The position numbers and the translations under genes were made by a program. From an uncultured virus (IMG/VR IMGVR_UViG_3300031851_003771) (Duplodnaviria > Heunggongvirae > Uroviricota > Caudoviricetes), in IMG/VR virus record IMGVR_UViG_3300031851_003771: 64,000 nucleotides of DNA; one strand, written 5' to 3'. The notes under the pieces are model-generated. The model was not told the DNA's origin. It did no database searches and saw only the letters and a list, made by a program, of their open reading frames with translations. Positions 1-64,000 of the stretch are shown one piece after another. Numbering within the stretch: the first letter of the stretch is position 1; the number at the start of each line of letters is the position of its first letter.

Positions 1-346
1 CTATGTGTCCATCTGTGTCAGTTATTTTCAATGCATCATCAATTTTAAAATTCCAATGTTGCTCATACTGTCTACGACTACGGAGTCCTGACTCTTCTTC
101 TGTTTGGCATCTACCACATTCATCACTCCATCTGCCTTCAAGCATATTCTTTCTAATTGCTTTCATCATATCTGTGTTTCTGGCTTCGACCATATTATCA
201 CGTCCGGCATTGTATGAAGAACCATCGGGCTTTCTAACTACACCTTGATTCTTGGTCACGTTTGCCTGACAGCAGACTCTAACATCACCGTTGTTACGCA
301 CTGCTTGGAATATCCAAGGTATGGGACAAAATGTGTTACTAGGCAT
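1..346 (-). CDS. N-terminal twitch-domain radical SAM protein (partial, runs off window; absent from ORF track)
   Basis: Manual translation from ATG at 346: MPSNTFCPIPW...GDVRVCC...ECGRCQTEEESGLRSRR, the same N-terminal pattern as the paralogs at 4193, 5649 and 10236. Confidence 0.85.
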   Translation of the reverse strand, partial: MPSNTFCPIPWIFQAVRNNGDVRVCCQANVTKNQGVVRKPDGSSYNAGRDNMVEARNTDMMKAIRKNMLEGRWSDECGRCQTEEESGLRSRRQYEQHWNFKIDDALKITDTDGHI

Positions 347-1460
347 TCAGTTCCTTTCGTAAATCTGTGTTTTCTGACTTCACAGTTTCTAATCCTTTAC
401 CGCACTTCTCAGCACACCTACGTATTCTTGGATTATGTTCATCCGTTGTTTTGTTATCTAAACTGCTGTGCAAGTCATTCCAGTAAGAGTGTTGGAATAT
501 TTGTTCTAATGATTTGTTATTGATATTGTTCCAATCTGTTCCGTGTTTGTCAACATAATACTGATAATCTTTCATTGCGAATCCTGTACCGCTACCATAC
601 TTGCCACTTAAATGACAACATTGCCATACTCTGCCATCATATTCTATCTGTATACTGTTGTCGGCTAACCAAGTACATTCAATTTCGCAATCATTAATAA
701 AGTCTGTAAACTTGCTTAATTGTTTTTCGATCTTGTTAACAAGTTTAGTTTGTGTTTTAGGTAATGATGAATATGTTGTTGCTTTATGTTTTTTACTTGA
801 TGATCCTTGTATAGATTTTTGAGTTCCTTGTATTTGTCTTATAGCTTTTTCTCTCCACCTTGTTTTCTTAATTGAGAACTTATGAAATCCTAAATCTTTA
901 GCTAGTCGTTTTGCTTGGTCTATTTGACTAGTGTTGTGTTCAAATTCTAAAAACTTCCACACAGGCGTACCTCCACCAGATATAAATGCTTTGGCATTCT
1001 CAATAACTTTATCAAATTTAACATTCCTTCTGTACTTGTCGTGTGTTTCGTTGTCTATTCCATCGATGCCAAATTTAACTTGATCTTTATTGGAGAAAGA
1101 CTCTGACGTTACCTTTCCTAATTCATACCAGTAATCTGTATTATGATATCCACCGTTAGTGTTTACTTCGAATTGTATTCCAGTAAACTCTCGTGCTATG
1201 TACTTCACAAACTGCATACTATCAGGATGTATTAGACTGTCACCAAAATTACCATCAAACTGTATTTTCTTAATATTGGGTAAAACAGTTTTATTGAAAA
1301 CACTTTTAAATATTTCAAATTTCATATTTCCTTCTGTGCCAAATTTTAGATTTGGATTTAAGTTAACACCATCAAGGTTTCTACTACAGTCCAAACACAT
1401 AGCCTGACAGTTACTTGTTATTTCAATCATTATTTCATTTATGTCTGATGTCTTTAACAT
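339..1460 (-). CDS. Radical SAM protein with C-terminal twitch/SPASM domain
   Basis: CQAMCLDC (CxxxCxxC), GNFGD, FGIDG; C-terminal C...WQCC...CAEKCG; likely start MLKTSD at 1460 (TAATG overlap with upstream stop). Confidence 0.88.
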   Translation of the reverse strand: MLKTSDINEIMIEITSNCQAMCLDCSRNLDGVNLNPNLKFGTEGNMKFEIFKSVFNKTVLPNIKKIQFDGNFGDSLIHPDSMQFVKYIAREFTGIQFEVNTNGGYHNTDYWYELGKVTSESFSNKDQVKFGIDGIDNETHDKYRRNVKFDKVIENAKAFISGGGTPVWKFLEFEHNTSQIDQAKRLAKDLGFHKFSIKKTRWREKAIRQIQGTQKSIQGSSSKKHKATTYSSLPKTQTKLVNKIEKQLSKFTDFINDCEIECTWLADNSIQIEYDGRVWQCCHLSGKYGSGTGFAMKDYQYYVDKHGTDWNNINNKSLEQIFQHSYWNDLHSSLDNKTTDEHNPRIRRCAEKCGKGLETVKSENTDLRKELNA

Positions 1461-2494
1461 TATAACTGATACTCCTGTTTCACACTGTCTGGTAGCCATT
1501 CTTTTGACGGCATCAGAGGATCATTAGGTCCATCCCATCGGTGACTTTTCATTATTAAAAAATCTATACCCAATTCCTTTGCAAATTCTTTTGCCTGTTC
1601 TACTTGATGTTCATTATGTTTAAAAACTATAAACATCCATTGATTTTTCTTGAATCCATATTCTACACCAAGTTTTATTGCTTCAATAACACTATCAAAG
1701 TCAATGTTGACTCTATAAATGTGTGCTGTATCTTTTAAACCGTCAACACCAAATACTACTCTATCATAATCAGGATCCATTACTTCATATAATTGTTTCC
1801 ACCATATTTTACTTTTTCTCGATCCATTGGTATGAAACTTGATTTCAATATCTTTGCTCTTTAATAAAGTTACTATTTCTAAAAACTCAGGATGGTATAT
1901 GCAATCACCAAAAGATCCAGTAAAGTCAAAATATCTAAAATGATGTTCGTTAATCATATCTTTAATAGTTTGCAAAGAAATGTCTTGTTTTGTCATTGTT
2001 CTGTAAGCAGGTTCACCATTGATTATTGTAGTTACTCTAGCACATCTTGGACATAATAAACTGCATCTATGTGTTACGTCTAACTGCATATTATCAGGTA
2101 CAACATACTTGCTTTGATACTCGACTTCAGATGTTTTATTATAAATTTTTTCTACTGTGTTTAAATATTTTTCTTTTCTAGTATCATAATTCGATGAATC
2201 TTTTGATCCACATATTTCATAACACTTGTCAGGGACTTTATCATTTTTTATTAAGTTTTGAAAGAATTCTTGATATTCTTTTTTATCAAACACTTTAACT
2301 AAAGATTTTGTATGATTGATATTAGTGTCATCGTGTGTTAACCAAGTCAGTTCTTTTTCGATACTATTATATCTGTGAAAGAAGCAACAAGGCCTTGCAT
2401 AACCATCGTGTGTAAGATAAACACCTTTAGGTTCTCCTTTTGCTAAACACTTCGGATAAACTTTTCTATTTTTTATCATCTTTATTTGTATCAT
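1460..2494 (-). CDS. Radical SAM protein with twitch module placed N-terminally
   Basis: N-terminal C...DGYARPCC...CYEICG, then CSLLCPRC, GSFGD, FGVDG. Confidence 0.85.
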   Translation of the reverse strand: MIQIKMIKNRKVYPKCLAKGEPKGVYLTHDGYARPCCFFHRYNSIEKELTWLTHDDTNINHTKSLVKVFDKKEYQEFFQNLIKNDKVPDKCYEICGSKDSSNYDTRKEKYLNTVEKIYNKTSEVEYQSKYVVPDNMQLDVTHRCSLLCPRCARVTTIINGEPAYRTMTKQDISLQTIKDMINEHHFRYFDFTGSFGDCIYHPEFLEIVTLLKSKDIEIKFHTNGSRKSKIWWKQLYEVMDPDYDRVVFGVDGLKDTAHIYRVNIDFDSVIEAIKLGVEYGFKKNQWMFIVFKHNEHQVEQAKEFAKELGIDFLIMKSHRWDGPNDPLMPSKEWLPDSVKQEYQL

Positions 2495-4193
2495 CTAGAG
2501 TTTTCGTATTTTCCTTACTGTAACCTCTCTCATCATCCACTTGAGTCGTGATAAACTTTCCTGGTTCTACTTCTTTGTAATATCTATAAATTCTTATATC
2601 TTTTTCACCAACAACCTTATTCTCACTATTATCGTCATAGTTTTCACTTGCAACAATATCGTTAACTTTAAATAATTTAGATTCATCAACTTTCATAGCA
2701 GAACCTTCACCAAATCCCGAACCACCTTGTGGGGGAGTAAGTCCGTGCGTTTTAGATACGTCACTATATTCTCCTGTAACAAGATTTTGCTCATTCCTAC
2801 GCATTTTTTCAAATATACCTGTTCCTAATTCTGTATGACACATCTGTTTACATTTTGATGGCTGTAAAGATCCATTAGGATCATCTGATCGTTGCCAGTC
2901 TTCTTCTAATAAATGACTGTACCAAGGACTTTCTAGTATTGACTTAACCGGGTTCGGATCATTTGGGTCTTGTGCATATAAACTATTGAAATCCATAGGC
3001 ACACCATTCTCTGGTCCGTGATGTACCATACTAGGTATTGGCCAATATTGTTTGTATGGATTTTTATCTGGTTCATAGTATTCAATACCACCCAACCAGT
3101 TACAAGGCCAAATTTTACCGTCGAAGCTAACATAGATTCTCGGCTCTGTCCTATTCTGACAAATAATTTTATGTTTCTTTGAAAAGTGATCTACACCTTT
3201 CACACCTTTGACACCATCAGCTCTCATACCTGCTAACATCTCTCTGTCAGGGTGTCTGTTCTTTCTTTCGTCATCGATATTGATAGTATGTTCACTAACA
3301 CCACCCATTTTCTTAACCATCTTGTGATCAGTTTTTATAACATCATCGGTTTGTTTTACTCTACCTGCATTAGTATCAAGTAAACCATCACTTTCGTCTC
3401 TTACTCTTTTTTCTTTTTCTTTAAGCATCTGCATTTCAGCTTCATCGGCTAATTGCTCTGCGTGACGTTTACCTAAACGTATTGGTAAAAATCTAAAACT
3501 CATCTTTTCAATAAATTCACTAAATCCCAGTTCTTTGGCCATATCTTTCGCTCTCTGTAACTGATGTGAATTATGATTGAAAGTAATAAACTGCCATCTT
3601 GCTCTACCGCCTGCATTAATAAATGCTTCCGTGTTTGCCATTAGTTTATCCCACTTGGCTCCTATACGATATAAGTGATTAGTGTCTTCTAGACCGTCTA
3701 TGCTGAATGTTACCCTACCACCATAGTAATTTTTAATATTGCCTTTCGATCCTCCAGGACCGTTAATAATCTCTGCGGCTTCTTTCCAAAATGCAGGATC
3801 TCTAGAACTGCCATTTGAGCTGAACGAAACGTTTTTCGTACCATTGTCTCTAAACCATCTTAAAATATCTAATGCATCAGGGTGTGCCGCTGGCTCACCG
3901 TAGTTACCACAACTTAAAAACCAGTGCAACTGTTTACAGAAGTCGGGTGGAAAAAATTTCTTGATATCTTCCAATGACATAATTCGTTTACCTGATGCTT
4001 CAATCTTTGGATTGTATGTTCTTCCACAACCTCCACAATACAAAAAACAAGTATTATTAAACTCTAGTTCTAATCGATCAACACGACCGTATTCAAACAT
4101 AGTACGACCTTGATCATCACGCCATAAGTCTGGTTTATCTGGTGACCTTGATCCTTTATCTGGTACCCAATCATAAAGTTCACTTTTTTCCAT
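2466..4193 (-). CDS. Radical SAM/twitch protein with charged insertion
   Basis: CFLYCGGC, GNYGEP, FSIDG; C-terminal CQN...WPCNW...CKQMC. Confidence 0.87.
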   Translation of the reverse strand: MEKSELYDWVPDKGSRSPDKPDLWRDDQGRTMFEYGRVDRLELEFNNTCFLYCGGCGRTYNPKIEASGKRIMSLEDIKKFFPPDFCKQLHWFLSCGNYGEPAAHPDALDILRWFRDNGTKNVSFSSNGSSRDPAFWKEAAEIINGPGGSKGNIKNYYGGRVTFSIDGLEDTNHLYRIGAKWDKLMANTEAFINAGGRARWQFITFNHNSHQLQRAKDMAKELGFSEFIEKMSFRFLPIRLGKRHAEQLADEAEMQMLKEKEKRVRDESDGLLDTNAGRVKQTDDVIKTDHKMVKKMGGVSEHTINIDDERKNRHPDREMLAGMRADGVKGVKGVDHFSKKHKIICQNRTEPRIYVSFDGKIWPCNWLGGIEYYEPDKNPYKQYWPIPSMVHHGPENGVPMDFNSLYAQDPNDPNPVKSILESPWYSHLLEEDWQRSDDPNGSLQPSKCKQMCHTELGTGIFEKMRRNEQNLVTGEYSDVSKTHGLTPPQGGSGFGEGSAMKVDESKLFKVNDIVASENYDDNSENKVVGEKDIRIYRYYKEVEPGKFITTQVDDERGYSKENTKTLDDTNKDDKK

Positions 4194-5662
4194 TACAGTC
4201 CTTCTCTTTTAACATATGTACTTATTTGAGGATAAAGTTTCTCAAAACTTTGATTCCTGTATTTGTCTTGTGTTCTTGTTACTTTTATGAACTCTGGAAA
4301 GTGTTCACTAAAATCATCAGCCCACATAAATTCCATCATTGTATCTAATCTGGTTTTGACTTTTTCATAAAGATGATGTTTGTTATTATCCCACGGCTGT
4401 CTACCATTCCACTCAGCTTTGTAATCAGTATTTGCAAACTGAAAGTCTTCTGGTAAACTATCAATCCAAGGTTTTAAATATTCTTTATCAAATTTATCAA
4501 ATTCATCTTGTACGTGTTGTTTTAATTCTTTTGGTAATGCTTTTACATTGAGATACGTTGGTGCTGACAAAGTATGAAAAGAAAAGAAAACACTATTAGC
4601 CATTCTATTGAATTTTACAAACTTATTTTCGATTTGCCATTTTATAAGATCGAGTATTTGTGTTGCATTTAAAATCTGCCAAGTAGCTGTACAAAAGAAA
4701 TTTATATTTGGGTTTGTATTTTGATCTAACCATTTTATATTTTCTTCAATCTTGTTCCATTTACTTGGGTATCTTATGTAATTGTTATATTCACCAACTG
4801 CATCAATACTTCCGCCTAGTGTTACTTGTTTAAAATTATGCCATACATTGATAGCTCTTCGAGGAATGTTAGTTAAATTAATATTATATTCTAATTCAAT
4901 GTCTTTTGCCATACCACTATCAATAATCTTTTCTAGCATATCATACATATTTTCTACCAAAGTAGGTTCACCTCCGGAGAAGTATATCTTTCTCGTAGAG
5001 TTTGAATTTTTATTAACCTCATTAAAAAACTTACTATCATCATACCAACTATAGATATCGTTCTTTAGTTTTATTTTTTTATTTTCTCTGAACATTTCGA
5101 CTCTAGTAAAATCAGAATTAAATCCTTTAAACATAGTATCAAACCATTCGTCATACCATTGTGTGCTTTCACTTGGATGGCACATTCTACATTTTAAATT
5201 GCAGAGATTACCAAGTCTAATGTCATATTCTAAAACTTCACTTTCGTGTAACATCAATTGTCCATCATCGTGGCAGTGACTTAATGCTTTCCAGTAGTCG
5301 TAATTGTATTTGTCATAGTACTCTATGGTAGCATTACGTCTACGGCTTGGCACACCTGCATCATCTTCTCTATTACATCTAACACACATATCGTGCCGCT
5401 CACCTTGAATCATTGATTTTCTTACATCTTTAAGAAGTGGTGAATTCCTAACTTCATCTATGGAATGAGTGTCTGCTCTCATAATATTGTCATTGTCATC
5501 TCGTAATATTCCTCTAGTCTTTTTACAGCTTCTTGCTTGTATACAAGATCTATATTCTCCGGAGTTATGCACACTAACCTGTCCCCAAGGAACTGGGCAC
5601 CAAGAATGGTTAATGTTCTTGACGTGTTTGTGATATAGTTCTTTGGCATCAGGCTTTATCAT
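4193..5662 (-). CDS. Twitch-domain radical SAM protein
   Basis: CPVPW...CVRC followed by CNLKCRMC, GGEP. Confidence 0.9.
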   Translation of the reverse strand: MIKPDAKELYHKHVKNINHSWCPVPWGQVSVHNSGEYRSCIQARSCKKTRGILRDDNDNIMRADTHSIDEVRNSPLLKDVRKSMIQGERHDMCVRCNREDDAGVPSRRRNATIEYYDKYNYDYWKALSHCHDDGQLMLHESEVLEYDIRLGNLCNLKCRMCHPSESTQWYDEWFDTMFKGFNSDFTRVEMFRENKKIKLKNDIYSWYDDSKFFNEVNKNSNSTRKIYFSGGEPTLVENMYDMLEKIIDSGMAKDIELEYNINLTNIPRRAINVWHNFKQVTLGGSIDAVGEYNNYIRYPSKWNKIEENIKWLDQNTNPNINFFCTATWQILNATQILDLIKWQIENKFVKFNRMANSVFFSFHTLSAPTYLNVKALPKELKQHVQDEFDKFDKEYLKPWIDSLPEDFQFANTDYKAEWNGRQPWDNNKHHLYEKVKTRLDTMMEFMWADDFSEHFPEFIKVTRTQDKYRNQSFEKLYPQISTYVKREGL

Positions 5663-6944
5663 AATCTAATAATACACCCTTCCAATTGGTTTGTCTAATG
5701 CTATCTAATTTGTCTAAATATTCTTTTGTGCGTTCCCAGTCATTGCTATTATCTTTACTGTTCATAAATGATATCAATGATTCTAGTTTTTTATATTTTT
5801 TTAAATCAACATCCGTATTTGTTTCTATCCATTTAAAGAATTCTGAATATTTTTTGATAACTTTCTGTTTTAACTCAGATGGTAAAACTGTTATGCTTAA
5901 TACGTCAGGTGAATGCAAAAAATGTAGTCCAATTAAACCCTGATTTTCAGGAAACTTGTTTATGTTTTTATATGGAGATTGCAGTTTCCATTTAATTAAG
6001 TCCGGAATATGGAATACATTTAACACTGACACTGTGCAGTCTATTGTGACTTTTACGTTGTCTGGCATAGTGTTCCAATAATCCAACTTTTGTAGATAAT
6101 CTTGCCAAGTACTTGGATATCTTATTAAGTCGTTATAAGCACCTACACCGTCCATAGAAAGGTGGATTAAAGCTGTTTTAAAGCGTCTGTAAAGCGGTTT
6201 AAGTTCATCTGCAGTAGTTTGGCCGTTAGTATTAAACCGAAGGTTTATACGGTGGCTATGACCCGTTTTAACACACATTTCTAAAAAGGATTTGAACTCA
6301 GAATTGATAGTTGGTTCACCGCCGATAATATATAGGTTTTCTACATTATCCAATTTATCTTCTAAATCTTTCCAAAAAACGCTATCCATTTTATACCAAT
6401 TGAGTTTACCTTCACCTTTACGCCAGTGTATCTCATTTTTAGTATCTTGAGACATACTAGAATCCATTAACTTGTTATAATCTGGTATCCACTTTGAGCT
6501 GTCTGCTGGGTTACACATCAAACAGGCAAGATCGCATTTGTTACCTAATTTCATATCAATATATTTGATGTCAAAAGGTGCAGTTCCGTCAGGTTCTACT
6601 CGCTCAAGTATTTCGTCGAATGATATTCTCTCTGACCACTCTTCATTTTCCCATTGTCTTTTTGATCTGTATCCTGATGCTTCTTCTTTGAAACAAGCTC
6701 TGCATTCTTTAGGTGCTTTGCCTTCCATAAATTTTTTACGAATGTTTTTATAGTAATCAGTATTCCAGTATTCAGATGGTCTGTCTTCATTAACATATAC
6801 AAATTCTCCTGTGTCTTTTCTGTTATGTCCTATACTTCTATAATCTTCTGCACTACCACTATTGGCGTGGCAACACAGTTGCATTGCACCATTCGTTCTT
6901 GTACTGAGATGCATAAATGGTAGTATGCAAAATTTATTCTTCAT
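5649..6944 (-). CDS. Twitch-domain radical SAM protein
   Basis: CILPF...LCC...CRAC followed by CDLACLMC, GGEP. Confidence 0.9.
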   Translation of the reverse strand: MKNKFCILPFMHLSTRTNGAMQLCCHANSGSAEDYRSIGHNRKDTGEFVYVNEDRPSEYWNTDYYKNIRKKFMEGKAPKECRACFKEEASGYRSKRQWENEEWSERISFDEILERVEPDGTAPFDIKYIDMKLGNKCDLACLMCNPADSSKWIPDYNKLMDSSMSQDTKNEIHWRKGEGKLNWYKMDSVFWKDLEDKLDNVENLYIIGGEPTINSEFKSFLEMCVKTGHSHRINLRFNTNGQTTADELKPLYRRFKTALIHLSMDGVGAYNDLIRYPSTWQDYLQKLDYWNTMPDNVKVTIDCTVSVLNVFHIPDLIKWKLQSPYKNINKFPENQGLIGLHFLHSPDVLSITVLPSELKQKVIKKYSEFFKWIETNTDVDLKKYKKLESLISFMNSKDNSNDWERTKEYLDKLDSIRQTNWKGVLLDYDKA

Positions 6945-9030
6945 ATTCTAGTAGTTCTTTGAACAACGGACTCAACGTTGTGATATCTGTTTTCTTTGCC
7001 TTATCAAAAGTCATAGTTCTTACTTTAAAAATTTTTAACTTTTTGTATTCATATTCTTCAAAATCAGTAACATATTTGATCATTGAACTAATATTATTCT
7101 GCAATCTTTGATTACTGTGATCTTTGAAATCATTCTGTACGTCGAGCAGGTCGTTAACAACTACTTCACGAAACTTCTGCGGTAACGCACCAAAAGTTAA
7201 TCCGGTAGGACCTGTGATCGCTAACATTGATATACCCCATCGTTTTATCTTCATCTCATCATAGAAGAATGTCAGCATCTCTGGTAACCAATCTTTTACC
7301 GTAAAAGCGTTGGTTGGTTGGAATACACAGTTTAATCCAAATCTAAATTTCTTGTTACCTTCAAATCGATCAGAAAATTCTAACATATTTTCTTTGATCT
7401 TGCTCCAACGAGCTGGCTTTCTAATATATTCATAAGTTGGTCCTGTTGCATCTATACTAGCTTGTATTTTTATTTGTTTGAACTTTTCAATTAATTCGTA
7501 TGTAGCATTTAAGTTAGTGAAGTTTGTTGTCATACCTAACTCAATATTTTTAGCATAATCATTATCAACACAGTAGTTAAATGCATCGTGTACTTTTTTA
7601 TTAATTGTAGGTTCGCCACCTAACACTTTTAGTTTTAAAGTATCTTCATTAATCAACTTGTCTTTTAAGATCTTATCCTGAGACGTCTGATCAAAACTGT
7701 AATCTTTTTGATTTCTAAAGACACCTGGAAACTGCTTGTAAATCTTTTCAACTAGGTTACTGTTACTCGGTGAACACATTGTACACATAAGATTACATAA
7801 GTTATCTGGCCTATAATCAATGTATTGCGGTTTCTCTTTATCATTACCTGTTATGATATTAGGTTGTACTAAAGGTAAGTCATCATACCCCGGCCTATCA
7901 CTTTCTATACCGTTCTTTTCTTGCCATTCACACACGTGACAGTCGGAAGGAAACTTACCGTCTATGAAACTTTGTCTAAACTTCTTTGCATAATCAGACT
8001 TCCACCAATCATCTATAGAGTCATAGTTGTCTAATTTTACTCTTTTTTCTTGAGCACAACAAAATGCTATTTCATTAGTACTTCCTTTGTAGTAGATACT
8101 AGTAAAAGGTGCTTTGCATAACGCCGGATCTGATTTTGTTTGTCTTTGCTTTTTGATTGCTTCACGTATTCCAACTTTACTGTATACTTGATCAATAAGA
8201 TAATCATTATACTGATCGTGTTTTTCATCAAGCATTGCAATCATCATACAGTGAGTTTGAATCAAACCGTTCATAATACAAACGTGTTCGTACATATTAC
8301 TATATTTTTCTGGTATGAAGTCAGCACTAAACTTTTTCATTTGCCATATTCCAACTTGTGCGGCACCCAGAGGTAAATGATTGTAATTGTTCTGTTGTCT
8401 TATCGGTAAATCATCATCATAGTTTGAATATCTTATACCCGATCGTATGTTGCCTAGCCCTATTCCTTTGGTCAAACTAAAACATACTTCTGTAATGGAA
8501 GGATGATATACGTCTATTGTTAGATCTCTACAAGTTCCAAACCACGCACAGTCTAAGAGTAAAGGAATATTTTTTTCTAAGCAATCATTTTGTAAGTTTT
8601 CAAAGTGCGGAGGTACTGATCCATTACCACAAAAAGGATAACTTGTGATCACCCAATCGTTATCTTCAAGTGGAATGTAATTTCCGTTTTCATCATCGAG
8701 GAATACAAAATCTTTCACGACACGTTTATGATATCCGTATTCACCTCTTAAAATCCTTAATCTTCTATTTGAATATCTATAATATGCTTCATCAAATGCC
8801 TGTGTTGTTCCATTGATCATATCTCTGTGTTGGAATCTTGTTAGTCCTTTGACTGTAGTCATTTTTGCATTCATAATCCAGTTATGTATGTCTGCTAGAT
8901 ATTGGTGTCGTACTTCAAAGTACCCAGGTTTACTCAACCATTCTTTCCAAGGAGCTTCGGCAAGATGTTTCTGAAACTCAGGATCATAGATAGCACTATG
9001 TTTTGTTTGAAATAAGTTTTTATCAAGCAT
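6934..9030 (-). CDS. Fusion of a PLP-dependent transferase-like domain and a twitch radical SAM domain
   Basis: N-half GTTQAFD, LDCAW, FSLTKG..RSG (fold-type I PLP-like); C-half CKAPF...CC...CHVC, CNLMCTMC, GGEP. Confidence 0.8.
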   Translation of the reverse strand: MLDKNLFQTKHSAIYDPEFQKHLAEAPWKEWLSKPGYFEVRHQYLADIHNWIMNAKMTTVKGLTRFQHRDMINGTTQAFDEAYYRYSNRRLRILRGEYGYHKRVVKDFVFLDDENGNYIPLEDNDWVITSYPFCGNGSVPPHFENLQNDCLEKNIPLLLDCAWFGTCRDLTIDVYHPSITEVCFSLTKGIGLGNIRSGIRYSNYDDDLPIRQQNNYNHLPLGAAQVGIWQMKKFSADFIPEKYSNMYEHVCIMNGLIQTHCMMIAMLDEKHDQYNDYLIDQVYSKVGIREAIKKQRQTKSDPALCKAPFTSIYYKGSTNEIAFCCAQEKRVKLDNYDSIDDWWKSDYAKKFRQSFIDGKFPSDCHVCEWQEKNGIESDRPGYDDLPLVQPNIITGNDKEKPQYIDYRPDNLCNLMCTMCSPSNSNLVEKIYKQFPGVFRNQKDYSFDQTSQDKILKDKLINEDTLKLKVLGGEPTINKKVHDAFNYCVDNDYAKNIELGMTTNFTNLNATYELIEKFKQIKIQASIDATGPTYEYIRKPARWSKIKENMLEFSDRFEGNKKFRFGLNCVFQPTNAFTVKDWLPEMLTFFYDEMKIKRWGISMLAITGPTGLTFGALPQKFREVVVNDLLDVQNDFKDHSNQRLQNNISSMIKYVTDFEEYEYKKLKIFKVRTMTFDKAKKTDITTLSPLFKELLEYEE

Positions 9031-10252
9031 ACTTTTTAAATAACCCTTCTAACCACTCTACTGTCATTGGTTCTAAATAATCTTTATAATTTTGATTACG
9101 CACTGTGTCGATACTAGTAATTGATTTTACAATTTCAATGTTGTCATCATCTGTGGGCTGGTAATCTTTTTTAATCAATCTTTCAAGATGTAATTTTAAT
9201 ACGTGACTGTTATTATTTCTTTTAATTTTGTTGTTTGCATATTGTAATATATGAAGTGGTACAAAGTTTAAGCTGTTGTAGGTGTTTTCTGGTCTTAGAA
9301 ATGTATTAACAAATATCGATCCTGAGTTGTGACCTTCAAAGTATGGATCAAAGAACCGTTGTAGTTTATCAAGATTTTCTATGTTATACATCTGCGGAAG
9401 TGTTGATATTGAGAATGACACCTTTCCTTGTGCAATGTCATTTATCCTTTCAGCAAACTTGTTCCAATTAAATGGATATCTGATATAATCATAGACTTTA
9501 TCGTACCCATCACAACTAATGTTAAGATGAACATCTTTAAAATGTTCAATTTTCTCTAGAAACTTTTTATTAAATTTAGTGCCATTCGTAGTGATATTCA
9601 GTTGTAAGTTTTTTGCATATCCTTCATCTATACAAATTTCAAATAGCTTTAGAACTTCAGGTGAAATAGTTGGTTCTCCACCAGTTAGTTTAAGCACTTT
9701 TAACTGCGGTAATAAACTATAGACTTCATCGATTATATGTTTAGGAGCTACCTTAATTCCTTTTTCGTTCATCATCGATTCGTGTATAGGACTTCTTTCC
9801 CAATTTGCTGGCAAAGGGAGATTTCTTTCTTGAAGTCCATTAACGTCTTTAAGAATTAAGTTCGAATTAGTGTAATCGCACATTCTACAGGCCAAATTAC
9901 ATTCGTTGCTTAACTTAAGATCTAGGTATTGTATCTGTGGATTATGTACATCAACTAGATGTGAATATTTCTCCTCATACCTTGTTCTAATACTTTTTCC
10001 GGAAGTTTCTTCATCTCTCCAACAGACGTCACACGCAGAATTTTTCACTCCTGATAACAGGTCAGATCGTAACTGTTCCATTGCTTCACCATCGAACCAT
10101 TTCTGATGATTTACGTCACTAGTGAAATAGTTATTTTTTTTAAAATCTTTACTACGATAGAAAGAATTACAGCAAGGCTTCCAATGGCCATTGACTGATG
10201 CGTGAGAATGCATAAATGGCAGTGGACAAAATGTTTTAGATCGTTCCGCCAT
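9023..10252 (-). CDS. Twitch-domain radical SAM protein
   Basis: CPLPF...PCC...CDVC; CNLACRMC; GGEP. Confidence 0.9.
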   Translation of the reverse strand: MAERSKTFCPLPFMHSHASVNGHWKPCCNSFYRSKDFKKNNYFTSDVNHQKWFDGEAMEQLRSDLLSGVKNSACDVCWRDEETSGKSIRTRYEEKYSHLVDVHNPQIQYLDLKLSNECNLACRMCDYTNSNLILKDVNGLQERNLPLPANWERSPIHESMMNEKGIKVAPKHIIDEVYSLLPQLKVLKLTGGEPTISPEVLKLFEICIDEGYAKNLQLNITTNGTKFNKKFLEKIEHFKDVHLNISCDGYDKVYDYIRYPFNWNKFAERINDIAQGKVSFSISTLPQMYNIENLDKLQRFFDPYFEGHNSGSIFVNTFLRPENTYNSLNFVPLHILQYANNKIKRNNNSHVLKLHLERLIKKDYQPTDDDNIEIVKSITSIDTVRNQNYKDYLEPMTVEWLEGLFKKYA

Positions 10253-11699
10253 CTTCTAATTCCTTTTCTTGTTTCTTAGATATAGATTCTCCTGTTTGAG
10301 CTTTTACACTATGATCTAATTGCTCATTCATTAAGTCTGCCATTTCTGGAAAAGTTTTACAGAAGTCTGTTCCTCGTTGTTTGTCTAAAGTTGTTAGGTA
10401 TTCTCTGAACTCAGGCATACGTCTAGACCAGTCTTCACTCATCATAAACTTGATCATACCTTGCAATCTTTTCATACCATAACTGGCGTTCATAAAGGAT
10501 TCTTTATCTGGTGCACCAGATAACTTCCAGTTTTCTTCTAGCCAAGGATAAAACTCTTCATACTTTTGTTTTACTTTATTTTTAAACCATTGTGGTAATG
10601 ATTTTACATTTAATTGTCCAGGCCAGTACACAAAATGATAATTCAACATTCCTGCACCAAACGGCCATATATTAATCTTCTTGAAATTTTGTTCGGCTTT
10701 CCATTTGATGAAATCTGGTATGTAATAAATGTTCAAGGCCTGTACTGCACAGGCTATTGTTACTTCAACTTTATCTTCTGTGTTATCAAGTAAATGAAAT
10801 TGCTTCATTGTGTGATCCCATTTCGAAGGATGCCTAATATAATCATTCATTTCATAGATACTATCAACACTGTAATGAAAACGCACTCTTTTAAAATGAC
10901 TCCATAATTTAAATATTCTGTCTGGCATTTCAACTGCATTTGAATTGTACCTTAACTCAATCTTGTGTGCGTATCCTCTTTTGACTACTTCTTCTAGTAG
11001 TGTGTAGTGTTCTTCTATGATTGTTGATTCGCCACCTGCAAAATATAACTGATACATATGAGGTATCTGTTCATATAACTGATCCCAAAACTTAGGATTA
11101 TCTTTGTGCCAGTTATAACCTGCTCCGTGTAACTTGCCTTTGTTGTCCCAACTCATTGTATCTTTTAAAGTTTTATTTTGTATCTGTGGATACACCTTAT
11201 TCCAATCTTTGACCCATAATGAACTATCGTGTGGACTACACATCACACAGGCTAGGTTACATTTAGATCCCATACGTAAATCTAAATATCGAATCTTGGG
11301 TGGTATCGATCCATCTTCAGCTGTTTCACCGATCATTTCATCGATTGTATATCTATTAAGCCAGTAATCAGTTTCCCACATTCTTTTTGAGTTGTGTCCT
11401 GCGTCTTCTTCTTTGTAGCACTTTAAACAGCTCGGTGGTTTTTCTCCTGCCAACATCTGCTTACGAACGTTTTTCATATAGTCGTTATTCCAGGCTTCCA
11501 TTAAATTTGAATTGTTTAAGTTTGCTGGTTTACCGCTTTCTGTTCTCAATACACCAACTTGACCTCCGTGTTCTTTGTCATTTGTCGCACCTACACTACT
11601 AGCATTCGCGGTACAGCATACTCGCATATTTCCGTCTGGCCTAGTTGATAAGTGCATCCACGGTAATGCACAAAACGTTTTTGATGGAAGTTTCTTCAT
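10236..11699 (-). CDS. Twitch-domain radical SAM protein
   Basis: CALPW...VCC...CLKC; CNLACVMC; GGES; likely start MKKLPSK at 11699. Confidence 0.9.
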   Translation of the reverse strand: MKKLPSKTFCALPWMHLSTRPDGNMRVCCTANASSVGATNDKEHGGQVGVLRTESGKPANLNNSNLMEAWNNDYMKNVRKQMLAGEKPPSCLKCYKEEDAGHNSKRMWETDYWLNRYTIDEMIGETAEDGSIPPKIRYLDLRMGSKCNLACVMCSPHDSSLWVKDWNKVYPQIQNKTLKDTMSWDNKGKLHGAGYNWHKDNPKFWDQLYEQIPHMYQLYFAGGESTIIEEHYTLLEEVVKRGYAHKIELRYNSNAVEMPDRIFKLWSHFKRVRFHYSVDSIYEMNDYIRHPSKWDHTMKQFHLLDNTEDKVEVTIACAVQALNIYYIPDFIKWKAEQNFKKINIWPFGAGMLNYHFVYWPGQLNVKSLPQWFKNKVKQKYEEFYPWLEENWKLSGAPDKESFMNASYGMKRLQGMIKFMMSEDWSRRMPEFREYLTTLDKQRGTDFCKTFPEMADLMNEQLDHSVKAQTGESISKKQEKELEDGGTI

Positions 11700-11715
11700 T
11701 TTACTATACTTACCT

Positions 11716-12810
11716 TTATTTAAATTGTGCCGCAAATGGATCAAACTCTGCTCCACATTTCATTGCACATACTTTTAGTTTGCCGTTATCACAACCTTTG
11801 ATATCCCAACTTTGTTGAATACTATCAAATATTCCTGTTTCAAATACTTTTTCTAATCCTTTAGTTGCGTCTAAAAATCCTTTGCCACCTGCTTCATCTA
11901 TATGATTCCATATCTGTTCTATCTTAGGATCTTTATGCCACCATTTGTACATTCGTCCTGCTGTCCAACAACAAGGTAATGCTAGTCCTTCAGCTGTAAT
12001 GTATAAACTATTTTCTTTAGCTACTTTACAGATTATAGGTGCTTGGTCATAATACTTGTCCATTGACCCATACTTTTTTACTAATATATCATACTTTGAT
12101 AATTCTTTATTTTGATATTTTGCATCTGGCTTTTTCAATAATGTTGTTTCTTTACCTTTTCTATTAACTGCTTGGTGTTGTTCTTTCTTTACTGAATTCG
12201 ATGAAATAAATCTACCGGTCTTTTTAGAAGTAAAACTTTCAAAACCAATTTCTTCAGATAATTTTTTAGCTTTTTCTACTTGATGTTGATTATGATCAAA
12301 AATTAAATAATCCCATCTAGCTTTGCCGCCTGCACCACAAAATGCTCTCATTGACTGTTCAACCATTTTCCAGTTTACATTCTGTCTATATAAATGATTT
12401 GTTTCTTCTAGTCCGTCAACACTAAAAATTACATATCCATTATTACCAAATACTTTTGCTAATTGTTTCCACCATTGTGGTTTCTGTGCACCAGCATTTG
12501 TATTCATACTTAAAGACATAGTTGGATTATGTTGTCTAAAATATGCAAATACTTCAAGTGTATCATTGGCAACTATAGGATCTCCCAGGTTACCACACAT
12601 ATACATTTTTTTTAATTGCTTAATAAAACTTGGTTTGAAAATATTCTTACAATCTTGTAGTGTCAGTTCGTTTAGATTAATATGTGGATTGAGATCTCCT
12701 CCATTCTGATTACGGTCACACATAGGACAAGCCGCTTGGCATTTTTGTGTTATTTCCAGATGAATAGTTTTGATATCAGAAATGTTATACATATAATTAT
12801 TTAATTCCAA
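11716..12810 (-). CDS. Radical SAM protein with C-terminal twitch/SPASM domain
   Basis: CQAACPMC, CGNLGDP, FSVDG; C-terminal C...LPCC...CAMKCG. Confidence 0.9.
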   Translation of the reverse strand: MELNNYMYNISDIKTIHLEITQKCQAACPMCDRNQNGGDLNPHINLNELTLQDCKNIFKPSFIKQLKKMYMCGNLGDPIVANDTLEVFAYFRQHNPTMSLSMNTNAGAQKPQWWKQLAKVFGNNGYVIFSVDGLEETNHLYRQNVNWKMVEQSMRAFCGAGGKARWDYLIFDHNQHQVEKAKKLSEEIGFESFTSKKTGRFISSNSVKKEQHQAVNRKGKETTLLKKPDAKYQNKELSKYDILVKKYGSMDKYYDQAPIICKVAKENSLYITAEGLALPCCWTAGRMYKWWHKDPKIEQIWNHIDEAGGKGFLDATKGLEKVFETGIFDSIQQSWDIKGCDNGKLKVCAMKCGAEFDPFAAQFK

Positions 12811-13561
12811 TTTTCATATAACGAGAATACTTGTCTAGTACAAGTTCTCCCTGATACAATGTTTTCTCCATTGCTGTCTGTTCTGAAAAATCCTCAACAG
12901 ATTTAGAACAGTTTATATGTTCATCAAGATCAAAATAATTGTTTGTTTGTAATATTAATATTTTGCCATCGGGTATATTATTGTACCATTTTTTAAAATC
13001 TTCTATATGTTCACAGCTGGTGTTAATAATAGTATCCGGGGAATCTGTTAATTCACAAATCGAACCATCTGATCTATTTACATTATATACGTGTGTTGAA
13101 TAATTTATATCGTGTATATCTTGGGTTGATGATTTAAACTGCCAATCTTTCATTACCCAAGGTTTGTTAAAAGTTTCTGCTATCTTCCAACAACTGTTGT
13201 CTATATCAAAACTTCTAATTTTTTTAATTGTTAAATCTTCTTCAAATAGCATTGTAGCCAATGTGGCATACCAACCCGCACAAAGAAATATAGTGCCTAG
13301 ATCTAAATCTAATTTTTTTAACTCAGTGACTAACCATAATTTACTCTGTATTTGTCCTCTGGCTAGACAGTCGTCAGCAAAACTAGTATCTTCACGCAAT
13401 TTACGATATGCTGTAATTAATTGGCTGTTGGAAAAGGATTCTAATAGTCTAAATAAACTATGTTGATCTCCATCTATATGGAATCTTCTAAGATCTTCAA
13501 ATCTTTTATCATTAGGAAATAATAGTTCATATCTATCTAATATCTCGTGTATTTTCATCAT
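12797..13561 (-). CDS. Putative SAM-dependent methyltransferase
   Basis: Rossmann-like FLCAGWYA, acidic RSFDID, INTSCEH. Confidence 0.65.
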   Translation of the reverse strand: MMKIHEILDRYELLFPNDKRFEDLRRFHIDGDQHSLFRLLESFSNSQLITAYRKLREDTSFADDCLARGQIQSKLWLVTELKKLDLDLGTIFLCAGWYATLATMLFEEDLTIKKIRSFDIDNSCWKIAETFNKPWVMKDWQFKSSTQDIHDINYSTHVYNVNRSDGSICELTDSPDTIINTSCEHIEDFKKWYNNIPDGKILILQTNNYFDLDEHINCSKSVEDFSEQTAMEKTLYQGELVLDKYSRYMKIGIK

Positions 13562-14234
13562 ACTGATCCTTTAGCCAATCGAAATCGTTTATATTGTTTA
13601 GTTTAGCAGGATTATCTTGATACGTCAATCCATAATGCCTGCCAGCGATTGCTCCTGCGATACAGTATTTGCCAAATTCTTTATCTTCGCCTTTTGTACA
13701 CCATATATTTAACCTCTCGTCAGTCTCATTGTCCTTCTGTTTTTCAATAATTTTACTAGATAATTTTGTACATTCTCTAAAGGCACTTTTCCAAGTATTA
13801 AACGGATCTGTGTTGAATCTGGTTGTGTTACTGACTGCAGGCATTGGTTTAAACTTACTTGCTCCGCCTACAGAACTAGTAAAATCAATATTCCAATCAG
13901 TTGCTTTCCTTAAAGTTTGTGTTGGAAAAAGTTTTACTCCTCCGTATCCATATATCAAATTGTTTATTGGATTGCGACAACGCCAGACGTGTATCTTATC
14001 TAGATCCCATTCCGTTGGTTTATATGTAAAATCAAAATGAGAATCTAAGTCAGCATCAGCATCAACCACATAAAACATTTCAGTGTATGCTTGTTGTGAG
14101 CATTGTTGATGAGCATTAAAGATTCCTTTAACACCTTGCACACGTCTTGCCCACGGAAACTTACTTTTTAAAGTGTCAAATGTTTCGTTTGCAAACTTTT
14201 CTTTATAGCTTAAATGAAATATATCGTAGGACAT
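13533..14234 (-). CDS. Glycosyltransferase-like protein (GT-A, DxD)
   Basis: FYVVDADA DxD motif, YGGVKL. Confidence 0.55.
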   Translation of the reverse strand: MSYDIFHLSYKEKFANETFDTLKSKFPWARRVQGVKGIFNAHQQCSQQAYTEMFYVVDADADLDSHFDFTYKPTEWDLDKIHVWRCRNPINNLIYGYGGVKLFPTQTLRKATDWNIDFTSSVGGASKFKPMPAVSNTTRFNTDPFNTWKSAFRECTKLSSKIIEKQKDNETDERLNIWCTKGEDKEFGKYCIAGAIAGRHYGLTYQDNPAKLNNINDFDWLKDQYDENTRDIR

Positions 14235-14821
14235 TAATCACGCGAATCTTCAATTCTATCAATCAACCCAAATTTCATTGCTTCAGTAGGGTTCATAAAA
14301 TTATCACGTTCCATTGCTTCATTAATTGTTTCTAATGCTGTTCCAGTGTGTTTAGCATACAATCCATTTAATGTTGCTTTTGTCTTTTGAATTTCTTTTG
14401 CGTGTATTTGTATGTCAGTTGCTTGTCCTGAAAAGCCACCGCTGGGTTGATGTATCATTATTTTACTATGTGGTAAACTAATTCTTTTACCTTTTGCACC
14501 TGCCATTAGTAATAAAGAACCTGCACTAGCGGCCTGTCCTATACATACTGTTGATATATCTGGTTTTACATATTGCATTGTGTCGTACATTGCTAATCCA
14601 GATGATACAACACCACCAGGACTATTAATATACATAAAGATATCTTTCTTTTGATCAACAGACTCTAAAAATAATAACTGAGCACAAACTACACTTGATA
14701 CTGAATCATTAATCGGTCCGTTAATAAAAATGATACGTTCTTTTAAAAGTCTACTAAAAATATCATAACTTCGTTCTCCTCTTGAAGTTTGATCAATAAC
14801 CATTGGTATTAAATTACTCAT
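14234..14821 (-). CDS. clpP: ATP-dependent Clp protease proteolytic subunit
   Basis: [25 protein letters not shown] (Ser), MIHQP (His), RDNF (Asp); start MSNLIP at 14821. Confidence 0.97.
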
Positions 14822-14845
14822 ATATTTTTCCTTTTTGTATTCTTT

Positions 14846-14873
14846 ATTATAACACAATTTTGTTAAATGTCAA
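14846..14873 (-). promoter_or_regulatory. Sigma70-type promoter upstream of clpP and the radical SAM operon
   Basis: TTGACA-16nt-TATAAT on minus strand. Confidence 0.75.
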
Positions 14874-16350
14874 ATTTAACACCTTGTGCTAATGGTAAAT
14901 CTGATCCATAATTTACAGTGACCGTAGATCTTTTCATATACTGTTTCCAAGCATCAGATCCTGATTCTCTTCCACCACCTGTATCTTTCTCTCCACCAAA
15001 GGCACCACCTATTTCTGCACCAGATGGACCGATGTTGATATTAACTATTCCACAATCAGATCCATTTGCTCCAATAAATCTTTCTGCTTCTTGTAAGTTA
15101 TCAGTAAAAATACAACTGCTTAATCCTTGAGGTACATCATTTTGTATTTTAATTGCTTCGTCTAATGACTCATACCCAATCACATACAAAATAGGAGCGA
15201 ATGTTTCTTGTTGTACTATCGCATCTGGTTTTGTTAATTCAACAACTGCTGGTTTAACATATGTATCTCCTACAACTTCTCCACCGTGTACAATGTGGCC
15301 ATTTGTTTTACAATAAGTCAATACTTCTTGCATTTTATCAATAGCTTGTTTGTTAATCATAGGTCCCATTAAAGTATTCTCACTAAAAGGATCACCTGGT
15401 GTTATTGTAGCATATGCTTTGACTACTTTAGCGACTAAATCTTGTTTAATACTATTATGCACTATCAATCTTCGTAGTGATGTACATCGTTGACCAGACG
15501 TGCCAACAGCACTGAACACTATACTTTTGACTGCTAGTTTTTGATTTGCTTCAGGAGTTACAATCATTGCATTGTTTCCTCCTAACTCCATAATTAGTTT
15601 TCCAAATCTTTTTTGTACTATCGGTGCCAATGATCTACCCATATCACTGCTACCTGTTAAACTTACGACTTTGATACGTGGATCTAGACAAATATTTTCT
15701 GCTTGAGTATTTAGACCCATATGCATTAGAAGAACATCTTTAGCCCAACTTAGACTTGCATCATCACAAGTTTTATCCCATATGGATTTTAACATTAAAG
15801 ATATAAAAGGTGTCTTCGGTGATGGTTTCCATAATACTACATTACCACCCACTGTCGCTATTGCAAAATTCCAACTCCATACTGCGGCTGGGAAATTAAA
15901 TGCACTTACTACTCCGACAGTACCGTACGGATTCCACATCTCTTGCATTCTATGATCTTGTCTTTCACTTGGCATAGTCAATCCATATAACTGTCTCGAC
16001 AATCCAACTGCAAAATCACAGATGTCAATTACTTCTTGTATTTCTCCTAGACTTTCTTGGTATACTTTTCCATTTTCTAAAGTTATCATTTTTGATAAAT
16101 CTTCTTTGGCTTCTCTCACTGCATTACCAAACAACCTTATCATCTCTCCTCTTTTAGGAGCAGGATAATTTTTCCATTGTTCAAATGTCTTCTCTAACGT
16201 AATTAGACTGTGGTCTAAATCGTCATTCCAATTTTCTGAAAATGATCCTAATTGCGATCCATCAATTGGCGTATGGACATCTTTTCCGCTGGTTGTAACT
16301 GTTATATTATATTTTTGTACTAAAGATTCAAATAAAGTTTTATAATTCAT
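14863..16350 (-). CDS. Aldehyde dehydrogenase, ALDH7 / piperideine-6-carboxylate dehydrogenase-like
   Basis: [50 protein letters not shown]. Confidence 0.92.
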
Positions 16351-16372
16351 ATTTTATTATACTATATTATTG

Positions 16373-16681
16373 TTATATGTTCAAGATAAATCTAGCCTCT
16401 TCACTCATCATTTCTGGACCAAATGGTGGATCAAATGTAGTGATGATCATACACTCTTGTACTCCTTCTACAGATTCAGTAGCATATTTGATGTCTTCAA
16501 TAATTTGATCTGCGGCTGGACAAAATGCAGATGTTAATGTGTGTGTAACTGTAACTTTAGGCAACTCTAATAAATCTATATCATAGATTAAACCTAAGTC
16601 ATATATGTTAATTGAAATTTCCGGGTCGTGTACTTCTTTTAAATTTTTAATTATTTCTTCTTTTAACTGCTCTGTTTCCAT
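16373..16681 (-). CDS. DUF59/SufT-type Fe-S cluster assembly protein
   Basis: DPEISINIYDLGLIY, TLTSAFCP. Confidence 0.9.
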   Translation of the reverse strand: METEQLKEEIIKNLKEVHDPEISINIYDLGLIYDIDLLELPKVTVTHTLTSAFCPAADQIIEDIKYATESVEGVQECMIITTFDPPFGPEMMSEEARFILNI

Positions 16682-17250
16682 TAAACAGCCTCTACACGAT
16701 TTACTTCTGGTATGTAATGCCTTAGCATATTCTCAATCCCCATCTTCAAGGTTGCTGTTGAACTCGGGCAACCAGAACAGGCTCCAAACATTTCTAAATA
16801 AACCACACCATTATCAAAACTGTGGAAAATAATATCACCACCATCTTGTGCTACAGCAGGTCTTACACGTTCATCAAGTAGTTGAATTATTTTTCTTTCA
16901 ACATCACTTTTATCACCTGCTTCTAAATCAATATTTTCAACAGACCATTTTGATTCATCTTCGATTAAAAAAGGATCTCCTGTATTATCATAATCTTCAA
17001 TTATTTCTAATATAGGCTGTTTTAGTAATGGCCATTCAACTGATGGGTCTTTTCCAACAGTTATAAAATTGCTACCAAGAAATACGTCATCAACACCGTG
17101 TACTCTAAAAAGTGAATATGCAACAGGAGATTGGTCATTGTCGTAATCTGTTTCTTTTTTAAAAAACTTAGGTGCACCTTCTCCCATTACTGGTCTACTT
17201 GTAACAAACTTAATGGCATTAGGATTTGGGGTTGACTCTATTGTTATCAT
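16681..17250 (-). CDS. nifU: NifU/NfuA family Fe-S carrier
   Basis: TPNPNAIKF N-domain; RPAVAQDGGD, GACSGCPSS. Confidence 0.93.
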   Translation of the reverse strand: MITIESTPNPNAIKFVTSRPVMGEGAPKFFKKETDYDNDQSPVAYSLFRVHGVDDVFLGSNFITVGKDPSVEWPLLKQPILEIIEDYDNTGDPFLIEDESKWSVENIDLEAGDKSDVERKIIQLLDERVRPAVAQDGGDIIFHSFDNGVVYLEMFGACSGCPSSTATLKMGIENMLRHYIPEVNRVEAV

Positions 17251-17262
17251 TTTATTCTCCTA

Positions 17263-17577
17263 TTATTCTGCTTCAACGGTAACTTGTAAAGGGTGACCAG
17301 CGGATCTAGCCATTGTTGTACACTCAATTGATTTTTGTTCTGCAATCTCATATGAATACGTTCCAACGACCGCTTTGCCTTTATCGTGAATTAATCTAGT
17401 AAGTTCATCAGCAGTATCTGGTGTATGATAAAATATATCAATCAGTAGCTTACTAACAAAATCCATAGGTGTAAAATCATCATTAATAAAAACAACGTGA
17501 TACTTTCCAGGTATTTTAATTTGATCTTTAGTCTGGGCTACTTGATTTGATTTCGGGCTTGATTGTTCTTTTGACAT
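17263..17577 (-). CDS. clpS: Clp protease adaptor ClpS
   Basis: NDDFTPMDFV, IHDKGKAVVG, EIAEQK, GHPL. Confidence 0.93.
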   Translation of the reverse strand: MSKEQSSPKSNQVAQTKDQIKIPGKYHVVFINDDFTPMDFVSKLLIDIFYHTPDTADELTRLIHDKGKAVVGTYSYEIAEQKSIECTTMARSAGHPLQVTVEAE

Positions 17578-17580
17578 ATA

Positions 17581-18096
17581 CTATTTTCTTTCAGTAGTTA
17601 CGTCTGGTAAGACGTAATTCTTTTGTTCTGTTTTATCTTGGTTATCTTGGTTATCATTTTTCTTTTTACCAACTACACTTTTAAATTCTACTGGATATGG
17701 TCTTCCTTTAGCTTGTTTCTTTATATCCTGTAACTGTTTATGTAATTGTTTTGTATAGTATACACTAATACTGCGTGGATGTCTATCGTTATTAACCAAG
17801 TTAGTTAGCCAATTTTTATTCTTATTTCTTTTTATAACCCATACATTGATGCGTTCTTGTCCTTCTGGAACGTGGTAGCTAATTAAAAAGAACTTTCCTG
17901 TAGGAAATTCAGTCTGATGTGGCCAACCATACATACTTTCTAATGAAAGATGTAAACATATAACAGTAAGCACAGCAATAGTTGAAGAAAATATTCTTGT
18001 GAATAATTTTAACTTACTGACGTATGCTAATACTAATACCAAGAAACTAACCAATATTGCTACTCCAATAACAACTAAAGTGTGTGCTAAAATCAT
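17581..18096 (-). CDS. Membrane protein with two N-terminal TM segments
   Basis: Two hydrophobic stretches then a soluble domain; coupled to the upstream gene. Confidence 0.7.
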   Translation of the reverse strand: MILAHTLVVIGVAILVSFLVLVLAYVSKLKLFTRIFSSTIAVLTVICLHLSLESMYGWPHQTEFPTGKFFLISYHVPEGQERINVWVIKRNKNKNWLTNLVNNDRHPRSISVYYTKQLHKQLQDIKKQAKGRPYPVEFKSVVGKKKNDNQDNQDKTEQKNYVLPDVTTERK

Positions 18097-18740
18097 TATG
18101 GTGTTACTCCATTAGTTTTTGATTTTTCTAAAACTAAAGGATAGTCCAGCTGATTGGAACCAATTACAGCACCTTCACTATCTATTGTAAATCTTAAAAA
18201 AGTTACTTCATCCCCAGTGCCTGTGAGTATCTTTTTTCCTGTCCATACTAATTTGTAAGGATTCAACTTTTCAATTTTTACTGATACTTCCATCGTTTGG
18301 CTAACAACTGCATTGGTTTCTCCAACTCTTCCGTTGGCTTTAGAAAACCAGTGTGCATTCACTATGTATTCTCCGGGAACTATACCTCTAATTGTTACGT
18401 GTTCTTCATTGAAATCTGTCGTGTAAGATCCTGCATCAGTTATAACTATATCATTAGAATAACCTAAGTCATCTCTATCTAGATTTATAAGTCCTTTATC
18501 TCTTTGTCTAAAGTAGACTATATTTTTTTGAGGATCCATAACATATAAGTCTATATCATCTTTGCTTTCTTTTGGCCAGCTCATTGTTATTATAAATTCT
18601 GCTTTCACAATAACATCACCTTTTTTTGTTATAGGATTTATTAATAGGAAAGCAACTATGAATAACATAGCCAACCCGATTGTTATATTAAACAAAAGGT
18701 CTATGAAAGCAACACTAGATTTATATTTTTCTCGTCTCAT
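18096..18740 (-). CDS. ExbD/MotB-like single-TM protein with YfaP/DUF2135-like domain
   Basis: AFIDLLF TM with conserved Asp; DDIDLYVMDP, LDRDD, NEEHV, GEYIVNAH. Confidence 0.6.
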   Translation of the reverse strand: MRREKYKSSVAFIDLLFNITIGLAMLFIVAFLLINPITKKGDVIVKAEFIITMSWPKESKDDIDLYVMDPQKNIVYFRQRDKGLINLDRDDLGYSNDIVITDAGSYTTDFNEEHVTIRGIVPGEYIVNAHWFSKANGRVGETNAVVSQTMEVSVKIEKLNPYKLVWTGKKILTGTGDEVTFLRFTIDSEGAVIGSNQLDYPLVLEKSKTNGVTP

Positions 18741-19254
18741 TGGCTTTTAACTTCACATAATTGTCAAAATGTACTTCTAATCTAAAGTATTCAAGTTTAA
18801 GAACTAATCCGGCTGTTAGACCAACTAATGTTGTGTAAAGTGCTGTACTCATACCTAAACTCATATTCTTTAAACTCTGTTGTACACTCTCAGTATCATT
18901 AACGTTTAAGTCAGAGAACACACCATATAACATAAGAATGAATCCACTAACTGTACCAATTAGACCTAAAGTTAAACATATCTCACTAGCAAACCAACCA
19001 AACTCATATCTACTTTTCAAAGAAGGATCTAAAGGCAAATTTTGTCTTTGTATTTTTGACAATATCCAGGATTGCCGTCCGCAATATAATGACATCACTG
19101 TAAACAATGATAAAATTATAAAACTTATTTTAGTTTGATCCGCTGTCCATATTGCTTCAAATACGCCTAGTGTGTAACATATAAAGGTGATTAGTATCAA
19201 AGAACAAAAGAACCACCACCATTCAAGAAAAGTTTTATTATTATTGTGTTGCAT
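18721..19254 (-). CDS. MotA/TolQ/ExbB proton-channel family protein
   Basis: LGLIGTVSG and GMSTALYTTLVGL signature helices. Confidence 0.8.
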   Translation of the reverse strand: MQHNNNKTFLEWWWFFCSLILITFICYTLGVFEAIWTADQTKISFIILSLFTVMSLYCGRQSWILSKIQRQNLPLDPSLKSRYEFGWFASEICLTLGLIGTVSGFILMLYGVFSDLNVNDTESVQQSLKNMSLGMSTALYTTLVGLTAGLVLKLEYFRLEVHFDNYVKLKANETRKI

Positions 19255-19259
19255 ACAGT

Positions 19260-19267
19260 TATTTATA
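19260..19267 (-). promoter_or_regulatory. T4-type late promoter TATAAATA
   Basis: TATAAATA 5 nt before the ATG at 19254. Confidence 0.65.
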
Positions 19268-19296
19268 AAAAAAAGGTAATGTATGTAATTTAAAAT

Positions 19297-19322
19297 AATA
19301 CTGGGAGTTTCCTCCCAGTATT
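19297..19322 (-). terminator. Intrinsic terminator after hsp20
   Basis: AATACTGGGAG-GAAA-CTCCCAGTATT perfect 11-bp stem followed by ATTTT. Confidence 0.8.
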
Positions 19323-19335
19323 GATAAAGTATTTG

Positions 19336-19779
19336 TTATTTTACTGCAATATTTCTAGCTTTTTTAGATTCTGGAATAATTCTTTCCAAAGAGATTCTAA
19401 GTAAGCCGTCTTTTAACTCTGCACCTTTTACTTCTACATCATCTGCAATAGTAAATGACTTTGAGAAATATCTTTTCGAGATTCCTCTGTGTAATACACC
19501 ATCATTTTCTTTATTTTCATCTGTGTTCTTTACAGATTTTACTGATAAAATATTATCAGCATAGTCCACAGTGATATCTTCTTTTGAGAAACCAGCAAGT
19601 GCAAGTTCTACATCATAAGTGTATTCACCAGTCTTTACAATGTTGTAAGGTGGGAAGTTTACAGTTGGTGCTCTAAAAACATCATCTTCGAACATTCTTT
19701 CGAAATGATCAAACACGTTGTCAAAGCCAATAGTTACTGGACGTAACTGATTAAAAATAGATAGATTGTTTCTTGTCAT
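19336..19779 (-). CDS. Small heat shock protein Hsp20 (IbpA-like)
   Basis: FPPYNIVK, LALAGF, LHRGISKR, AELKDGLL. Confidence 0.95.
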   Translation of the reverse strand: MTRNNLSIFNQLRPVTIGFDNVFDHFERMFEDDVFRAPTVNFPPYNIVKTGEYTYDVELALAGFSKEDITVDYADNILSVKSVKNTDENKENDGVLHRGISKRYFSKSFTIADDVEVKGAELKDGLLRISLERIIPESKKARNIAVK

Positions 19780-19852
19780 AATTGTACTCCTTTGTTAAGC
19801 AAGTTAATATAAATGTAGATCCTATCTAAAGCAATCTACACACTTATTTATA
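19780..19852 (-). promoter_or_regulatory. Late promoter plus ROSE-like thermometer leader of hsp20
   Basis: TATAAATA, hairpin TGTAGATTGCT..AGGATCTACA, then CTTGCTT-AAC-AAAGGAG pairing with the SD. Confidence 0.65.
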
Positions 19853-19875
19853 CAGCAATTACTGTACAAATTCTT

Positions 19876-21759
19876 TTAGTCTTTTTTTACTTCCTCAAAA
19901 TCAGCATCAACTACATCATCGTCTTTCTTGTCTTTTGATTCTGATGTTTCTTCTTGTTGTTGATTTTTATAAACAGCTTCTCCAAGTTTCATACTAGCTT
20001 CAGCAAGTTGTTTGATACTTTCTTGCATCTGTGTAATATCATCGGATTTCAAAGATTCCGAAACTTTTATTTTTGAAGTTTCAATTGCTGATCTTTCTTC
20101 TTCAGATAACTTGCTACCGTGTTCGGACATCTGTTTATCTATTGAGTGTATCATAGTTTCAGCTTGGTTTTTAGTTTCAACTAACTCTTTTTTCTTTTGA
20201 TCTTCTTCTTTGTTAGCTTCTGCTTCTTTGACCATTCTTTCTATTTCACTATCATCAAGTCCACCTGATGCCTGGATTGTGATCTTTTGTTCTTTTCCAG
20301 TACCTTTGTCTTTTGCTGAAACATTTAAAATACCATTTGCATCTACGTCAAACGATACTTCAATTTGCGGAACACCTCTTGGTGCTGGTGCAACTCCTTC
20401 AAGATTAAAATTACCCAATAACTTATTATCATCTGCCATTTGTCTTTCACCTTGCACAACTTTAATTGTAACAGATGGTTGATTGTCATCAGCAGTAGAA
20501 AACACCTGACTTTTCTTTGTCGGTATTGTTGTGTTCTTTTCTATCAGTTTAGTTGCTACACCTCCTAGTGTTTCAATACCCAACGACAGAGGAGTTACAT
20601 CAAGTAAAAGTACATCTTTTACATCGCCTTGTAGTACTCCGCCTTGAATAGCGGCACCCAATGCCACCACTTCATCTGGATTAACACCTTGGTGTGGATC
20701 TTTGCCAAAGAATGTTTTCACTGTTTCATTTACTTTAGGCATTCTAGTCATACCACCAACTAAAATTACTTCTGTAATATCAGATTGTGATACACCGGCA
20801 TCTTTTAATGCTGTCTTACAAGGAGTAATTGTTCTTTGTACTAAAGATTCTACCAATCCTTCTAATTTTGCTCTTGTTATTTTAACATTTAAATGTTTTG
20901 GTCCAGTTTTATCTGCTGTGATAAAAGGTAAACTGATATCAGTTTGTGTTGTGCTTGATAATTCAATCTTGGCTTTCTCTGCCGCTTCTCTCACACGTTG
21001 AACTGCTAACTTGTCGTTAGTTAAATCAACTCCACTTTCTTTCTTAAATTCAGAAATGATATAATCTGTGATTGTAGCATCAAAGTCTTCACCACCCAGT
21101 GTTGTGTCACCGTTTGTGGATTTAACTTCAAACACGCCATCGCCTATTTCTAGTATAGATACGTCAAATGTACCACCACCTAAGTCGTACACAGCAACCA
21201 TACCTGATTTTTTCTTGTCAAGTCCGTATGCCAATGCCGCCGCAGTTGGTTCATTTATAATTCTTTCCACTTCCAATCCAGCAATCTTACCAGCGTCTTT
21301 GGTCGCTTGCCTTTGTGAGTCATTAAAGTACGCAGGAACTGTTATTACCGCTTTAGTTACTTCTTGACCCAAGTATTTCTCGGCCGTTTCCTTCATCTTA
21401 ACTAATACTTTAGCTGATATTTGACTCGGTGAGTATTTTTCTCCATTTGTTTCTACCCAAGCATCGCCTTTATCAGACTTAATTACTTTATAGGGTAATG
21501 TCGTGATGTCTTTTTGTATTTCGTTACTATCAAATTGTCTACCAATTAAACGTTTTGATGCAAAAATAGTATTTTCTGGATTTGTTACTGCTTGTCTTTT
21601 AGCAGGCATTCCTACTAATGTTTCTTGATCAGAGATCGATACTACACTTGGTGTAGTTCTTGCTCCTTCTGTATTTTCAATGACTTTAGGATCTGATCCT
21701 TCCATTACAGAAACACAAGAATTTGTTGTACCTAAGTCAATTCCAATTATTTTACTCAT
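19876..21759 (-). CDS. dnaK: Chaperone DnaK (Hsp70)
   Basis: [31 protein letters not shown]-terminal DADFEEV; start MSKII after SD GGAGG. Confidence 0.98.
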
Positions 21760-21835
21760 ACTGCTTTCCTCCTTTATATTAAGCAAGGGTTTGTCAACAG
21801 CCTATACATATAGCACTGTGTCTTAATATTTATTG
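21760..21835 (-). promoter_or_regulatory. ROSE-like thermometer leader of dnaK
   Basis: ATAAATA, hairpin ACAGTGCTAT-ATGT-ATAGGCTGT, then CCTTGCTT..AAAGGAGG. Confidence 0.55.
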
Positions 21836-21872
21836 TTGTATATTATATAATAACGATTATGTAAATTGCGAC

Positions 21873-22100
21873 CTATATAGGATGTATTAATTTTATTTTT
21901 TTGCCAATTTCTGTTTTAGTTGGCAAATCGCCATATTCTTCAACAAAAACTTTTAGAACTTGTTTATAAAATATAGTACTATCGTGGTCGACTTTTTGGT
22001 TTATACTAGATAAAGATAGATTGTCTGCATTTTGTAACACTTGTAGTGCTATGCTTGATTCAATTTGCAGTTGTCTTAGTTTTAAACTATCAATTTCCAT
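21873..22100 (-). CDS. Hypothetical protein
   Basis: ORF overlapping the upstream gene end in an operon. Confidence 0.6.
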   Translation of the reverse strand: MEIDSLKLRQLQIESSIALQVLQNADNLSLSSINQKVDHDSTIFYKQVLKVFVEEYGDLPTKTEIGKKIKLIHPI

Positions 22101-22641
22101 TTATAAATTCCATATTTAAAAAAGCATCAGCACCATTTCCAACTAACTCTGGCCAATCCTTTGGAGCATTTTTATCAGCATTATCAGATATGTACTTATA
22201 ACATAGAAAGTCAATGTTATGTTCTTTACAGAATTTTGCATAAGCATATGATTCCATATCAACTAGATCTGTTTTTATTTTAGGATCAGACATAACAAAG
22301 TTATCTCCTGTTCCACAGGAATATCCATCATCATCAAAACTGATTGTACTATCGTCTTCATACGGTGTTTGTCCAAATTCAAAACCAAGTCCGGTTACAT
22401 CCATATCTCGCTGTTTGAATACTGTTACTGGAACTAGTCCAGAAAGTCCTTTGTTTAATGTTCCTGCTGTTCCATAATTAATGATTAACTTTGGATTGTA
22501 TTCGTGATATGCCTTGACAATAGATATAGAAGCATTAATTTTTCCTACACCAGTGTATACAATATTCCAGTCTGGCATCAAATTCTTGGGTAATTCATTT
22601 TCTAAAGCAACTAATATTACACAATCTTTTTTATCAACCAT
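22090..22641 (-). CDS. 5'-methylthioadenosine/SAH nucleosidase family protein
   Basis: TGVGKINA, NYGTAG, GTGDNFV, VDMES, KYISDNAD. Confidence 0.85.
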   Translation of the reverse strand: MVDKKDCVILVALENELPKNLMPDWNIVYTGVGKINASISIVKAYHEYNPKLIINYGTAGTLNKGLSGLVPVTVFKQRDMDVTGLGFEFGQTPYEDDSTISFDDDGYSCGTGDNFVMSDPKIKTDLVDMESYAYAKFCKEHNIDFLCYKYISDNADKNAPKDWPELVGNGADAFLNMEFINGN

Positions 22642-23149
22642 ATTGTAATACCGATCTTACAGGTGACGTTAACTGTGTTGAACCGTTTAACAATGATAAT
22701 TCAATTACAAACATTGACAGCACAACGTTGCCTCCGGCTTTATGTATTAAGTCTTCTGCACACTTTATTGTTCCGCCTGTAGCTAACAGATCATCAACTA
22801 GCACCACTCTCTTGCCTTTGATATCTCTTGCCTTTTGTATTGCTAAAGATGAACTGCCGTATTCGAGTGTATATGTTTGTTCTATTAATTTACCAGGTAG
22901 TTTATTTGGTTTCCTAATCATCAATGAACCTACTCCTAATTGTTGGCTAACCAACGTTGAGAATAAAAATCCTCTTGCATCAATTCCTGCTATATAATCA
23001 GGTTGATAATCTTTTGCTATTGCAACAAGATTGTTTTTGACAATTTTTAGTGCTTCATAATTTTCTAATATAGGACTAATATCTTTAAAAACTATTCCTT
23101 TAACAGGGAAGTCTTTTATGCTATCTACAAAGTTATAGAGATTTACCAT
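22634..23149 (-). CDS. apt: Adenine phosphoribosyltransferase
   Basis: DFPVKGIVFKDI, DARGF, LEYG, VDDLLATGGT. Confidence 0.93.
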   Translation of the reverse strand: MVNLYNFVDSIKDFPVKGIVFKDISPILENYEALKIVKNNLVAIAKDYQPDYIAGIDARGFLFSTLVSQQLGVGSLMIRKPNKLPGKLIEQTYTLEYGSSSLAIQKARDIKGKRVVLVDDLLATGGTIKCAEDLIHKAGGNVVLSMFVIELSLLNGSTQLTSPVRSVLQYG

Positions 23150-23166
23150 TGTACTTCTTTCATTAG

Positions 23167-23243
23167 TGGCGGGAGTGAAGGGACTCGAACCCTCGGCCTA
23201 CCGCGTGACAGGCGGTCGCTCTAACCAACTGAGCTACACCCCC
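23167..23243 (-). tRNA. tRNA-Asp(GTC)
   Basis: Cloverleaf, TAGCTCAGTTGGTTAGAGC, anticodon GTC, GGTTCGAGTCC, encoded CCA. Confidence 0.96.
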
Positions 23244-23253
23244 AAGGTGTATT

Positions 23254-23329
23254 TGGTGGGTAGTAAAGGACTCGAACCTTTGACCCCCTCGGTGTAAACG
23301 AGATGCTCTACCAACTGAGCTAACCACCC
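23254..23329 (-). tRNA. tRNA-Val(TAC)
   Basis: Cloverleaf, anticodon TAC, GGTTCGAGTCC, encoded CCA. Confidence 0.96.
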
Positions 23330-23523
23330 TACTTTTTACTACGGTGGTGATCTTCCAAAGCAAATTGAAAAGCAACTGTCATATCACTTGCTAGATTTGG
23401 ATATCTCTCAACCATCATCTTGTAGAACAAATCTCTTTGACTTTTGTCCATTCTAGCAATTACTTCGGTTAAGTCGTCTGCATTCTTAATTATATTATCT
23501 ATTGCCATTGCGAAGTTCTCCAC
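23329..23523 (-). CDS. Hypothetical protein
   Basis: Short ORF directly upstream of the tRNAs. Confidence 0.55.
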   Translation of the reverse strand: MENFAMAIDNIIKNADDLTEVIARMDKSQRDLFYKMMVERYPNLASDMTVAFQFALEDHHRSKK

Positions 23524-23587
23524 TGTTAATAATTATAATTATTATATGGTAAATTTATAATTTTGTAAAGAGATTTATTAAGAATAA

Positions 23588-23616
23588 TTTACTAGCTGTA
23601 TAAAACAGCTAGTAAA
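23588..23616 (-). terminator. Hairpin terminator
   Basis: TTTACTAGCTGT / ACAGCTAGTAAA 12-bp inverted repeat. Confidence 0.7.
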
Positions 23617-23627
23617 AATATTAAGTG

Positions 23628-23927
23628 TTATACTGTTGCTGTTGACATTGTTATAACAATGCCATTTTCAGTTGCGTGTGCATCTGAGGCTTCTCTGAAT
23701 GCTTGGTAGTCTGCGTGGTTACTAACTTCATTAGCTGAATCTTCTGAATCGTAAGTAACAACTGTTGTTGTCACTAGACCATCTGTATCAGTATTGATCG
23801 ATTGTAATTTACCTGCATCTTGTGATGCCTGTAACACGGCTTCCATTGCTGTTCTGATTTCTCCGCCTGCATATATACTTGTTTCTGCATTTGGTAGAGT
23901 AACAGTAATCGTAATTTGATGTGCCAT
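23628..23927 (-). CDS. Acidic hypothetical protein
   Basis: SD AGGAG, own TATAAATA promoter and terminator. Confidence 0.75.
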   Translation of the reverse strand: MAHQITITVTLPNAETSIYAGGEIRTAMEAVLQASQDAGKLQSINTDTDGLVTTTVVTYDSEDSANEVSNHADYQAFREASDAHATENGIVITMSTATV

Positions 23928-24028
23928 TTTTATGCTCCTATATATAGTTTTTTGTATCTTTATTGTATTTGCAAATAATACAACTATATTTATACTAAAT
24001 TTTAAAATATAAGAATTATACGGTGTTT

Positions 24029-24400
24029 TTATCTCTTTTTGTTACCGGTTTTTTTCTTAGTTTTAAAGGTTTGTTTTAAAGGATCAAAGTCTCCAAATGG
24101 TACGCCAGTTGTCTGAGAAGCTTTAATCTGTCTTCTATATTCATTTTTAATAGCTTCTTTACGTTTTACACGTTTTTTTTCACTTGGCTTCTGGTAATAC
24201 CTTCTGTCTTTGATCTCTTGTAGTACATTGTCATTAACTAGCTTACGTTTAAGTATACGCCAGGCTTTCATAATGTCATTGTCATACACTGTAACTTCCA
24301 TACCTTTTGGTTGCTCTTTTTTAACAAATTTCTTCTTGGGCTGAAAGCTGTCAAAATTGTTGTTTCTGGGCTTGAAGTTGTTTCTTGGTTTATTTTCCAT
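24029..24400 (-). CDS. rpsU: 30S ribosomal protein bS21 with terminal extensions
   Basis: VTVYDNDIMKAWRILKRK...RRYYQKPSEKKR. Confidence 0.88.
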   Translation of the reverse strand: MENKPRNNFKPRNNNFDSFQPKKKFVKKEQPKGMEVTVYDNDIMKAWRILKRKLVNDNVLQEIKDRRYYQKPSEKKRVKRKEAIKNEYRRQIKASQTTGVPFGDFDPLKQTFKTKKKTGNKKR

Positions 24401-24956
24401 TTTTTTCTCTTTTGTTATCTTGTATTGTAACAGGTTTCTTTAAAATTGCAAGTATTTTATTTCCTAAACGTTTAGGTGGATTATCATATGCAAAACTACT
24501 TATGTTGGAAACGAATTTTTTAAACTGTTCATCGCAGAATTCTTTCAATGCATTTTCTCTACCACGCATTTTCATTACTAGCTTCACTTTATCACCATCA
24601 TCAAGTATTTCCTGTATTTTTTTGGTTTTAACTAAAATGTCGCCGATGTCAGTACGTGGGCTGAATTGTATTTCTTTTACTTCAACTGCATTCTCCCTGT
24701 TCCTTTTGTCCTGCATTTTCTGTTTCTTCTTCTTTTCATACAGATACTTGCCGTGATCCATTATTCTACATATAGGTGGATTTACTTTAGTATTAATACA
24801 AACAAGATCTTCTCCAGATGATTTTGCCATTTGTATTGCATCATCTCTTCTTAAAATGTCATTCATATCTTCTCCAACTAATCTCACTTCCATTGATTTA
24901 ATATTGTAATTGATTAATGGTTTTTCAGATCTTTTATTATGAAAAGGTTTTTTCAT
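24390..24956 (-). CDS. infC: Translation initiation factor IF-3
   Basis: INYNIKSMEVRLVGE, PPICRIMDHGKYLYE, VKEIQF, GDKVK, RGRE. Confidence 0.92.
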   Translation of the reverse strand: MKKPFHNKRSEKPLINYNIKSMEVRLVGEDMNDILRRDDAIQMAKSSGEDLVCINTKVNPPICRIMDHGKYLYEKKKKQKMQDKRNRENAVEVKEIQFSPRTDIGDILVKTKKIQEILDDGDKVKLVMKMRGRENALKEFCDEQFKKFVSNISSFAYDNPPKRLGNKILAILKKPVTIQDNKREKNGK

Positions 24957-24959
24957 CTA

Positions 24960-26183
24960 TTATGAGGACATCTCTTGGTCATATACCAGTAAAGGTTCTT
25001 TGTTAAAGAACGTATCTTTACTAATAACAATTTTTTTAACTCCTTGACTAGCATAGTATGGTAAATCATATTGTGTATTTAATATTCCATTTTCAAGCAC
25101 TGTTTTTAAACCACGGGCACCAAGTTTCTTTAAAGAAGCTTGTTCCACTATGTAATCAACTGCATCTGATGAAAACTCAAGTTCTATGTTTTCCATTTTA
25201 AATAATCTTTTTGACTGTTCAATTAAACTATTTTTTACATTCAACAATATGGATTTTAAATCTTCGTCAGTTAATTCTTTGCAACCAACTATTACTGGTA
25301 ATCTACCTACTAACTCTGGTATTAATCCATATTTGATTAAATCATCTGGTTCTACTTTTGCAAGATCTTGTATTGTTTTTATTAAATCTCCTCCAAATCC
25401 CATTCTGCTTCCTTTAGTAGATCTACTTGCCATAGTTTTTTCTAAGCCAACAAATGCACCTCCGCAAATAAACAAAATATTAGATGTATCTAATTCAATC
25501 ATTTCTTGGCCAGGATGTTTCCTTCCGCCTTGTGGTGGAACACGTACTAATGTCCCTTCGATGATTTTTAACAATGCTTGTTGTACACCTTCACCTGATA
25601 CATCTCTCGTTATTGAAGTATTTTCAGACTTACGTGATTTTTTATCTATTTCGTCAATGTATATAATTCCACGTTGTGCTTTTTCAACATCAAAGTCTGC
25701 TTGTGATAACAATCTAGTAATTACATTTTCAACGTCATCTCCTACGTAACCACTTTCAGTTAGTGTTGTTGCATCTGCTATAGCAAAAGGCACGTCAACG
25801 TACTCGGCAACTTTCTTTGCCATTAGAGTTTTACCTGAACCGGACGGTCCTAATAATAATATATTAGATTTCTCTATTTCTGAGTTCTCTTCATTAATAT
25901 TATTAATTACTCTTTTGTAATGATTATATACTGCTACACTTAAAACTTTCTTTGCTTGTTCTTGTCCTATCACGTGTTGTTGTAGGAACTCAAATAGTTT
26001 CCGCGGATCAGGTGCTGTTATATCACTTGACTTTTTATCTTGTTTAGTCTCGCTTAAAATCGAATGACACAAATCTACACATTCATCACAGATAAAATTG
26101 TCTTTTGGACCAGCAATTAATTTCTGTGCATCAGCACGAGGTTTTTCACAAAACGAGCATTTCATTTCTATTGTATTACTCAT
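24960..26183 (-). CDS. clpX: ClpX ATPase
   Basis: Zn finger CSFC...[37 protein letters not shown]. Confidence 0.97.
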
Positions 26184-26382
26184 TTATTCTTTTTCAACCA
26201 TTTTGATATCCATTCTTTATTCTGTGAATATTGATTAGTGCTTCTTGGATCGTATTGTAACGATGCTTTTACGCCTGGGTGTATTCCGTCCATATTAATA
26301 TTTTTCTGTTGTTCTTTTAATTTTACATTAAGATTGTCTTGAATGTCAATAGTCTTTTTTTCTAATTTGTTATCACTATCAG

Positions 26383-27915
26383 TTAGTCTTTTTTTTTAGA
26401 TTCGTCTTCATTACTTTTAGGTTTGTTTGGATCGGGCAATTCTTCTTTTTGTATATCCTGCTTCCAATATTGTTCCTTAACCTGTTGTTCACGTGATTGT
26501 TCATCTTTAAGAAAATCAGGTAGTCCATCTTCATAAAGAGGATCTACTATTTCTTCTTCCTGATGCTTTTTAGCATAATCTTCTAATGCTTGTTTTTCAG
26601 CTTTTTCACGTTCAGCAAAGTTTTTTAATTGTTCTGTCTTTCCTGGTTTAACTCCTGAGATCTCACCATTGGCGTTTTCTTTATCTTTTAAAGCATTAAA
26701 AACATCAAGTTGGCTTTTCATTTCATCATAACGTTCTTTCCAGTACTCATCAGGTTCTACACCTGCCTGGTCATCTAAGTTCTTATTAAATCTACTTTCA
26801 GCAAAATCTTCTATGCTTTTTCCATATCTTTGTTTCAAACTGTAGTTGGCCGCAATCAACATTAATACTGCTAATGGATCAAATACAAATATGATAATGA
26901 TAATGACCCATCTAACTGCTTCTTCAAGCATATTTTTATCTGCTGTTTCTCCATAAACAAACTCTGCAATGTATTTGATAGGTCCTACTTCTACTTCAAT
27001 CTTTTTAATCTCAGTCTGTAATGAAAACTTTTCTTCTGTCAAAGAATCAACTTCACCATAAGAAACAACAAGTTTATCTTCAATCTGTTTTATTTTTACA
27101 TCAATATCACCGGTCTTTAAATTTGCCTGAGTGCTCAACTCATTTATTTTTTCATTAATTGTTGTAATCTGTGATGAATACTTGTCTTTAATTGCTTGTA
27201 TATCACTATTCAGCTTATTTTGTATTGATATAATTTCTTTTTGTGCCGAGGCCGCTACTGCAACTTCATTCTTTCTTACTTGATCAATTTCTTTATCAAA
27301 TTTAGACTTACTAAAGGCACCTTTCATTCTTTCTTGTATTTGTTTAATATCTCTATCAGCACGTTCTTTGGCTTGAGCAATTCTATCTTTTTGTGTTTGT
27401 ATGCTTTGATTGGCTATTGAAGTAATACTTGCTACTTCTTTATCAATACGTTCATATATACTTTGTAATTTGTCTTGCTCTGAATCAACTAAACTATCAA
27501 CTCTAACATCTTCTCCGGTATTTAATCTTTGTAAATCAATCTTAAATCTAGATATCTTGTTATTTTCACGTAAAATACGATCATCAATTTGTTCAATTTT
27601 GTTTATAATCAAAGAACTTGGTGCTGTTTGTTCAACGTGAGCTTTAGATAAGAATCCAAATATACCCATTGACGTTATAAACATCAACACAAACACTGCT
27701 ATTGCTAGATAATATTTTATCAGTTTTGGAGCATTGGTCCAATTTTGATATAACCAAGATGCTGTGACTAATTTACCTACTTCAAGTACAGATCCCATTA
27801 TCATAATAGGAATTGCCGCACCGGCGAATATAGCCGCCAATCCTGCTATAGAATAAAATATTGCAACTGCACTAATCGACAATGCCGAGAGCAATGTTAA
27901 GAAAGTCAATACCAT
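26383..27915 (-). CDS. Membrane-anchored coiled-coil protein (possible -1 frameshift extension to 26180)
   Basis: Three N-terminal TMs, long coiled coil, EVGPIKYIA, FVFDPLAV TM; ends in a KKKD* A-run. Confidence 0.8.
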   Translation of the reverse strand: MVLTFLTLLSALSISAVAIFYSIAGLAAIFAGAAIPIMIMGSVLEVGKLVTASWLYQNWTNAPKLIKYYLAIAVFVLMFITSMGIFGFLSKAHVEQTAPSSLIINKIEQIDDRILRENNKISRFKIDLQRLNTGEDVRVDSLVDSEQDKLQSIYERIDKEVASITSIANQSIQTQKDRIAQAKERADRDIKQIQERMKGAFSKSKFDKEIDQVRKNEVAVAASAQKEIISIQNKLNSDIQAIKDKYSSQITTINEKINELSTQANLKTGDIDVKIKQIEDKLVVSYGEVDSLTEEKFSLQTEIKKIEVEVGPIKYIAEFVYGETADKNMLEEAVRWVIIIIIFVFDPLAVLMLIAANYSLKQRYGKSIEDFAESRFNKNLDDQAGVEPDEYWKERYDEMKSQLDVFNALKDKENANGEISGVKPGKTEQLKNFAEREKAEKQALEDYAKKHQEEEIVDPLYEDGLPDFLKDEQSREQQVKEQYWKQDIQKEELPDPNKPKSNEDESKKKD

Positions 27916-27923
27916 AGTATTAT

Positions 27924-28373
27924 TTATTTAGAAAATATGGCAGAATTGGCGCCGTGTTCGGCACATTCTACTTTAACAACATAACATCTATTGTCTGTTG
28001 CTTCTCTAATAAGTTTGTCTGCAAAGTTAAAGGCGTGTTCGGCAAACTTCTCTGTGCCTACTCCATCAAAGATTCTAATCTCTGCTAAATCCAATGCTTC
28101 TAATTCTTTAAACTTTTCAAGATGTGGATCTGCTTTGTCTAGTGCAAGTTTATGATCAAAGTTATCTTCTAACCAAGCCTTCAAAGGTTTAAGTCCACCA
28201 AAGTCAACTGCCCAGTTTTTGTTATCCAATTTATCACATCCAAATGTAAATGTAAATGCTAAACTGTATCCGTGTAGCAAATGACAATGTGAATGATCTG
28301 CATTTGGTTGTCTAAAAACTGCACTCAACCCAATGTTGTGTCCGTATTTTTTTGTACTAAAGTGTTTACTCAT
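27924..28373 (-). CDS. queD: 6-carboxytetrahydropterin synthase (QueD/PTPS family)
   Basis: SHCHLLHGY, VDFGGLK, FDHK, GTEKFA. Confidence 0.8.
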   Translation of the reverse strand: MSKHFSTKKYGHNIGLSAVFRQPNADHSHCHLLHGYSLAFTFTFGCDKLDNKNWAVDFGGLKPLKAWLEDNFDHKLALDKADPHLEKFKELEALDLAEIRIFDGVGTEKFAEHAFNFADKLIREATDNRCYVVKVECAEHGANSAIFSK

Positions 28374-28377
28374 ATGT

Positions 28378-28465
28378 ATCTCCTGTTTCTAACGGCAGAG
28401 TGTTTAGTGAGGGTTGACGTTTAGTCCTCATTATTAATACTACATTAATAATGCTTTAAAGTCAA
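28378..28465 (-). promoter_or_regulatory. Sigma70 promoter plus candidate preQ1-I-like pseudoknot leader
   Basis: TTGACT-17-TAGTAT; stem TGAGG/CCTCA with 13-nt loop, tail CCGTTAG before SD AGGAG. Confidence 0.5.
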
Positions 28466-28635
28466 GTATTATCTTTTTGTATTGTGGATTTGTTTTTAGT
28501 GATATGCCCACGTCTTTTCTTCAATCCCATACCCATATAATGATCACCAGGCTCGTATAGAAATCTATGCCTGTGGGTTCTATTGTACCATCTGGCATAT
28601 CTCCATAAGATTGTTGAAAAAATTGGTAGCTTCAT
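28462..28635 (-). CDS. Small hypothetical protein (57 aa, not in ORF track)
   Basis: MKLPIFSTILWRYARWYNR...YEPGDHYMG fills the intergenic gap. Confidence 0.45.
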   Translation of the reverse strand: MKLPIFSTILWRYARWYNRTHRHRFLYEPGDHYMGMGLKKRRGHITKNKSTIQKDNT

Positions 28636-28665
28636 CAGTCGTACTTATTAAAGTTCATTAAAAAG

Positions 28666-29490
28666 TTACTCAAGTAGGTTATTTGTTGCTTCAACTATTT
28701 CCTCAGTGGTGTAGCTTTCTGGATACCTACGTTCAATGTCAGATTCTATACATTCAGATCCGTATTGTACTTCAAGTATATGACAAGGACTGTCAGTGGT
28801 GTTTATACCCTGATGCCAGACGCCTACTGGAATAACAAAGCTCTCGTGTTGTCTTAAATGATACTGATCCACTTCCATTGCATCTTGATCTTCTTGGATA
28901 GTTTTTACACTGCATTTTCCTTTTAGAACATACCAATGTTCAGATCTTTTAAAATGACGCTGTGTACTTAATTTAGAATGTGGACTGATTACTAATTCTT
29001 TTACTTTATATCCTTCTTTGTCATCTAGTACCCTATACCAACCCCAAGATCTTGTTGTTTTAGCTGATTTCCATTCTTCAAGTATCCAACTGCTACTGTT
29101 TCTTTTAGTATCTCCACCTACTCCGTATATGAAATCAACTTTATTAGCATATGTAGTTTCTTCCGGTATATTGGCCTTTGTCCTATCTCCGCCATTGGCA
29201 AATATCATTTTATCAAAACTCATTGTAGCCATTGTTTTATATATGGCTCCACAGGCAGTGTCATCAGAATCGTCAAAAGACACAACATCATCTACCATAC
29301 TCAATGATTGAATTATTGCAAGTCTTTCTTTAAAAGGCATAAAAGGCTTTCCTTTTTTACGAATAAGCCATTCATCACTGTTTATGCCAACAACTAACTT
29401 ATTTCCAAGCTGTTTAGCACTTTTGAAGTACTCTATGTGTCCGCTGTGCAATGGATCAAATCCACCTGTAACTAAAACGACTGTTTTCAT
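28666..29490 (-). CDS. Cytidylyltransferase-family domain fused to a cupin (M6P isomerase type II-like)
   Basis: TGGFDPLHSGH (HxGH), ANGGDR; RSWGWYRVL, QRHFKRSEHW, EVQYG. Confidence 0.85.
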   Translation of the reverse strand: MKTVVLVTGGFDPLHSGHIEYFKSAKQLGNKLVVGINSDEWLIRKKGKPFMPFKERLAIIQSLSMVDDVVSFDDSDDTACGAIYKTMATMSFDKMIFANGGDRTKANIPEETTYANKVDFIYGVGGDTKRNSSSWILEEWKSAKTTRSWGWYRVLDDKEGYKVKELVISPHSKLSTQRHFKRSEHWYVLKGKCSVKTIQEDQDAMEVDQYHLRQHESFVIPVGVWHQGINTTDSPCHILEVQYGSECIESDIERRYPESYTTEEIVEATNNLLE

Positions 29491-29730
29491 TTATCTATTC
29501 CTATTTTTATAAAAAGATATATGATACGCACCATTACCAAAATGTGGTTGTATATCTCTAATAAAACTCATATTATCGCACCAACCAGGAAATTCTTTGT
29601 ATATTTGGCCTTGCCCTGTGACTACTGTTACTGACTTCACTGTATTATCTTTTTGTGCCTCTTGCACCCATTGGTGGAAAAATCTCCAAGCATCGTGAAT
29701 TGTAAACCCGTGTAAATCAATCCTTGACAT
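29491..29730 (-). CDS. Smr-domain protein
   Basis: IDLHG, VVTGQG, GNGA. Confidence 0.75.
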   Translation of the reverse strand: MSRIDLHGFTIHDAWRFFHQWVQEAQKDNTVKSVTVVTGQGQIYKEFPGWCDNMSFIRDIQPHFGNGAYHISFYKNRNR

Positions 29731-30127
29731 TTTCGATCAGTTTTTTTCTATTTTCTAGATGAGCTTTTACGATGTCATCTTTTGATTGTCCATTATATTC
29801 AACTGCTTGATAGTCTTTAATCATCTTTTCATTTAATATTTCATTGCCTACTTTAAACTTTCCAAGTATACGACCAAACTTACCTTTGCCATCTTTGATG
29901 GTAATTAATGTCTGTATAGATCCCACTGGCAAATGATCTCTCACATATGCTTTCGCTAATAGACCAAATTTCTTTTCTTCTAAGTCACGTGTTCTTGATT
30001 CCGGTGTATCTATTCCGTATAAACGCACTCTTTCTCTGTGCATCCATACACCAAATCCTAGATCAATATCAATATCTACAGTGTCTCCATCGATCACTCT
30101 TAAAATTCTACACTGGTATTCGTACAT
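29717..30127 (-). CDS. Thermonuclease (SNase-like)
   Basis: VIDGDTVD, RLYGIDTPE, GKFGRILG. Confidence 0.88.
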   Translation of the reverse strand: MYEYQCRILRVIDGDTVDIDIDLGFGVWMHRERVRLYGIDTPESRTRDLEEKKFGLLAKAYVRDHLPVGSIQTLITIKDGKGKFGRILGKFKVGNEILNEKMIKDYQAVEYNGQSKDDIVKAHLENRKKLIENVKD

Positions 30128-30129
30128 TT

Positions 30130-30294
30130 TTATTCCTCTTTCATCTGCTCTTTTATTTTGAGCTTCTCTTTTTTTAACTTAACTAATTCAGACTTATGAC
30201 TAAACGTTCTATTTAACCTACGTTCTTTTTCTAACTGATTCACTTTGTCTGATAGATTTTTGTGTCGCTTGGTTAGTCCCGATAACTGGTTCAT
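30130..30294 (-). CDS. DUF465/YdcH-like small coiled-coil protein (54 aa, not in ORF track)
   Basis: SD GGAGGAG; HKNLSDKVNQLE...LKKEKLKIKEQM. Confidence 0.6.
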   Translation of the reverse strand: MNQLSGLTKRHKNLSDKVNQLEKERRLNRTFSHKSELVKLKKEKLKIKEQMKEE

Positions 30295-30619
30295 AATCTC
30301 CTCCTTTAAAAAGTTTTTTACTAAATTTTCTTAGTGCAACAGCACGAGCCAACATTTTTGTATCTTGTTCATAATACATCATACTGACACCAAGGTCTTG
30401 TTTATTGATATTCCTTTTAGGTCTGTCTATCTTGTACCAAGTATAAATTGCATACAACTCAGTATATTCTAGTTTCATATCTTTGGTATTCTCAGACAAC
30501 CATTTTAACGATTTAAATATGCTGTCATTAGGGTAGTGTTTGTAAGTGTTCTTTTCGGCAAACTTACAAAGTTCTTTTAGAACTAAATGTAACAATTTAT
30601 CACTATTTCTAAACATCAT
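30218..30619 (-). CDS. Hypothetical protein
   Basis: ORF in operon; 3' end overlaps the next ORF. Confidence 0.55.
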   Translation of the reverse strand: MMFRNSDKLLHLVLKELCKFAEKNTYKHYPNDSIFKSLKWLSENTKDMKLEYTELYAIYTWYKIDRPKRNINKQDLGVSMMYYEQDTKMLARAVALRKFSKKLFKGGDYEPVIGTNQATQKSIRQSESVRKRT

Positions 30620-30972
30620 ATCTTCTCTTTATTATACAACTTTTCTATGTTGTTTGTAAATAGTATTTCTACTTTAATATCATCCGTATATATTGAGCCA
30701 TATTTTTCACGTAAATATTTCCAATTTTTTGTTGTTTTAATACCTGGATTATTCTTTTCCCAACCCAATAGTTGGACTATTGCTTTCCTTGTTTTTTCGG
30801 CGCCTCCGTGCTTCCGACAAGTATCTGATCTTCCTACGTGTACGAGTTCATCATCAATTAAAATTTTATAAACACAGCTTCCACCTACCCAGTCTATTTT
30901 TTGTTCTTTTTTAGATATATGTTTTATTCTTTTTCCTTTTATATGATATAAATCTTTTATTTTAAACATCAA
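30616..30972 (-). CDS. Hypothetical protein, possible GIY-YIG-like nuclease
   Basis: CVYKI...VHVGRS resembles the GIY-YIG strands. Confidence 0.45.
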   Translation of the reverse strand: MMFKIKDLYHIKGKRIKHISKKEQKIDWVGGSCVYKILIDDELVHVGRSDTCRKHGGAEKTRKAIVQLLGWEKNNPGIKTTKNWKYLREKYGSIYTDDIKVEILFTNNIEKLYNKEKI

Positions 30973-31246
30973 AAAATACCTTAATATTTCCTATCACATT
31001 CATTATTGTAAACCAACTTGCCAATATTGTTGTCCATATAATTCTTCTTCTATATGATCCAATAGCTAACGTAATAGACCCAATAAGATATATTGGAAAA
31101 ACATACGACATATTAGGATTAGGTGCACCAAATGTTAGAAGCACTGATCCTACTATTGTAAAAACTACTGACACTAACTCATACCAAAAAGCAATCCTAT
31201 CTGAATTGTAACTTGATATCCAGAAATCTTTTAACAACTTAAACAT
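30962..31246 (-). CDS. Small membrane protein
   Basis: Three hydrophobic segments. Confidence 0.65.
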   Translation of the reverse strand: MFKLLKDFWISSYNSDRIAFWYELVSVVFTIVGSVLLTFGAPNPNMSYVFPIYLIGSITLAIGSYRRRIIWTTILASWFTIMNVIGNIKVFFDV

Positions 31247-31252
31247 CTGTGT

Positions 31253-31456
31253 TTATAACAACTCTCTTTTCTTATAACTCATATACATTATAACATCTAT
31301 TAAAATAAGATTAACAACTAATCCAAGTTTAGTAAAATGAAGTCCAAAAAGAAAAGGTATGATAATCAAAAAAAGAGCAAGTTTAAAAACATAATCTAGT
31401 GCTAACTGTTCTGGTACTGTCCACGTTAACCAGTAATGATTATTCTGATTTTTCAT
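31253..31456 (-). CDS. Small membrane protein
   Basis: Two hydrophobic segments. Confidence 0.55.
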   Translation of the reverse strand: MKNQNNHYWLTWTVPEQLALDYVFKLALFLIIIPFLFGLHFTKLGLVVNLILIDVIMYMSYKKRELL

Positions 31457-32477
31457 TTTTTAGTTTTTCTTGTATTTTTTGCATCTCATCAACATCGTTG
31501 TCATTTGGTTTAGGTGGCTTTTGACTTTGCATAATAGCATCATTAGTTTGTTGATCTCCTGGACCATTATATGTAAATTGATTAGAAATGTTTCCTTTAA
31601 ACAAGTAAGCACCTTGATGATCTAATTCTATAGTTGGATCCATCCAAATCGTTCCACCGAGTTGTTGCCATCTACGACAAAACGTATAATCCTCAGAAAG
31701 GTATCTTTTTGTGTCTGGATCAATCAGTGTATCAAATAGTGCGTAACACCATTTGTTATATTCCGGATCTGTGTTTAAATCATTCTTGTACCAGAGATCT
31801 GGATATTTTTCAATCATTTTTTCAATAACTGATTTCTTAAACATCATAAAACCAGTTCCGCCATCATACACAGGTATCAATCCATTCTGCATAGGTACAC
31901 GACCTGTACCGTCTGTTTTAATGTTCATTACATATGATGCTTGATGTTTTAATAGTTCTTCTTCACTGTCGCCTCTGATAGCAGAATCTCTGATGCCTTT
32001 CCAATTTATCATCTTCTTTGGATATGCCCCAACCACAATATCAACATTCTTAGACCACATCTTGATAATTGATTCAGCATCAAAATGAATGTCAGCATCA
32101 ATAAAAATCATATCAGTGAACTTTGGATCACTCATAAACATCGATACTAATGTATTACGACCTCTAGTAATCAAACTTTCGTTAGCAATAGTGGCCAATG
32201 TAAAATGTAGATTATAAGTCTTGAAAAGTATTCCTACTCTCACCATTGCTTTAAGATATGCTTCACCAACCATACCACCGTATGCCGGTGTGGCAATAAA
32301 GAGATGTCTTCCTTCAAACTGTTTTAGATCAATTCGCTGTTCACTTGTTAATGCTTTGTCAAGAGTCTGACCAATCTTGTCATCTGCAGGTGGATTAGGT
32401 ATTCCTTTTTTTTCATTTTTCATTCTTCTTTTTTTCTCTCTTTCCTCTTTCCATTTTTCACTAAATTTTTTGCTCAT
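31440..32477 (-). CDS. Glycosyltransferase-like protein (GT-A)
   Basis: IATPAYGG, ESLITRGRN, FIDADIHF, GTGFM, LSEDYTFC; likely start MSKKF at 32477. Confidence 0.75.
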   Translation of the reverse strand: MSKKFSEKWKEEREKKRRMKNEKKGIPNPPADDKIGQTLDKALTSEQRIDLKQFEGRHLFIATPAYGGMVGEAYLKAMVRVGILFKTYNLHFTLATIANESLITRGRNTLVSMFMSDPKFTDMIFIDADIHFDAESIIKMWSKNVDIVVGAYPKKMINWKGIRDSAIRGDSEEELLKHQASYVMNIKTDGTGRVPMQNGLIPVYDGGTGFMMFKKSVIEKMIEKYPDLWYKNDLNTDPEYNKWCYALFDTLIDPDTKRYLSEDYTFCRRWQQLGGTIWMDPTIELDHQGAYLFKGNISNQFTYNGPGDQQTNDAIMQSQKPPKPNDNDVDEMQKIQEKLKNEKSE

Positions 32478-32478
32478 A

Positions 32479-32835
32479 CTATCCTTCATCTCCTTTACCG
32501 GGATTCTCTGAAAGTAAATCCTTTTTATTTTCTTTATAGTTTTCAGGTTTATATTTTTCTGCGTCTGGTAATGCTTCAAGCATTGACGTCAGTACTGGCC
32601 ATTTTTCAGAAAGTTCTTTATTTTTGTCTAACCAAAACTGCTTATCTGGTTCATCAAACGAATCAGGCTTGATTGCATCTACTGGACATTCTGGTTCGCA
32701 GACTCCACAATCAATGCATTCATCTGGGTTAATTGCTAAAAAGTTCTCACCTTCATAGAAACAATCTACAGGACATACCTCTACACAGTCAGTATGTTTG
32801 CAACCTACACAGGCATCGTTTACATAATAAGTCAT
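32479..32835 (-). CDS. fdxA: 7Fe ferredoxin (FdxA-like)
   Basis: [30 protein letters not shown]. Confidence 0.93.
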
Positions 32836-32874
32836 ATCTTTATACTACTATAATAATGAACAAAAATCAAGTGA

Positions 32875-33129
32875 TTAATGAAGTGTGTTGCTGTAATTAT
32901 GTTCTTCGAACGGTTGTATATCTTGATAATCTTGACTAGCCATATGATTCATTAATTTTAGGAATTCTTCATCAGGCATAATAGTCTTATATAATCTTAA
33001 ACTTTGAGCCAACATAGTTGACGCTACTACAAAGGCATCATTTTCTTGTAATAATGCAGTCATTTTTTTAAACATCTTTTGATATACTTCATTAGTAACT
33101 TGATCTATCGCTTCAATATCTTTTTTCAT
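32875..33129 (-). CDS. Hypothetical protein
   Basis: Start MKKDIE with SD AAGGA downstream of tRNA-Ser. Confidence 0.65.
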   Translation of the reverse strand: MKKDIEAIDQVTNEVYQKMFKKMTALLQENDAFVVASTMLAQSLRLYKTIMPDEEFLKLMNHMASQDYQDIQPFEEHNYSNTLH

Positions 33130-33143
33130 TTCTATTCCTTTTG

Positions 33144-33233
33144 TGGCGGAGAGAGTGAGATTCGAACTCACGAAAGACTTGCGCCTTTGCCGGTTTTCAA
33201 GACCGGTGCATTCAACCACTCTGCCATCTCTCC
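33144..33233 (-). tRNA. tRNA-Ser(TGA)
   Basis: GGAGAGA stem, anticodon TGA, long variable arm, GTTCGAATC, CCA; upstream TTGACA-16-TATAAT at 33248-33275. Confidence 0.95.
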
Positions 33234-33248
33234 AAGTTATTATATTAA

Positions 33249-33674
33249 TTATACTTTATTTTGTGTATTTGTCAATTGTTTTGATCTAGATAATATTGTA
33301 GTTATTAGGTTTCCTAATCCATTTTGTCTCTGTGCTGTAAGTAATTCTGCTATTCCTAATAATTTGAAATCATCAACTATTATGGTGTTGCAATCTGTTA
33401 CCGAACTGTTATTAAAACAATCGCATATGACATTTGTTATTCCTTTGGTTATAAGTGCATCACTGTCATATTCAACTTTTATTGTATCATTCTCTACCAT
33501 CACGTCAACCCAAATTTGGCTTATGCAACCTGCAATAAGTCTTTCATCAATACGTTTAGCTGAATCCATTGTAGTTGACTGTTTAGCAAGATCTAACAAA
33601 TATTCAAGTCTTTCTGTTCCTTGCAATAAGGATAAATTTTCTGACCATTGTTTAATTTTTTCTTTTACTGTCAT
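33249..33674 (-). CDS. sufE: SufE-family sulfur acceptor
   Basis: IAGCISQIW, DSDALITKG, LLTAQRQNGL. Confidence 0.88.
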   Translation of the reverse strand: MTVKEKIKQWSENLSLLQGTERLEYLLDLAKQSTTMDSAKRIDERLIAGCISQIWVDVMVENDTIKVEYDSDALITKGITNVICDCFNNSSVTDCNTIIVDDFKLLGIAELLTAQRQNGLGNLITTILSRSKQLTNTQNKV

Positions 33675-33689
33675 TTTTTGCCTTTATAA

Positions 33690-33960
33690 AAAGTGCAACT
33701 ATTCTGTTGCCAGGTCAGTTGCCAACCCCGTTAGCCTAACTAATTAGGCCGCAAGTGCTAGATTTTCATCTGCATTTGTAGTTTTGTCGCGTTAACCGAG
33801 CTCCCTCCGGACAACTCCATTTTTCTTTACATTCCGGTCGATCCTAGTTCACCCCCATCATAAGCACACCATTAGTAGTATGCTTAATGTGTTTATGGTG
33901 GAGGTGCTCGGTACTGCCCCGAGGTCCCTAAAACTTATTCCAAAAACATCAACGTTGTAA
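33690..33960 (-). ncRNA. ssrA: Permuted two-piece tmRNA, tag (A)ADENLALAA
   Basis: Acceptor piece ends GGGGCAGTACCGAGCACCTCCACCA (33896); coding piece starts GGGGGTGAACTAGGATCGAC (33856); tag ORF 33744-33773. Confidence 0.9.
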
Positions 33961-33965
33961 TAGTA

Positions 33966-33993
33966 ATTATACAGTGATATAGTATTTTGTCAA
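33966..33993 (-). promoter_or_regulatory. Sigma70 promoter for tmRNA
   Basis: TTGACA-16-TATAAT. Confidence 0.8.
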
Positions 33994-33995
33994 GT

Positions 33996-34922
33996 CTATA
34001 TTAAATCTAGAGTTTTCAATGTGCTAAAAGTGGCTATACCCGCTGTCATTAAGTATGCCATACAAGGATCTTTTGCTAAATTTGTAAGTAATCCAGCTAA
34101 TGCCCATTGTATTAATTTCTCAATGGTATTTCCAAGATATTTCAAATCATCTTTTATCAGGTCAATTAATAATTTTGCTAATCCTATAACACCCATTGCG
34201 AATGCCAGTATACCAGCAACCTGTAAAACTTTTCCAAGTATCTCTCCCAATATTGATCCAGCTTTCATAATTCCTCCAAGTGCATCTTCAATAAACGCAC
34301 AAGGACCAGATGATACGTTTGGTATTGATCCTAGTGTTGTTGCCAATTGACTAAATGATGACAACGTACTCATATAAGTTGATAGACCGGGAACTACTAC
34401 TCCTCCTGGGTAACTTGGTGTTGTCGGTATAGCTACACTGTTTCCGTATGTACCAGTTTGTCCTAAGGTTGTCCAAGGACTTGCTCCTGCACCGAGTTCT
34501 GAGACACACATTCCACTTTGCCTATTACTTAGATATGTTATATCTTTAAGAGCACCTTCTACGAAATTTATATCGTTAATTTCTGCATCTGTTAAAATTC
34601 TTGTTGTTTGACCTGGACCTAACAAACTTCCATCAACTGCTACACGATCAGCATAATTGGTTGCGTTCCATCCATCTGGTAATCCTGCTTTTTGTTGGTT
34701 TAATATTTGTGCAATTTTTTGTATATTGTCATCGTGTGGATTTTTAAATCCAGCATATGCCTTACAAGATCTTCCAAACGGATCTGTGTGATCAACAAGT
34801 TCAAGAGCACCACTTTGAATTAATTTGGTTTGTGTCTCACTTACCTGAGTTGTCTTGGGTACAAGATCATCTGGAAAGTTTAAGTTATCGTAGTATGTTC
34901 CTGATATTATTTTATTTGCCAT
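33996..34922 (-). CDS. Hypothetical protein, probably baseplate/spike-associated
   Basis: Co-transcribed with PAAR from a late promoter. Confidence 0.6.
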   Translation of the reverse strand: MANKIISGTYYDNLNFPDDLVPKTTQVSETQTKLIQSGALELVDHTDPFGRSCKAYAGFKNPHDDNIQKIAQILNQQKAGLPDGWNATNYADRVAVDGSLLGPGQTTRILTDAEINDINFVEGALKDITYLSNRQSGMCVSELGAGASPWTTLGQTGTYGNSVAIPTTPSYPGGVVVPGLSTYMSTLSSFSQLATTLGSIPNVSSGPCAFIEDALGGIMKAGSILGEILGKVLQVAGILAFAMGVIGLAKLLIDLIKDDLKYLGNTIEKLIQWALAGLLTNLAKDPCMAYLMTAGIATFSTLKTLDLI

Positions 34923-34923
34923 T

Positions 34924-35211
34924 TTATCCTCCTGCGAAAACTGTACCAGATCCCGTGGCTACTGAACTACCACAAGCAACTGGGTCACCAATTCTTCCTA
35001 ACTGTATACCATTTGCAAACACTGTACTAGATCCTGATGCCAATGTACTGGCGTGACATAATGCTAGACAACAATGAACACTCCAAGAATCACCTTGTCT
35101 GTGTACTGCTATGTTGTCTGCATAGATGTTCTCACTGGCACCATTGTTTGGCCTAGAAGGCCAACATCCGTGTCCTGTACAATTATCACCTAATCTAGTT
35201 ACTGCTGGCAT
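34924..35211 (-). CDS. PAAR-repeat spike tip protein (gp5.4-like)
   Basis: MPAVTRLGD.CTGH, GSSTVFANG, GRIGDPVACG. Confidence 0.9.
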   Translation of the reverse strand: MPAVTRLGDNCTGHGCWPSRPNNGASENIYADNIAVHRQGDSWSVHCCLALCHASTLASGSSTVFANGIQLGRIGDPVACGSSVATGSGTVFAGG

Positions 35212-35231
35212 AATAGTATTTATATACTATG

Positions 35232-35561
35232 TTATGTGATGATTTTGCTTGGTTGTGGTTGGCTTGGCATAGCCGAAGCAGGTTGTATATTTGTTGTTGT
35301 TGCAATATACTGATCACTTGCTGTTTTGTTTGCTTTTGCTAATAATACAATGTGTGTTTTTTGTAATTCAACTGTTTGATTCATATCTTGCATCATTAAA
35401 AATTGTGTCATTGCGGCACCTTTAGGCGTTACAACAAGTGCAATTGGTTTTGAAACTAGCATACTACTATCATTATCTTCGATAACTTTTGTAATAACTT
35501 CTTCACCTGAACTTAACTTGATTGCAACTATGTCATTTTTTTCATATTTTTTTGTTATCAT
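35232..35561 (-). CDS. Hypothetical protein
   Basis: IKLSSGEEVI motif typical of T4-like phage small proteins. Confidence 0.7.
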   Translation of the reverse strand: MITKKYEKNDIVAIKLSSGEEVITKVIEDNDSSMLVSKPIALVVTPKGAAMTQFLMMQDMNQTVELQKTHIVLLAKANKTASDQYIATTTNIQPASAMPSQPQPSKIIT

Positions 35562-36658
35562 AGTTTAAATCCTTTAAATGTTTCTTTGGTTACGTCTTGT
35601 TTTACACCACCAACAATATAACTTTCAACTTCAGTTTCTTGTGGTGCTACCTGTAAGCCTGACGAGCTTAACCAATGTTGTGTCCAAGGTAGTGGATTTT
35701 GTGTAACTGGCTGATCAAATATTGGATCTAGACCAATTGCTTTTAATCTTTTATTAGCAATGAATTCAACATAACGATCAAGCAACGTTGCATTCAATCC
35801 AATAATAGATCCGTCTTTCATTAAGTGTCTTGCCCAAGCCTTTTCTTCAAGAACACAATTTTTATACATTTCATACACAACGTCTTTGTTTTCTTTTACA
35901 ATCTTTGTCATATCAGAATCATCACCTTGTTGCCAATTTTTAATGATGTGTGTACTTAATGCTAAATGTTGTGATTCGTCTCTAGCAATTAATGAAATAA
36001 TCTTTGCTGAACCTTCCATAAGTTTAAGTTCACCAAATGCAAATGTACAAGCGAATGAAACATAAAATCTTAATCCTTCTAAGATGTTTACATTTACCAT
36101 TGCAAGATATAACTGTTTCTTTACATCTTGTATTGTACCTATATCTTTGTGGAAGTAATCCTCAGCCATTTTTGAAAACCTATCATAATTCTCTGTGACT
36201 GATACTGCTCTTTTAACAATTTCTTTATCATCTAAGATTTTGTCAAATACTTCTGCAGGATCTGGATATATGTTTTTAATAATATGTGTATAACTACGTG
36301 AATGGATTGTTTCAAAGAAATCCCAAGTAATAACACAACCTTCTAATTCTGGATTTGAAACGTAAGGTAAAAAAGCCAAACTTGGTCCTCTACCTTGCAC
36401 ACTATCTAATAGTGTTTGATATTTTAAGTTGGCTGTGAATATATGTTTTTGTTCTGGACGGAAGCTGGCATAGTCGCTTCTGTCTTTTTGCAAACTAACT
36501 TCTTCTGGTCTCCAGAAGTAACCCAGCATTGTTTGATTTAATTTATCAAACTGTGGATACTTGAAAATATCATATCTCTGGACATTCTGATCCGCTCCAA
36601 AGAACATTGGCTCTTTGGTAAAATCTACTTCATTTCTATTAAAAACTGTTTTTGACAT
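35558..36658 (-). CDS. nrdB: Ribonucleotide reductase class Ia beta subunit
   Basis: FWRPEEV, LLDSVQGR, ETIHSRSY, LEGLRFY, RDESQH. Confidence 0.97.
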   Translation of the reverse strand: MSKTVFNRNEVDFTKEPMFFGADQNVQRYDIFKYPQFDKLNQTMLGYFWRPEEVSLQKDRSDYASFRPEQKHIFTANLKYQTLLDSVQGRGPSLAFLPYVSNPELEGCVITWDFFETIHSRSYTHIIKNIYPDPAEVFDKILDDKEIVKRAVSVTENYDRFSKMAEDYFHKDIGTIQDVKKQLYLAMVNVNILEGLRFYVSFACTFAFGELKLMEGSAKIISLIARDESQHLALSTHIIKNWQQGDDSDMTKIVKENKDVVYEMYKNCVLEEKAWARHLMKDGSIIGLNATLLDRYVEFIANKRLKAIGLDPIFDQPVTQNPLPWTQHWLSSSGLQVAPQETEVESYIVGGVKQDVTKETFKGFKL

Positions 36659-36689
36659 AATATATTAACCTATTTATTACTTTGATGTT

Positions 36690-39065
36690 TTAAATGTTAC
36701 AAGCTTCGCAATAGTCTTCATATTCCGAATCAGTACCTTCGAAGTCTTTTCTATCAGGTGGTATTGGCTTATTTCCTGAAGCATCTAAATGCTCAAACTC
36801 TTTTGCGGCAATCTCTTGTACTGGTGTTACTTCAACTTCTACACTAGCATCAGTTTTGTAATCGTATGTGTTTTGATAATATGATGTTTTCCAACCAAGT
36901 TTATATGTAGTAAGCAAATCGTTAAACATTACACTCATTGGTACTTCATTATTTTCAAAATGTGTAGGGTTATAACTCCAATTTCCACTAATTGCTTGAT
37001 CAAAGAATTTTTGCATCACCGAAACAATATTAATATATCCTTCATTACTAGGCATATCCCATAGCAAAGTATAGAAGTTTTTTAGTCTTGTATAGTCAGG
37101 AACAATTTGTTTTAATGGTCCTTTTTTACTTTTCTTAACACTTAAGAATCCTCTTGGTGGTTCAATACCATTTGTTGCATTACTAACAACGGAAGAACTT
37201 TCCGATGGCATCTGTGCAGACAAAGTTGAGTTTCTCATACCGTGTTCTACCACTTCTTTTCTTAGTTTTTCCCATTTCATTTTTAATTTTGTTTTGCAAA
37301 TATCATCTAATTCTTCTTTATAATGATCTATTGGTAACAAGCCATCAGCATATTTTGTTCTATTAAAGTATTCACATTTTCCTTTTTCTTTTGCAAGATT
37401 AACTGATGCTTGGATTAGATAAAACTGGAATGCTTCTGATAATTCGTGTACAACTTTTAATGCATCTTTGTCATTATATTTTGCTTGATGTTTTGCTAGA
37501 TAATGTGCAAGTCCGATATAACCAATACCCAAACTACGTCTTGCTTTAGTTGATATTTCTGCGGCTTTGACCGGATACTGTTGATAATCAATTATTTCAT
37601 CTAAAGCTCTAACAGCCAAGTCACATAACTCTTCTAGTTCATCTAATTCTTTCAATGCACCAACGTTGATAGCGGAAAGAATGCAAAGTGCTATCTCTCC
37701 ATCTCCGTCAATGTGTTCTAAAGGAACTGTAGGTAATGTAATTTCTTGACATAGGTTTGACATCTTAACTGGATCTTTAAACGAGCTATGTGTGTTACAG
37801 TGATCTATATTCATAATATATATTCTACCTGTTTCAGCTCTTTCTTTCAAAAGATCACCGAATAGCTTTTGAGCAGGTATAGTTGACTTATGAATCTTTT
37901 TACTACGTTCATATTTCTTATATAGTTCATCAAATTCATCAGTACCAAATGCATCATACAACCCTGGTACTTCGTGAGGAGAAAATAAAGTTATATCTTT
38001 ATCTTCTAATAATCTCTCATAGAACAATTTACTAATTTGAATTGAATAATCCAATTTACGAACTCTGTTGTCTTCCGTGCCTTTGTTGTTTTTTAATACA
38101 AGTATGTCTTCAATTTCTTGATGCCATATCGGGAAATGCACAGTTGCACTACCACCACGCACACCATTCTGTGTGCAACATCTCACAGTCGATTCGAATT
38201 TCTTAAGGAACGGAACCACTCCTGTGTGTGCAACTTCACCTCCTCTGATCTTAGAGTTGATTCCTCTGATACGACTTGCATTGATTCCAATTCCGGCACG
38301 TTGAGCAATGTATCTGCCAATTGCCATATCACTGGTAAAAATACTTGACAATGTATCATCTACCTCAACAAGAACACAACTTGCGAATTGACGCATTGGT
38401 GTTCTTACACCTGCCATCACTGGCGTAGGTATATTGATTTTAAATTGACTGATAGCATTATAATATTTTTTAATATATTTCAATCTGTCTGTTTTTGTAT
38501 AATTTGCAAATAAAGTAACTGCAATCATCATATACATAAACTGCGGAGTTTCATATATCTTACCCGAACTTCTATCTTGCACTAGGTATTTGTCTACAAC
38601 CTGTCTAAGTCCGGCATATGTAAAGTTTAAATCTCTTTCGTGTCTAAGATAACTGTTAATTTTGTTCCATTCATCATCTGTGTACTTGTCTAAAATAGCC
38701 TTATCGTACACTCCACGTTCAATGTTTGTGGCTACAAAAAATCTCAATGGAACGTGTCCTTCACTTGGCATAAACTTACCATATACGTGTTTCTGTAAAC
38801 TAAACAATAAAAGTCTTGCCGCAACATATTGATAATTTGGATTATCTAAATCTATTAGATCATTTGCTGACTTAATTAATATCTCTTGGATCGAATCAGT
38901 TGACATATCGCTTGTAAACTGCAATCCAGAATTCATTTCTACCTGGGACGAAGATACTCCAGTTAAGCCTTCACAGGCCGCCTCTGTCATCTTGTGTACT
39001 TTGTTGATGTCTAGTAATTCTTTTCGTCCGTCTCGTTTTATAATATACAAATTTTCTTTGTTCAT
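36690..39065 (-). CDS. nrdA: Ribonucleotide reductase class Ia alpha subunit
   Basis: ATP cone, FASCV, SNLCQEI, C-terminal CEAC. Confidence 0.97.
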   Translation of the reverse strand: MNKENLYIIKRDGRKELLDINKVHKMTEAACEGLTGVSSSQVEMNSGLQFTSDMSTDSIQEILIKSANDLIDLDNPNYQYVAARLLLFSLQKHVYGKFMPSEGHVPLRFFVATNIERGVYDKAILDKYTDDEWNKINSYLRHERDLNFTYAGLRQVVDKYLVQDRSSGKIYETPQFMYMMIAVTLFANYTKTDRLKYIKKYYNAISQFKINIPTPVMAGVRTPMRQFASCVLVEVDDTLSSIFTSDMAIGRYIAQRAGIGINASRIRGINSKIRGGEVAHTGVVPFLKKFESTVRCCTQNGVRGGSATVHFPIWHQEIEDILVLKNNKGTEDNRVRKLDYSIQISKLFYERLLEDKDITLFSPHEVPGLYDAFGTDEFDELYKKYERSKKIHKSTIPAQKLFGDLLKERAETGRIYIMNIDHCNTHSSFKDPVKMSNLCQEITLPTVPLEHIDGDGEIALCILSAINVGALKELDELEELCDLAVRALDEIIDYQQYPVKAAEISTKARRSLGIGYIGLAHYLAKHQAKYNDKDALKVVHELSEAFQFYLIQASVNLAKEKGKCEYFNRTKYADGLLPIDHYKEELDDICKTKLKMKWEKLRKEVVEHGMRNSTLSAQMPSESSSVVSNATNGIEPPRGFLSVKKSKKGPLKQIVPDYTRLKNFYTLLWDMPSNEGYINIVSVMQKFFDQAISGNWSYNPTHFENNEVPMSVMFNDLLTTYKLGWKTSYYQNTYDYKTDASVEVEVTPVQEIAAKEFEHLDASGNKPIPPDRKDFEGTDSEYEDYCEACNI

Positions 39066-39093
39066 TTTTTCTACTCTTCTAATTTATATCACT

Positions 39094-39122
39094 ATTGTAA
39101 ACTAATAGTACATTACTGTCAA
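39094..39122 (-). promoter_or_regulatory. Sigma70 promoter for nrdA
   Basis: TTGACA-17-TACAAT. Confidence 0.75.
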
Positions 39123-39192
39123 ACGATTTTTGTCTTTTTTCCACAATAAGATGCGATAGAGTTTGACGTGTTAACTGTAATTATCTATGAGA

Positions 39193-40419
39193 TTATTGTG
39201 TTAACCAACGTTTTAATATGTAACTTACAGTTGCAGAGTTACTGCTACCTCCGTTACTTACTCTTAATTCTAAGTTCCCAGAATTAATTGCTACAGAAAA
39301 AGTGACGTCGCTGGTCGGATCTGTTTCTGTTCTATCATCAACGAAATGTGCGTTTGTACCATCGCTTATAACTCGTAATTGTCCTACTGCGTATGCAGTA
39401 TTGTACTTGACACTATAGTCAACAAATAATGTATTATTGTCAGCTACAGCAAAACTCGACATAACCTGGTTGGACGTACTGTGAGCAATAGTTGATTTTA
39501 GTAAATGTGTATTGCTTACGTACTGGTTACTTTCAAATGTTGGTTTTGAATCTTGTGTGTATACTTTAATATTATTGGCCACTGTGGCTGTTGTGGATCC
39601 TTGAGAATTATTAAGGAACGCAGTCATTGTACTTGCCTGATCTGGAGAATCTAAATCAATTTTTAAATCGCCATCGATTGTAAGTTTCCTAACAGAGTGT
39701 GGTAAGTCTGTAATATTACCAAGTATGCTTAAACTGTCATTTTTATCTGCTGTGGAAATTTGATTCAATGCTTCCAAGGCCGTCTTGGCTTGTGTCTGTG
39801 TATAATCTGAATCTGTGTCAATAAAACCAGTACCTGTAGAATAGTCAACAAGGATCTGATTGTTTGCCTTTGTTTTATCTGATTCTAACAATGGCAATGC
39901 ACCTGCTATTGCAGTTCGAGTTGGTGTCTCTGTCCATTTTGTTACCACGATAACTGTGTTTGCTTCTGGTATGTTAGTGCTTGTAAAAGTAAAATCAAAA
40001 GTACTTGATCCAATGTTACCCATTGAATATGTACTTGGCTCTAATATTGTTGGAAAGTTATCTAGATCGTATTTTGTTACATAGAAATGATTTGTTGATG
40101 AAATAGTAGCACCAGTTGGTATACTTAATGTTCCACCTTTAAGTGCCAATGTGTTTGCGTTTACACCATCACCTAAAAAACTTTCTGTTCCTGCTAATTT
40201 AAAAACTGTTAATCTATTATCTAAATCACTCTGTACTGATGACTGTGCATTAACATAATTGTTGACCTGCACCATACGATTTTTATCGCTCTGGGATCCA
40301 CCGCCGATATATAATTCACGTGTGTCTAATGCAAATCCTAGCTCACCTTCTGCTAATGGCTTAGGTAGATCTGCTTTGTTTCCTCTACGATTTTTTAATC
40401 TTACATATGTTGTTGTCAT
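39193..40419 (-). CDS. Virion structural/fiber-like protein
   Basis: N-terminal RRG...LAEGELGFALDTRELYIG motif; Thr/Ser-rich beta content. Confidence 0.7.
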   Translation of the reverse strand: MTTTYVRLKNRRGNKADLPKPLAEGELGFALDTRELYIGGGSQSDKNRMVQVNNYVNAQSSVQSDLDNRLTVFKLAGTESFLGDGVNANTLALKGGTLSIPTGATISSTNHFYVTKYDLDNFPTILEPSTYSMGNIGSSTFDFTFTSTNIPEANTVIVVTKWTETPTRTAIAGALPLLESDKTKANNQILVDYSTGTGFIDTDSDYTQTQAKTALEALNQISTADKNDSLSILGNITDLPHSVRKLTIDGDLKIDLDSPDQASTMTAFLNNSQGSTTATVANNIKVYTQDSKPTFESNQYVSNTHLLKSTIAHSTSNQVMSSFAVADNNTLFVDYSVKYNTAYAVGQLRVISDGTNAHFVDDRTETDPTSDVTFSVAINSGNLELRVSNGGSSNSATVSYILKRWLTQ

Positions 40420-40440
40420 CTCGTGTACCTTTTAATATAA

Positions 40441-41118
40441 CTATTTAGCGATTTTATAATACTGCTCCACTTTGTCAAGCCACAAATTTGTATATTTTTT
40501 AAATTCGTCTTTTTCTACGAAAAATTGCTGGTATTCGCCGCTGTGTGACACTATAAGAATAAGTCCTGCTTGTATATCTGTACCATATACTTCATTGTGT
40601 GCTAGGGCATAGGCGGCACATTGCATAAAATAATCATCAACCCATTCACGTTTTTTAACTTTACGACTTGTTTTAAAATCACCTATTACAGGTTGTCCTT
40701 TGTAGGTACAAATCATATCGGCAGTTCCGGCGTATAAGTTTGGAAAACACAAACCTTCTTCCATTCCCCATACTTCATCTATATGGCACATACCTTTTTC
40801 AATAATGATATCGCTTAATTGTTTTGCTTGTTGATAAACTTGATTCGAGCCGGCTGGTCTGTCTACTCCTTCAATATAACATTCTAAATGTTTGTGGGTG
40901 ACTGTACCTAAATTTGCTGACTCTGTTACGATACGTTGTGCTTCTGTGGCACCAACTCTTTTCTTCCAGGCGTTAAGGGCCGTCATATCTTTTGTGGCAC
41001 TTAATATTGTTGTGACACTAGGAACAGGTTTGGTACCTTCGCCAACGTAATAACGTTTGCCTTCTATTGTTGTTCTCTTTAATTTTTTATATGGAATTTT
41101 GTCTACTAATAATTTCAC
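40441..41118 (-). CDS. PD-(D/E)XK exonuclease
   Basis: PSVTTIL, GTVTH, YAGTAD, IGDFKTS, QCAAYA. Confidence 0.85.
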   Translation of the reverse strand: MKLLVDKIPYKKLKRTTIEGKRYYVGEGTKPVPSVTTILSATKDMTALNAWKKRVGATEAQRIVTESANLGTVTHKHLECYIEGVDRPAGSNQVYQQAKQLSDIIIEKGMCHIDEVWGMEEGLCFPNLYAGTADMICTYKGQPVIGDFKTSRKVKKREWVDDYFMQCAAYALAHNEVYGTDIQAGLILIVSHSGEYQQFFVEKDEFKKYTNLWLDKVEQYYKIAK

Positions 41119-41441
41119 TTTAGATCTCTATCAATGGTTTTCTTTGCCATACCGGCAACTTTCTTTTCATTATCCATTGTAGCATCTTTACTGTACTGTG
41201 TCAAATTATTATCTGTATTTAGAAAAATTTTATCTGGGTTGATACTCTTTACTAATTTACTATCTTTAAAAAGGTCACCCAATGATTGTGCTGTTACACT
41301 GTAACTCATTTGGTTTAATTCTTTAACTAGGCTATCTGTTGATATTTCAGTTTCGCCATTTGCTAACGCACTCATCAGTAAGTTGTGAGCATCGGCTTTT
41401 AATTCACCGAAGTAATTCTCTGTGATTTCTTGGATACGCAT
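41115..41441 (-). CDS. Hypothetical protein (putative head-packaged)
   Basis: N-terminus MRIQEITE. Confidence 0.65.
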   Translation of the reverse strand: MRIQEITENYFGELKADAHNLLMSALANGETEISTDSLVKELNQMSYSVTAQSLGDLFKDSKLVKSINPDKIFLNTDNNLTQYSKDATMDNEKKVAGMAKKTIDRDLK

Positions 41442-42289
41442 TAGTCTTTTTTGGCTCGGCCAAGTGGCTCATCTAATGGGCCTGATGCTGAATCATCTCC
41501 TGATGCTGGTTCTTCAGCACCTGTGTCTATTTCTAAACTGTCGTCATTGTCTAGTTCAGCTTCTGGTTCGTCCGCTGTCATTGACGTTGCTGGTGTTTCA
41601 CCTTGCAATGTTAATACTTCGTTCTGTGCTGATTCTTTTGCCTGTCTAGCCATCTCTAACATCTGATCTATTGTTGCCATCATATTGTTATTAAAGTTAG
41701 CGGCCGCATCTGCACCAAATTCATTTGTCATTTTATCTACTAAAGCACCTAGTGTTTCGTTTTGCATTTTACCTAAGTCTTCAATCATTGACTGAAACTC
41801 ATCTACAAGTTGTTGACTTGCTAATACTGTTTCTGCTTTTTCTAAATCTTGATCTTCAGTAACTTGTTCAGCTGACTCTTCTTTTTTGTCACCTTGCTTT
41901 TTAGCAATAGCATCTTGTAAACCTTGCGGTAATTTTTTCTGTGCCGCTGTTAATTCTTCATTAACATCTCCTGATATAGGTGATGCATCACCTGTTGCGT
42001 TATTCTGAGATTGCATTTTAGAAACGTCTTCATCTGAAACTTGACCTATCATCAACACGATTGCTTCACTTAAAAGAATATTTTTAGTGTATTCTGGATT
42101 TTCTAAGTAACTGTTAAAAGGAAGACTTTGCTTTAATGCTTCACGTTGTGCATCTAGATTTGCTTTAACTGTATAAAGTTTTTCAAGTTCAACTTGATCG
42201 TATACTTTAAAGCCATAAGTCTCTTCTAACCAGTTATTAATTCTGGACATTTTAGTTTCATACGTGGATTGTAGATCATTTAATTTCAT
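41441..42289 (-). CDS. Acidic hypothetical protein, possible prohead core component
   Basis: TATAAATA upstream; helical and acidic. Confidence 0.65.
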   Translation of the reverse strand: MKLNDLQSTYETKMSRINNWLEETYGFKVYDQVELEKLYTVKANLDAQREALKQSLPFNSYLENPEYTKNILLSEAIVLMIGQVSDEDVSKMQSQNNATGDASPISGDVNEELTAAQKKLPQGLQDAIAKKQGDKKEESAEQVTEDQDLEKAETVLASQQLVDEFQSMIEDLGKMQNETLGALVDKMTNEFGADAAANFNNNMMATIDQMLEMARQAKESAQNEVLTLQGETPATSMTADEPEAELDNDDSLEIDTGAEEPASGDDSASGPLDEPLGRAKKD

Positions 42290-42309
42290 AACAATATTAT
42301 TTATACCTT

Positions 42310-43002
42310 TTAGCTGTTAATCTTGTGTTTGTATTGAGCATTAACTAATTGTTTAACTATTAAAAGTTGGTTTTTTAACCCTGTAATAATAGGTTGTAGT
42401 GCTTGTTGCTCGAGTTTAGTGGTGTCTTTGCTATCATATTTAGACTGATTTTGCTTAATTGAGTCTTGTAATTGTTGATACTGTAAGTTATTTTTTAGCA
42501 ATTCTTGGTTCTCTTTTGAATGTTTCTTTAACTTATTAATTGTATTAATTGTCAATAAGAAAGCTATTTCATAAAGTGAAATGCCATAATATACGTCCGA
42601 TCCGGTTCCTAAGTCTACAATATCGTACATCTTAGATCTTGAATTCAAAGGATAGATTGTCTTGATCAAATAATCACCAAGTTGTACACCATCATCTGTT
42701 TTTTTGGTATTGATTGCAATTTTAAAAGATTCTTCATTAAGACTTTTGACTACTGCTCTCTCTACTATTGAATCAATTTTATGTCTACAAGACTGTATAT
42801 GATCATAGGTTTGTTTAGTTTGATTTTTAATCTTTTCAAATCTATGAATTTCATCTTGAATATGATTAACATAGCTCTGAGGTATGCCATCATACTTTAG
42901 TAACACACTTATAAATCTAAAGTGTTCTAAAGCCATTTTTGCTGTAGCATAATTTGGATATGCTCTATCTTGTTTAGTCGATATATCGTTTTTTATTTTC
43001 AT
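42310..43002 (-). CDS. Hypothetical protein
   Basis: Long ORF in operon. Confidence 0.65.
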   Translation of the reverse strand: MKIKNDISTKQDRAYPNYATAKMALEHFRFISVLLKYDGIPQSYVNHIQDEIHRFEKIKNQTKQTYDHIQSCRHKIDSIVERAVVKSLNEESFKIAINTKKTDDGVQLGDYLIKTIYPLNSRSKMYDIVDLGTGSDVYYGISLYEIAFLLTINTINKLKKHSKENQELLKNNLQYQQLQDSIKQNQSKYDSKDTTKLEQQALQPIITGLKNQLLIVKQLVNAQYKHKINS

Positions 43003-43210
43003 CTAAATCTAATTTCTGCTTTATTTGTTTTATATTACTTGATCTTACGCTAGAAAGCAAGTTTAAATAATCCCCTAATGTCATTTTTATTAGTTTATCT
43101 AAAACTTCTTTTTCACTTATGTTGACCATAGCACTAATTGTCTTGCTTAAAGCCTCTTTTTTATCGAGATCTTCTGCAAGTTTTTGCATATTTTTATGTA
43201 ATTCAGACAT
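42974..43210 (-). CDS. Hypothetical protein
   Basis: ORF in operon. Confidence 0.55.
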   Translation of the reverse strand: MSELHKNMQKLAEDLDKKEALSKTISAMVNISEKEVLDKLIKMTLGDYLNLLSSVRSSNIKQIKQKLDLDENKKRYID

Positions 43211-43212
43211 TT

Positions 43213-43497
43213 TTATCTTCTCAACGATTTGTTCAATGATGCAACTCTACGAGATGCAGGATTAAACTTTTTGGTAAATTTTATTTTTCTTTGTAGCCTA
43301 GCACCCATTCTAGCTTTCATCTTTTTCATAATCATACGTTTTTTGATATCTAATGGGGCACTACATACAGCTGGGTTAGAAACAATACGACCTTTTTTAC
43401 GACCAAAACTACAACGATACTTTTTAACGACACTTTTGCCTTTACGACCAAAGATCATCCTAGTTTCATTAGTTGGTAAAATTTCAGCTATTATCAT
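43213..43497 (-). CDS. Small basic protein, paralog of 43499-43810
   Basis: FGRKG..V.KKYRC..GRKKGRIV..PAVCSAP. Confidence 0.7.
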   Translation of the reverse strand: MIIAEILPTNETRMIFGRKGKSVVKKYRCSFGRKKGRIVSNPAVCSAPLDIKKRMIMKKMKARMGARLQRKIKFTKKFNPASRRVASLNKSLRR

Positions 43498-43498
43498 A

Positions 43499-43810
43499 TT
43501 ATCGTTTCTTTAACTTCACTGGACTAGATCTACGTCTAGATTTAACTTGTTTGTTTAAATTCTTAACTATTTTTGCAGTTGGATTATACTTTTTAGTATA
43601 AGTTGAACGTTTGGCTTGTATTCCTTTTTGCTTTCTACGAGTATTCTTCATTGTTGTTCTTTTTTGTATGTTGATAGGAGCTGAACAAGTCGCCGGATCC
43701 GCCACAATACGTCCTTTTCTAGGACCAGACTGACATCTATATCTTCTTTTGACAGTATTTCCATACTTGCCAAATATCTGTGGTGTTCCTGTTACTTCAA
43801 CTATCTTCAT
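43499..43810 (-). CDS. Small basic protein, paralog of 43213-43497
   Basis: FGKYG..V.RRYRC..GPRKGRIV..PATCSAP; likely start MKIVEV. Confidence 0.7.
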   Translation of the reverse strand: MKIVEVTGTPQIFGKYGNTVKRRYRCQSGPRKGRIVADPATCSAPINIQKRTTMKNTRRKQKGIQAKRSTYTKKYNPTAKIVKNLNKQVKSRRRSSPVKLKKR

Positions 43811-43811
43811 A

Positions 43812-44096
43812 TTAAAATATCTTTGCTCCAAATACTGTTGTTAATAAGATCGTAAGCATTGTAAAAAACATAGTACCTGCTGTCCACATAATAATTTTTT
43901 CAATTTTAGTGAAGCCTTTTTCCATTTTAGCTTCAAGTTTTTCCATATGTGCTTCGACTCTATCAAATCTAGAGTTAATCTCATCGTGTCTTTGTCGTGA
44001 AATAGCTACGTGTACTTCGAGGCTATTAAATTCTATTTCAGAAGCTTTATCTCCTGCTATTTGAACCTGTTTTAATGTTTCTGGTTTTTTATCCAT
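43812..44096 (-). CDS. Coiled-coil protein with C-terminal TM
   Basis: Heptad region then hydrophobic tail. Confidence 0.65.
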   Translation of the reverse strand: MDKKPETLKQVQIAGDKASEIEFNSLEVHVAISRQRHDEINSRFDRVEAHMEKLEAKMEKGFTKIEKIIMWTAGTMFFTMLTILLTTVFGAKIF

Positions 44097-44108
44097 CTTA
44101 TGCTCCGT

Positions 44109-44474
44109 TTATATCTTAGATATCCAAGTATTAGTATTTACTCCTTCTGTAATTAAAACATCACCAAAGAGAATAAGATTATTGAATCTTTTAGTTAATA
44201 CTCCTACATTATCGTCTTTAAACTTAAACAAGTCCGACTGTTCTACACCAAATTTAAACTGCCACGTGGATTTACCATCAAACGATGGAGTAGTAAAGAA
44301 CAGTATTTTGCCATAAACACCAATTAGTTGTGTTAAATGATCAAAGTCTTTTTCGCTATCTGTTAATAGATCCGGTGGATTGTGTGTTAACTTGATCTTT
44401 GTTTCAAATTTATATAATTCTAACGTGTTTGCAATTTTAACGTAAGAATTTTTAGCACTATTATAAGAATACAT
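44109..44474 (-). CDS. Hypothetical protein
   Basis: ORF in operon. Confidence 0.6.
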   Translation of the reverse strand: MYSYNSAKNSYVKIANTLELYKFETKIKLTHNPPDLLTDSEKDFDHLTQLIGVYGKILFFTTPSFDGKSTWQFKFGVEQSDLFKFKDDNVGVLTKRFNNLILFGDVLITEGVNTNTWISKI

Positions 44475-46366
44475 TACTTGGCTCCTACTGCAACATTGCT
44501 AGGCAATGATGACTGTGCTGTAATACGATTGTTTAGTTGTCTTTCTTTATTCATACGTTGAAGTATGCTATACAGTTCGCTCTTTGGTACATTACTTCTA
44601 ATATATTGTTCTATATTAATCAATAAAGTATATCTTTCTTTTTGTTTAAGTCTAGAATAGTCACTAATCATTCTACGTGACTTCTTTAGAACTGAATCAC
44701 TTATCTTTAACTCACGTTCCATTCTCATCAAGATACTACCTAAGTTTGGTAGGCTGTCTTGTTTGATTAACTTTAAAAGACTCTTGATTGATAAAACGTT
44801 TGACTGCAATCTTTCAACATACTTGTCGCTCGAATCGTCATTGCTAAATTGTATAATTGATCCTTTTCCAAATATACTATGAAGTAACAAATACAGATCA
44901 GTTCCATTTGATCTAAAGAAATCAAAATTGTTATAACTTAATGTTCTAGATGAATAGTCCTGTGCCATTTTTTGATACTTGTACTCATTGTGCATCAGTA
45001 TCAAACTTAACATATAACCATAAACTAGATTACCAATTTCTGGTGCTGTAAATTTTCCTAGTTCTTGCCTAGACCTAAAAGCTCTGCTTTCGGTGATGTC
45101 ATTAATGAATGAATATTCTAATGATTCCTTCGCAAAATTCTTTTTGCTAAAATCTAATCTGTCAATGATCTTAACTGCATTGCCAACGTGGTCAACTGCA
45201 ACAAAACCTTCTTGATCACTAACAACATACTCATCACCTTGTAATTCAAACGCATCTATTTGTTTGATATTTTTAAGCTTCTGATACAGAGTATTTTTAA
45301 TTGCTGTAAGTTTTAACCAGGCACTATACCAGGCTTCAATATTATTTTTATTTGCAAAATAAGTTTTGTTCCATTGTTCCAATGCAAGTAATTTTCTTTG
45401 TCCTGCAGGACCATCTCTTCCTGTTTTTAAATTAGATATTTCTTTTTCAATTCTGTTTTCATAATCTTTTGCAAAGTTATTAAAGAACGCATTAGGATCT
45501 TGCGTGATTGCACCTGCTCTAACCATATTGTTATGATTGGCGTGTACTTTTTGTTTAAAGTCTTTTCCAAGTTCTGTTGCTTCTAACCAATCAAAAATAT
45601 TTCCTGATTTACCAATATAACTTTCTGCATCTTGTATGGCTTTCTGCACCGCTTGATATTCACCTGTAGTAAGATTAACTATACCTGTAAAATCTTTGAT
45701 GTATGCATCGTCATACCAAACACTAGATACTTTGTTGAGCTTCGACAGATCAACATTGAAACTTGCAGACATTTCTTCTAAACTGTTTCCTGAATAACTT
45801 GTATGAAAAACTATTCCAAGATCTGCTTGTTGTATCTCTTTGGCGATGTTACTTCCACTAGGTAATGCATATGTAAGTGTGTTTGGTTTAAAAGCAATAT
45901 AAGGTTCACCTTTATAAGAGATTGACTTTAAATCGCTTCTTGTAAAAAGTAAGTCTCCTTGCAAGACACCTTGTATTCCTAATTTAGATAATTCAGTAAA
46001 AGCAACACTTAACTTCTTTCGTAGTCCACTTTTATCCTGAGTTTCACCTTTTTGTATAGTATCTGGATGATTGTTATTAATGTCATCTAAACTTTTATTA
46101 AGTTTAGCGCCTTTGTTAAACACTGCTTTTGTTCCAACAAAGAACTTACCATCACTAGGATCTATTCCACAAAATATTGCAGGTGATCCATCCCATTTGA
46201 TAGTGACGTTGAATTTCTTTGCACTGCTGGATTTGGCTAACTCGGTTAGATTCTTTAAAAAGTTAATGGCTTTGATTGCGCCTGACTTACCTTGGAACAA
46301 TGCTAAATCTTCAAGATGTGTAAGATGAAGATTTGTATTTTCAGTTATTATATCATTAGCTCTCAT
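44474..46366 (-). CDS. Hypothetical protein with ligase-type nucleotidyltransferase-like motifs
   Basis: HLEDL, KWDG, QGDLLF, EGFV, VKIIDR. Confidence 0.65.
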   Translation of the reverse strand: MRANDIITENTNLHLTHLEDLALFQGKSGAIKAINFLKNLTELAKSSSAKKFNVTIKWDGSPAIFCGIDPSDGKFFVGTKAVFNKGAKLNKSLDDINNNHPDTIQKGETQDKSGLRKKLSVAFTELSKLGIQGVLQGDLLFTRSDLKSISYKGEPYIAFKPNTLTYALPSGSNIAKEIQQADLGIVFHTSYSGNSLEEMSASFNVDLSKLNKVSSVWYDDAYIKDFTGIVNLTTGEYQAVQKAIQDAESYIGKSGNIFDWLEATELGKDFKQKVHANHNNMVRAGAITQDPNAFFNNFAKDYENRIEKEISNLKTGRDGPAGQRKLLALEQWNKTYFANKNNIEAWYSAWLKLTAIKNTLYQKLKNIKQIDAFELQGDEYVVSDQEGFVAVDHVGNAVKIIDRLDFSKKNFAKESLEYSFINDITESRAFRSRQELGKFTAPEIGNLVYGYMLSLILMHNEYKYQKMAQDYSSRTLSYNNFDFFRSNGTDLYLLLHSIFGKGSIIQFSNDDSSDKYVERLQSNVLSIKSLLKLIKQDSLPNLGSILMRMERELKISDSVLKKSRRMISDYSRLKQKERYTLLINIEQYIRSNVPKSELYSILQRMNKERQLNNRITAQSSLPSNVAVGAK

Positions 46367-46610
46367 CAGATTCGTTCAACTTTTTTATTCCACGTTCAAA
46401 CTTTTTTGGATCTTGAGTTTTAATGCTGTTGACAAATCTTTTGCACAGGTCTTCAGCCGTGCTTTCATCGTATGATTCATAGATCATTCTTGTTAAATTA
46501 ATTGCAGATGTGATTACGTGATTAGCTCTAGACTCAACAATATTATTTTTGTCATAACTAGGTACTACTCTGCTGATTTCTTCCAATATAGAACGTGTAT
46601 TTTTCTTCAT
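46356..46610 (-). CDS. Conserved hypothetical protein
   Basis: SD GAGG, ATAAATA upstream. Confidence 0.7.
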   Translation of the reverse strand: MKKNTRSILEEISRVVPSYDKNNIVESRANHVITSAINLTRMIYESYDESTAEDLCKRFVNSIKTQDPKKFERGIKKLNESDES

Positions 46611-46666
46611 ATCCTTGCCTCATTTGTATTTATGTAACAAATACGTAAATTAATACCCATTTTACT

Positions 46667-48073
46667 TTAATCATCAAAGGATTGACGCTGTGATTTTAAT
46701 AAATCACGAAGATCTTTAGCAACTTCAGTCTTTTCTGCTACTACACTTGCTGGACTTTTATCTGTAACTGTAGAAGTTCTTTTAGTTAATGTCTGTGCAA
46801 TTGACTCTCCGGAACTTGGCAATACCATTGATCCTTCGTCATCATCATCAAGATCAGTAATTCTCAATCTGTCAATATCAAATGCTAAATCAATTTTAGA
46901 ACCAACACCGCCGGAACTTCTTGTTTTAATTAACTGTATTTGATATCTTCCACGTTCTCTCATTGCTCTACTTGTAAATATACCAATCAAGTTGTCAGCA
47001 GTATTAATCTTACTGATACCACCTGCAATATGACTTTGATCATATTCTACTTCTTCAATCGCACCTCTGTTAAGTTGCGATGCTGTCACTAGCACTACTT
47101 GTTGTTCTACTGCAAAATTTCTTAACTCTTCAGAAACAAATTTGTCTTTAATAAACATATCTGCTGGAGATATTTTTTTATTGATCGGAAACATAAGATC
47201 TAAATAGTCAACTAACACCACATCAGGAGCAACTTTTCTTTGTATGGTATACTCTTTGATATAACTTCTAATGTCATTAGTATTGGATCCTGAAGGCATA
47301 TACTTAATTTGAAAGTTTCCTTCAAGTTTTTGTTTTTTCATTCTTACGTCTAATTCAACTTTGTCAATGTTTTTAAATATTTCATTAGTCGGCACACCTG
47401 TTGTCATTGAGTCAATTCTCATTGCACTCAATTCTTCACTTAATTCAAATGTAAAGTATACAACATTGAGTCCTTGCTCTACCCAATTAATTGCAAGATT
47501 CTGTAAGAATAAACTTTTACCAGCACCCGAACTTCCAGCAAATATATTAAGCTCTCCTCTATTCATACCTCCATAGAGTTTTCTATCTAGTGTTTTCCAA
47601 CCTGTACTTATTGTACCGTTGTTGTCTTTCAATCTCATTAACCTAGCCCTAGGATCTTCAAAATAATCAATACCTAGATCTTTTGTCAACCCAATACGAA
47701 CCGCCGCTTTAATCATTTCTTCAACAGGACCATATTCAGACTTCTCTAGTAAGTCAGCACTTTCAATAATTGCTTTCTCAAGTGCCTTGTGTCTACAAAA
47801 AGTTTCAAACTCATCTAAGAACCAATCTCTTTGTGGTTCATCTAAATCAGGAACCATCTTTAACTCAAGTTCAGTCTTTGCTTTGACTTGATCAGCAGTA
47901 GGTAGTGTTTTGTATTTCTCTGCGTGTTCTTGAAACATCTCTACAGTGTCATAGTATTTCTTGCTAAAATAATTAGGACTCACAATATTTCTAGTACGTA
48001 CAAACAGCTCTGGGTCTGTTATCATAAACTCTAGAAATAACTTTTGTAATTCATCAGTATATAGTGTTGCCAT
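46667..48073 (-). CDS. Replicative DnaB-like helicase (T4 gp41-like)
   Basis: AGSSGAGKS, FELSE, VDYLDL, TASQLNR. Confidence 0.93.
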   Translation of the reverse strand: MATLYTDELQKLFLEFMITDPELFVRTRNIVSPNYFSKKYYDTVEMFQEHAEKYKTLPTADQVKAKTELELKMVPDLDEPQRDWFLDEFETFCRHKALEKAIIESADLLEKSEYGPVEEMIKAAVRIGLTKDLGIDYFEDPRARLMRLKDNNGTISTGWKTLDRKLYGGMNRGELNIFAGSSGAGKSLFLQNLAINWVEQGLNVVYFTFELSEELSAMRIDSMTTGVPTNEIFKNIDKVELDVRMKKQKLEGNFQIKYMPSGSNTNDIRSYIKEYTIQRKVAPDVVLVDYLDLMFPINKKISPADMFIKDKFVSEELRNFAVEQQVVLVTASQLNRGAIEEVEYDQSHIAGGISKINTADNLIGIFTSRAMRERGRYQIQLIKTRSSGGVGSKIDLAFDIDRLRITDLDDDDEGSMVLPSSGESIAQTLTKRTSTVTDKSPASVVAEKTEVAKDLRDLLKSQRQSFDD

Positions 48074-48111
48074 ATCTTTATTATAACCTCTTGTTTGTTA
48101 TTTTGCAAGTA

Positions 48112-48780
48112 CTAATCATTAATAGTTTCTATTAATGGAAATATTTTTGCAATCACTACCGCACATTTATGGGCAATTTCCATATGTTCTTTTTGTGTTC
48201 CATTTGCTCCACGCAAATCTATATAATGAACCCAACTGCGAAGTGTGCCATTCATATACAACCTTGTTTTAGTAAGACCTTCTGGTAATACTTTACGAGC
48301 TTGTTCTTTGGCTATTCCTTTCTTGATTGCCCAATCGTATTCTTTTTTGCAGAGTACTGCAATACGTCTTTGAGCCCAATACCATTCTTGCTGGAGTTTA
48401 GCATCATCAGTTTCAATCGAGTTTTGTCTATTTTTAGTGTCTTGTAATCTAGCTTCACTGTACTCAAACAATTCTCCTTGATCTTCTGGATTAGCATATC
48501 GTTGGCTAAATTCTTGGAAACTAAAACTCCTATGACGAACAATCTGATGTGCAATGTCTCTTGTAGTATCAATTTCTAAACAAGCACTAACCATTTCAAG
48601 TGGTGACCAGTGTTGATGCTTAATTAGATACTTTATAAGTTTTTCATTAGTTTCTTGATTCATTTGATTGCTAGGATTACTTACTCTAGCACAAAAGGCA
48701 ATAAGGTCTTGAACATCATTTAAATCTTCTTTGAACTCTGCCGTTGCTGTTGAATAACTTACTAAATTAACTGATGACAA
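48112..48780 (-). CDS. thyX: Flavin-dependent thymidylate synthase
   Basis: HWSPLE, RHRSFSFQEFSQRY, KEQARKVLP, TQKEH. Confidence 0.95.
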   Translation of the reverse strand: MSSVNLVSYSTATAEFKEDLNDVQDLIAFCARVSNPSNQMNQETNEKLIKYLIKHQHWSPLEMVSACLEIDTTRDIAHQIVRHRSFSFQEFSQRYANPEDQGELFEYSEARLQDTKNRQNSIETDDAKLQQEWYWAQRRIAVLCKKEYDWAIKKGIAKEQARKVLPEGLTKTRLYMNGTLRSWVHYIDLRGANGTQKEHMEIAHKCAVVIAKIFPLIETIND

Positions 48781-48794
48781 TATAGTTTCTCCTT

Positions 48795-49400
48795 TTAATA
48801 TGTCGCTACAATTTTATCTGCAATACCATACTTGACTGCTTCCTTGGCACTTAACCATTTATCTTCTGGTGGTAATAAGATTTCTCTAATTTTCTTTTCG
48901 CTTAAACCTGTACATTTTTTATAATGCTCAATCATACGTTCTGTGCTTAATTCAAATTCACGTACTCTTGCAAATAGTTCGTGTTCCTTGCCCGCAGATC
49001 CCCAACTGTATTGGTGTGATAAAATACTTGTATTTGGTGTTAATACCCTACGACCTTTTGTACCACTCATAAATGTTAGCAATCCACAACTTGCGATCAT
49101 ACCAAGTCCTACTGTTTTTACAGGAATAGCAGATCCTTTCATTGTATCAATTAATGCAAAAGCACTGTGTACTTCTCCACCTGGTGAATTAATAACTAAC
49201 GTAATTTCTTTTGGTCTTTCATTTTGTGGTAGTAAGTTTTTTTCAATGATTGTGCTAATTACAGGTTTTGTAGTTGTACTGTCAAAATGATCACTAAAAT
49301 AAATTATACCTGATTCATACATCCGTTGTCCTGGTTGCATAGGTGGCTTATTGGGTTGACTCTGTTGTGTTGTTTTTCTTTTATTTTTATCAATCTGCAT
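48795..49400 (-). CDS. Second, divergent ClpP-family protease
   Basis: INSPGG, GMIASCG, ILSHQ, EAVKYGIAD. Confidence 0.85.
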   Translation of the reverse strand: MQIDKNKRKTTQQSQPNKPPMQPGQRMYESGIIYFSDHFDSTTTKPVISTIIEKNLLPQNERPKEITLVINSPGGEVHSAFALIDTMKGSAIPVKTVGLGMIASCGLLTFMSGTKGRRVLTPNTSILSHQYSWGSAGKEHELFARVREFELSTERMIEHYKKCTGLSEKKIREILLPPEDKWLSAKEAVKYGIADKIVATY

Positions 49401-50394
49401 TTTGTATTCCTATTTTTTTATACACTTGTATTTTTGCTTTGTTGTTAATTGCACTATCAATCACTGACTTTAAAGTATATAAGCGACCATAATGTTTGAC
49501 TGCATCTGCACAGTCTTTTATATTATTCTCCCACTCAGGAAAACTTACCATCCAGTTATTTTCTAAAGCAACATCAATTAAGTTGCTTCCTGATTTATCT
49601 CTATCTGGACAAACTATTACTACTTTCTGAGTAGAATTAATTAAATCAATTTGACCTTGTGTTAGTTTATTACCTAAAGAACTAACAGCATTAATGGCTA
49701 TTGCATCTAAAACACCTTCAGTTATTATAACATACTTTCTATCTCGTTGTAAATGATCAAAGTTAAAAATATAACCTGGTTGCACATCACTATAATATTT
49801 TGGTACATCTTTTATATCTTCAATTAATCTTGATGTGTAACCAACCAATTTCTTATTAGCATAAAAAGGTATAATTGCCCTACGATTCATTTTCATATAT
49901 GGATCAGAGCTCCAATAAAAATTCTTATAAAAATCTAACTCTCTATCCATCAAATATTTGTAAACAAATAAAGCATCACTAGGTGGGTTTGGTTGTTTGA
50001 TTATATCTGCCAATACTTGTGAATTTTTTGGTAACATCTTTGTTTTAAAATCAATAACACTATCGTATTTCTTTGTAACTTCAATGTCTGCATCTTTTAG
50101 TTTCATTGCTTCGAACTGAAGCTCTTTTACTGCGTGGTCACTGACTCCAATTTCAAGTAGTAGAGTTTGCATCTTTCTTCCAAGCAATCTACCAGGTTGA
50201 AACGATGCTTTATATCCACAGTTAAAACAATGATAACTTGCTACATCACTAAACTTAAATCCGCCTCTGTGTCTTTTATCAGGTCTTGTATGCCCATTTT
50301 TAGTACACATTGGACAATTTATAGTATTCCATCCACTTGGAGTTTTCTTAACTCTCCCAGCTATAGTTGTCATAATTGTGTTTTGTAAATTCAT
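49390..50394 (-). CDS. DNA primase (T4 gp61-like)
   Basis: Zn finger CPMC...HCFNC, TEGVLDA, PDRD TOPRIM. Confidence 0.9.
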   Translation of the reverse strand: MNLQNTIMTTIAGRVKKTPSGWNTINCPMCTKNGHTRPDKRHRGGFKFSDVASYHCFNCGYKASFQPGRLLGRKMQTLLLEIGVSDHAVKELQFEAMKLKDADIEVTKKYDSVIDFKTKMLPKNSQVLADIIKQPNPPSDALFVYKYLMDRELDFYKNFYWSSDPYMKMNRRAIIPFYANKKLVGYTSRLIEDIKDVPKYYSDVQPGYIFNFDHLQRDRKYVIITEGVLDAIAINAVSSLGNKLTQGQIDLINSTQKVVIVCPDRDKSGSNLIDVALENNWMVSFPEWENNIKDCADAVKHYGRLYTLKSVIDSAINNKAKIQVYKKIGIQNAD

Positions 50395-50432
50395 ATTACT
50401 ATTGTATACGAATTTAACTAAAAAGTCAATGA

Positions 50433-51377
50433 TTATGCAAGATAACTCATTGCACCAATATCTTTGTAGTCTAATCTAAATCTCGACGTTTCGTTTTCAT
50501 CGGTGTATGCTTTATAAATTTCATCAACAACTGTATAAAAATTTACTCTATAGTTTAATGCATATCTCCAGAGTGAGTCATTTAGCTCAGAACAGGCTTT
50601 GTTTATTAGTTGGAAAGATTCAGATACCTCACGTGAATTATTAAATATTCCTTCACTAATAAGCATATTACCTAGTTGTGTTATAGATGGAGGTATTATA
50701 TGTATATCTTTTTTAATTAAATGGTTTGCCATTGATTCTGTGATAATACTGTTACCAAAAAATAAAACTACTTTTGGATTAATTTTTTCAATCTTTCTTA
50801 TTTCTTTCCAGTCTATAAAGTTACTGGTAATATACACATCAGGATTACCAAAAGTTGGTTGAATTACTTGCTTTAGCATTTCCTGGAAATGAGATAAGTT
50901 TGTACCATCAATTAAAAAAGTTTTTAGCTCTTTTGTTTTCACAGCAGTTAGTGTTGCCACAAACATACTAACATAGTCAGCTTCTTGTACTGGCAATGTG
51001 TCGTCCCAGAATTCTGAAATGTTTAATTGATGTAGATGTTCAAAGTTATAATTGTCTCTTAAACTACTAGAAGGATAATGAGACCATTTATTCTTAGATG
51101 ATATTTTACGTATAAATTCAAGTAAGTATTTTTCTGGTACTTTACCAGCTTCCCCAAAATCGTCTGCTATAAAAACTAAACCAGTTGGAAAATCTTTTCC
51201 AGATAAGATTTGTCTAGTCTTTTCTTCTTTGTAATGATCTTTGTAATCTTCTTCAAATTCTTTTTCAGTCTTGAATTTACTAAAGACAACTCTTCTTGCC
51301 ATTCGCTGGTCTTGGTTAGATACTATTATGCACCTTTTTTCTGTTATTAGTATTTGTTTATAATCTTCTTGATACAT
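50433..51377 (-). CDS. Hypothetical protein
   Basis: 314-aa ORF; weak resemblance to Glu/Leu/Phe/Val dehydrogenase fold. Confidence 0.6.
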   Translation of the reverse strand: MYQEDYKQILITEKRCIIVSNQDQRMARRVVFSKFKTEKEFEEDYKDHYKEEKTRQILSGKDFPTGLVFIADDFGEAGKVPEKYLLEFIRKISSKNKWSHYPSSSLRDNYNFEHLHQLNISEFWDDTLPVQEADYVSMFVATLTAVKTKELKTFLIDGTNLSHFQEMLKQVIQPTFGNPDVYITSNFIDWKEIRKIEKINPKVVLFFGNSIITESMANHLIKKDIHIIPPSITQLGNMLISEGIFNNSREVSESFQLINKACSELNDSLWRYALNYRVNFYTVVDEIYKAYTDENETSRFRLDYKDIGAMSYLA

Positions 51378-51387
51378 TTTAATATTA

Positions 51388-52191
51388 TTAATTTCTTAAT
51401 AACATCTTATCAAACGTTCCTGTATTTCCAGAATCTAATGTGTATCTTACTCTTATCCATTTAACATTAGATATAAAAAAATATGGAGTAGGACCTGTTA
51501 CACCAGAATATGGAATATCAGTAACTGACTGTCCATTCATCATTATTGGGAACCAATCACTGTCGTTGACACTTGCAGTGTTATCTAAGTTTCCTTCAAT
51601 CTGCACATTGCCGGTAAAGTTCGTTGTATAAACTGACACTGTATGATTTGATGCTGTTAAGTTCTGTGTACTAGCACCTGATAGGTTGTTACTAAAATAA
51701 TGTGTTGTAGAACCAATTACTCTTGCTGTGAAAGTATCTGCTGTTTGAGTTGCCCTTGTTCTCGGTAAACCTGAATTTTTAATTTCTACAACTCCTTGTA
51801 TATCTCCTGCCCTGTCTGTAAACACGGCACTTGAAGTTTGGGTTGAATCAACTGTATAAACTGTAAAATTATAAAACCCTTCTCCTAGTTTGTAAAGCTC
51901 GTTTTGATTTATCTGTACATATGCTTCACCACGTGTTGCATTTGTCACTGTCATTGTTTTACTAATCACAGTTTCAGAGCTTTCGATATCTGTTATGTTG
52001 AAATGTATAGTGAGACCAGTCAAGTTTTTAGGAATGTTATTATCTGTAACAACCTTAAAATTTGTCTTGTTATCTACACCGTTATGTAGTATTATGTTTT
52101 TATCATACAAAGGCATACTGTTATTTAACTTCTCAGAGGTTGACAACGTATAAGTATTATTATAAACATATAAGATATAGGAATTTGACAT
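51388..52191 (-). CDS. Putative virion structural protein
   Basis: ATAAATA promoter; beta-rich Thr/Asn/Ser composition. Confidence 0.65.
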   Translation of the reverse strand: MSNSYILYVYNNTYTLSTSEKLNNSMPLYDKNIILHNGVDNKTNFKVVTDNNIPKNLTGLTIHFNITDIESSETVISKTMTVTNATRGEAYVQINQNELYKLGEGFYNFTVYTVDSTQTSSAVFTDRAGDIQGVVEIKNSGLPRTRATQTADTFTARVIGSTTHYFSNNLSGASTQNLTASNHTVSVYTTNFTGNVQIEGNLDNTASVNDSDWFPIMMNGQSVTDIPYSGVTGPTPYFFISNVKWIRVRYTLDSGNTGTFDKMLLRN

Positions 52192-52201
52192 ACTAATATT
52201 T

Positions 52202-52576
52202 ATGGATTACGCAGAATTACAAGAGAAGTTTCCGTTTTTAAGTTGCGTTAGGTACGCAAATAACGAATATGTGGGTATATTACAGAATCAAGATCAGTTT
52301 GTAACCACAATTTATGTATACGATAACTTAAAAACAACAGAACTAAAACAAGAATTCCTCGATTTTGGGGAAATTTGGTGGTGGGAAAGCAATAGAACCA
52401 TACCAATTAACATATTTTTAAGCAAAGAATTTTCTAAATTTAGAGATTCATTAAAATCATTTACTACTAAAGACGTAGAAATAGTGTTTGGACCAACTAC
52501 AAGTCTAAATAATGTAATGAAAAAAAGAATTATTAGAAGAAATATTAGTTTAATTAAAAAGACTACATCAACGTAG
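52202..52576 (+). CDS. Conserved hypothetical protein (only plus-strand gene)
   Basis: Fills the gap between two minus-strand genes; WWWESNRTIPINIFL. Confidence 0.75.
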   Translation: MDYAELQEKFPFLSCVRYANNEYVGILQNQDQFVTTIYVYDNLKTTELKQEFLDFGEIWWWESNRTIPINIFLSKEFSKFRDSLKSFTTKDVEIVFGPTTSLNNVMKKRIIRRNISLIKKTTST

Positions 52577-53159
52577 AGCTATTAGCTTGTTCAACTAACA
52601 AATTTAATTGTAATACTATTGCCAACGCATAACCAATTGCGTGACTTTTCTTAAAGAAGTATGTTCCATCTGTGGGTTTTTTCCAAACATTTTGATTAAT
52701 TTCATCCCAATTTTGTTTGGCCAAGTGTCTTTTGGCTGGTCGTATAATTGCCAATACTGCCGCAAGTTGTTCAACTGACTTTGGCTTTAATGTATTAACT
52801 ATATCAAAATGATTATGTATATGAAATAACGTATCAACAATCTGACGTTCTTCTAGCAACGACCAATCTGGTTCTTTTGACACCAATGTAACTAGATGTT
52901 TTTCATCTTTGACATTCTCGTATACTCCAACATTCAATACATCTAACTTAAAGTATCCTCTGTCTTCAGCTTCTCGATAATCAATACTAGATACGTTACT
53001 CAATGGTTCGACTGGTATATCTGTTACGTATACTCCAGTGTTGTGTTTTTTGATCTCGTTATCCTTAACAATGCCAGCTGGAATATGCTTAATTAACTTT
53101 AATAAATCATTTCTATCTTTTGTGTCTATGTCTATATCAGTTTTTGCAATGTTATTCAT
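52563..53159 (-). CDS. Miniature DNA polymerase III alpha (DnaE)-like protein
   Basis: DIDID, HNTGVY, FKLDVLNV, LAIIRP, YFFKKSHAIGYA; likely start MNNIAK. Confidence 0.75.
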   Translation of the reverse strand: MNNIAKTDIDIDTKDRNDLLKLIKHIPAGIVKDNEIKKHNTGVYVTDIPVEPLSNVSSIDYREAEDRGYFKLDVLNVGVYENVKDEKHLVTLVSKEPDWSLLEERQIVDTLFHIHNHFDIVNTLKPKSVEQLAAVLAIIRPAKRHLAKQNWDEINQNVWKKPTDGTYFFKKSHAIGYALAIVLQLNLLVEQANSSTLM

Positions 53160-53463
53160 CGTAAAGTGTATTCCATTCTTTGTCACTTATTTTTTTTGTT
53201 CGTTTAGTGTATTCGGCAATGTGTTCTTCCATTCTATTTTTTAGAGAACCTTGATATATTTCTAGTTGTCTAACTCTTGCATCTAAATTACTAAACTGAT
53301 CCATCATACCAGATATTGTATCAATATTTTGTTTGAACGCTTCTGTCTCGGCCAATTGGATCATCACTTCAAGTTCGGCTAATTGTTTTTTCATTTCAGT
53401 ATTATCACTATTTTTTATAGTAATACTAGTTGCTATAGCTCTTATGTCAGTTTTATCCATCAT
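53152..53463 (-). CDS. Coiled-coil hypothetical protein
   Basis: ORF in operon. Confidence 0.6.
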   Translation of the reverse strand: MMDKTDIRAIATSITIKNSDNTEMKKQLAELEVMIQLAETEAFKQNIDTISGMMDQFSNLDARVRQLEIYQGSLKNRMEEHIAEYTKRTKKISDKEWNTLYDE

Positions 53464-54141
53464 TTATATACCGGCCGCTTTTGTTATTTGCAACACAAAT
53501 TTTACATCATCAGGACTGTCTTGGAATCTTTTACTCCAGGAATTTGGAGATACATACTCTTCAATCATAATCATTTGTTCTTGTGTCAATGATTCCATTA
53601 GTTTGATACCTCCTTTGCTATTGTACAGTAACCAAGGTGATAACTTACCTGATCTGATCATATGTACTGCTCTTGGTGTGCTAACTTCCGTAAAGAAATT
53701 TAACCAATCTTTACTATTATCTTCGGCCCATTGTTTGATTGTTAAAATAGTTCTTTCTATCGCTCTATCTACACTTTCTCTGACATTGAATTCTTTTATG
53801 TATAATTCATAGACTTCATCAGATGCCCATTTATCAATTCTAACTCTTTGTTTTAATAACCATTCAATATATGTTTCAATATCAGAAACATAAACACCTA
53901 AGATATAATTTGCAAATTTTACAAAAGCTAGATAATATTTACTAGTCATAAACTCATCATAAGTTTTTTCATTTTTCATATTTGTCGCTGTGATTCTCCA
54001 AAAATGCTGAAAACATCTAAATGCCAATTGTACATTTTTTTCATTTCTGTTATTCCATCTTCTCTTTGGTTCACATAAATGTGTTATTAGTGTTTTTTCA
54101 CTACCAAACGACTTTTTACAAAATTTACATTCATAACTCAT
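53464..54141 (-). CDS. Zn-finger-containing hypothetical protein
   Basis: CKFC...HLC N-terminus. Confidence 0.7.
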   Translation of the reverse strand: MSYECKFCKKSFGSEKTLITHLCEPKRRWNNRNEKNVQLAFRCFQHFWRITATNMKNEKTYDEFMTSKYYLAFVKFANYILGVYVSDIETYIEWLLKQRVRIDKWASDEVYELYIKEFNVRESVDRAIERTILTIKQWAEDNSKDWLNFFTEVSTPRAVHMIRSGKLSPWLLYNSKGGIKLMESLTQEQMIMIEEYVSPNSWSKRFQDSPDDVKFVLQITKAAGI

Positions 54142-54142
54142 T

Positions 54143-54529
54143 TTATAACCTTTGTATATACTTCCTTAATTCTTTGTCTTGTACATCGTTGGGTATTTCA
54201 TTCTTGTAAAATATTTTGTAACTATCACTTCCATACTTTCCTATGCCGTGCAAATCACTTGCTTCATCACCATTCCAGTCAAGAAACTCTTTGCTCATTC
54301 TTCTTAATCTTTTTGCTCTTACAGACCACATACCTAAAGGCTTTAACATTTCTTGTTGTTTTTTTAATCTACCACGTAGGTATGATTGCGGATCAGGATA
54401 TCGTTTAAACAATTTTGGTAATACTTCTTTTACTTGTTTTCTATATGTAAGATTTAAACACATCACACCTACCATATGTTGCCATTTGCTTTTAACTTGT
54501 TGCTGTACCATTAGGTGTTCTTTCATCAT
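54143..54529 (-). CDS. HhH-GPD DNA glycosylase, MBD4-like
   Basis: LKPLGM, LHGIGKYGSDSYKIF, DKEL. Confidence 0.75.
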   Translation of the reverse strand: MMKEHLMVQQQVKSKWQHMVGVMCLNLTYRKQVKEVLPKLFKRYPDPQSYLRGRLKKQQEMLKPLGMWSVRAKRLRRMSKEFLDWNGDEASDLHGIGKYGSDSYKIFYKNEIPNDVQDKELRKYIQRL

Positions 54530-55002
54530 TTAATTAAAACTTTAATCTCTTTGTCATCTAATCCTGCTGACTTGGCTAATTGCTTTATTTCTTTTTTATC
54601 TAATACCGACAACAACGTATCGATCTCATCATTTTTGTAATTTGGATAACAGCTCTGTACAAAGTCAAATAACTTTGTCTTCTTTCCTTTTCCTTTTGGT
54701 GCTTTAATCCAAGGATGAAATTGTTTTTGTCCTACTCCACATAAACAAAGCAATTTCCAAAATAATAGACTGTCGCCTTCGTGTTTTTGTACTGTACTGA
54801 AGTGTTTATTGCAAAATTCATTTACATTTTCAATATATGATTCTTTTAACATTTTAGTAGACTTAACACTTGATGCAAATCTCATTGCAAGATATGGAGA
54901 AAATCCTTTTTTATCTTCACTATCTAATTTCTCATACCAATCCTTGGTACCCATATCTAAATTATATAACATTTGGTTTAGATTTATAGTGGGTTTTGCC
55001 AT
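54526..55002 (-). CDS. Hypothetical protein, possible clamp-loader small subunit (gp62-like)
   Basis: FSPYLAMRFAS, QFHPWIK; replication context. Confidence 0.5.
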   Translation of the reverse strand: MAKPTINLNQMLYNLDMGTKDWYEKLDSEDKKGFSPYLAMRFASSVKSTKMLKESYIENVNEFCNKHFSTVQKHEGDSLLFWKLLCLCGVGQKQFHPWIKAPKGKGKKTKLFDFVQSCYPNYKNDEIDTLLSVLDKKEIKQLAKSAGLDDKEIKVLIK

Positions 55003-55502
55003 TATAAAAAATCTCCTGTATCGATAATGTCTGGTATTTGATTTATTTCTTTTGCAAAAAATACACTAGGTGAATTTGGAGCATCTAGCAATGGTGCTGT
55101 AATAATATGTCCGTGTTTTAGTTTTGGAAAATACCATTTTACTTCTTGGAAAACATTTACAATTTTAATTTCATACGATTCAGTCATTCTTGCTGTTAAT
55201 GGATTGATAACTAATGCTTCAAATCCTCTATCATTGATGCTAGTTAATGGAATCATTTCACACTGCCCTAGTTCTTTTTCAATTACCATTATACTCCAAT
55301 CAATAGGCATCTGAACTGTATACGGACCTATTTCCATTACCATACTTGGAGCATTAAACGTCTCCATAAAGATCAACGGAATAAAGAAAAAATCAATATT
55401 CTGTCTGTTATTTGTGTCTAATACACAGTATTGTATATCATCAACTAGTTCTGGTACTTTGTCTAAATTATAAGACGTGTTGTTTGGTGTTAAAATTTTC
55501 AT
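55002..55502 (-). CDS. Conserved hypothetical protein
   Basis: ORF coupled to the UvsW gene. Confidence 0.7.
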   Translation of the reverse strand: MKILTPNNTSYNLDKVPELVDDIQYCVLDTNNRQNIDFFFIPLIFMETFNAPSMVMEIGPYTVQMPIDWSIMVIEKELGQCEMIPLTSINDRGFEALVINPLTARMTESYEIKIVNVFQEVKWYFPKLKHGHIITAPLLDAPNSPSVFFAKEINQIPDIIDTGDFL

Positions 55503-56950
55503 ATAGTTACCTTGTTTATAGTATAAGGATAGTTTGCTTCCTTATAAAACTTTTTCCTTGTAGTTAAATGACGTTTAGAAAACTTGCAATTAGAAGTTAT
55601 ATCCCATATCTGAACGTGATCTTTATCTTTGGCTTTCCTAATACCTCTACCAATACTCTGTATTACCCTTACAAAGCTCTTTCCGGGCTCTACAAGTACT
55701 AAATTAAATATTCTTGGTAAGTTGATACCAACTGCCGCAACTCCATATGTAGCTATTAATACCTTGTATTGTTCTGTAGCAACTTCATTATATTCTTCTT
55801 GTCTTTCTTCCATTTTAGTTTTACCTTGTATGAAAACACTATCAGGAATTAATTCTTTTAAAGCTTCTCCTGTTTTAATTCTGTCAATCAATATAAGAGT
55901 ATTTCCTCCGGATCGTATTTCTTCAACTAGATTACTAATAAATTGCATTCTGTTTTGATTTGATGTTAGATACGTTAGCTCTTCTTGATAATTTCTAAAA
56001 CTTTGTAAGTCTTGTGTTTGTATCACATTAACGTGACATTGTGCCAACACACCTCTCTCTTGTAATTCACTAGCACTCAATGAACTAATCACTTGTCCTA
56101 ATCCTGCTACTAAACTTGCTTTTTCAAATTCTTCTTTAGGTATTGTACCTGTTAATCCCCAACGCATAGGTACGCCTGCAAATGGTCCTGTTAATAATTG
56201 TTTTAGGACATCTGCTTTTGCCATATGTACTTCATCTACCATTACACATACTACATCATCTAAGAATTCATCTATTGGAAAGTCAGTGTCATCTTTCTTA
56301 GTTTTCTTATGTAAAACATTTAAACTTTGCCAAGTGCAAATTGTATGTTTACGATTTAATTCTTTTCTTTCTCCATAGTAAACACCCACATCAAGTCCTA
56401 AATTGATATAATCTTCTTCCGTTTGTGTTACTAAAGATTTGTTAGGAACAATTACTATTGTTCTACCATATGACTGACACAGTCTACTTAATGTTGCAGT
56501 AATAATTGTTTTACCAGCACCAGTGGCAATCTCTTGTAAGCATTGTGGATTAGAAATAAAGTCGTTAATAACTTTAACTTGATAATCACGCAATATAATT
56601 GGTTCTCCTTGCTGAGGATGTCCCTTAGGCCAATTAATATGACTTAGATGTTGATCGTCAACTTTATCAAAATTAAAACTATATTCTTTTCTGTCATCTT
56701 TGATTTCTATATCATATCCTTGCTGTTCTATTATGGGAAGAATCTTATCAATTAAATTAAGATAAGTTCTTCCACCTATGTCACAGAAACGCACAAAGCC
56801 ATCCCATCTTCCTAGCTTGTAAGCTGGTAAATGATAAGCATAAGGAATAAAGTACTTTAGTTTATCTGAGACTTTACGTCTAGTGGAGACGTCTAGTCCT
56901 TCAATTCTAACATTGACTTCATCTTTGATATGTAATATTGCTTTTTGCAT
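55499..56950 (-). CDS. uvsW: SF2 helicase UvsW
   Basis: LRDYQ, ATGAGKT, VDEVH, GLTGT, QSIGRGIR. Confidence 0.92.
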   Translation of the reverse strand: MQKAILHIKDEVNVRIEGLDVSTRRKVSDKLKYFIPYAYHLPAYKLGRWDGFVRFCDIGGRTYLNLIDKILPIIEQQGYDIEIKDDRKEYSFNFDKVDDQHLSHINWPKGHPQQGEPIILRDYQVKVINDFISNPQCLQEIATGAGKTIITATLSRLCQSYGRTIVIVPNKSLVTQTEEDYINLGLDVGVYYGERKELNRKHTICTWQSLNVLHKKTKKDDTDFPIDEFLDDVVCVMVDEVHMAKADVLKQLLTGPFAGVPMRWGLTGTIPKEEFEKASLVAGLGQVISSLSASELQERGVLAQCHVNVIQTQDLQSFRNYQEELTYLTSNQNRMQFISNLVEEIRSGGNTLILIDRIKTGEALKELIPDSVFIQGKTKMEERQEEYNEVATEQYKVLIATYGVAAVGINLPRIFNLVLVEPGKSFVRVIQSIGRGIRKAKDKDHVQIWDITSNCKFSKRHLTTRKKFYKEANYPYTINKVTI

Positions 56951-56971
56951 ATTGTTATACTAACACAGTTT

Positions 56972-57445
56972 TTATTTTTTTGCAAATAATTCAGCATCAT
57001 CTAACCCTGCTACACGCAATTTAACAATATTATTGATTTGAAATTGTTTAGCATCTATGGCTTTTAACAAACCTAAGAACTTATTACGCAATAAAGCGAA
57101 TTCATTAATAATATTACTCATATTAACAACTTCATCTTCACCATCGATGTATTTTTCAACATCTCTACTGGTTAATGCTCTTTGGTAACTTTCTAAATAT
57201 TTCCTATAGTTCTTACTACGTATCTTTCTTAATTGAATATTAAGAAATTCTAATATTGCTTCTATTTCTTGTAACTGATTAAATCGATGCTCAACTATTC
57301 CTGGAACTCTGGTAGCATTCTTTTCAATGTTACCAGCAAGACCACATTCAACTCTAGCTTCATCAAGCTCTTTCTCGTAAAAGTTAATGCAATCTACTAT
57401 CTTTGATAGATCGCTTGAAACTTGACCATACCAACCTTGAGGCAT
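56972..57445 (-). CDS. uvsY: Recombination mediator UvsY
   Basis: RFNQLQEIEAILE, YLESYQRALTSRDVEKY, KLRVAG; position between UvsX and UvsW. Confidence 0.82.
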   Translation of the reverse strand: MPQGWYGQVSSDLSKIVDCINFYEKELDEARVECGLAGNIEKNATRVPGIVEHRFNQLQEIEAILEFLNIQLRKIRSKNYRKYLESYQRALTSRDVEKYIDGEDEVVNMSNIINEFALLRNKFLGLLKAIDAKQFQINNIVKLRVAGLDDAELFAKK

Positions 57446-57699
57446 TAGTAGTCCTCGTTTTCGGTATAGTCGCCATAAGATTCTTCATCATCACCATCGT
57501 CACCATAATAATCATTGATTGCGGCTTCTAGGTATTGATCTCCATCTTTAAGTTCTTCAAGCGATGCTTGGTCTAAATGTAATTCATCAATTAGGATAGC
57601 ATAAGCTCTTGCGGCTTCGACCCTATCTTTTTGAGGAATGTACTCAACTAATTTCTGCCAAGCTTCAAGCAACATCATTGCCTCCTGTAGATTCTTCAT
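57445..57699 (-). CDS. Hypothetical acidic protein
   Basis: ORF in operon. Confidence 0.65.
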   Translation of the reverse strand: MKNLQEAMMLLEAWQKLVEYIPQKDRVEAARAYAILIDELHLDQASLEELKDGDQYLEAAINDYYGDDGDDEESYGDYTENEDY

Positions 57700-58756
57700 C
57701 AGCTACGTCTCCTTTGGTTTTATTTACCAAGGGTGAATCTTGAAATTCAGCCATAACTAGTTCTAAATTGTCTCCAGTCCATTGTTTACGATAGTGTAAA
57801 TGTTCTTTACCCATCCTATCAACGTATTTCAATCTGTTACCTTGTTTGACTAACAAGCCTTTTTTCTCAAACAAGTCAACTAATCCACTATATGGATCCA
57901 TTCCTTTTTCATATGGAACCTTGACTTGTACACTTTCAAAAGGTTTGTTAAATCTAGTTTTCATAACTTTGATTGCTGATCTAATTCCCATTACATCACT
58001 AATCTTGTTACCATCTTCATCTTCTTTTAGTTTAAGTTTTCTCATTGCAACAACAACTGAACTTGCATAAACAAATCCTTGTCCACCACTAATTTTATCA
58101 TCTGGGTCAAACATATCTTGCGATGCGTATGTGTGGTTAGTAACTACTAATCCTATGCCGTGAGCACCAATCAAGTTTACAGTATTTCTAATAAGTGCAG
58201 TAAGAGATTTAGCTTTTCTACCTAAATCACCTTTCATATCACCTTTTTCAAACTGGTCTCTATCTGTTGGTGTTAACAACATACCTAAACTATCAACTAT
58301 GAATAAAACTTTTGGCTTTTCAGCTTCTGGTTTGTCTTCATAATCTTTTCTATAATTTGTAATAAAATCACTAATAATTTTAGCAACTTCATCTACCATT
58401 GCAACTTGAATTCTTAACATCTTTTCTGGTGATGTATCTACTCCAAGTGCTTGTAGCCAATCTTCGTGCAGTGCATTTTCACTATCTACTGCTACACAAA
58501 AAATTCCTTGCTTTTGTGCATTTCTAATTAGATTACCTGATGCAATCAAACTCTTACCCGAACCTGATTCTCCAGCGAACATTGTTACTCTACCTAGTGG
58601 TATTCCTTTATTAAAATCACCACTAATTAAATAATTTAAAGTGTAATTACCAGTATCAACCCACGTATCTGGATCTGATTCAAAGCCTACACTAATGCCT
58701 TGTATATTTTTTGTTAGACTGGTTCTAAACTTACTGACGTCAAATGGTCTTACCAT
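57665..58756 (-). CDS. uvsX: RecA-like recombinase UvsX
   Basis: GESGSGKS, VDSENA, VDSLGML, NHTY, ISGG; start MVRPFD after SD AGGAG. Confidence 0.92.
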   Translation of the reverse strand: MVRPFDVSKFRTSLTKNIQGISVGFESDPDTWVDTGNYTLNYLISGDFNKGIPLGRVTMFAGESGSGKSLIASGNLIRNAQKQGIFCVAVDSENALHEDWLQALGVDTSPEKMLRIQVAMVDEVAKIISDFITNYRKDYEDKPEAEKPKVLFIVDSLGMLLTPTDRDQFEKGDMKGDLGRKAKSLTALIRNTVNLIGAHGIGLVVTNHTYASQDMFDPDDKISGGQGFVYASSVVVAMRKLKLKEDEDGNKISDVMGIRSAIKVMKTRFNKPFESVQVKVPYEKGMDPYSGLVDLFEKKGLLVKQGNRLKYVDRMGKEHLHYRKQWTGDNLELVMAEFQDSPLVNKTKGDVADEESTGGNDVA

Positions 58757-58773
58757 AACTTCTCCTAATGTTA

Positions 58774-58802
58774 ATAGGTGTGAACAAAATGCCCACACCT
58801 AT
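58774..58802 (-). terminator. Hairpin after ssb gene
   Basis: ATAGGTGTG...CACACCTAT inverted repeat. Confidence 0.65.
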
Positions 58803-58815
58803 AATTTAACTATTA

Positions 58816-59859
58816 CTATTTGTTTGCTTGTCTACTTCTAATCATTGATAATATATCATCTGCTGATACTTTACTTCCTTGACTAGTTGCAGGCTCACTT
58901 GCTGTTGCTGTTACTGTTTCAGTAACTTCAACTTTTGCAGGTTCAGGAGTTGGTTGAACCGTTTGTGCTACTGGTGTTGCCACCGGTGTTGCTGTTGCCA
59001 CAGGAGTTGTTTCTGCTACAGGTGTTGTAGCTGTCGCAACTGGTGTAGCTGGAGCTCTGTTGTTTGATCCAACATTTAATCCGGCCGGCTTATAGTATTG
59101 GCCAAATCTTTCTGGATCATACAACTCACCATCAACTGATGCTTTAAACATCTCTTGGATTATGTTAAGCTCTTCTGCAGAAGGTTTCTTCGGCATAAAG
59201 TCACTTAAATTATGTAAGCCATATTGGTCCATTGCTGACCTTTCTGACTCACCCAATGATCTTGCTTTAAACGACCAAGTCGATGTTGAATAATCAGCAT
59301 ACTGACCTTTTGTAGTTTTCGTTAATTTGAAATCTCTACCTGACTCTAAATCAGTTGGTAGATCTTCCATATCAGGATTCATCAATGCTGATCTGATAAT
59401 GTTAAAGACTGAAGGATTAATTACAAATCTTCTAATTGGGTTTTCTGGAGTTGTGTCTTCATCTAATGTAGAGTTGACCACAAACCCTTGGAAAATGTAA
59501 CTTCTTTTTTTCCAATACTTTCTACCCATATCTTCCAGTGCAGGATCTTTAAACCAAGTTCTTACTTCTGCAAGTACCGGACAAGGTTCATTAAACATTT
59601 CCATACAAGGTACTTGTACTAGAGTTGGCTTTGTATCTGCCGCTCCTTTGATACCTGGAAATGGTAATTTGATCATTGCTCTTTCTACCCAAAAGAACGT
59701 GTTGTTCTCATCTGAGTCAGGTAAAAATCTTAATGTTGATGTTGTTCCTTCTGGAATGTTCCAAAATGGAAATATTGCGTTGTCTGAAACTGTTCCCCCA
59801 CCTGAGGTTTTCTTTTCTTGTTCCGCCAGTTTTGCACGGATTTCTTGTAGTGTTGCCAT
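58816..59859 (-). CDS. Single-stranded DNA-binding protein (T4 gp32-like)
   Basis: LRFLPD, CME...CPV, KYWKKRSY, YADYSTS, low-complexity tail. Confidence 0.9.
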   Translation of the reverse strand: MATLQEIRAKLAEQEKKTSGGGTVSDNAIFPFWNIPEGTTSTLRFLPDSDENNTFFWVERAMIKLPFPGIKGAADTKPTLVQVPCMEMFNEPCPVLAEVRTWFKDPALEDMGRKYWKKRSYIFQGFVVNSTLDEDTTPENPIRRFVINPSVFNIIRSALMNPDMEDLPTDLESGRDFKLTKTTKGQYADYSTSTWSFKARSLGESERSAMDQYGLHNLSDFMPKKPSAEELNIIQEMFKASVDGELYDPERFGQYYKPAGLNVGSNNRAPATPVATATTPVAETTPVATATPVATPVAQTVQPTPEPAKVEVTETVTATASEPATSQGSKVSADDILSMIRSRQANK

Positions 59860-59925
59860 TGTTAGCCTCCTATGTGCCTATGTTAGCATATGTTTGTTAA
59901 TGTTTGCCTATGTTTGCCTGTTAGT
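59860..59925 (-). repeat. Imperfect tandem repeats (AGGCWAACAT-like) in ssb leader
   Basis: CTAACAGGCAAACATAGGCAAACATTAACAAACATATGCTAACATAGGCACATAGGAGGCTAACA. Confidence 0.8.
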
Positions 59926-59954
59926 AATTAATATTATTTCTAACATTAACTACA

Positions 59955-59983
59955 AGTATATTTATCTTTTATTAATTTGTCAA
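59955..59983 (-). promoter_or_regulatory. Overlapping sigma70 and late-type promoter for ssb
   Basis: TTGACA-17-TATACT with embedded ATAAATA. Confidence 0.7.
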
Positions 59984-60002
59984 GTATTTTTTTTAGAAAA
60001 TC

Positions 60003-60044
60003 ACAGGAATCAACAGAAAAATATTAGAAACTGTTGATTCCTGT
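60003..60044. terminator. 14-bp perfect inverted repeat, probable terminator of the micro-ORF operon
   Basis: ACAGGAATCAACAG-N14-CTGTTGATTCCTGT. Confidence 0.55.
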
Positions 60045-60056
60045 AGGTATTTTAAT

Positions 60057-60104
60057 TTATTTTCCAGATACCCAATCTTGCTCGTCATCTGTGTATGGCC
60101 ACAT
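60057..60104 (-). CDS. Micro-peptide MWPYTDDEQDWVSGK (15 aa)
   Basis: SD GGAGG; follows the stop of the upstream ORF. Confidence 0.5.
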   Translation of the reverse strand: MWPYTDDEQDWVSGK

Positions 60105-60105
60105 A

Positions 60106-60213
60106 TTATATCCCTCCACTGTATTTCATAACATTTAGAATCACAACACCTGCAAGTATTGACATCATAAATCCTATAACAACAACGGTTGTAATCATAT
60201 CTTTGAAATGCAT
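60106..60213 (-). CDS. 35-aa single-TM peptide
   Basis: TAATG coupling, SD GAGG, hydrophobic core. Confidence 0.6.
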   Translation of the reverse strand: MHFKDMITTVVVIGFMMSILAGVVILNVMKYSGGI

Positions 60214-60389
60214 TATTTGTCCTCTTTGTTGTTCAGCATCAACTTCTTTGCTTCTTCGTGAAGACCCATTACCGCCAATTGGTGAGCCGCTCTGGCTGTG
60301 CCAATAGCTTCACAGGTTGTAATCATTCTTGCGAACATCTTGTTTACTGATTCACAAAATGAACAGTAGTATAGTGTTATTGTACTCAT
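60213..60389 (-). CDS. 58-aa hypothetical protein
   Basis: MSTITLYYCSFCES...GTARAAHQLAVMGLHEEAKKLML; ATGA coupling. Confidence 0.65.
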   Translation of the reverse strand: MSTITLYYCSFCESVNKMFARMITTCEAIGTARAAHQLAVMGLHEEAKKLMLNNKEDK

Positions 60390-60556
60390 TTGTTAACGCC
60401 TTTTCTATCTTTGTTAGTTATTCTTGGCAATATGTGGTAGTAAGCATACTCCCATTCTTTACCGTACTCTGTTTTGGCCCACTGTAGCATCTGAGCTTCA
60501 GAAACACTTTTGCTTCTAAAGAAATCTGCAAGATGGGTCCATATGAAATTTGTCAT
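60386..60556 (-). CDS. 56-aa hypothetical protein
   Basis: SD AGGAG/AGGA; ...WAKTEYGKEWEYAY... Confidence 0.7.
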   Translation of the reverse strand: MTNFIWTHLADFFRSKSVSEAQMLQWAKTEYGKEWEYAYYHILPRITNKDRKGVNK

Positions 60557-60574
60557 ATCCTATCTCCTATATAA

Positions 60575-60745
60575 TTTAGATGCTTAAGGAAAGCAATACC
60601 CTGGTCTTTTCCAGTGTCAGTAGTCTTTGCTACCGTCAGTCTGTTGTAAGGCGTAGCCACCGCCCTGGTCTTTCCCTAGTGCCACTCTTTTTTTCTGAGC
60701 CGAGGTCGCTCTTGAATAAAAAAAACTGTTTTCTTATTCAATCTT
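60575..60745 (-). ncRNA. Candidate structured RNA / 5' leader with three NAAAGA-loop hairpins
   Basis: Locally GC-rich; repeats CACTAGGGAAAGACCAGGG / CACTGGAAAAGACCAGGG; GTAG-CAAAGA-CTAC; TATAAATA at 60745-60752. Confidence 0.6.
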
Positions 60746-60847
60746 ATTTATAAAATATACTATGAAATTGTGTCGTAGGTCGACATATTTTTTTGCAAGG
60801 CTGTCTTGCTTATTTGTAATGGATCGGATTGTTTATGATTCGATTAA

Positions 60848-63148
60848 TTAGATTTTGTAACTAATCAGTTCTTTCATTCTCGCAAGTTCTGGATTTGTTT
60901 GAGCTTGTGGATCAATCGCTTCTTCAGTTGATTCTCCTGCCATATCAGCCATTGCTAGTTTACTTTGCATAGCACCTAAACCTTCTTTTTCAAGTCTTGC
61001 AATATAATCTGCTACAGTTGATTTTGCGTATGAATCATCTTGCATATCGTGAAGTTTTTGTAAATCAGCTTTTGCTTCTTCATCACTAGATGCATCAGAA
61101 ATAATTTTTTCTGCGTCACCCATTGCTATATCAAAATCGTTTCCGCCTTCTTTGACTGATTCGTCTTCTAATCCAGCATTTCTTTTCATTATGTCAAGTT
61201 CACTATCTTCTGCTATTCCGTAATCGTCTTTTAGTTCGTCCATTAAACGCATTTCGATAGCTTCCATATCATCCTTTGGATGTAAGCCGTAATCGGCCAT
61301 AATATCATTCATTTTATCGTGTAAGTATGTAAACAATTCATCATTTTTGTAGTCGCTAGTAATATCATATAGTTTACTAAAATCTTCTTGTTGTGCAATT
61401 GGTCTTAATAGATTTGCATACTTGCTTTTTAATGCATCTCTTTTAGCAGGTGCATCAACATCAACCGCTTCTTCTTGTTTATTGCCCATAGCTTTTTTAA
61501 TTGCTTTGTCTTTGGCCGCCATATAATCAGCTGAATCTACTTTACCATCATTGTTATGATCTTTACCTTTAGCTTCTGTTTCCATTGCTTCATCCTTTTT
61601 CATTTGTGCTTGAAATTCTTTAGACATCTTAGCATATTCGTCAGCTGTTAGATCTCTTGGTGTTTTGTTATAATTATCTTTCAACCATTTTGTAAAATTT
61701 GTTTTTGGATCTTCTTCTTCATTTGTAGCGATTACGTCCGGAGAGAACATACCTAACATCTGATTAAAGTTTTCATCTAGTTGTTTAAATTCAGGTAACT
61801 CTGATTCTTTAACTTCTGACTCGTCAGTACCTGTCATTTTTGCGTTTGCTACTTGATCAGTTTTCGCTGTTTCAACTTGTTTGATTAGAGCTTTTACTTT
61901 TGCGTCATCTAATACTTTCATAATAACTTGTATATCATCTTTTCTGTACGGTGCCATATCACCGGCTTTCTCGGCCGCCTCACCGCCTGCAGGTTCTTTA
62001 TCAGAACCTTGTAACTTCGCCGCCATTCTATCAAGGTATACAGCTATCTCATCATCTTTTGCTAGTTTACCTACTAAATTTAATCTTGCGGCAATCTTTG
62101 TTCTATCGTTAATGAAACGTATTGGCATATCTGTGATGTCAATCGGTTTAGGTGGCATCATCTCAATTGGTTGAGATAGTTTATTTTGTACTGCACCTCT
62201 TAACTTGTCTAAAGTATTCTCTTCATCGTGTATTTCATTTATCATTGGAATCAACTCCTGAATTCTGTTATCCACATTAGTTACTGTGAACTTTTCTTTC
62301 ATACTGTTAATTGCATCTGGAGTTATCTCTGCATTCACTTTTGCTACAAAGTTTTCAGTATAATTTTTATAACCTTCCACTGATGTAATTCTTTTAATCA
62401 TTTCTCTTAATCTATCTTGCCTTACTAACATACTGCTCATCACTGATGCCGCTTGTTCTTGTACAGCTGGAGATCTTCTCATAATGGTTAAGACTTCTCT
62501 GATTTTGCTTAACTGTTCACTCATATTAATAACAGACTGTCCAACTTCATCGTATGGTGTTCCGCCTGACTGTACGTGACGTGTCATTGCTCTTGCACCA
62601 TTCAAGTGAATGAAAGGATATTTAAATCTTTCACCGTCTACATTCTCAATGTATAATGCTGAGATGTTTCTTGATCTTGAACCAGGAACTTCTTCGTTAA
62701 CTGGCTTACGGTGTTTGATTAATAATTTTGCGTTTTCTAACTTTTGCGAACTAGTTTTTACTGTTCCAACTAAACCGCTAAGGCTTTCTGTTTGTATATT
62801 GTCTGTCATAGTATTTGTATTTAACCTAAATGCATAATTTTTGGGCTTTATTTCTCTACCAAATTCTCTTAAATCAAAGTCTAATAGACTAGTTTTTGAT
62901 AAATTTCTTAATAAATCCACTATTTTTTGTATTTCATTAATATCTGATGGTCCTTTGTGCATCTTAATTTCACCATTCTTATCGTCTAAATTGACCATAA
63001 TGTTAGGATTTTGCACATAAAAAAACCTTGCCTGTTCAGGATTAGCAACTTCGCCACCCTCTTGATTATCAAACATTTTCAAAGATAACCCAGAGCCTTT
63101 TAATACTCTAAATATTTTTTCTGCTACTGATTGATAATTCACTGCCAT
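60848..63148 (-). CDS. Large hypothetical protein, probably head/core-associated
   Basis: TATAAATA upstream; next to terminase; acidic C-half with a DHNNDGKVD motif. Confidence 0.75.
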   Translation of the reverse strand: MAVNYQSVAEKIFRVLKGSGLSLKMFDNQEGGEVANPEQARFFYVQNPNIMVNLDDKNGEIKMHKGPSDINEIQKIVDLLRNLSKTSLLDFDLREFGREIKPKNYAFRLNTNTMTDNIQTESLSGLVGTVKTSSQKLENAKLLIKHRKPVNEEVPGSRSRNISALYIENVDGERFKYPFIHLNGARAMTRHVQSGGTPYDEVGQSVINMSEQLSKIREVLTIMRRSPAVQEQAASVMSSMLVRQDRLREMIKRITSVEGYKNYTENFVAKVNAEITPDAINSMKEKFTVTNVDNRIQELIPMINEIHDEENTLDKLRGAVQNKLSQPIEMMPPKPIDITDMPIRFINDRTKIAARLNLVGKLAKDDEIAVYLDRMAAKLQGSDKEPAGGEAAEKAGDMAPYRKDDIQVIMKVLDDAKVKALIKQVETAKTDQVANAKMTGTDESEVKESELPEFKQLDENFNQMLGMFSPDVIATNEEEDPKTNFTKWLKDNYNKTPRDLTADEYAKMSKEFQAQMKKDEAMETEAKGKDHNNDGKVDSADYMAAKDKAIKKAMGNKQEEAVDVDAPAKRDALKSKYANLLRPIAQQEDFSKLYDITSDYKNDELFTYLHDKMNDIMADYGLHPKDDMEAIEMRLMDELKDDYGIAEDSELDIMKRNAGLEDESVKEGGNDFDIAMGDAEKIISDASSDEEAKADLQKLHDMQDDSYAKSTVADYIARLEKEGLGAMQSKLAMADMAGESTEEAIDPQAQTNPELARMKELISYKI

Positions 63149-63166
63149 AGTATTATTTATACCTTT

Positions 63167-64000
63167 CTATATAATCATAGGCATTGGTGCATTACCTGGT
63201 GTATCATCATCAAGTTCATCACCTACTCCTAAACTTTTTTCAAATATTGGATCATATTTTGTTAGGTACTGTATTATTCTGCAACACAATAATGTTGCTG
63301 ATACTAGGTCATCATTTTCACCTACTTTTGCTGAATATGTGTTTCCACGTGCCACAAACAATTTTAATTCTCTAATCAAATTCCTACTGTTAAGAACCAT
63401 CTTACCACTTTCAACATAGTGTTTTAATTTAGTACAAGCTGTGATTTTAGCTTTGTGTGTGGTATTATATCCTTTACGTTTATGTGCATCTCTTCTTTGT
63501 TGACCAGCACGCCTAGGCTCGTGTAAAAAGAAACCAGGAAATCTAGATTCATCCATTTCTTCAATTGATATAATTGCACCTTCACCTAATGCATTATTCT
63601 CAACTGTCCAATATATTTCAGGTTGTGGTGTTCCGAGATCTATAAGTTGTTGGTTGAGGTCTTTTAAAATTCCTAATAATGTTCTTACTTGTCCTTGGAT
63701 TGGAGTTTTATTATGTTGCCATTCTGCTACTTGTTTTAATTCAGGCACACTATAAACTTGTATTGCCGCAAAGTCTCCGCCTGTACCTAAACTTGGATCA
63801 AGTGCCGCAACATATGTCTGACCTTTTTTAGGTTTTTCATACCAACGTACTTGTCCTGTCTTGTATAAAGGATCTTTTCCTGCAATTGATACTAATTTTA
63901 ATCCGTCAATTAGTGTTTCGTCAAATGCAATAAACTCGCAGTCGTGTTCACGTCTAAATCTTTCTTCACCTATTCTTGCACGTTCATCTTTAGCCCATTG
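63167..64000 (-). CDS. Terminase large subunit, C-terminal nuclease domain (partial; gp17-like)
   Basis: Frame open to window end: RFRREHDCEF, ALDPSLGTGGD, VENN, NDDLV. Confidence 0.9.
   Translation of the reverse strand, partial: QWAKDERARIGEERFRREHDCEFIAFDETLIDGLKLVSIAGKDPLYKTGQVRWYEKPKKGQTYVAALDPSLGTGGDFAAIQVYSVPELKQVAEWQHNKTPIQGQVRTLLGILKDLNQQLIDLGTPQPEIYWTVENNALGEGAIISIEEMDESRFPGFFLHEPRRAGQQRRDAHKRKGYNTTHKAKITACTKLKHYVESGKMVLNSRNLIRELKLFVARGNTYSAKVGENDDLVSATLLCCRIIQYLTKYDPIFEKSLGVGDELDDDTPGNAPMPMII

Follow-up and report, generated by a model that had tools for sequence, protein, structure and literature searches.

Related RNA elements

At the CIN1 loci of Alphaproteobacteria (cuckoo/CcsR RNAs and the DUF1127 protein CcaF1), repeated hairpin RNAs with a pyrimidine anti-Shine-Dalgarno (anti-SD) loop occur together with DUF1127 genes, and a bacterial DUF1127 protein binds RNA (PMC8034643). 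The phage leader RNA reported here shares the gene neighbourhood, the repeated hairpins and the anti-SD loop, but it has purine-rich NAWAGA loops where cuckoo/CcsR (ar14) has CCUCCUCCC loops, and CCTCCTCC was found in 0 of 144 homologous leaders. Unlike cuckoo, it carries a single anti-SD loop at its own SD and two pseudoknots, is phage-borne, and lacks an accompanying DUF1127 gene in the copy analyzed here. A second likeness is the S. meliloti duf1127-1 gene, which is controlled through its 5′ leader, where a C-rich tract pairs with a ribosome-binding site (10.1101/2025.01.31.635925). That control is uORF-dependent transcription attenuation, whereas the phage RNA is modular and has no conserved uORF inside. 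Because the kinase PhoR is another partner through which DUF1127 proteins act (PMC12648545), they need not be RNA ligands.

Fremin et al. 2023 mention T4 gene 32-type pseudoknot operators and report 8,495 IMG/VR candidate RNAs, one of which, DNAVirus_2114, lies within 25 bp upstream of 28 DUF1127 genes (PMC10690425). The present family may be among these candidates. DNAVirus_2114 may nevertheless be another motif, since DUF1127 directly follows the RNA in just 1 of our 81 pattern-selected rows (L135). Apart from that possible overlap, our literature search on DUF1127/DUF3563, phage, jumbo, leader and pseudoknot topics found no description of this RNA.

By analogy, the RNA would work most like a phage translational operator. 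The T4 gene 32 operator and other pseudoknot operators also place a leader pseudoknot upstream of an SD for protein-controlled translation; they differ in the genes controlled and in having an unstructured tract in place of repeated structured units, and the adjacency to ssb is incidental here. The boxB of lambda and P22 likewise has a purine-rich loop on a short stem, but the loops here have 6 nucleotides, come in one to four copies, and stand without boxA or, in the window cassette, an N-like protein. CsrB/RsmY sponges have GGA in each loop, whereas 182 of 395 units here contain no GGA, the closing G included. Type III antitoxins (ToxI/TenpI/CptI) are tandem pseudoknot repeats with a terminator and an endoribonuclease toxin gene; here the repeats are hairpins, 134 of 136 cores have no U tract, and the ORFs (35–58 aa) have no Pfam match at the cut-off. 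The covariance models of preQ1-I, SAM-II and SAM-V gave no match to the element.

The locus in a marine jumbo phage

The window, that is, the whole 64,000-nucleotide stretch analyzed (IMG/VR record IMGVR_UViG_3300031851_003771), is part of a marine jumbo phage. The site is flanked by genes for ssb (PHROG 1192), UvsX, terminase and a virion protein, and the minus strand carries nearly all long genes of the window. Among cultured phages, the ssb proteins most similar to that of the window come from Sinorhizobium phage Phosso (63%), PA5oct-like phages and Agrobacterium phage Atu_ph07. The window carries an alphaproteobacterial permuted tmRNA and three tRNAs; the tmRNA, together with the downstream cargo of relatives (described below), indicates that the host is probably an alphaproteobacterium. 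Elsewhere in the window, some ten long ORFs follow one another over positions 1-14300, and CxxxCxxC motifs in several of them suggest radical SAM proteins; positions 14200-26200 and 33692-34008 hold, besides the tmRNA and the tRNAs, genes that we take, by their appearance, to be host-like genes of proteostasis and metabolism (ClpP, ClpS, ClpX, DnaK, a small heat-shock protein, NifU-like, IF3 and S21).

The element lies between a promoter-like box and three overlapping microprotein genes; the locus comprises the following features:

60795-60809, no strand: candidate DNA operator, a GCAAG-N5-CTTGC palindrome on the upstream side of the promoter
60745-60752, minus strand: late-promoter-like box TATAAATA
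60741-60563, minus strand: leader RNA element
60712-60741, minus strand: A/U-rich 5′ hairpin, whose sequence varies freely among relatives
60683-60711, minus strand: PK0, optional H-type pseudoknot; stem GAGC/GCUC (hairpin 60711-60697, GAGC/GCTC in DNA), loop CUC pairing with GAG beyond an A-rich linker
60665-60683, minus strand: unit 1, GGC-A-stem with GAAAGA loop (hairpin 60679-60665, 1-nt bulge in the 5′ arm)
60638-60664, minus strand: PK1, H-type pseudoknot; hairpin GGCG/CGCC (60664-60650) plus a loop-to-3′ pairing
60619-60637, minus strand: unit 2, 19 nt, GAC-stem with CAAAGA loop (hairpin 60634-60619)
60601-60618, minus strand: unit 3 (last), GAC-A-stem with AAAAGA loop (hairpin 60614-60601), abutting the 3′ hairpin
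60579-60600, minus strand: 3′ hairpin, TGCTT/AAGCA stem (60595-60581) and SD-complementary pyrimidine loop (UCCU)
60563-60578, minus strand: A-rich linker and SD AGGAGA (60568-60563), which would provide the second helix of an SD-hiding pseudoknot
60386-60556, minus strand: ORF1, 56-aa microprotein, predicted all-helical, A-K-T-E-Y family (PHROG 8471)
60213-60389, minus strand: ORF2, 58-aa microprotein, predicted helical, R-A-A family; its start overlaps the ORF1 stop
60106-60213, minus strand: ORF3, 35-aa hydrophobic peptide without Pfam match; its start overlaps the ORF2 stop
60004-60043, minus strand: candidate transcript end, a 13-bp perfect hairpin shortly before the ssb promoter

A first-pass annotation made from the letters alone had described an unidentified structured RNA here, with hairpins and two near-identical direct repeats (60599-60616 and 60663-60681); all its listed features, the repeats included, are present, and all belong to the minus strand. 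This strand of the element folds with z = −3.0 (0 of 200 shuffles were as stable), versus z = −1.0 only for the plus strand over a slightly different span. The GC-rich character seen against an AT-rich background is confirmed by 50.4% GC in the core versus 33.6% in the window. The element holds three stem-closed G-NAAAGA-C units, and two or more such units arose in 0 of 5,000 element shuffles, a test whose motif was defined from the element itself and occurs in the same loose form six more times on the minus strand of the window. Two open frames overlap the element, one of 35 codons starting with GTG and one of 57 codons on the plus strand. A relative that is otherwise near-identical (L305) has a precise 19-nt unit deletion that would shift either frame, which fits the claim that the segment is non-coding. 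A search of Rfam 15 (cmscan) gave no match at the gathering score, and at E up to 10 gave only a 14-bit plus-strand snoRNA chance match in the element. Beyond the earlier list, we find the hairpin 60664-60650, two covarying H-type pseudoknots and the anti-SD character of the last loop. The element is a real, conserved, folded RNA that is uncatalogued in Rfam.

Homologous leaders and their distribution

The first relatives came from ORF searches. A 22-nt pattern from the 3′ hairpin matched at least 120 stretches in viral contigs; these matches and four earlier loci gave 81 distinct rows, with L105 dropped as chance. To guard against circularity, 160 loci were fetched by ORF1 alignment alone (the best 80 of 249 viral and the best 80 of 501 metagenomic matches), of which one had no called start and 103 were distinct. 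The RNA stood directly ahead of the SD in 100 of these 103 loci, 70 with the exact 22-nt pattern and 30 as variants judged by eye. The other three (L226, L310 and L315) had only the promoter, one hairpin and the SD; with L099, they make four cassettes that have the proteins without the RNA. Both collections were pooled into 144 distinct homologous leaders, 136 of which were scored as full leaders.

A 21-nt pattern of the 3′ module gave four matches in 185,579 prokaryotic genomes, three being the same microprotein cassette within marine genome bins and one a chance match inside a gene; no bacterial chromosomal copy was found by this pattern. Cassette contigs L221, L223 and L224 are binned into Marinimicrobia and Flavobacteriales genome bins and are probably phage DNA in those bins. 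The covariance model R2, run on 10 records, found exactly one strong copy in each of six partial phage genomes and no strong copy in two other partial genomes, Phosso or Atu_ph07. Weak R2 matches in L077, L105, L222 and L389 were not counted as members; those in L077 and L222 fall over coding regions. A two-repeat pattern scan of viral contigs was also set aside (13 stretches, of which the 9 looked at resembled coding repeats). Comparison of the region with cultured phages (blastn) gave only four chance matches at E 0.9; the region had no match among plasmids, and an ORF1 relative had none among cultured phages (tblastn).

The closest cultured relatives by ssb, Phosso and Atu_ph07, have neither the RNA nor ORF2, and the rhizobial jumbo phage records L387 (Phosso), L388 and L389 (Atu_ph07) have stand-alone DUF1127 genes without the leader RNA. 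At 79 of 80 ssb loci, many with short upstream flanks, the element was absent from the corresponding position, the sole exception being a locus identical to the window (L001). Therefore, the element is not an ssb regulator. Other inserts occupy the cassette slot near ssb in some relatives, and a different conserved hairpin (GAACC ... GGTTC arms) lies in the same slot, upstream of the ssb promoter, in eight of them (L027, L037, L049, L050, L051, L056, L058 and L062). The ssb leader itself (59920-59860, minus strand) contains AGGC(A/T) as a short tandem repeat, placed after the ssb promoter (59983-59955) and before the SD; three to six copies occur within 90 nt of the start in 65 of 73 ssb relatives, and by analogy with T4 gene 32 they are a candidate ssb autoregulatory operator.

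Modular architecture of the RNA

Comparison of the leaders shows the RNA as a string of independent modules, the last of which invariably stands directly ahead of the first gene's SD. From 5′ to 3′, the modules and their flanks are promoter, 5′ hairpin, optional PK0, unit 1, PK1, further units, 3′ hairpin, A/C-rich linker and SD, with linkers of only 3–4 nt between modules. Most members have a 5′-terminal hairpin of free sequence after the promoter. The four upstream stems, scored over 21 sequences chosen for like geometry, had 94.3% of cells paired and 12 of 21 pairs compensatory, counts that relatedness inflates; 0 of 500 shuffles were as high, and slid controls reached at most 47% paired. 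RNAalifold on a MAFFT alignment with mixed-length stems recovered the structure only in part. The earlier suggestion of a conserved structured RNA heading a micro-ORF operon is supported by these homologous leaders and by the covariation of their stems.

The repeat hairpins are 16–21 nt long and follow one grammar, GAC-(purine)-stem-loop, with loops NAWAGA, CAAAG or GGAAGU. Among 395 units there are 74 distinct stem pairs. The unit stems contain 55 G-U versus 4 A-C pairs, which supports an RNA on the minus strand. GAC-stem-NAWAGA units occur one to four times per leader (one in 8 leaders, two in 34, three in 89 and four in 13; some one-unit rows are truncated or parser misses) and, from the aligned leaders, are gained and lost precisely. 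Unit 2 is precisely absent in L098, L305 and L306 and tandemly duplicated in L106; the L305 core differs from that of the window by the 19-nt loss of unit 2 and one base. Unit 1 was scored absent by the parser in 6 of 136 leaders and is clearly absent by eye in L132, L147 and L175.

The two pseudoknots are likewise dispensable. PK0 is present in 40 of 136 full leaders; in its alignment (A5, 18 variants), 96.9% of cells are paired and 3 of 9 pairs are compensatory, two of these being pseudoknot-helix pairs. The L236 group has no PK1, and where PK1 is present its loops differ greatly in sequence; in alignment A6, made of the 35 of 65 PK1 variants with similar length, 93.5% of cells are paired and 7 of 9 pairs are compensatory, including 4 of 4 in the pseudoknot helix. 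The crossing helices of both pseudoknots are weaker in the window copy than in most, the second helix of PK1 being weak. The last unit was found in 134 of 136 full leaders. As PK0, PK1 and unit 1 are each lost somewhere, the near-constant core consists of the last unit, the 3′ hairpin and the SD.

The 3′ hairpin and the Shine-Dalgarno sequence

No part of the RNA is better conserved than the 3′ hairpin, whose four counted stem pairs are invariant in alignment A10; a variant class with another stem covaries, as judged by eye. Its loop keeps CCU in all 49 rows of alignment A7, most of them pattern-selected. The SD contains AGGAG in 121 of 141 leaders, and the linker between loop and SD is 7–23 nt long with 49% A and 2% G (141 leaders). 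The retained CCU and the length and low G content of the linker correspond to the geometry of an H-type pseudoknot; thus, we infer that the UCCU loop pairs with AGGA of the SD as a third pseudoknot of this type. No compensatory change between the 3′ loop and the SD was found among the leaders, in which loop and SD alike hardly vary; the A opposite the last loop U is missing from 17 of 141 SDs, and eight leaders have the loop changed to CCCU without a change in the SD.

Nested folding, in a model without pseudoknots, gave the 3′ hairpin a probability above one half in only 47% of 125 leaders. In the nested minimum-energy fold of the window copy, the pyrimidine tract pairs with unit 1 instead, almost with certainty in the model, and the SD is freed. 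A general switch between unit 1 and the anti-SD tract was rejected because this pairing is favoured in only 19 of 125 leaders, does not covary, and involves a dispensable unit.

Putative promoter and transcript boundaries

The box TATAAATA (60752-60745) resembles a T4-type late promoter. In 136 of 144 leaders, TAAATA precedes the 3′ hairpin at a distance of 45–172 nt, and the window as a whole is depleted of it (58 found versus 124 expected). A box similar to the palindrome GCAAG-N5-CTTGC occurs in 16 of 137 promoter regions, and its function as an operator is putative. A different box, TAGGNCAG-N5-CTGNNCTA, or its half-site is found near the promoter of 83 of 137 leaders (for example, L098, L099 and L135) versus 5 of 1,375 background windows, a pattern derived from the same loci in which it was counted. 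It sits just upstream of the promoter in 51 leaders and otherwise downstream, and looks like a candidate DNA operator of some regulator; the window palindrome differs from it. The 13-bp hairpin that closes the cassette was not listed by the terminator scan, and its role as a transcript end is putative.

The microprotein cassette and its cargo

The cassette (about 0.8 kb, with an operon of about 0.7 kb) consists of the element, three overlapping ORFs (56, 58 and 35 aa) and the closing hairpin, and sits between a virion gene and ssb. ORF1 and ORF2 are predicted to be helical with moderate confidence (pLDDT 72–73), and their profiles are unrelated to each other. For ORF1, a fold search gave no usable match (best Z 4.8), nor did an Atlas search, which assigned ORF2 to unnamed viral clusters with rather high confidence. 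The ORF1 family forms 211 clusters at 50% identity, and none of the sampled members has a functional name. ORF3-like peptides follow the cassettes of many relatives.

The gene census covered 104 leaders with at least 900 nt downstream. The ORF1 family was found in 102 of them, partly by selection, and the ORF2 family in all 104. DUF1127 was present in 68 of these relatives: DUF1127 alone occurred in 67 cassettes, DUF3563 alone in 28, both in one and neither in eight, the Pfam identity having been checked on 13 examples, of which 12 were over the cut-off. In the cassettes of relatives (L098-L384), 96 of the 104 thus encode DUF1127 or DUF3563; the two take the same operon slot, almost never together, and this near-exclusive swap suggests an interchangeable function, a shared job. 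The window cassette is one of the eight with neither; neither DUF1127 nor DUF3563 was found anywhere in the 64-kb window, though its copy keeps the full RNA, as do the seven other cassettes. Our literature search found no paper on DUF3563. The downstream cargo in relatives includes an azurin-family copper protein of the pseudoazurin type in 28 loci, alternative oxidase in 4, DoxX in 5 and a weak COX4 match in 9, and it points to redox and energy.

Presence in RNA libraries

Part of the stretch was found in 20 runs from 14 studies; 14 of the runs are on record as RNA. The evidence from RNA runs consists of contigs, which indicate presence in RNA libraries and are not proof of transcription, of a single transcript, or of strand or level. 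One contig from the four RNA runs examined is identical to the window over 60616-60081, that is, from the last unit through all three ORFs. Summed contig depth was highest or near highest over the leader in two of the four RNA runs, a sum that includes relatives and cannot rank parts. Cover in the RNA runs, to which this comparison was confined, was slight or nil in the bins that separate the cassette from ssb, an observation that we do not count as evidence.

Proposed mechanism and alternatives

The best reading of these data, which we put forward with reserve, is a modular translational operator with an SD-hiding pseudoknot, tuned by the binding of protein to the repeats. As a cis-acting 5′ leader, the RNA would gate a translationally coupled microprotein operon of marine jumbo phages: pairing of the UCCU loop with AGGA would keep translation low, a repeat-binding protein, for which the candidates are a cassette product (ORF1, ORF2, DUF1127 or DUF3563) and a host RNA-binding protein, would act on the units, and the number of units would tune the response to it. 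Since the genes overlap, one gate could set the dose of all microproteins. A protein-tuned operator is suggested by the conserved loops and linkers on free stems, the variable copy number, the fixed position relative to the SD and the overlapping genes; the loops and GAC linkers keep their sequence and the stems do not, as expected of protein-recognition sites, and conserved structure lies directly upstream of the SD, as in translational operators. Counting against an operator, the loop-SD pairing shows no covariation, nested folding often disfavours the 3′ hairpin, 8 of 104 cassettes without DUF1127 or DUF3563 keep the RNA, four cassettes have the proteins without it, neither ORF1 nor ORF2 is rich in arginine, and DUF1127 proteins also act through PhoR. 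Among the three options that the first-pass annotation had offered, a multi-site protein-binding leader, a riboswitch or an sRNA, the first fits best, with the protein binding putative.

The free-sequence 5′-terminal hairpin that follows the promoter in most members, the short linkers, and the additive, dispensable modules would also suit a nuclease shield, in which packed hairpins and pseudoknots block 5′-end-dependent or 5′-to-3′ decay (RNase E, RNase J) and give a long-lived microprotein message. Alphaproteobacteria do have RNase J. We consider a shield improbable; a pure barrier needs neither conserved loop and linker sequences nor an anti-SD loop held at a set spacing from the SD. Sponges typically carry a varying number of repeated loops, and the leader might instead be cut off or terminated to act in trans, either sequestering a host RNA-binding protein or targeting host mRNAs as an anti-SD sRNA of the cuckoo type. 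The anti-SD 3′ loop and the contig depth over the leader would agree with this, as would the co-transcription of cuckoo RNAs with DUF1127 genes (PMC8034643). Such a role is nevertheless rather unlikely: CCUCCUCC was found in 0 of 144 leaders, a U5 tract is absent from 134 of 136 cores, the element is single copy, every traced member lies directly before an SD, and the window-identical contig joins the last unit to all three ORFs, though as a contig it does not prove a single transcript.

The preQ1-I, SAM-II and SAM-V riboswitches are H-type pseudoknots with A-rich linkers adjoining the SD, an architecture like the present one, and the cargo (pseudoazurin-type copper protein, alternative oxidase and the weak COX4 match) could suit a switch in which a pseudoknot binds a metabolite or ion and the 3′ hairpin serves as expression platform. 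Against this option of the first-pass annotation stands the finding that the RNA can do without PK0, without PK1 or without unit 1; PK0 is in the minority of leaders counted above, PK1 is absent from one group and has divergent loops, no Rfam riboswitch matched even to E 10, and the 21-nt pattern found no bacterial chromosomal copy. Thus, we regard a riboswitch as quite unlikely. The same annotation had compared the loops to boxB, in which a purine-rich loop sits on a short stem. The comparison stands as an analogy of loop shape, but a nut/boxB-like or put-like antitermination signal for the late transcript is highly improbable: the boxA consensus YGCTCTT occurs on the RNA strand in 0 of 144 leaders, the window cassette has no arginine-rich N-like product (ORF1 has 3 Arg in 56 residues, ORF2 2 in 58), U5 occurs in only 2 of 136 cores, leaving no terminator-like U tract in the others, and the operon is only about 0.7 kb.

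Implications

The RNA family is uncatalogued and widespread in marine jumbo phages, with at least 120 viral pattern matches, and through it DUF1127 and DUF3563 microproteins are connected with an RNA control element. Its members form a natural deletion series, in which the unit number runs from one to four, either pseudoknot may be missing, and some cassettes lack the RNA altogether; therefore, the mechanism of the proposed translational operator is testable by synthetic reporters without phage culture. A more far-reaching version, which we hold to be unlikely as a whole, is a phage-specific tunable RNA rheostat, in which a small RNA-binding protein of a new kind would recognise a recombination-varied array of GAC hairpins, and DUF1127 and DUF3563 would be its exchangeable partners. 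Its binding would open the SD-hiding pseudoknot and so set the amounts of the microproteins and the respiratory cargo, which late in infection would readjust the redox or phosphate signalling of abundant marine Alphaproteobacteria.
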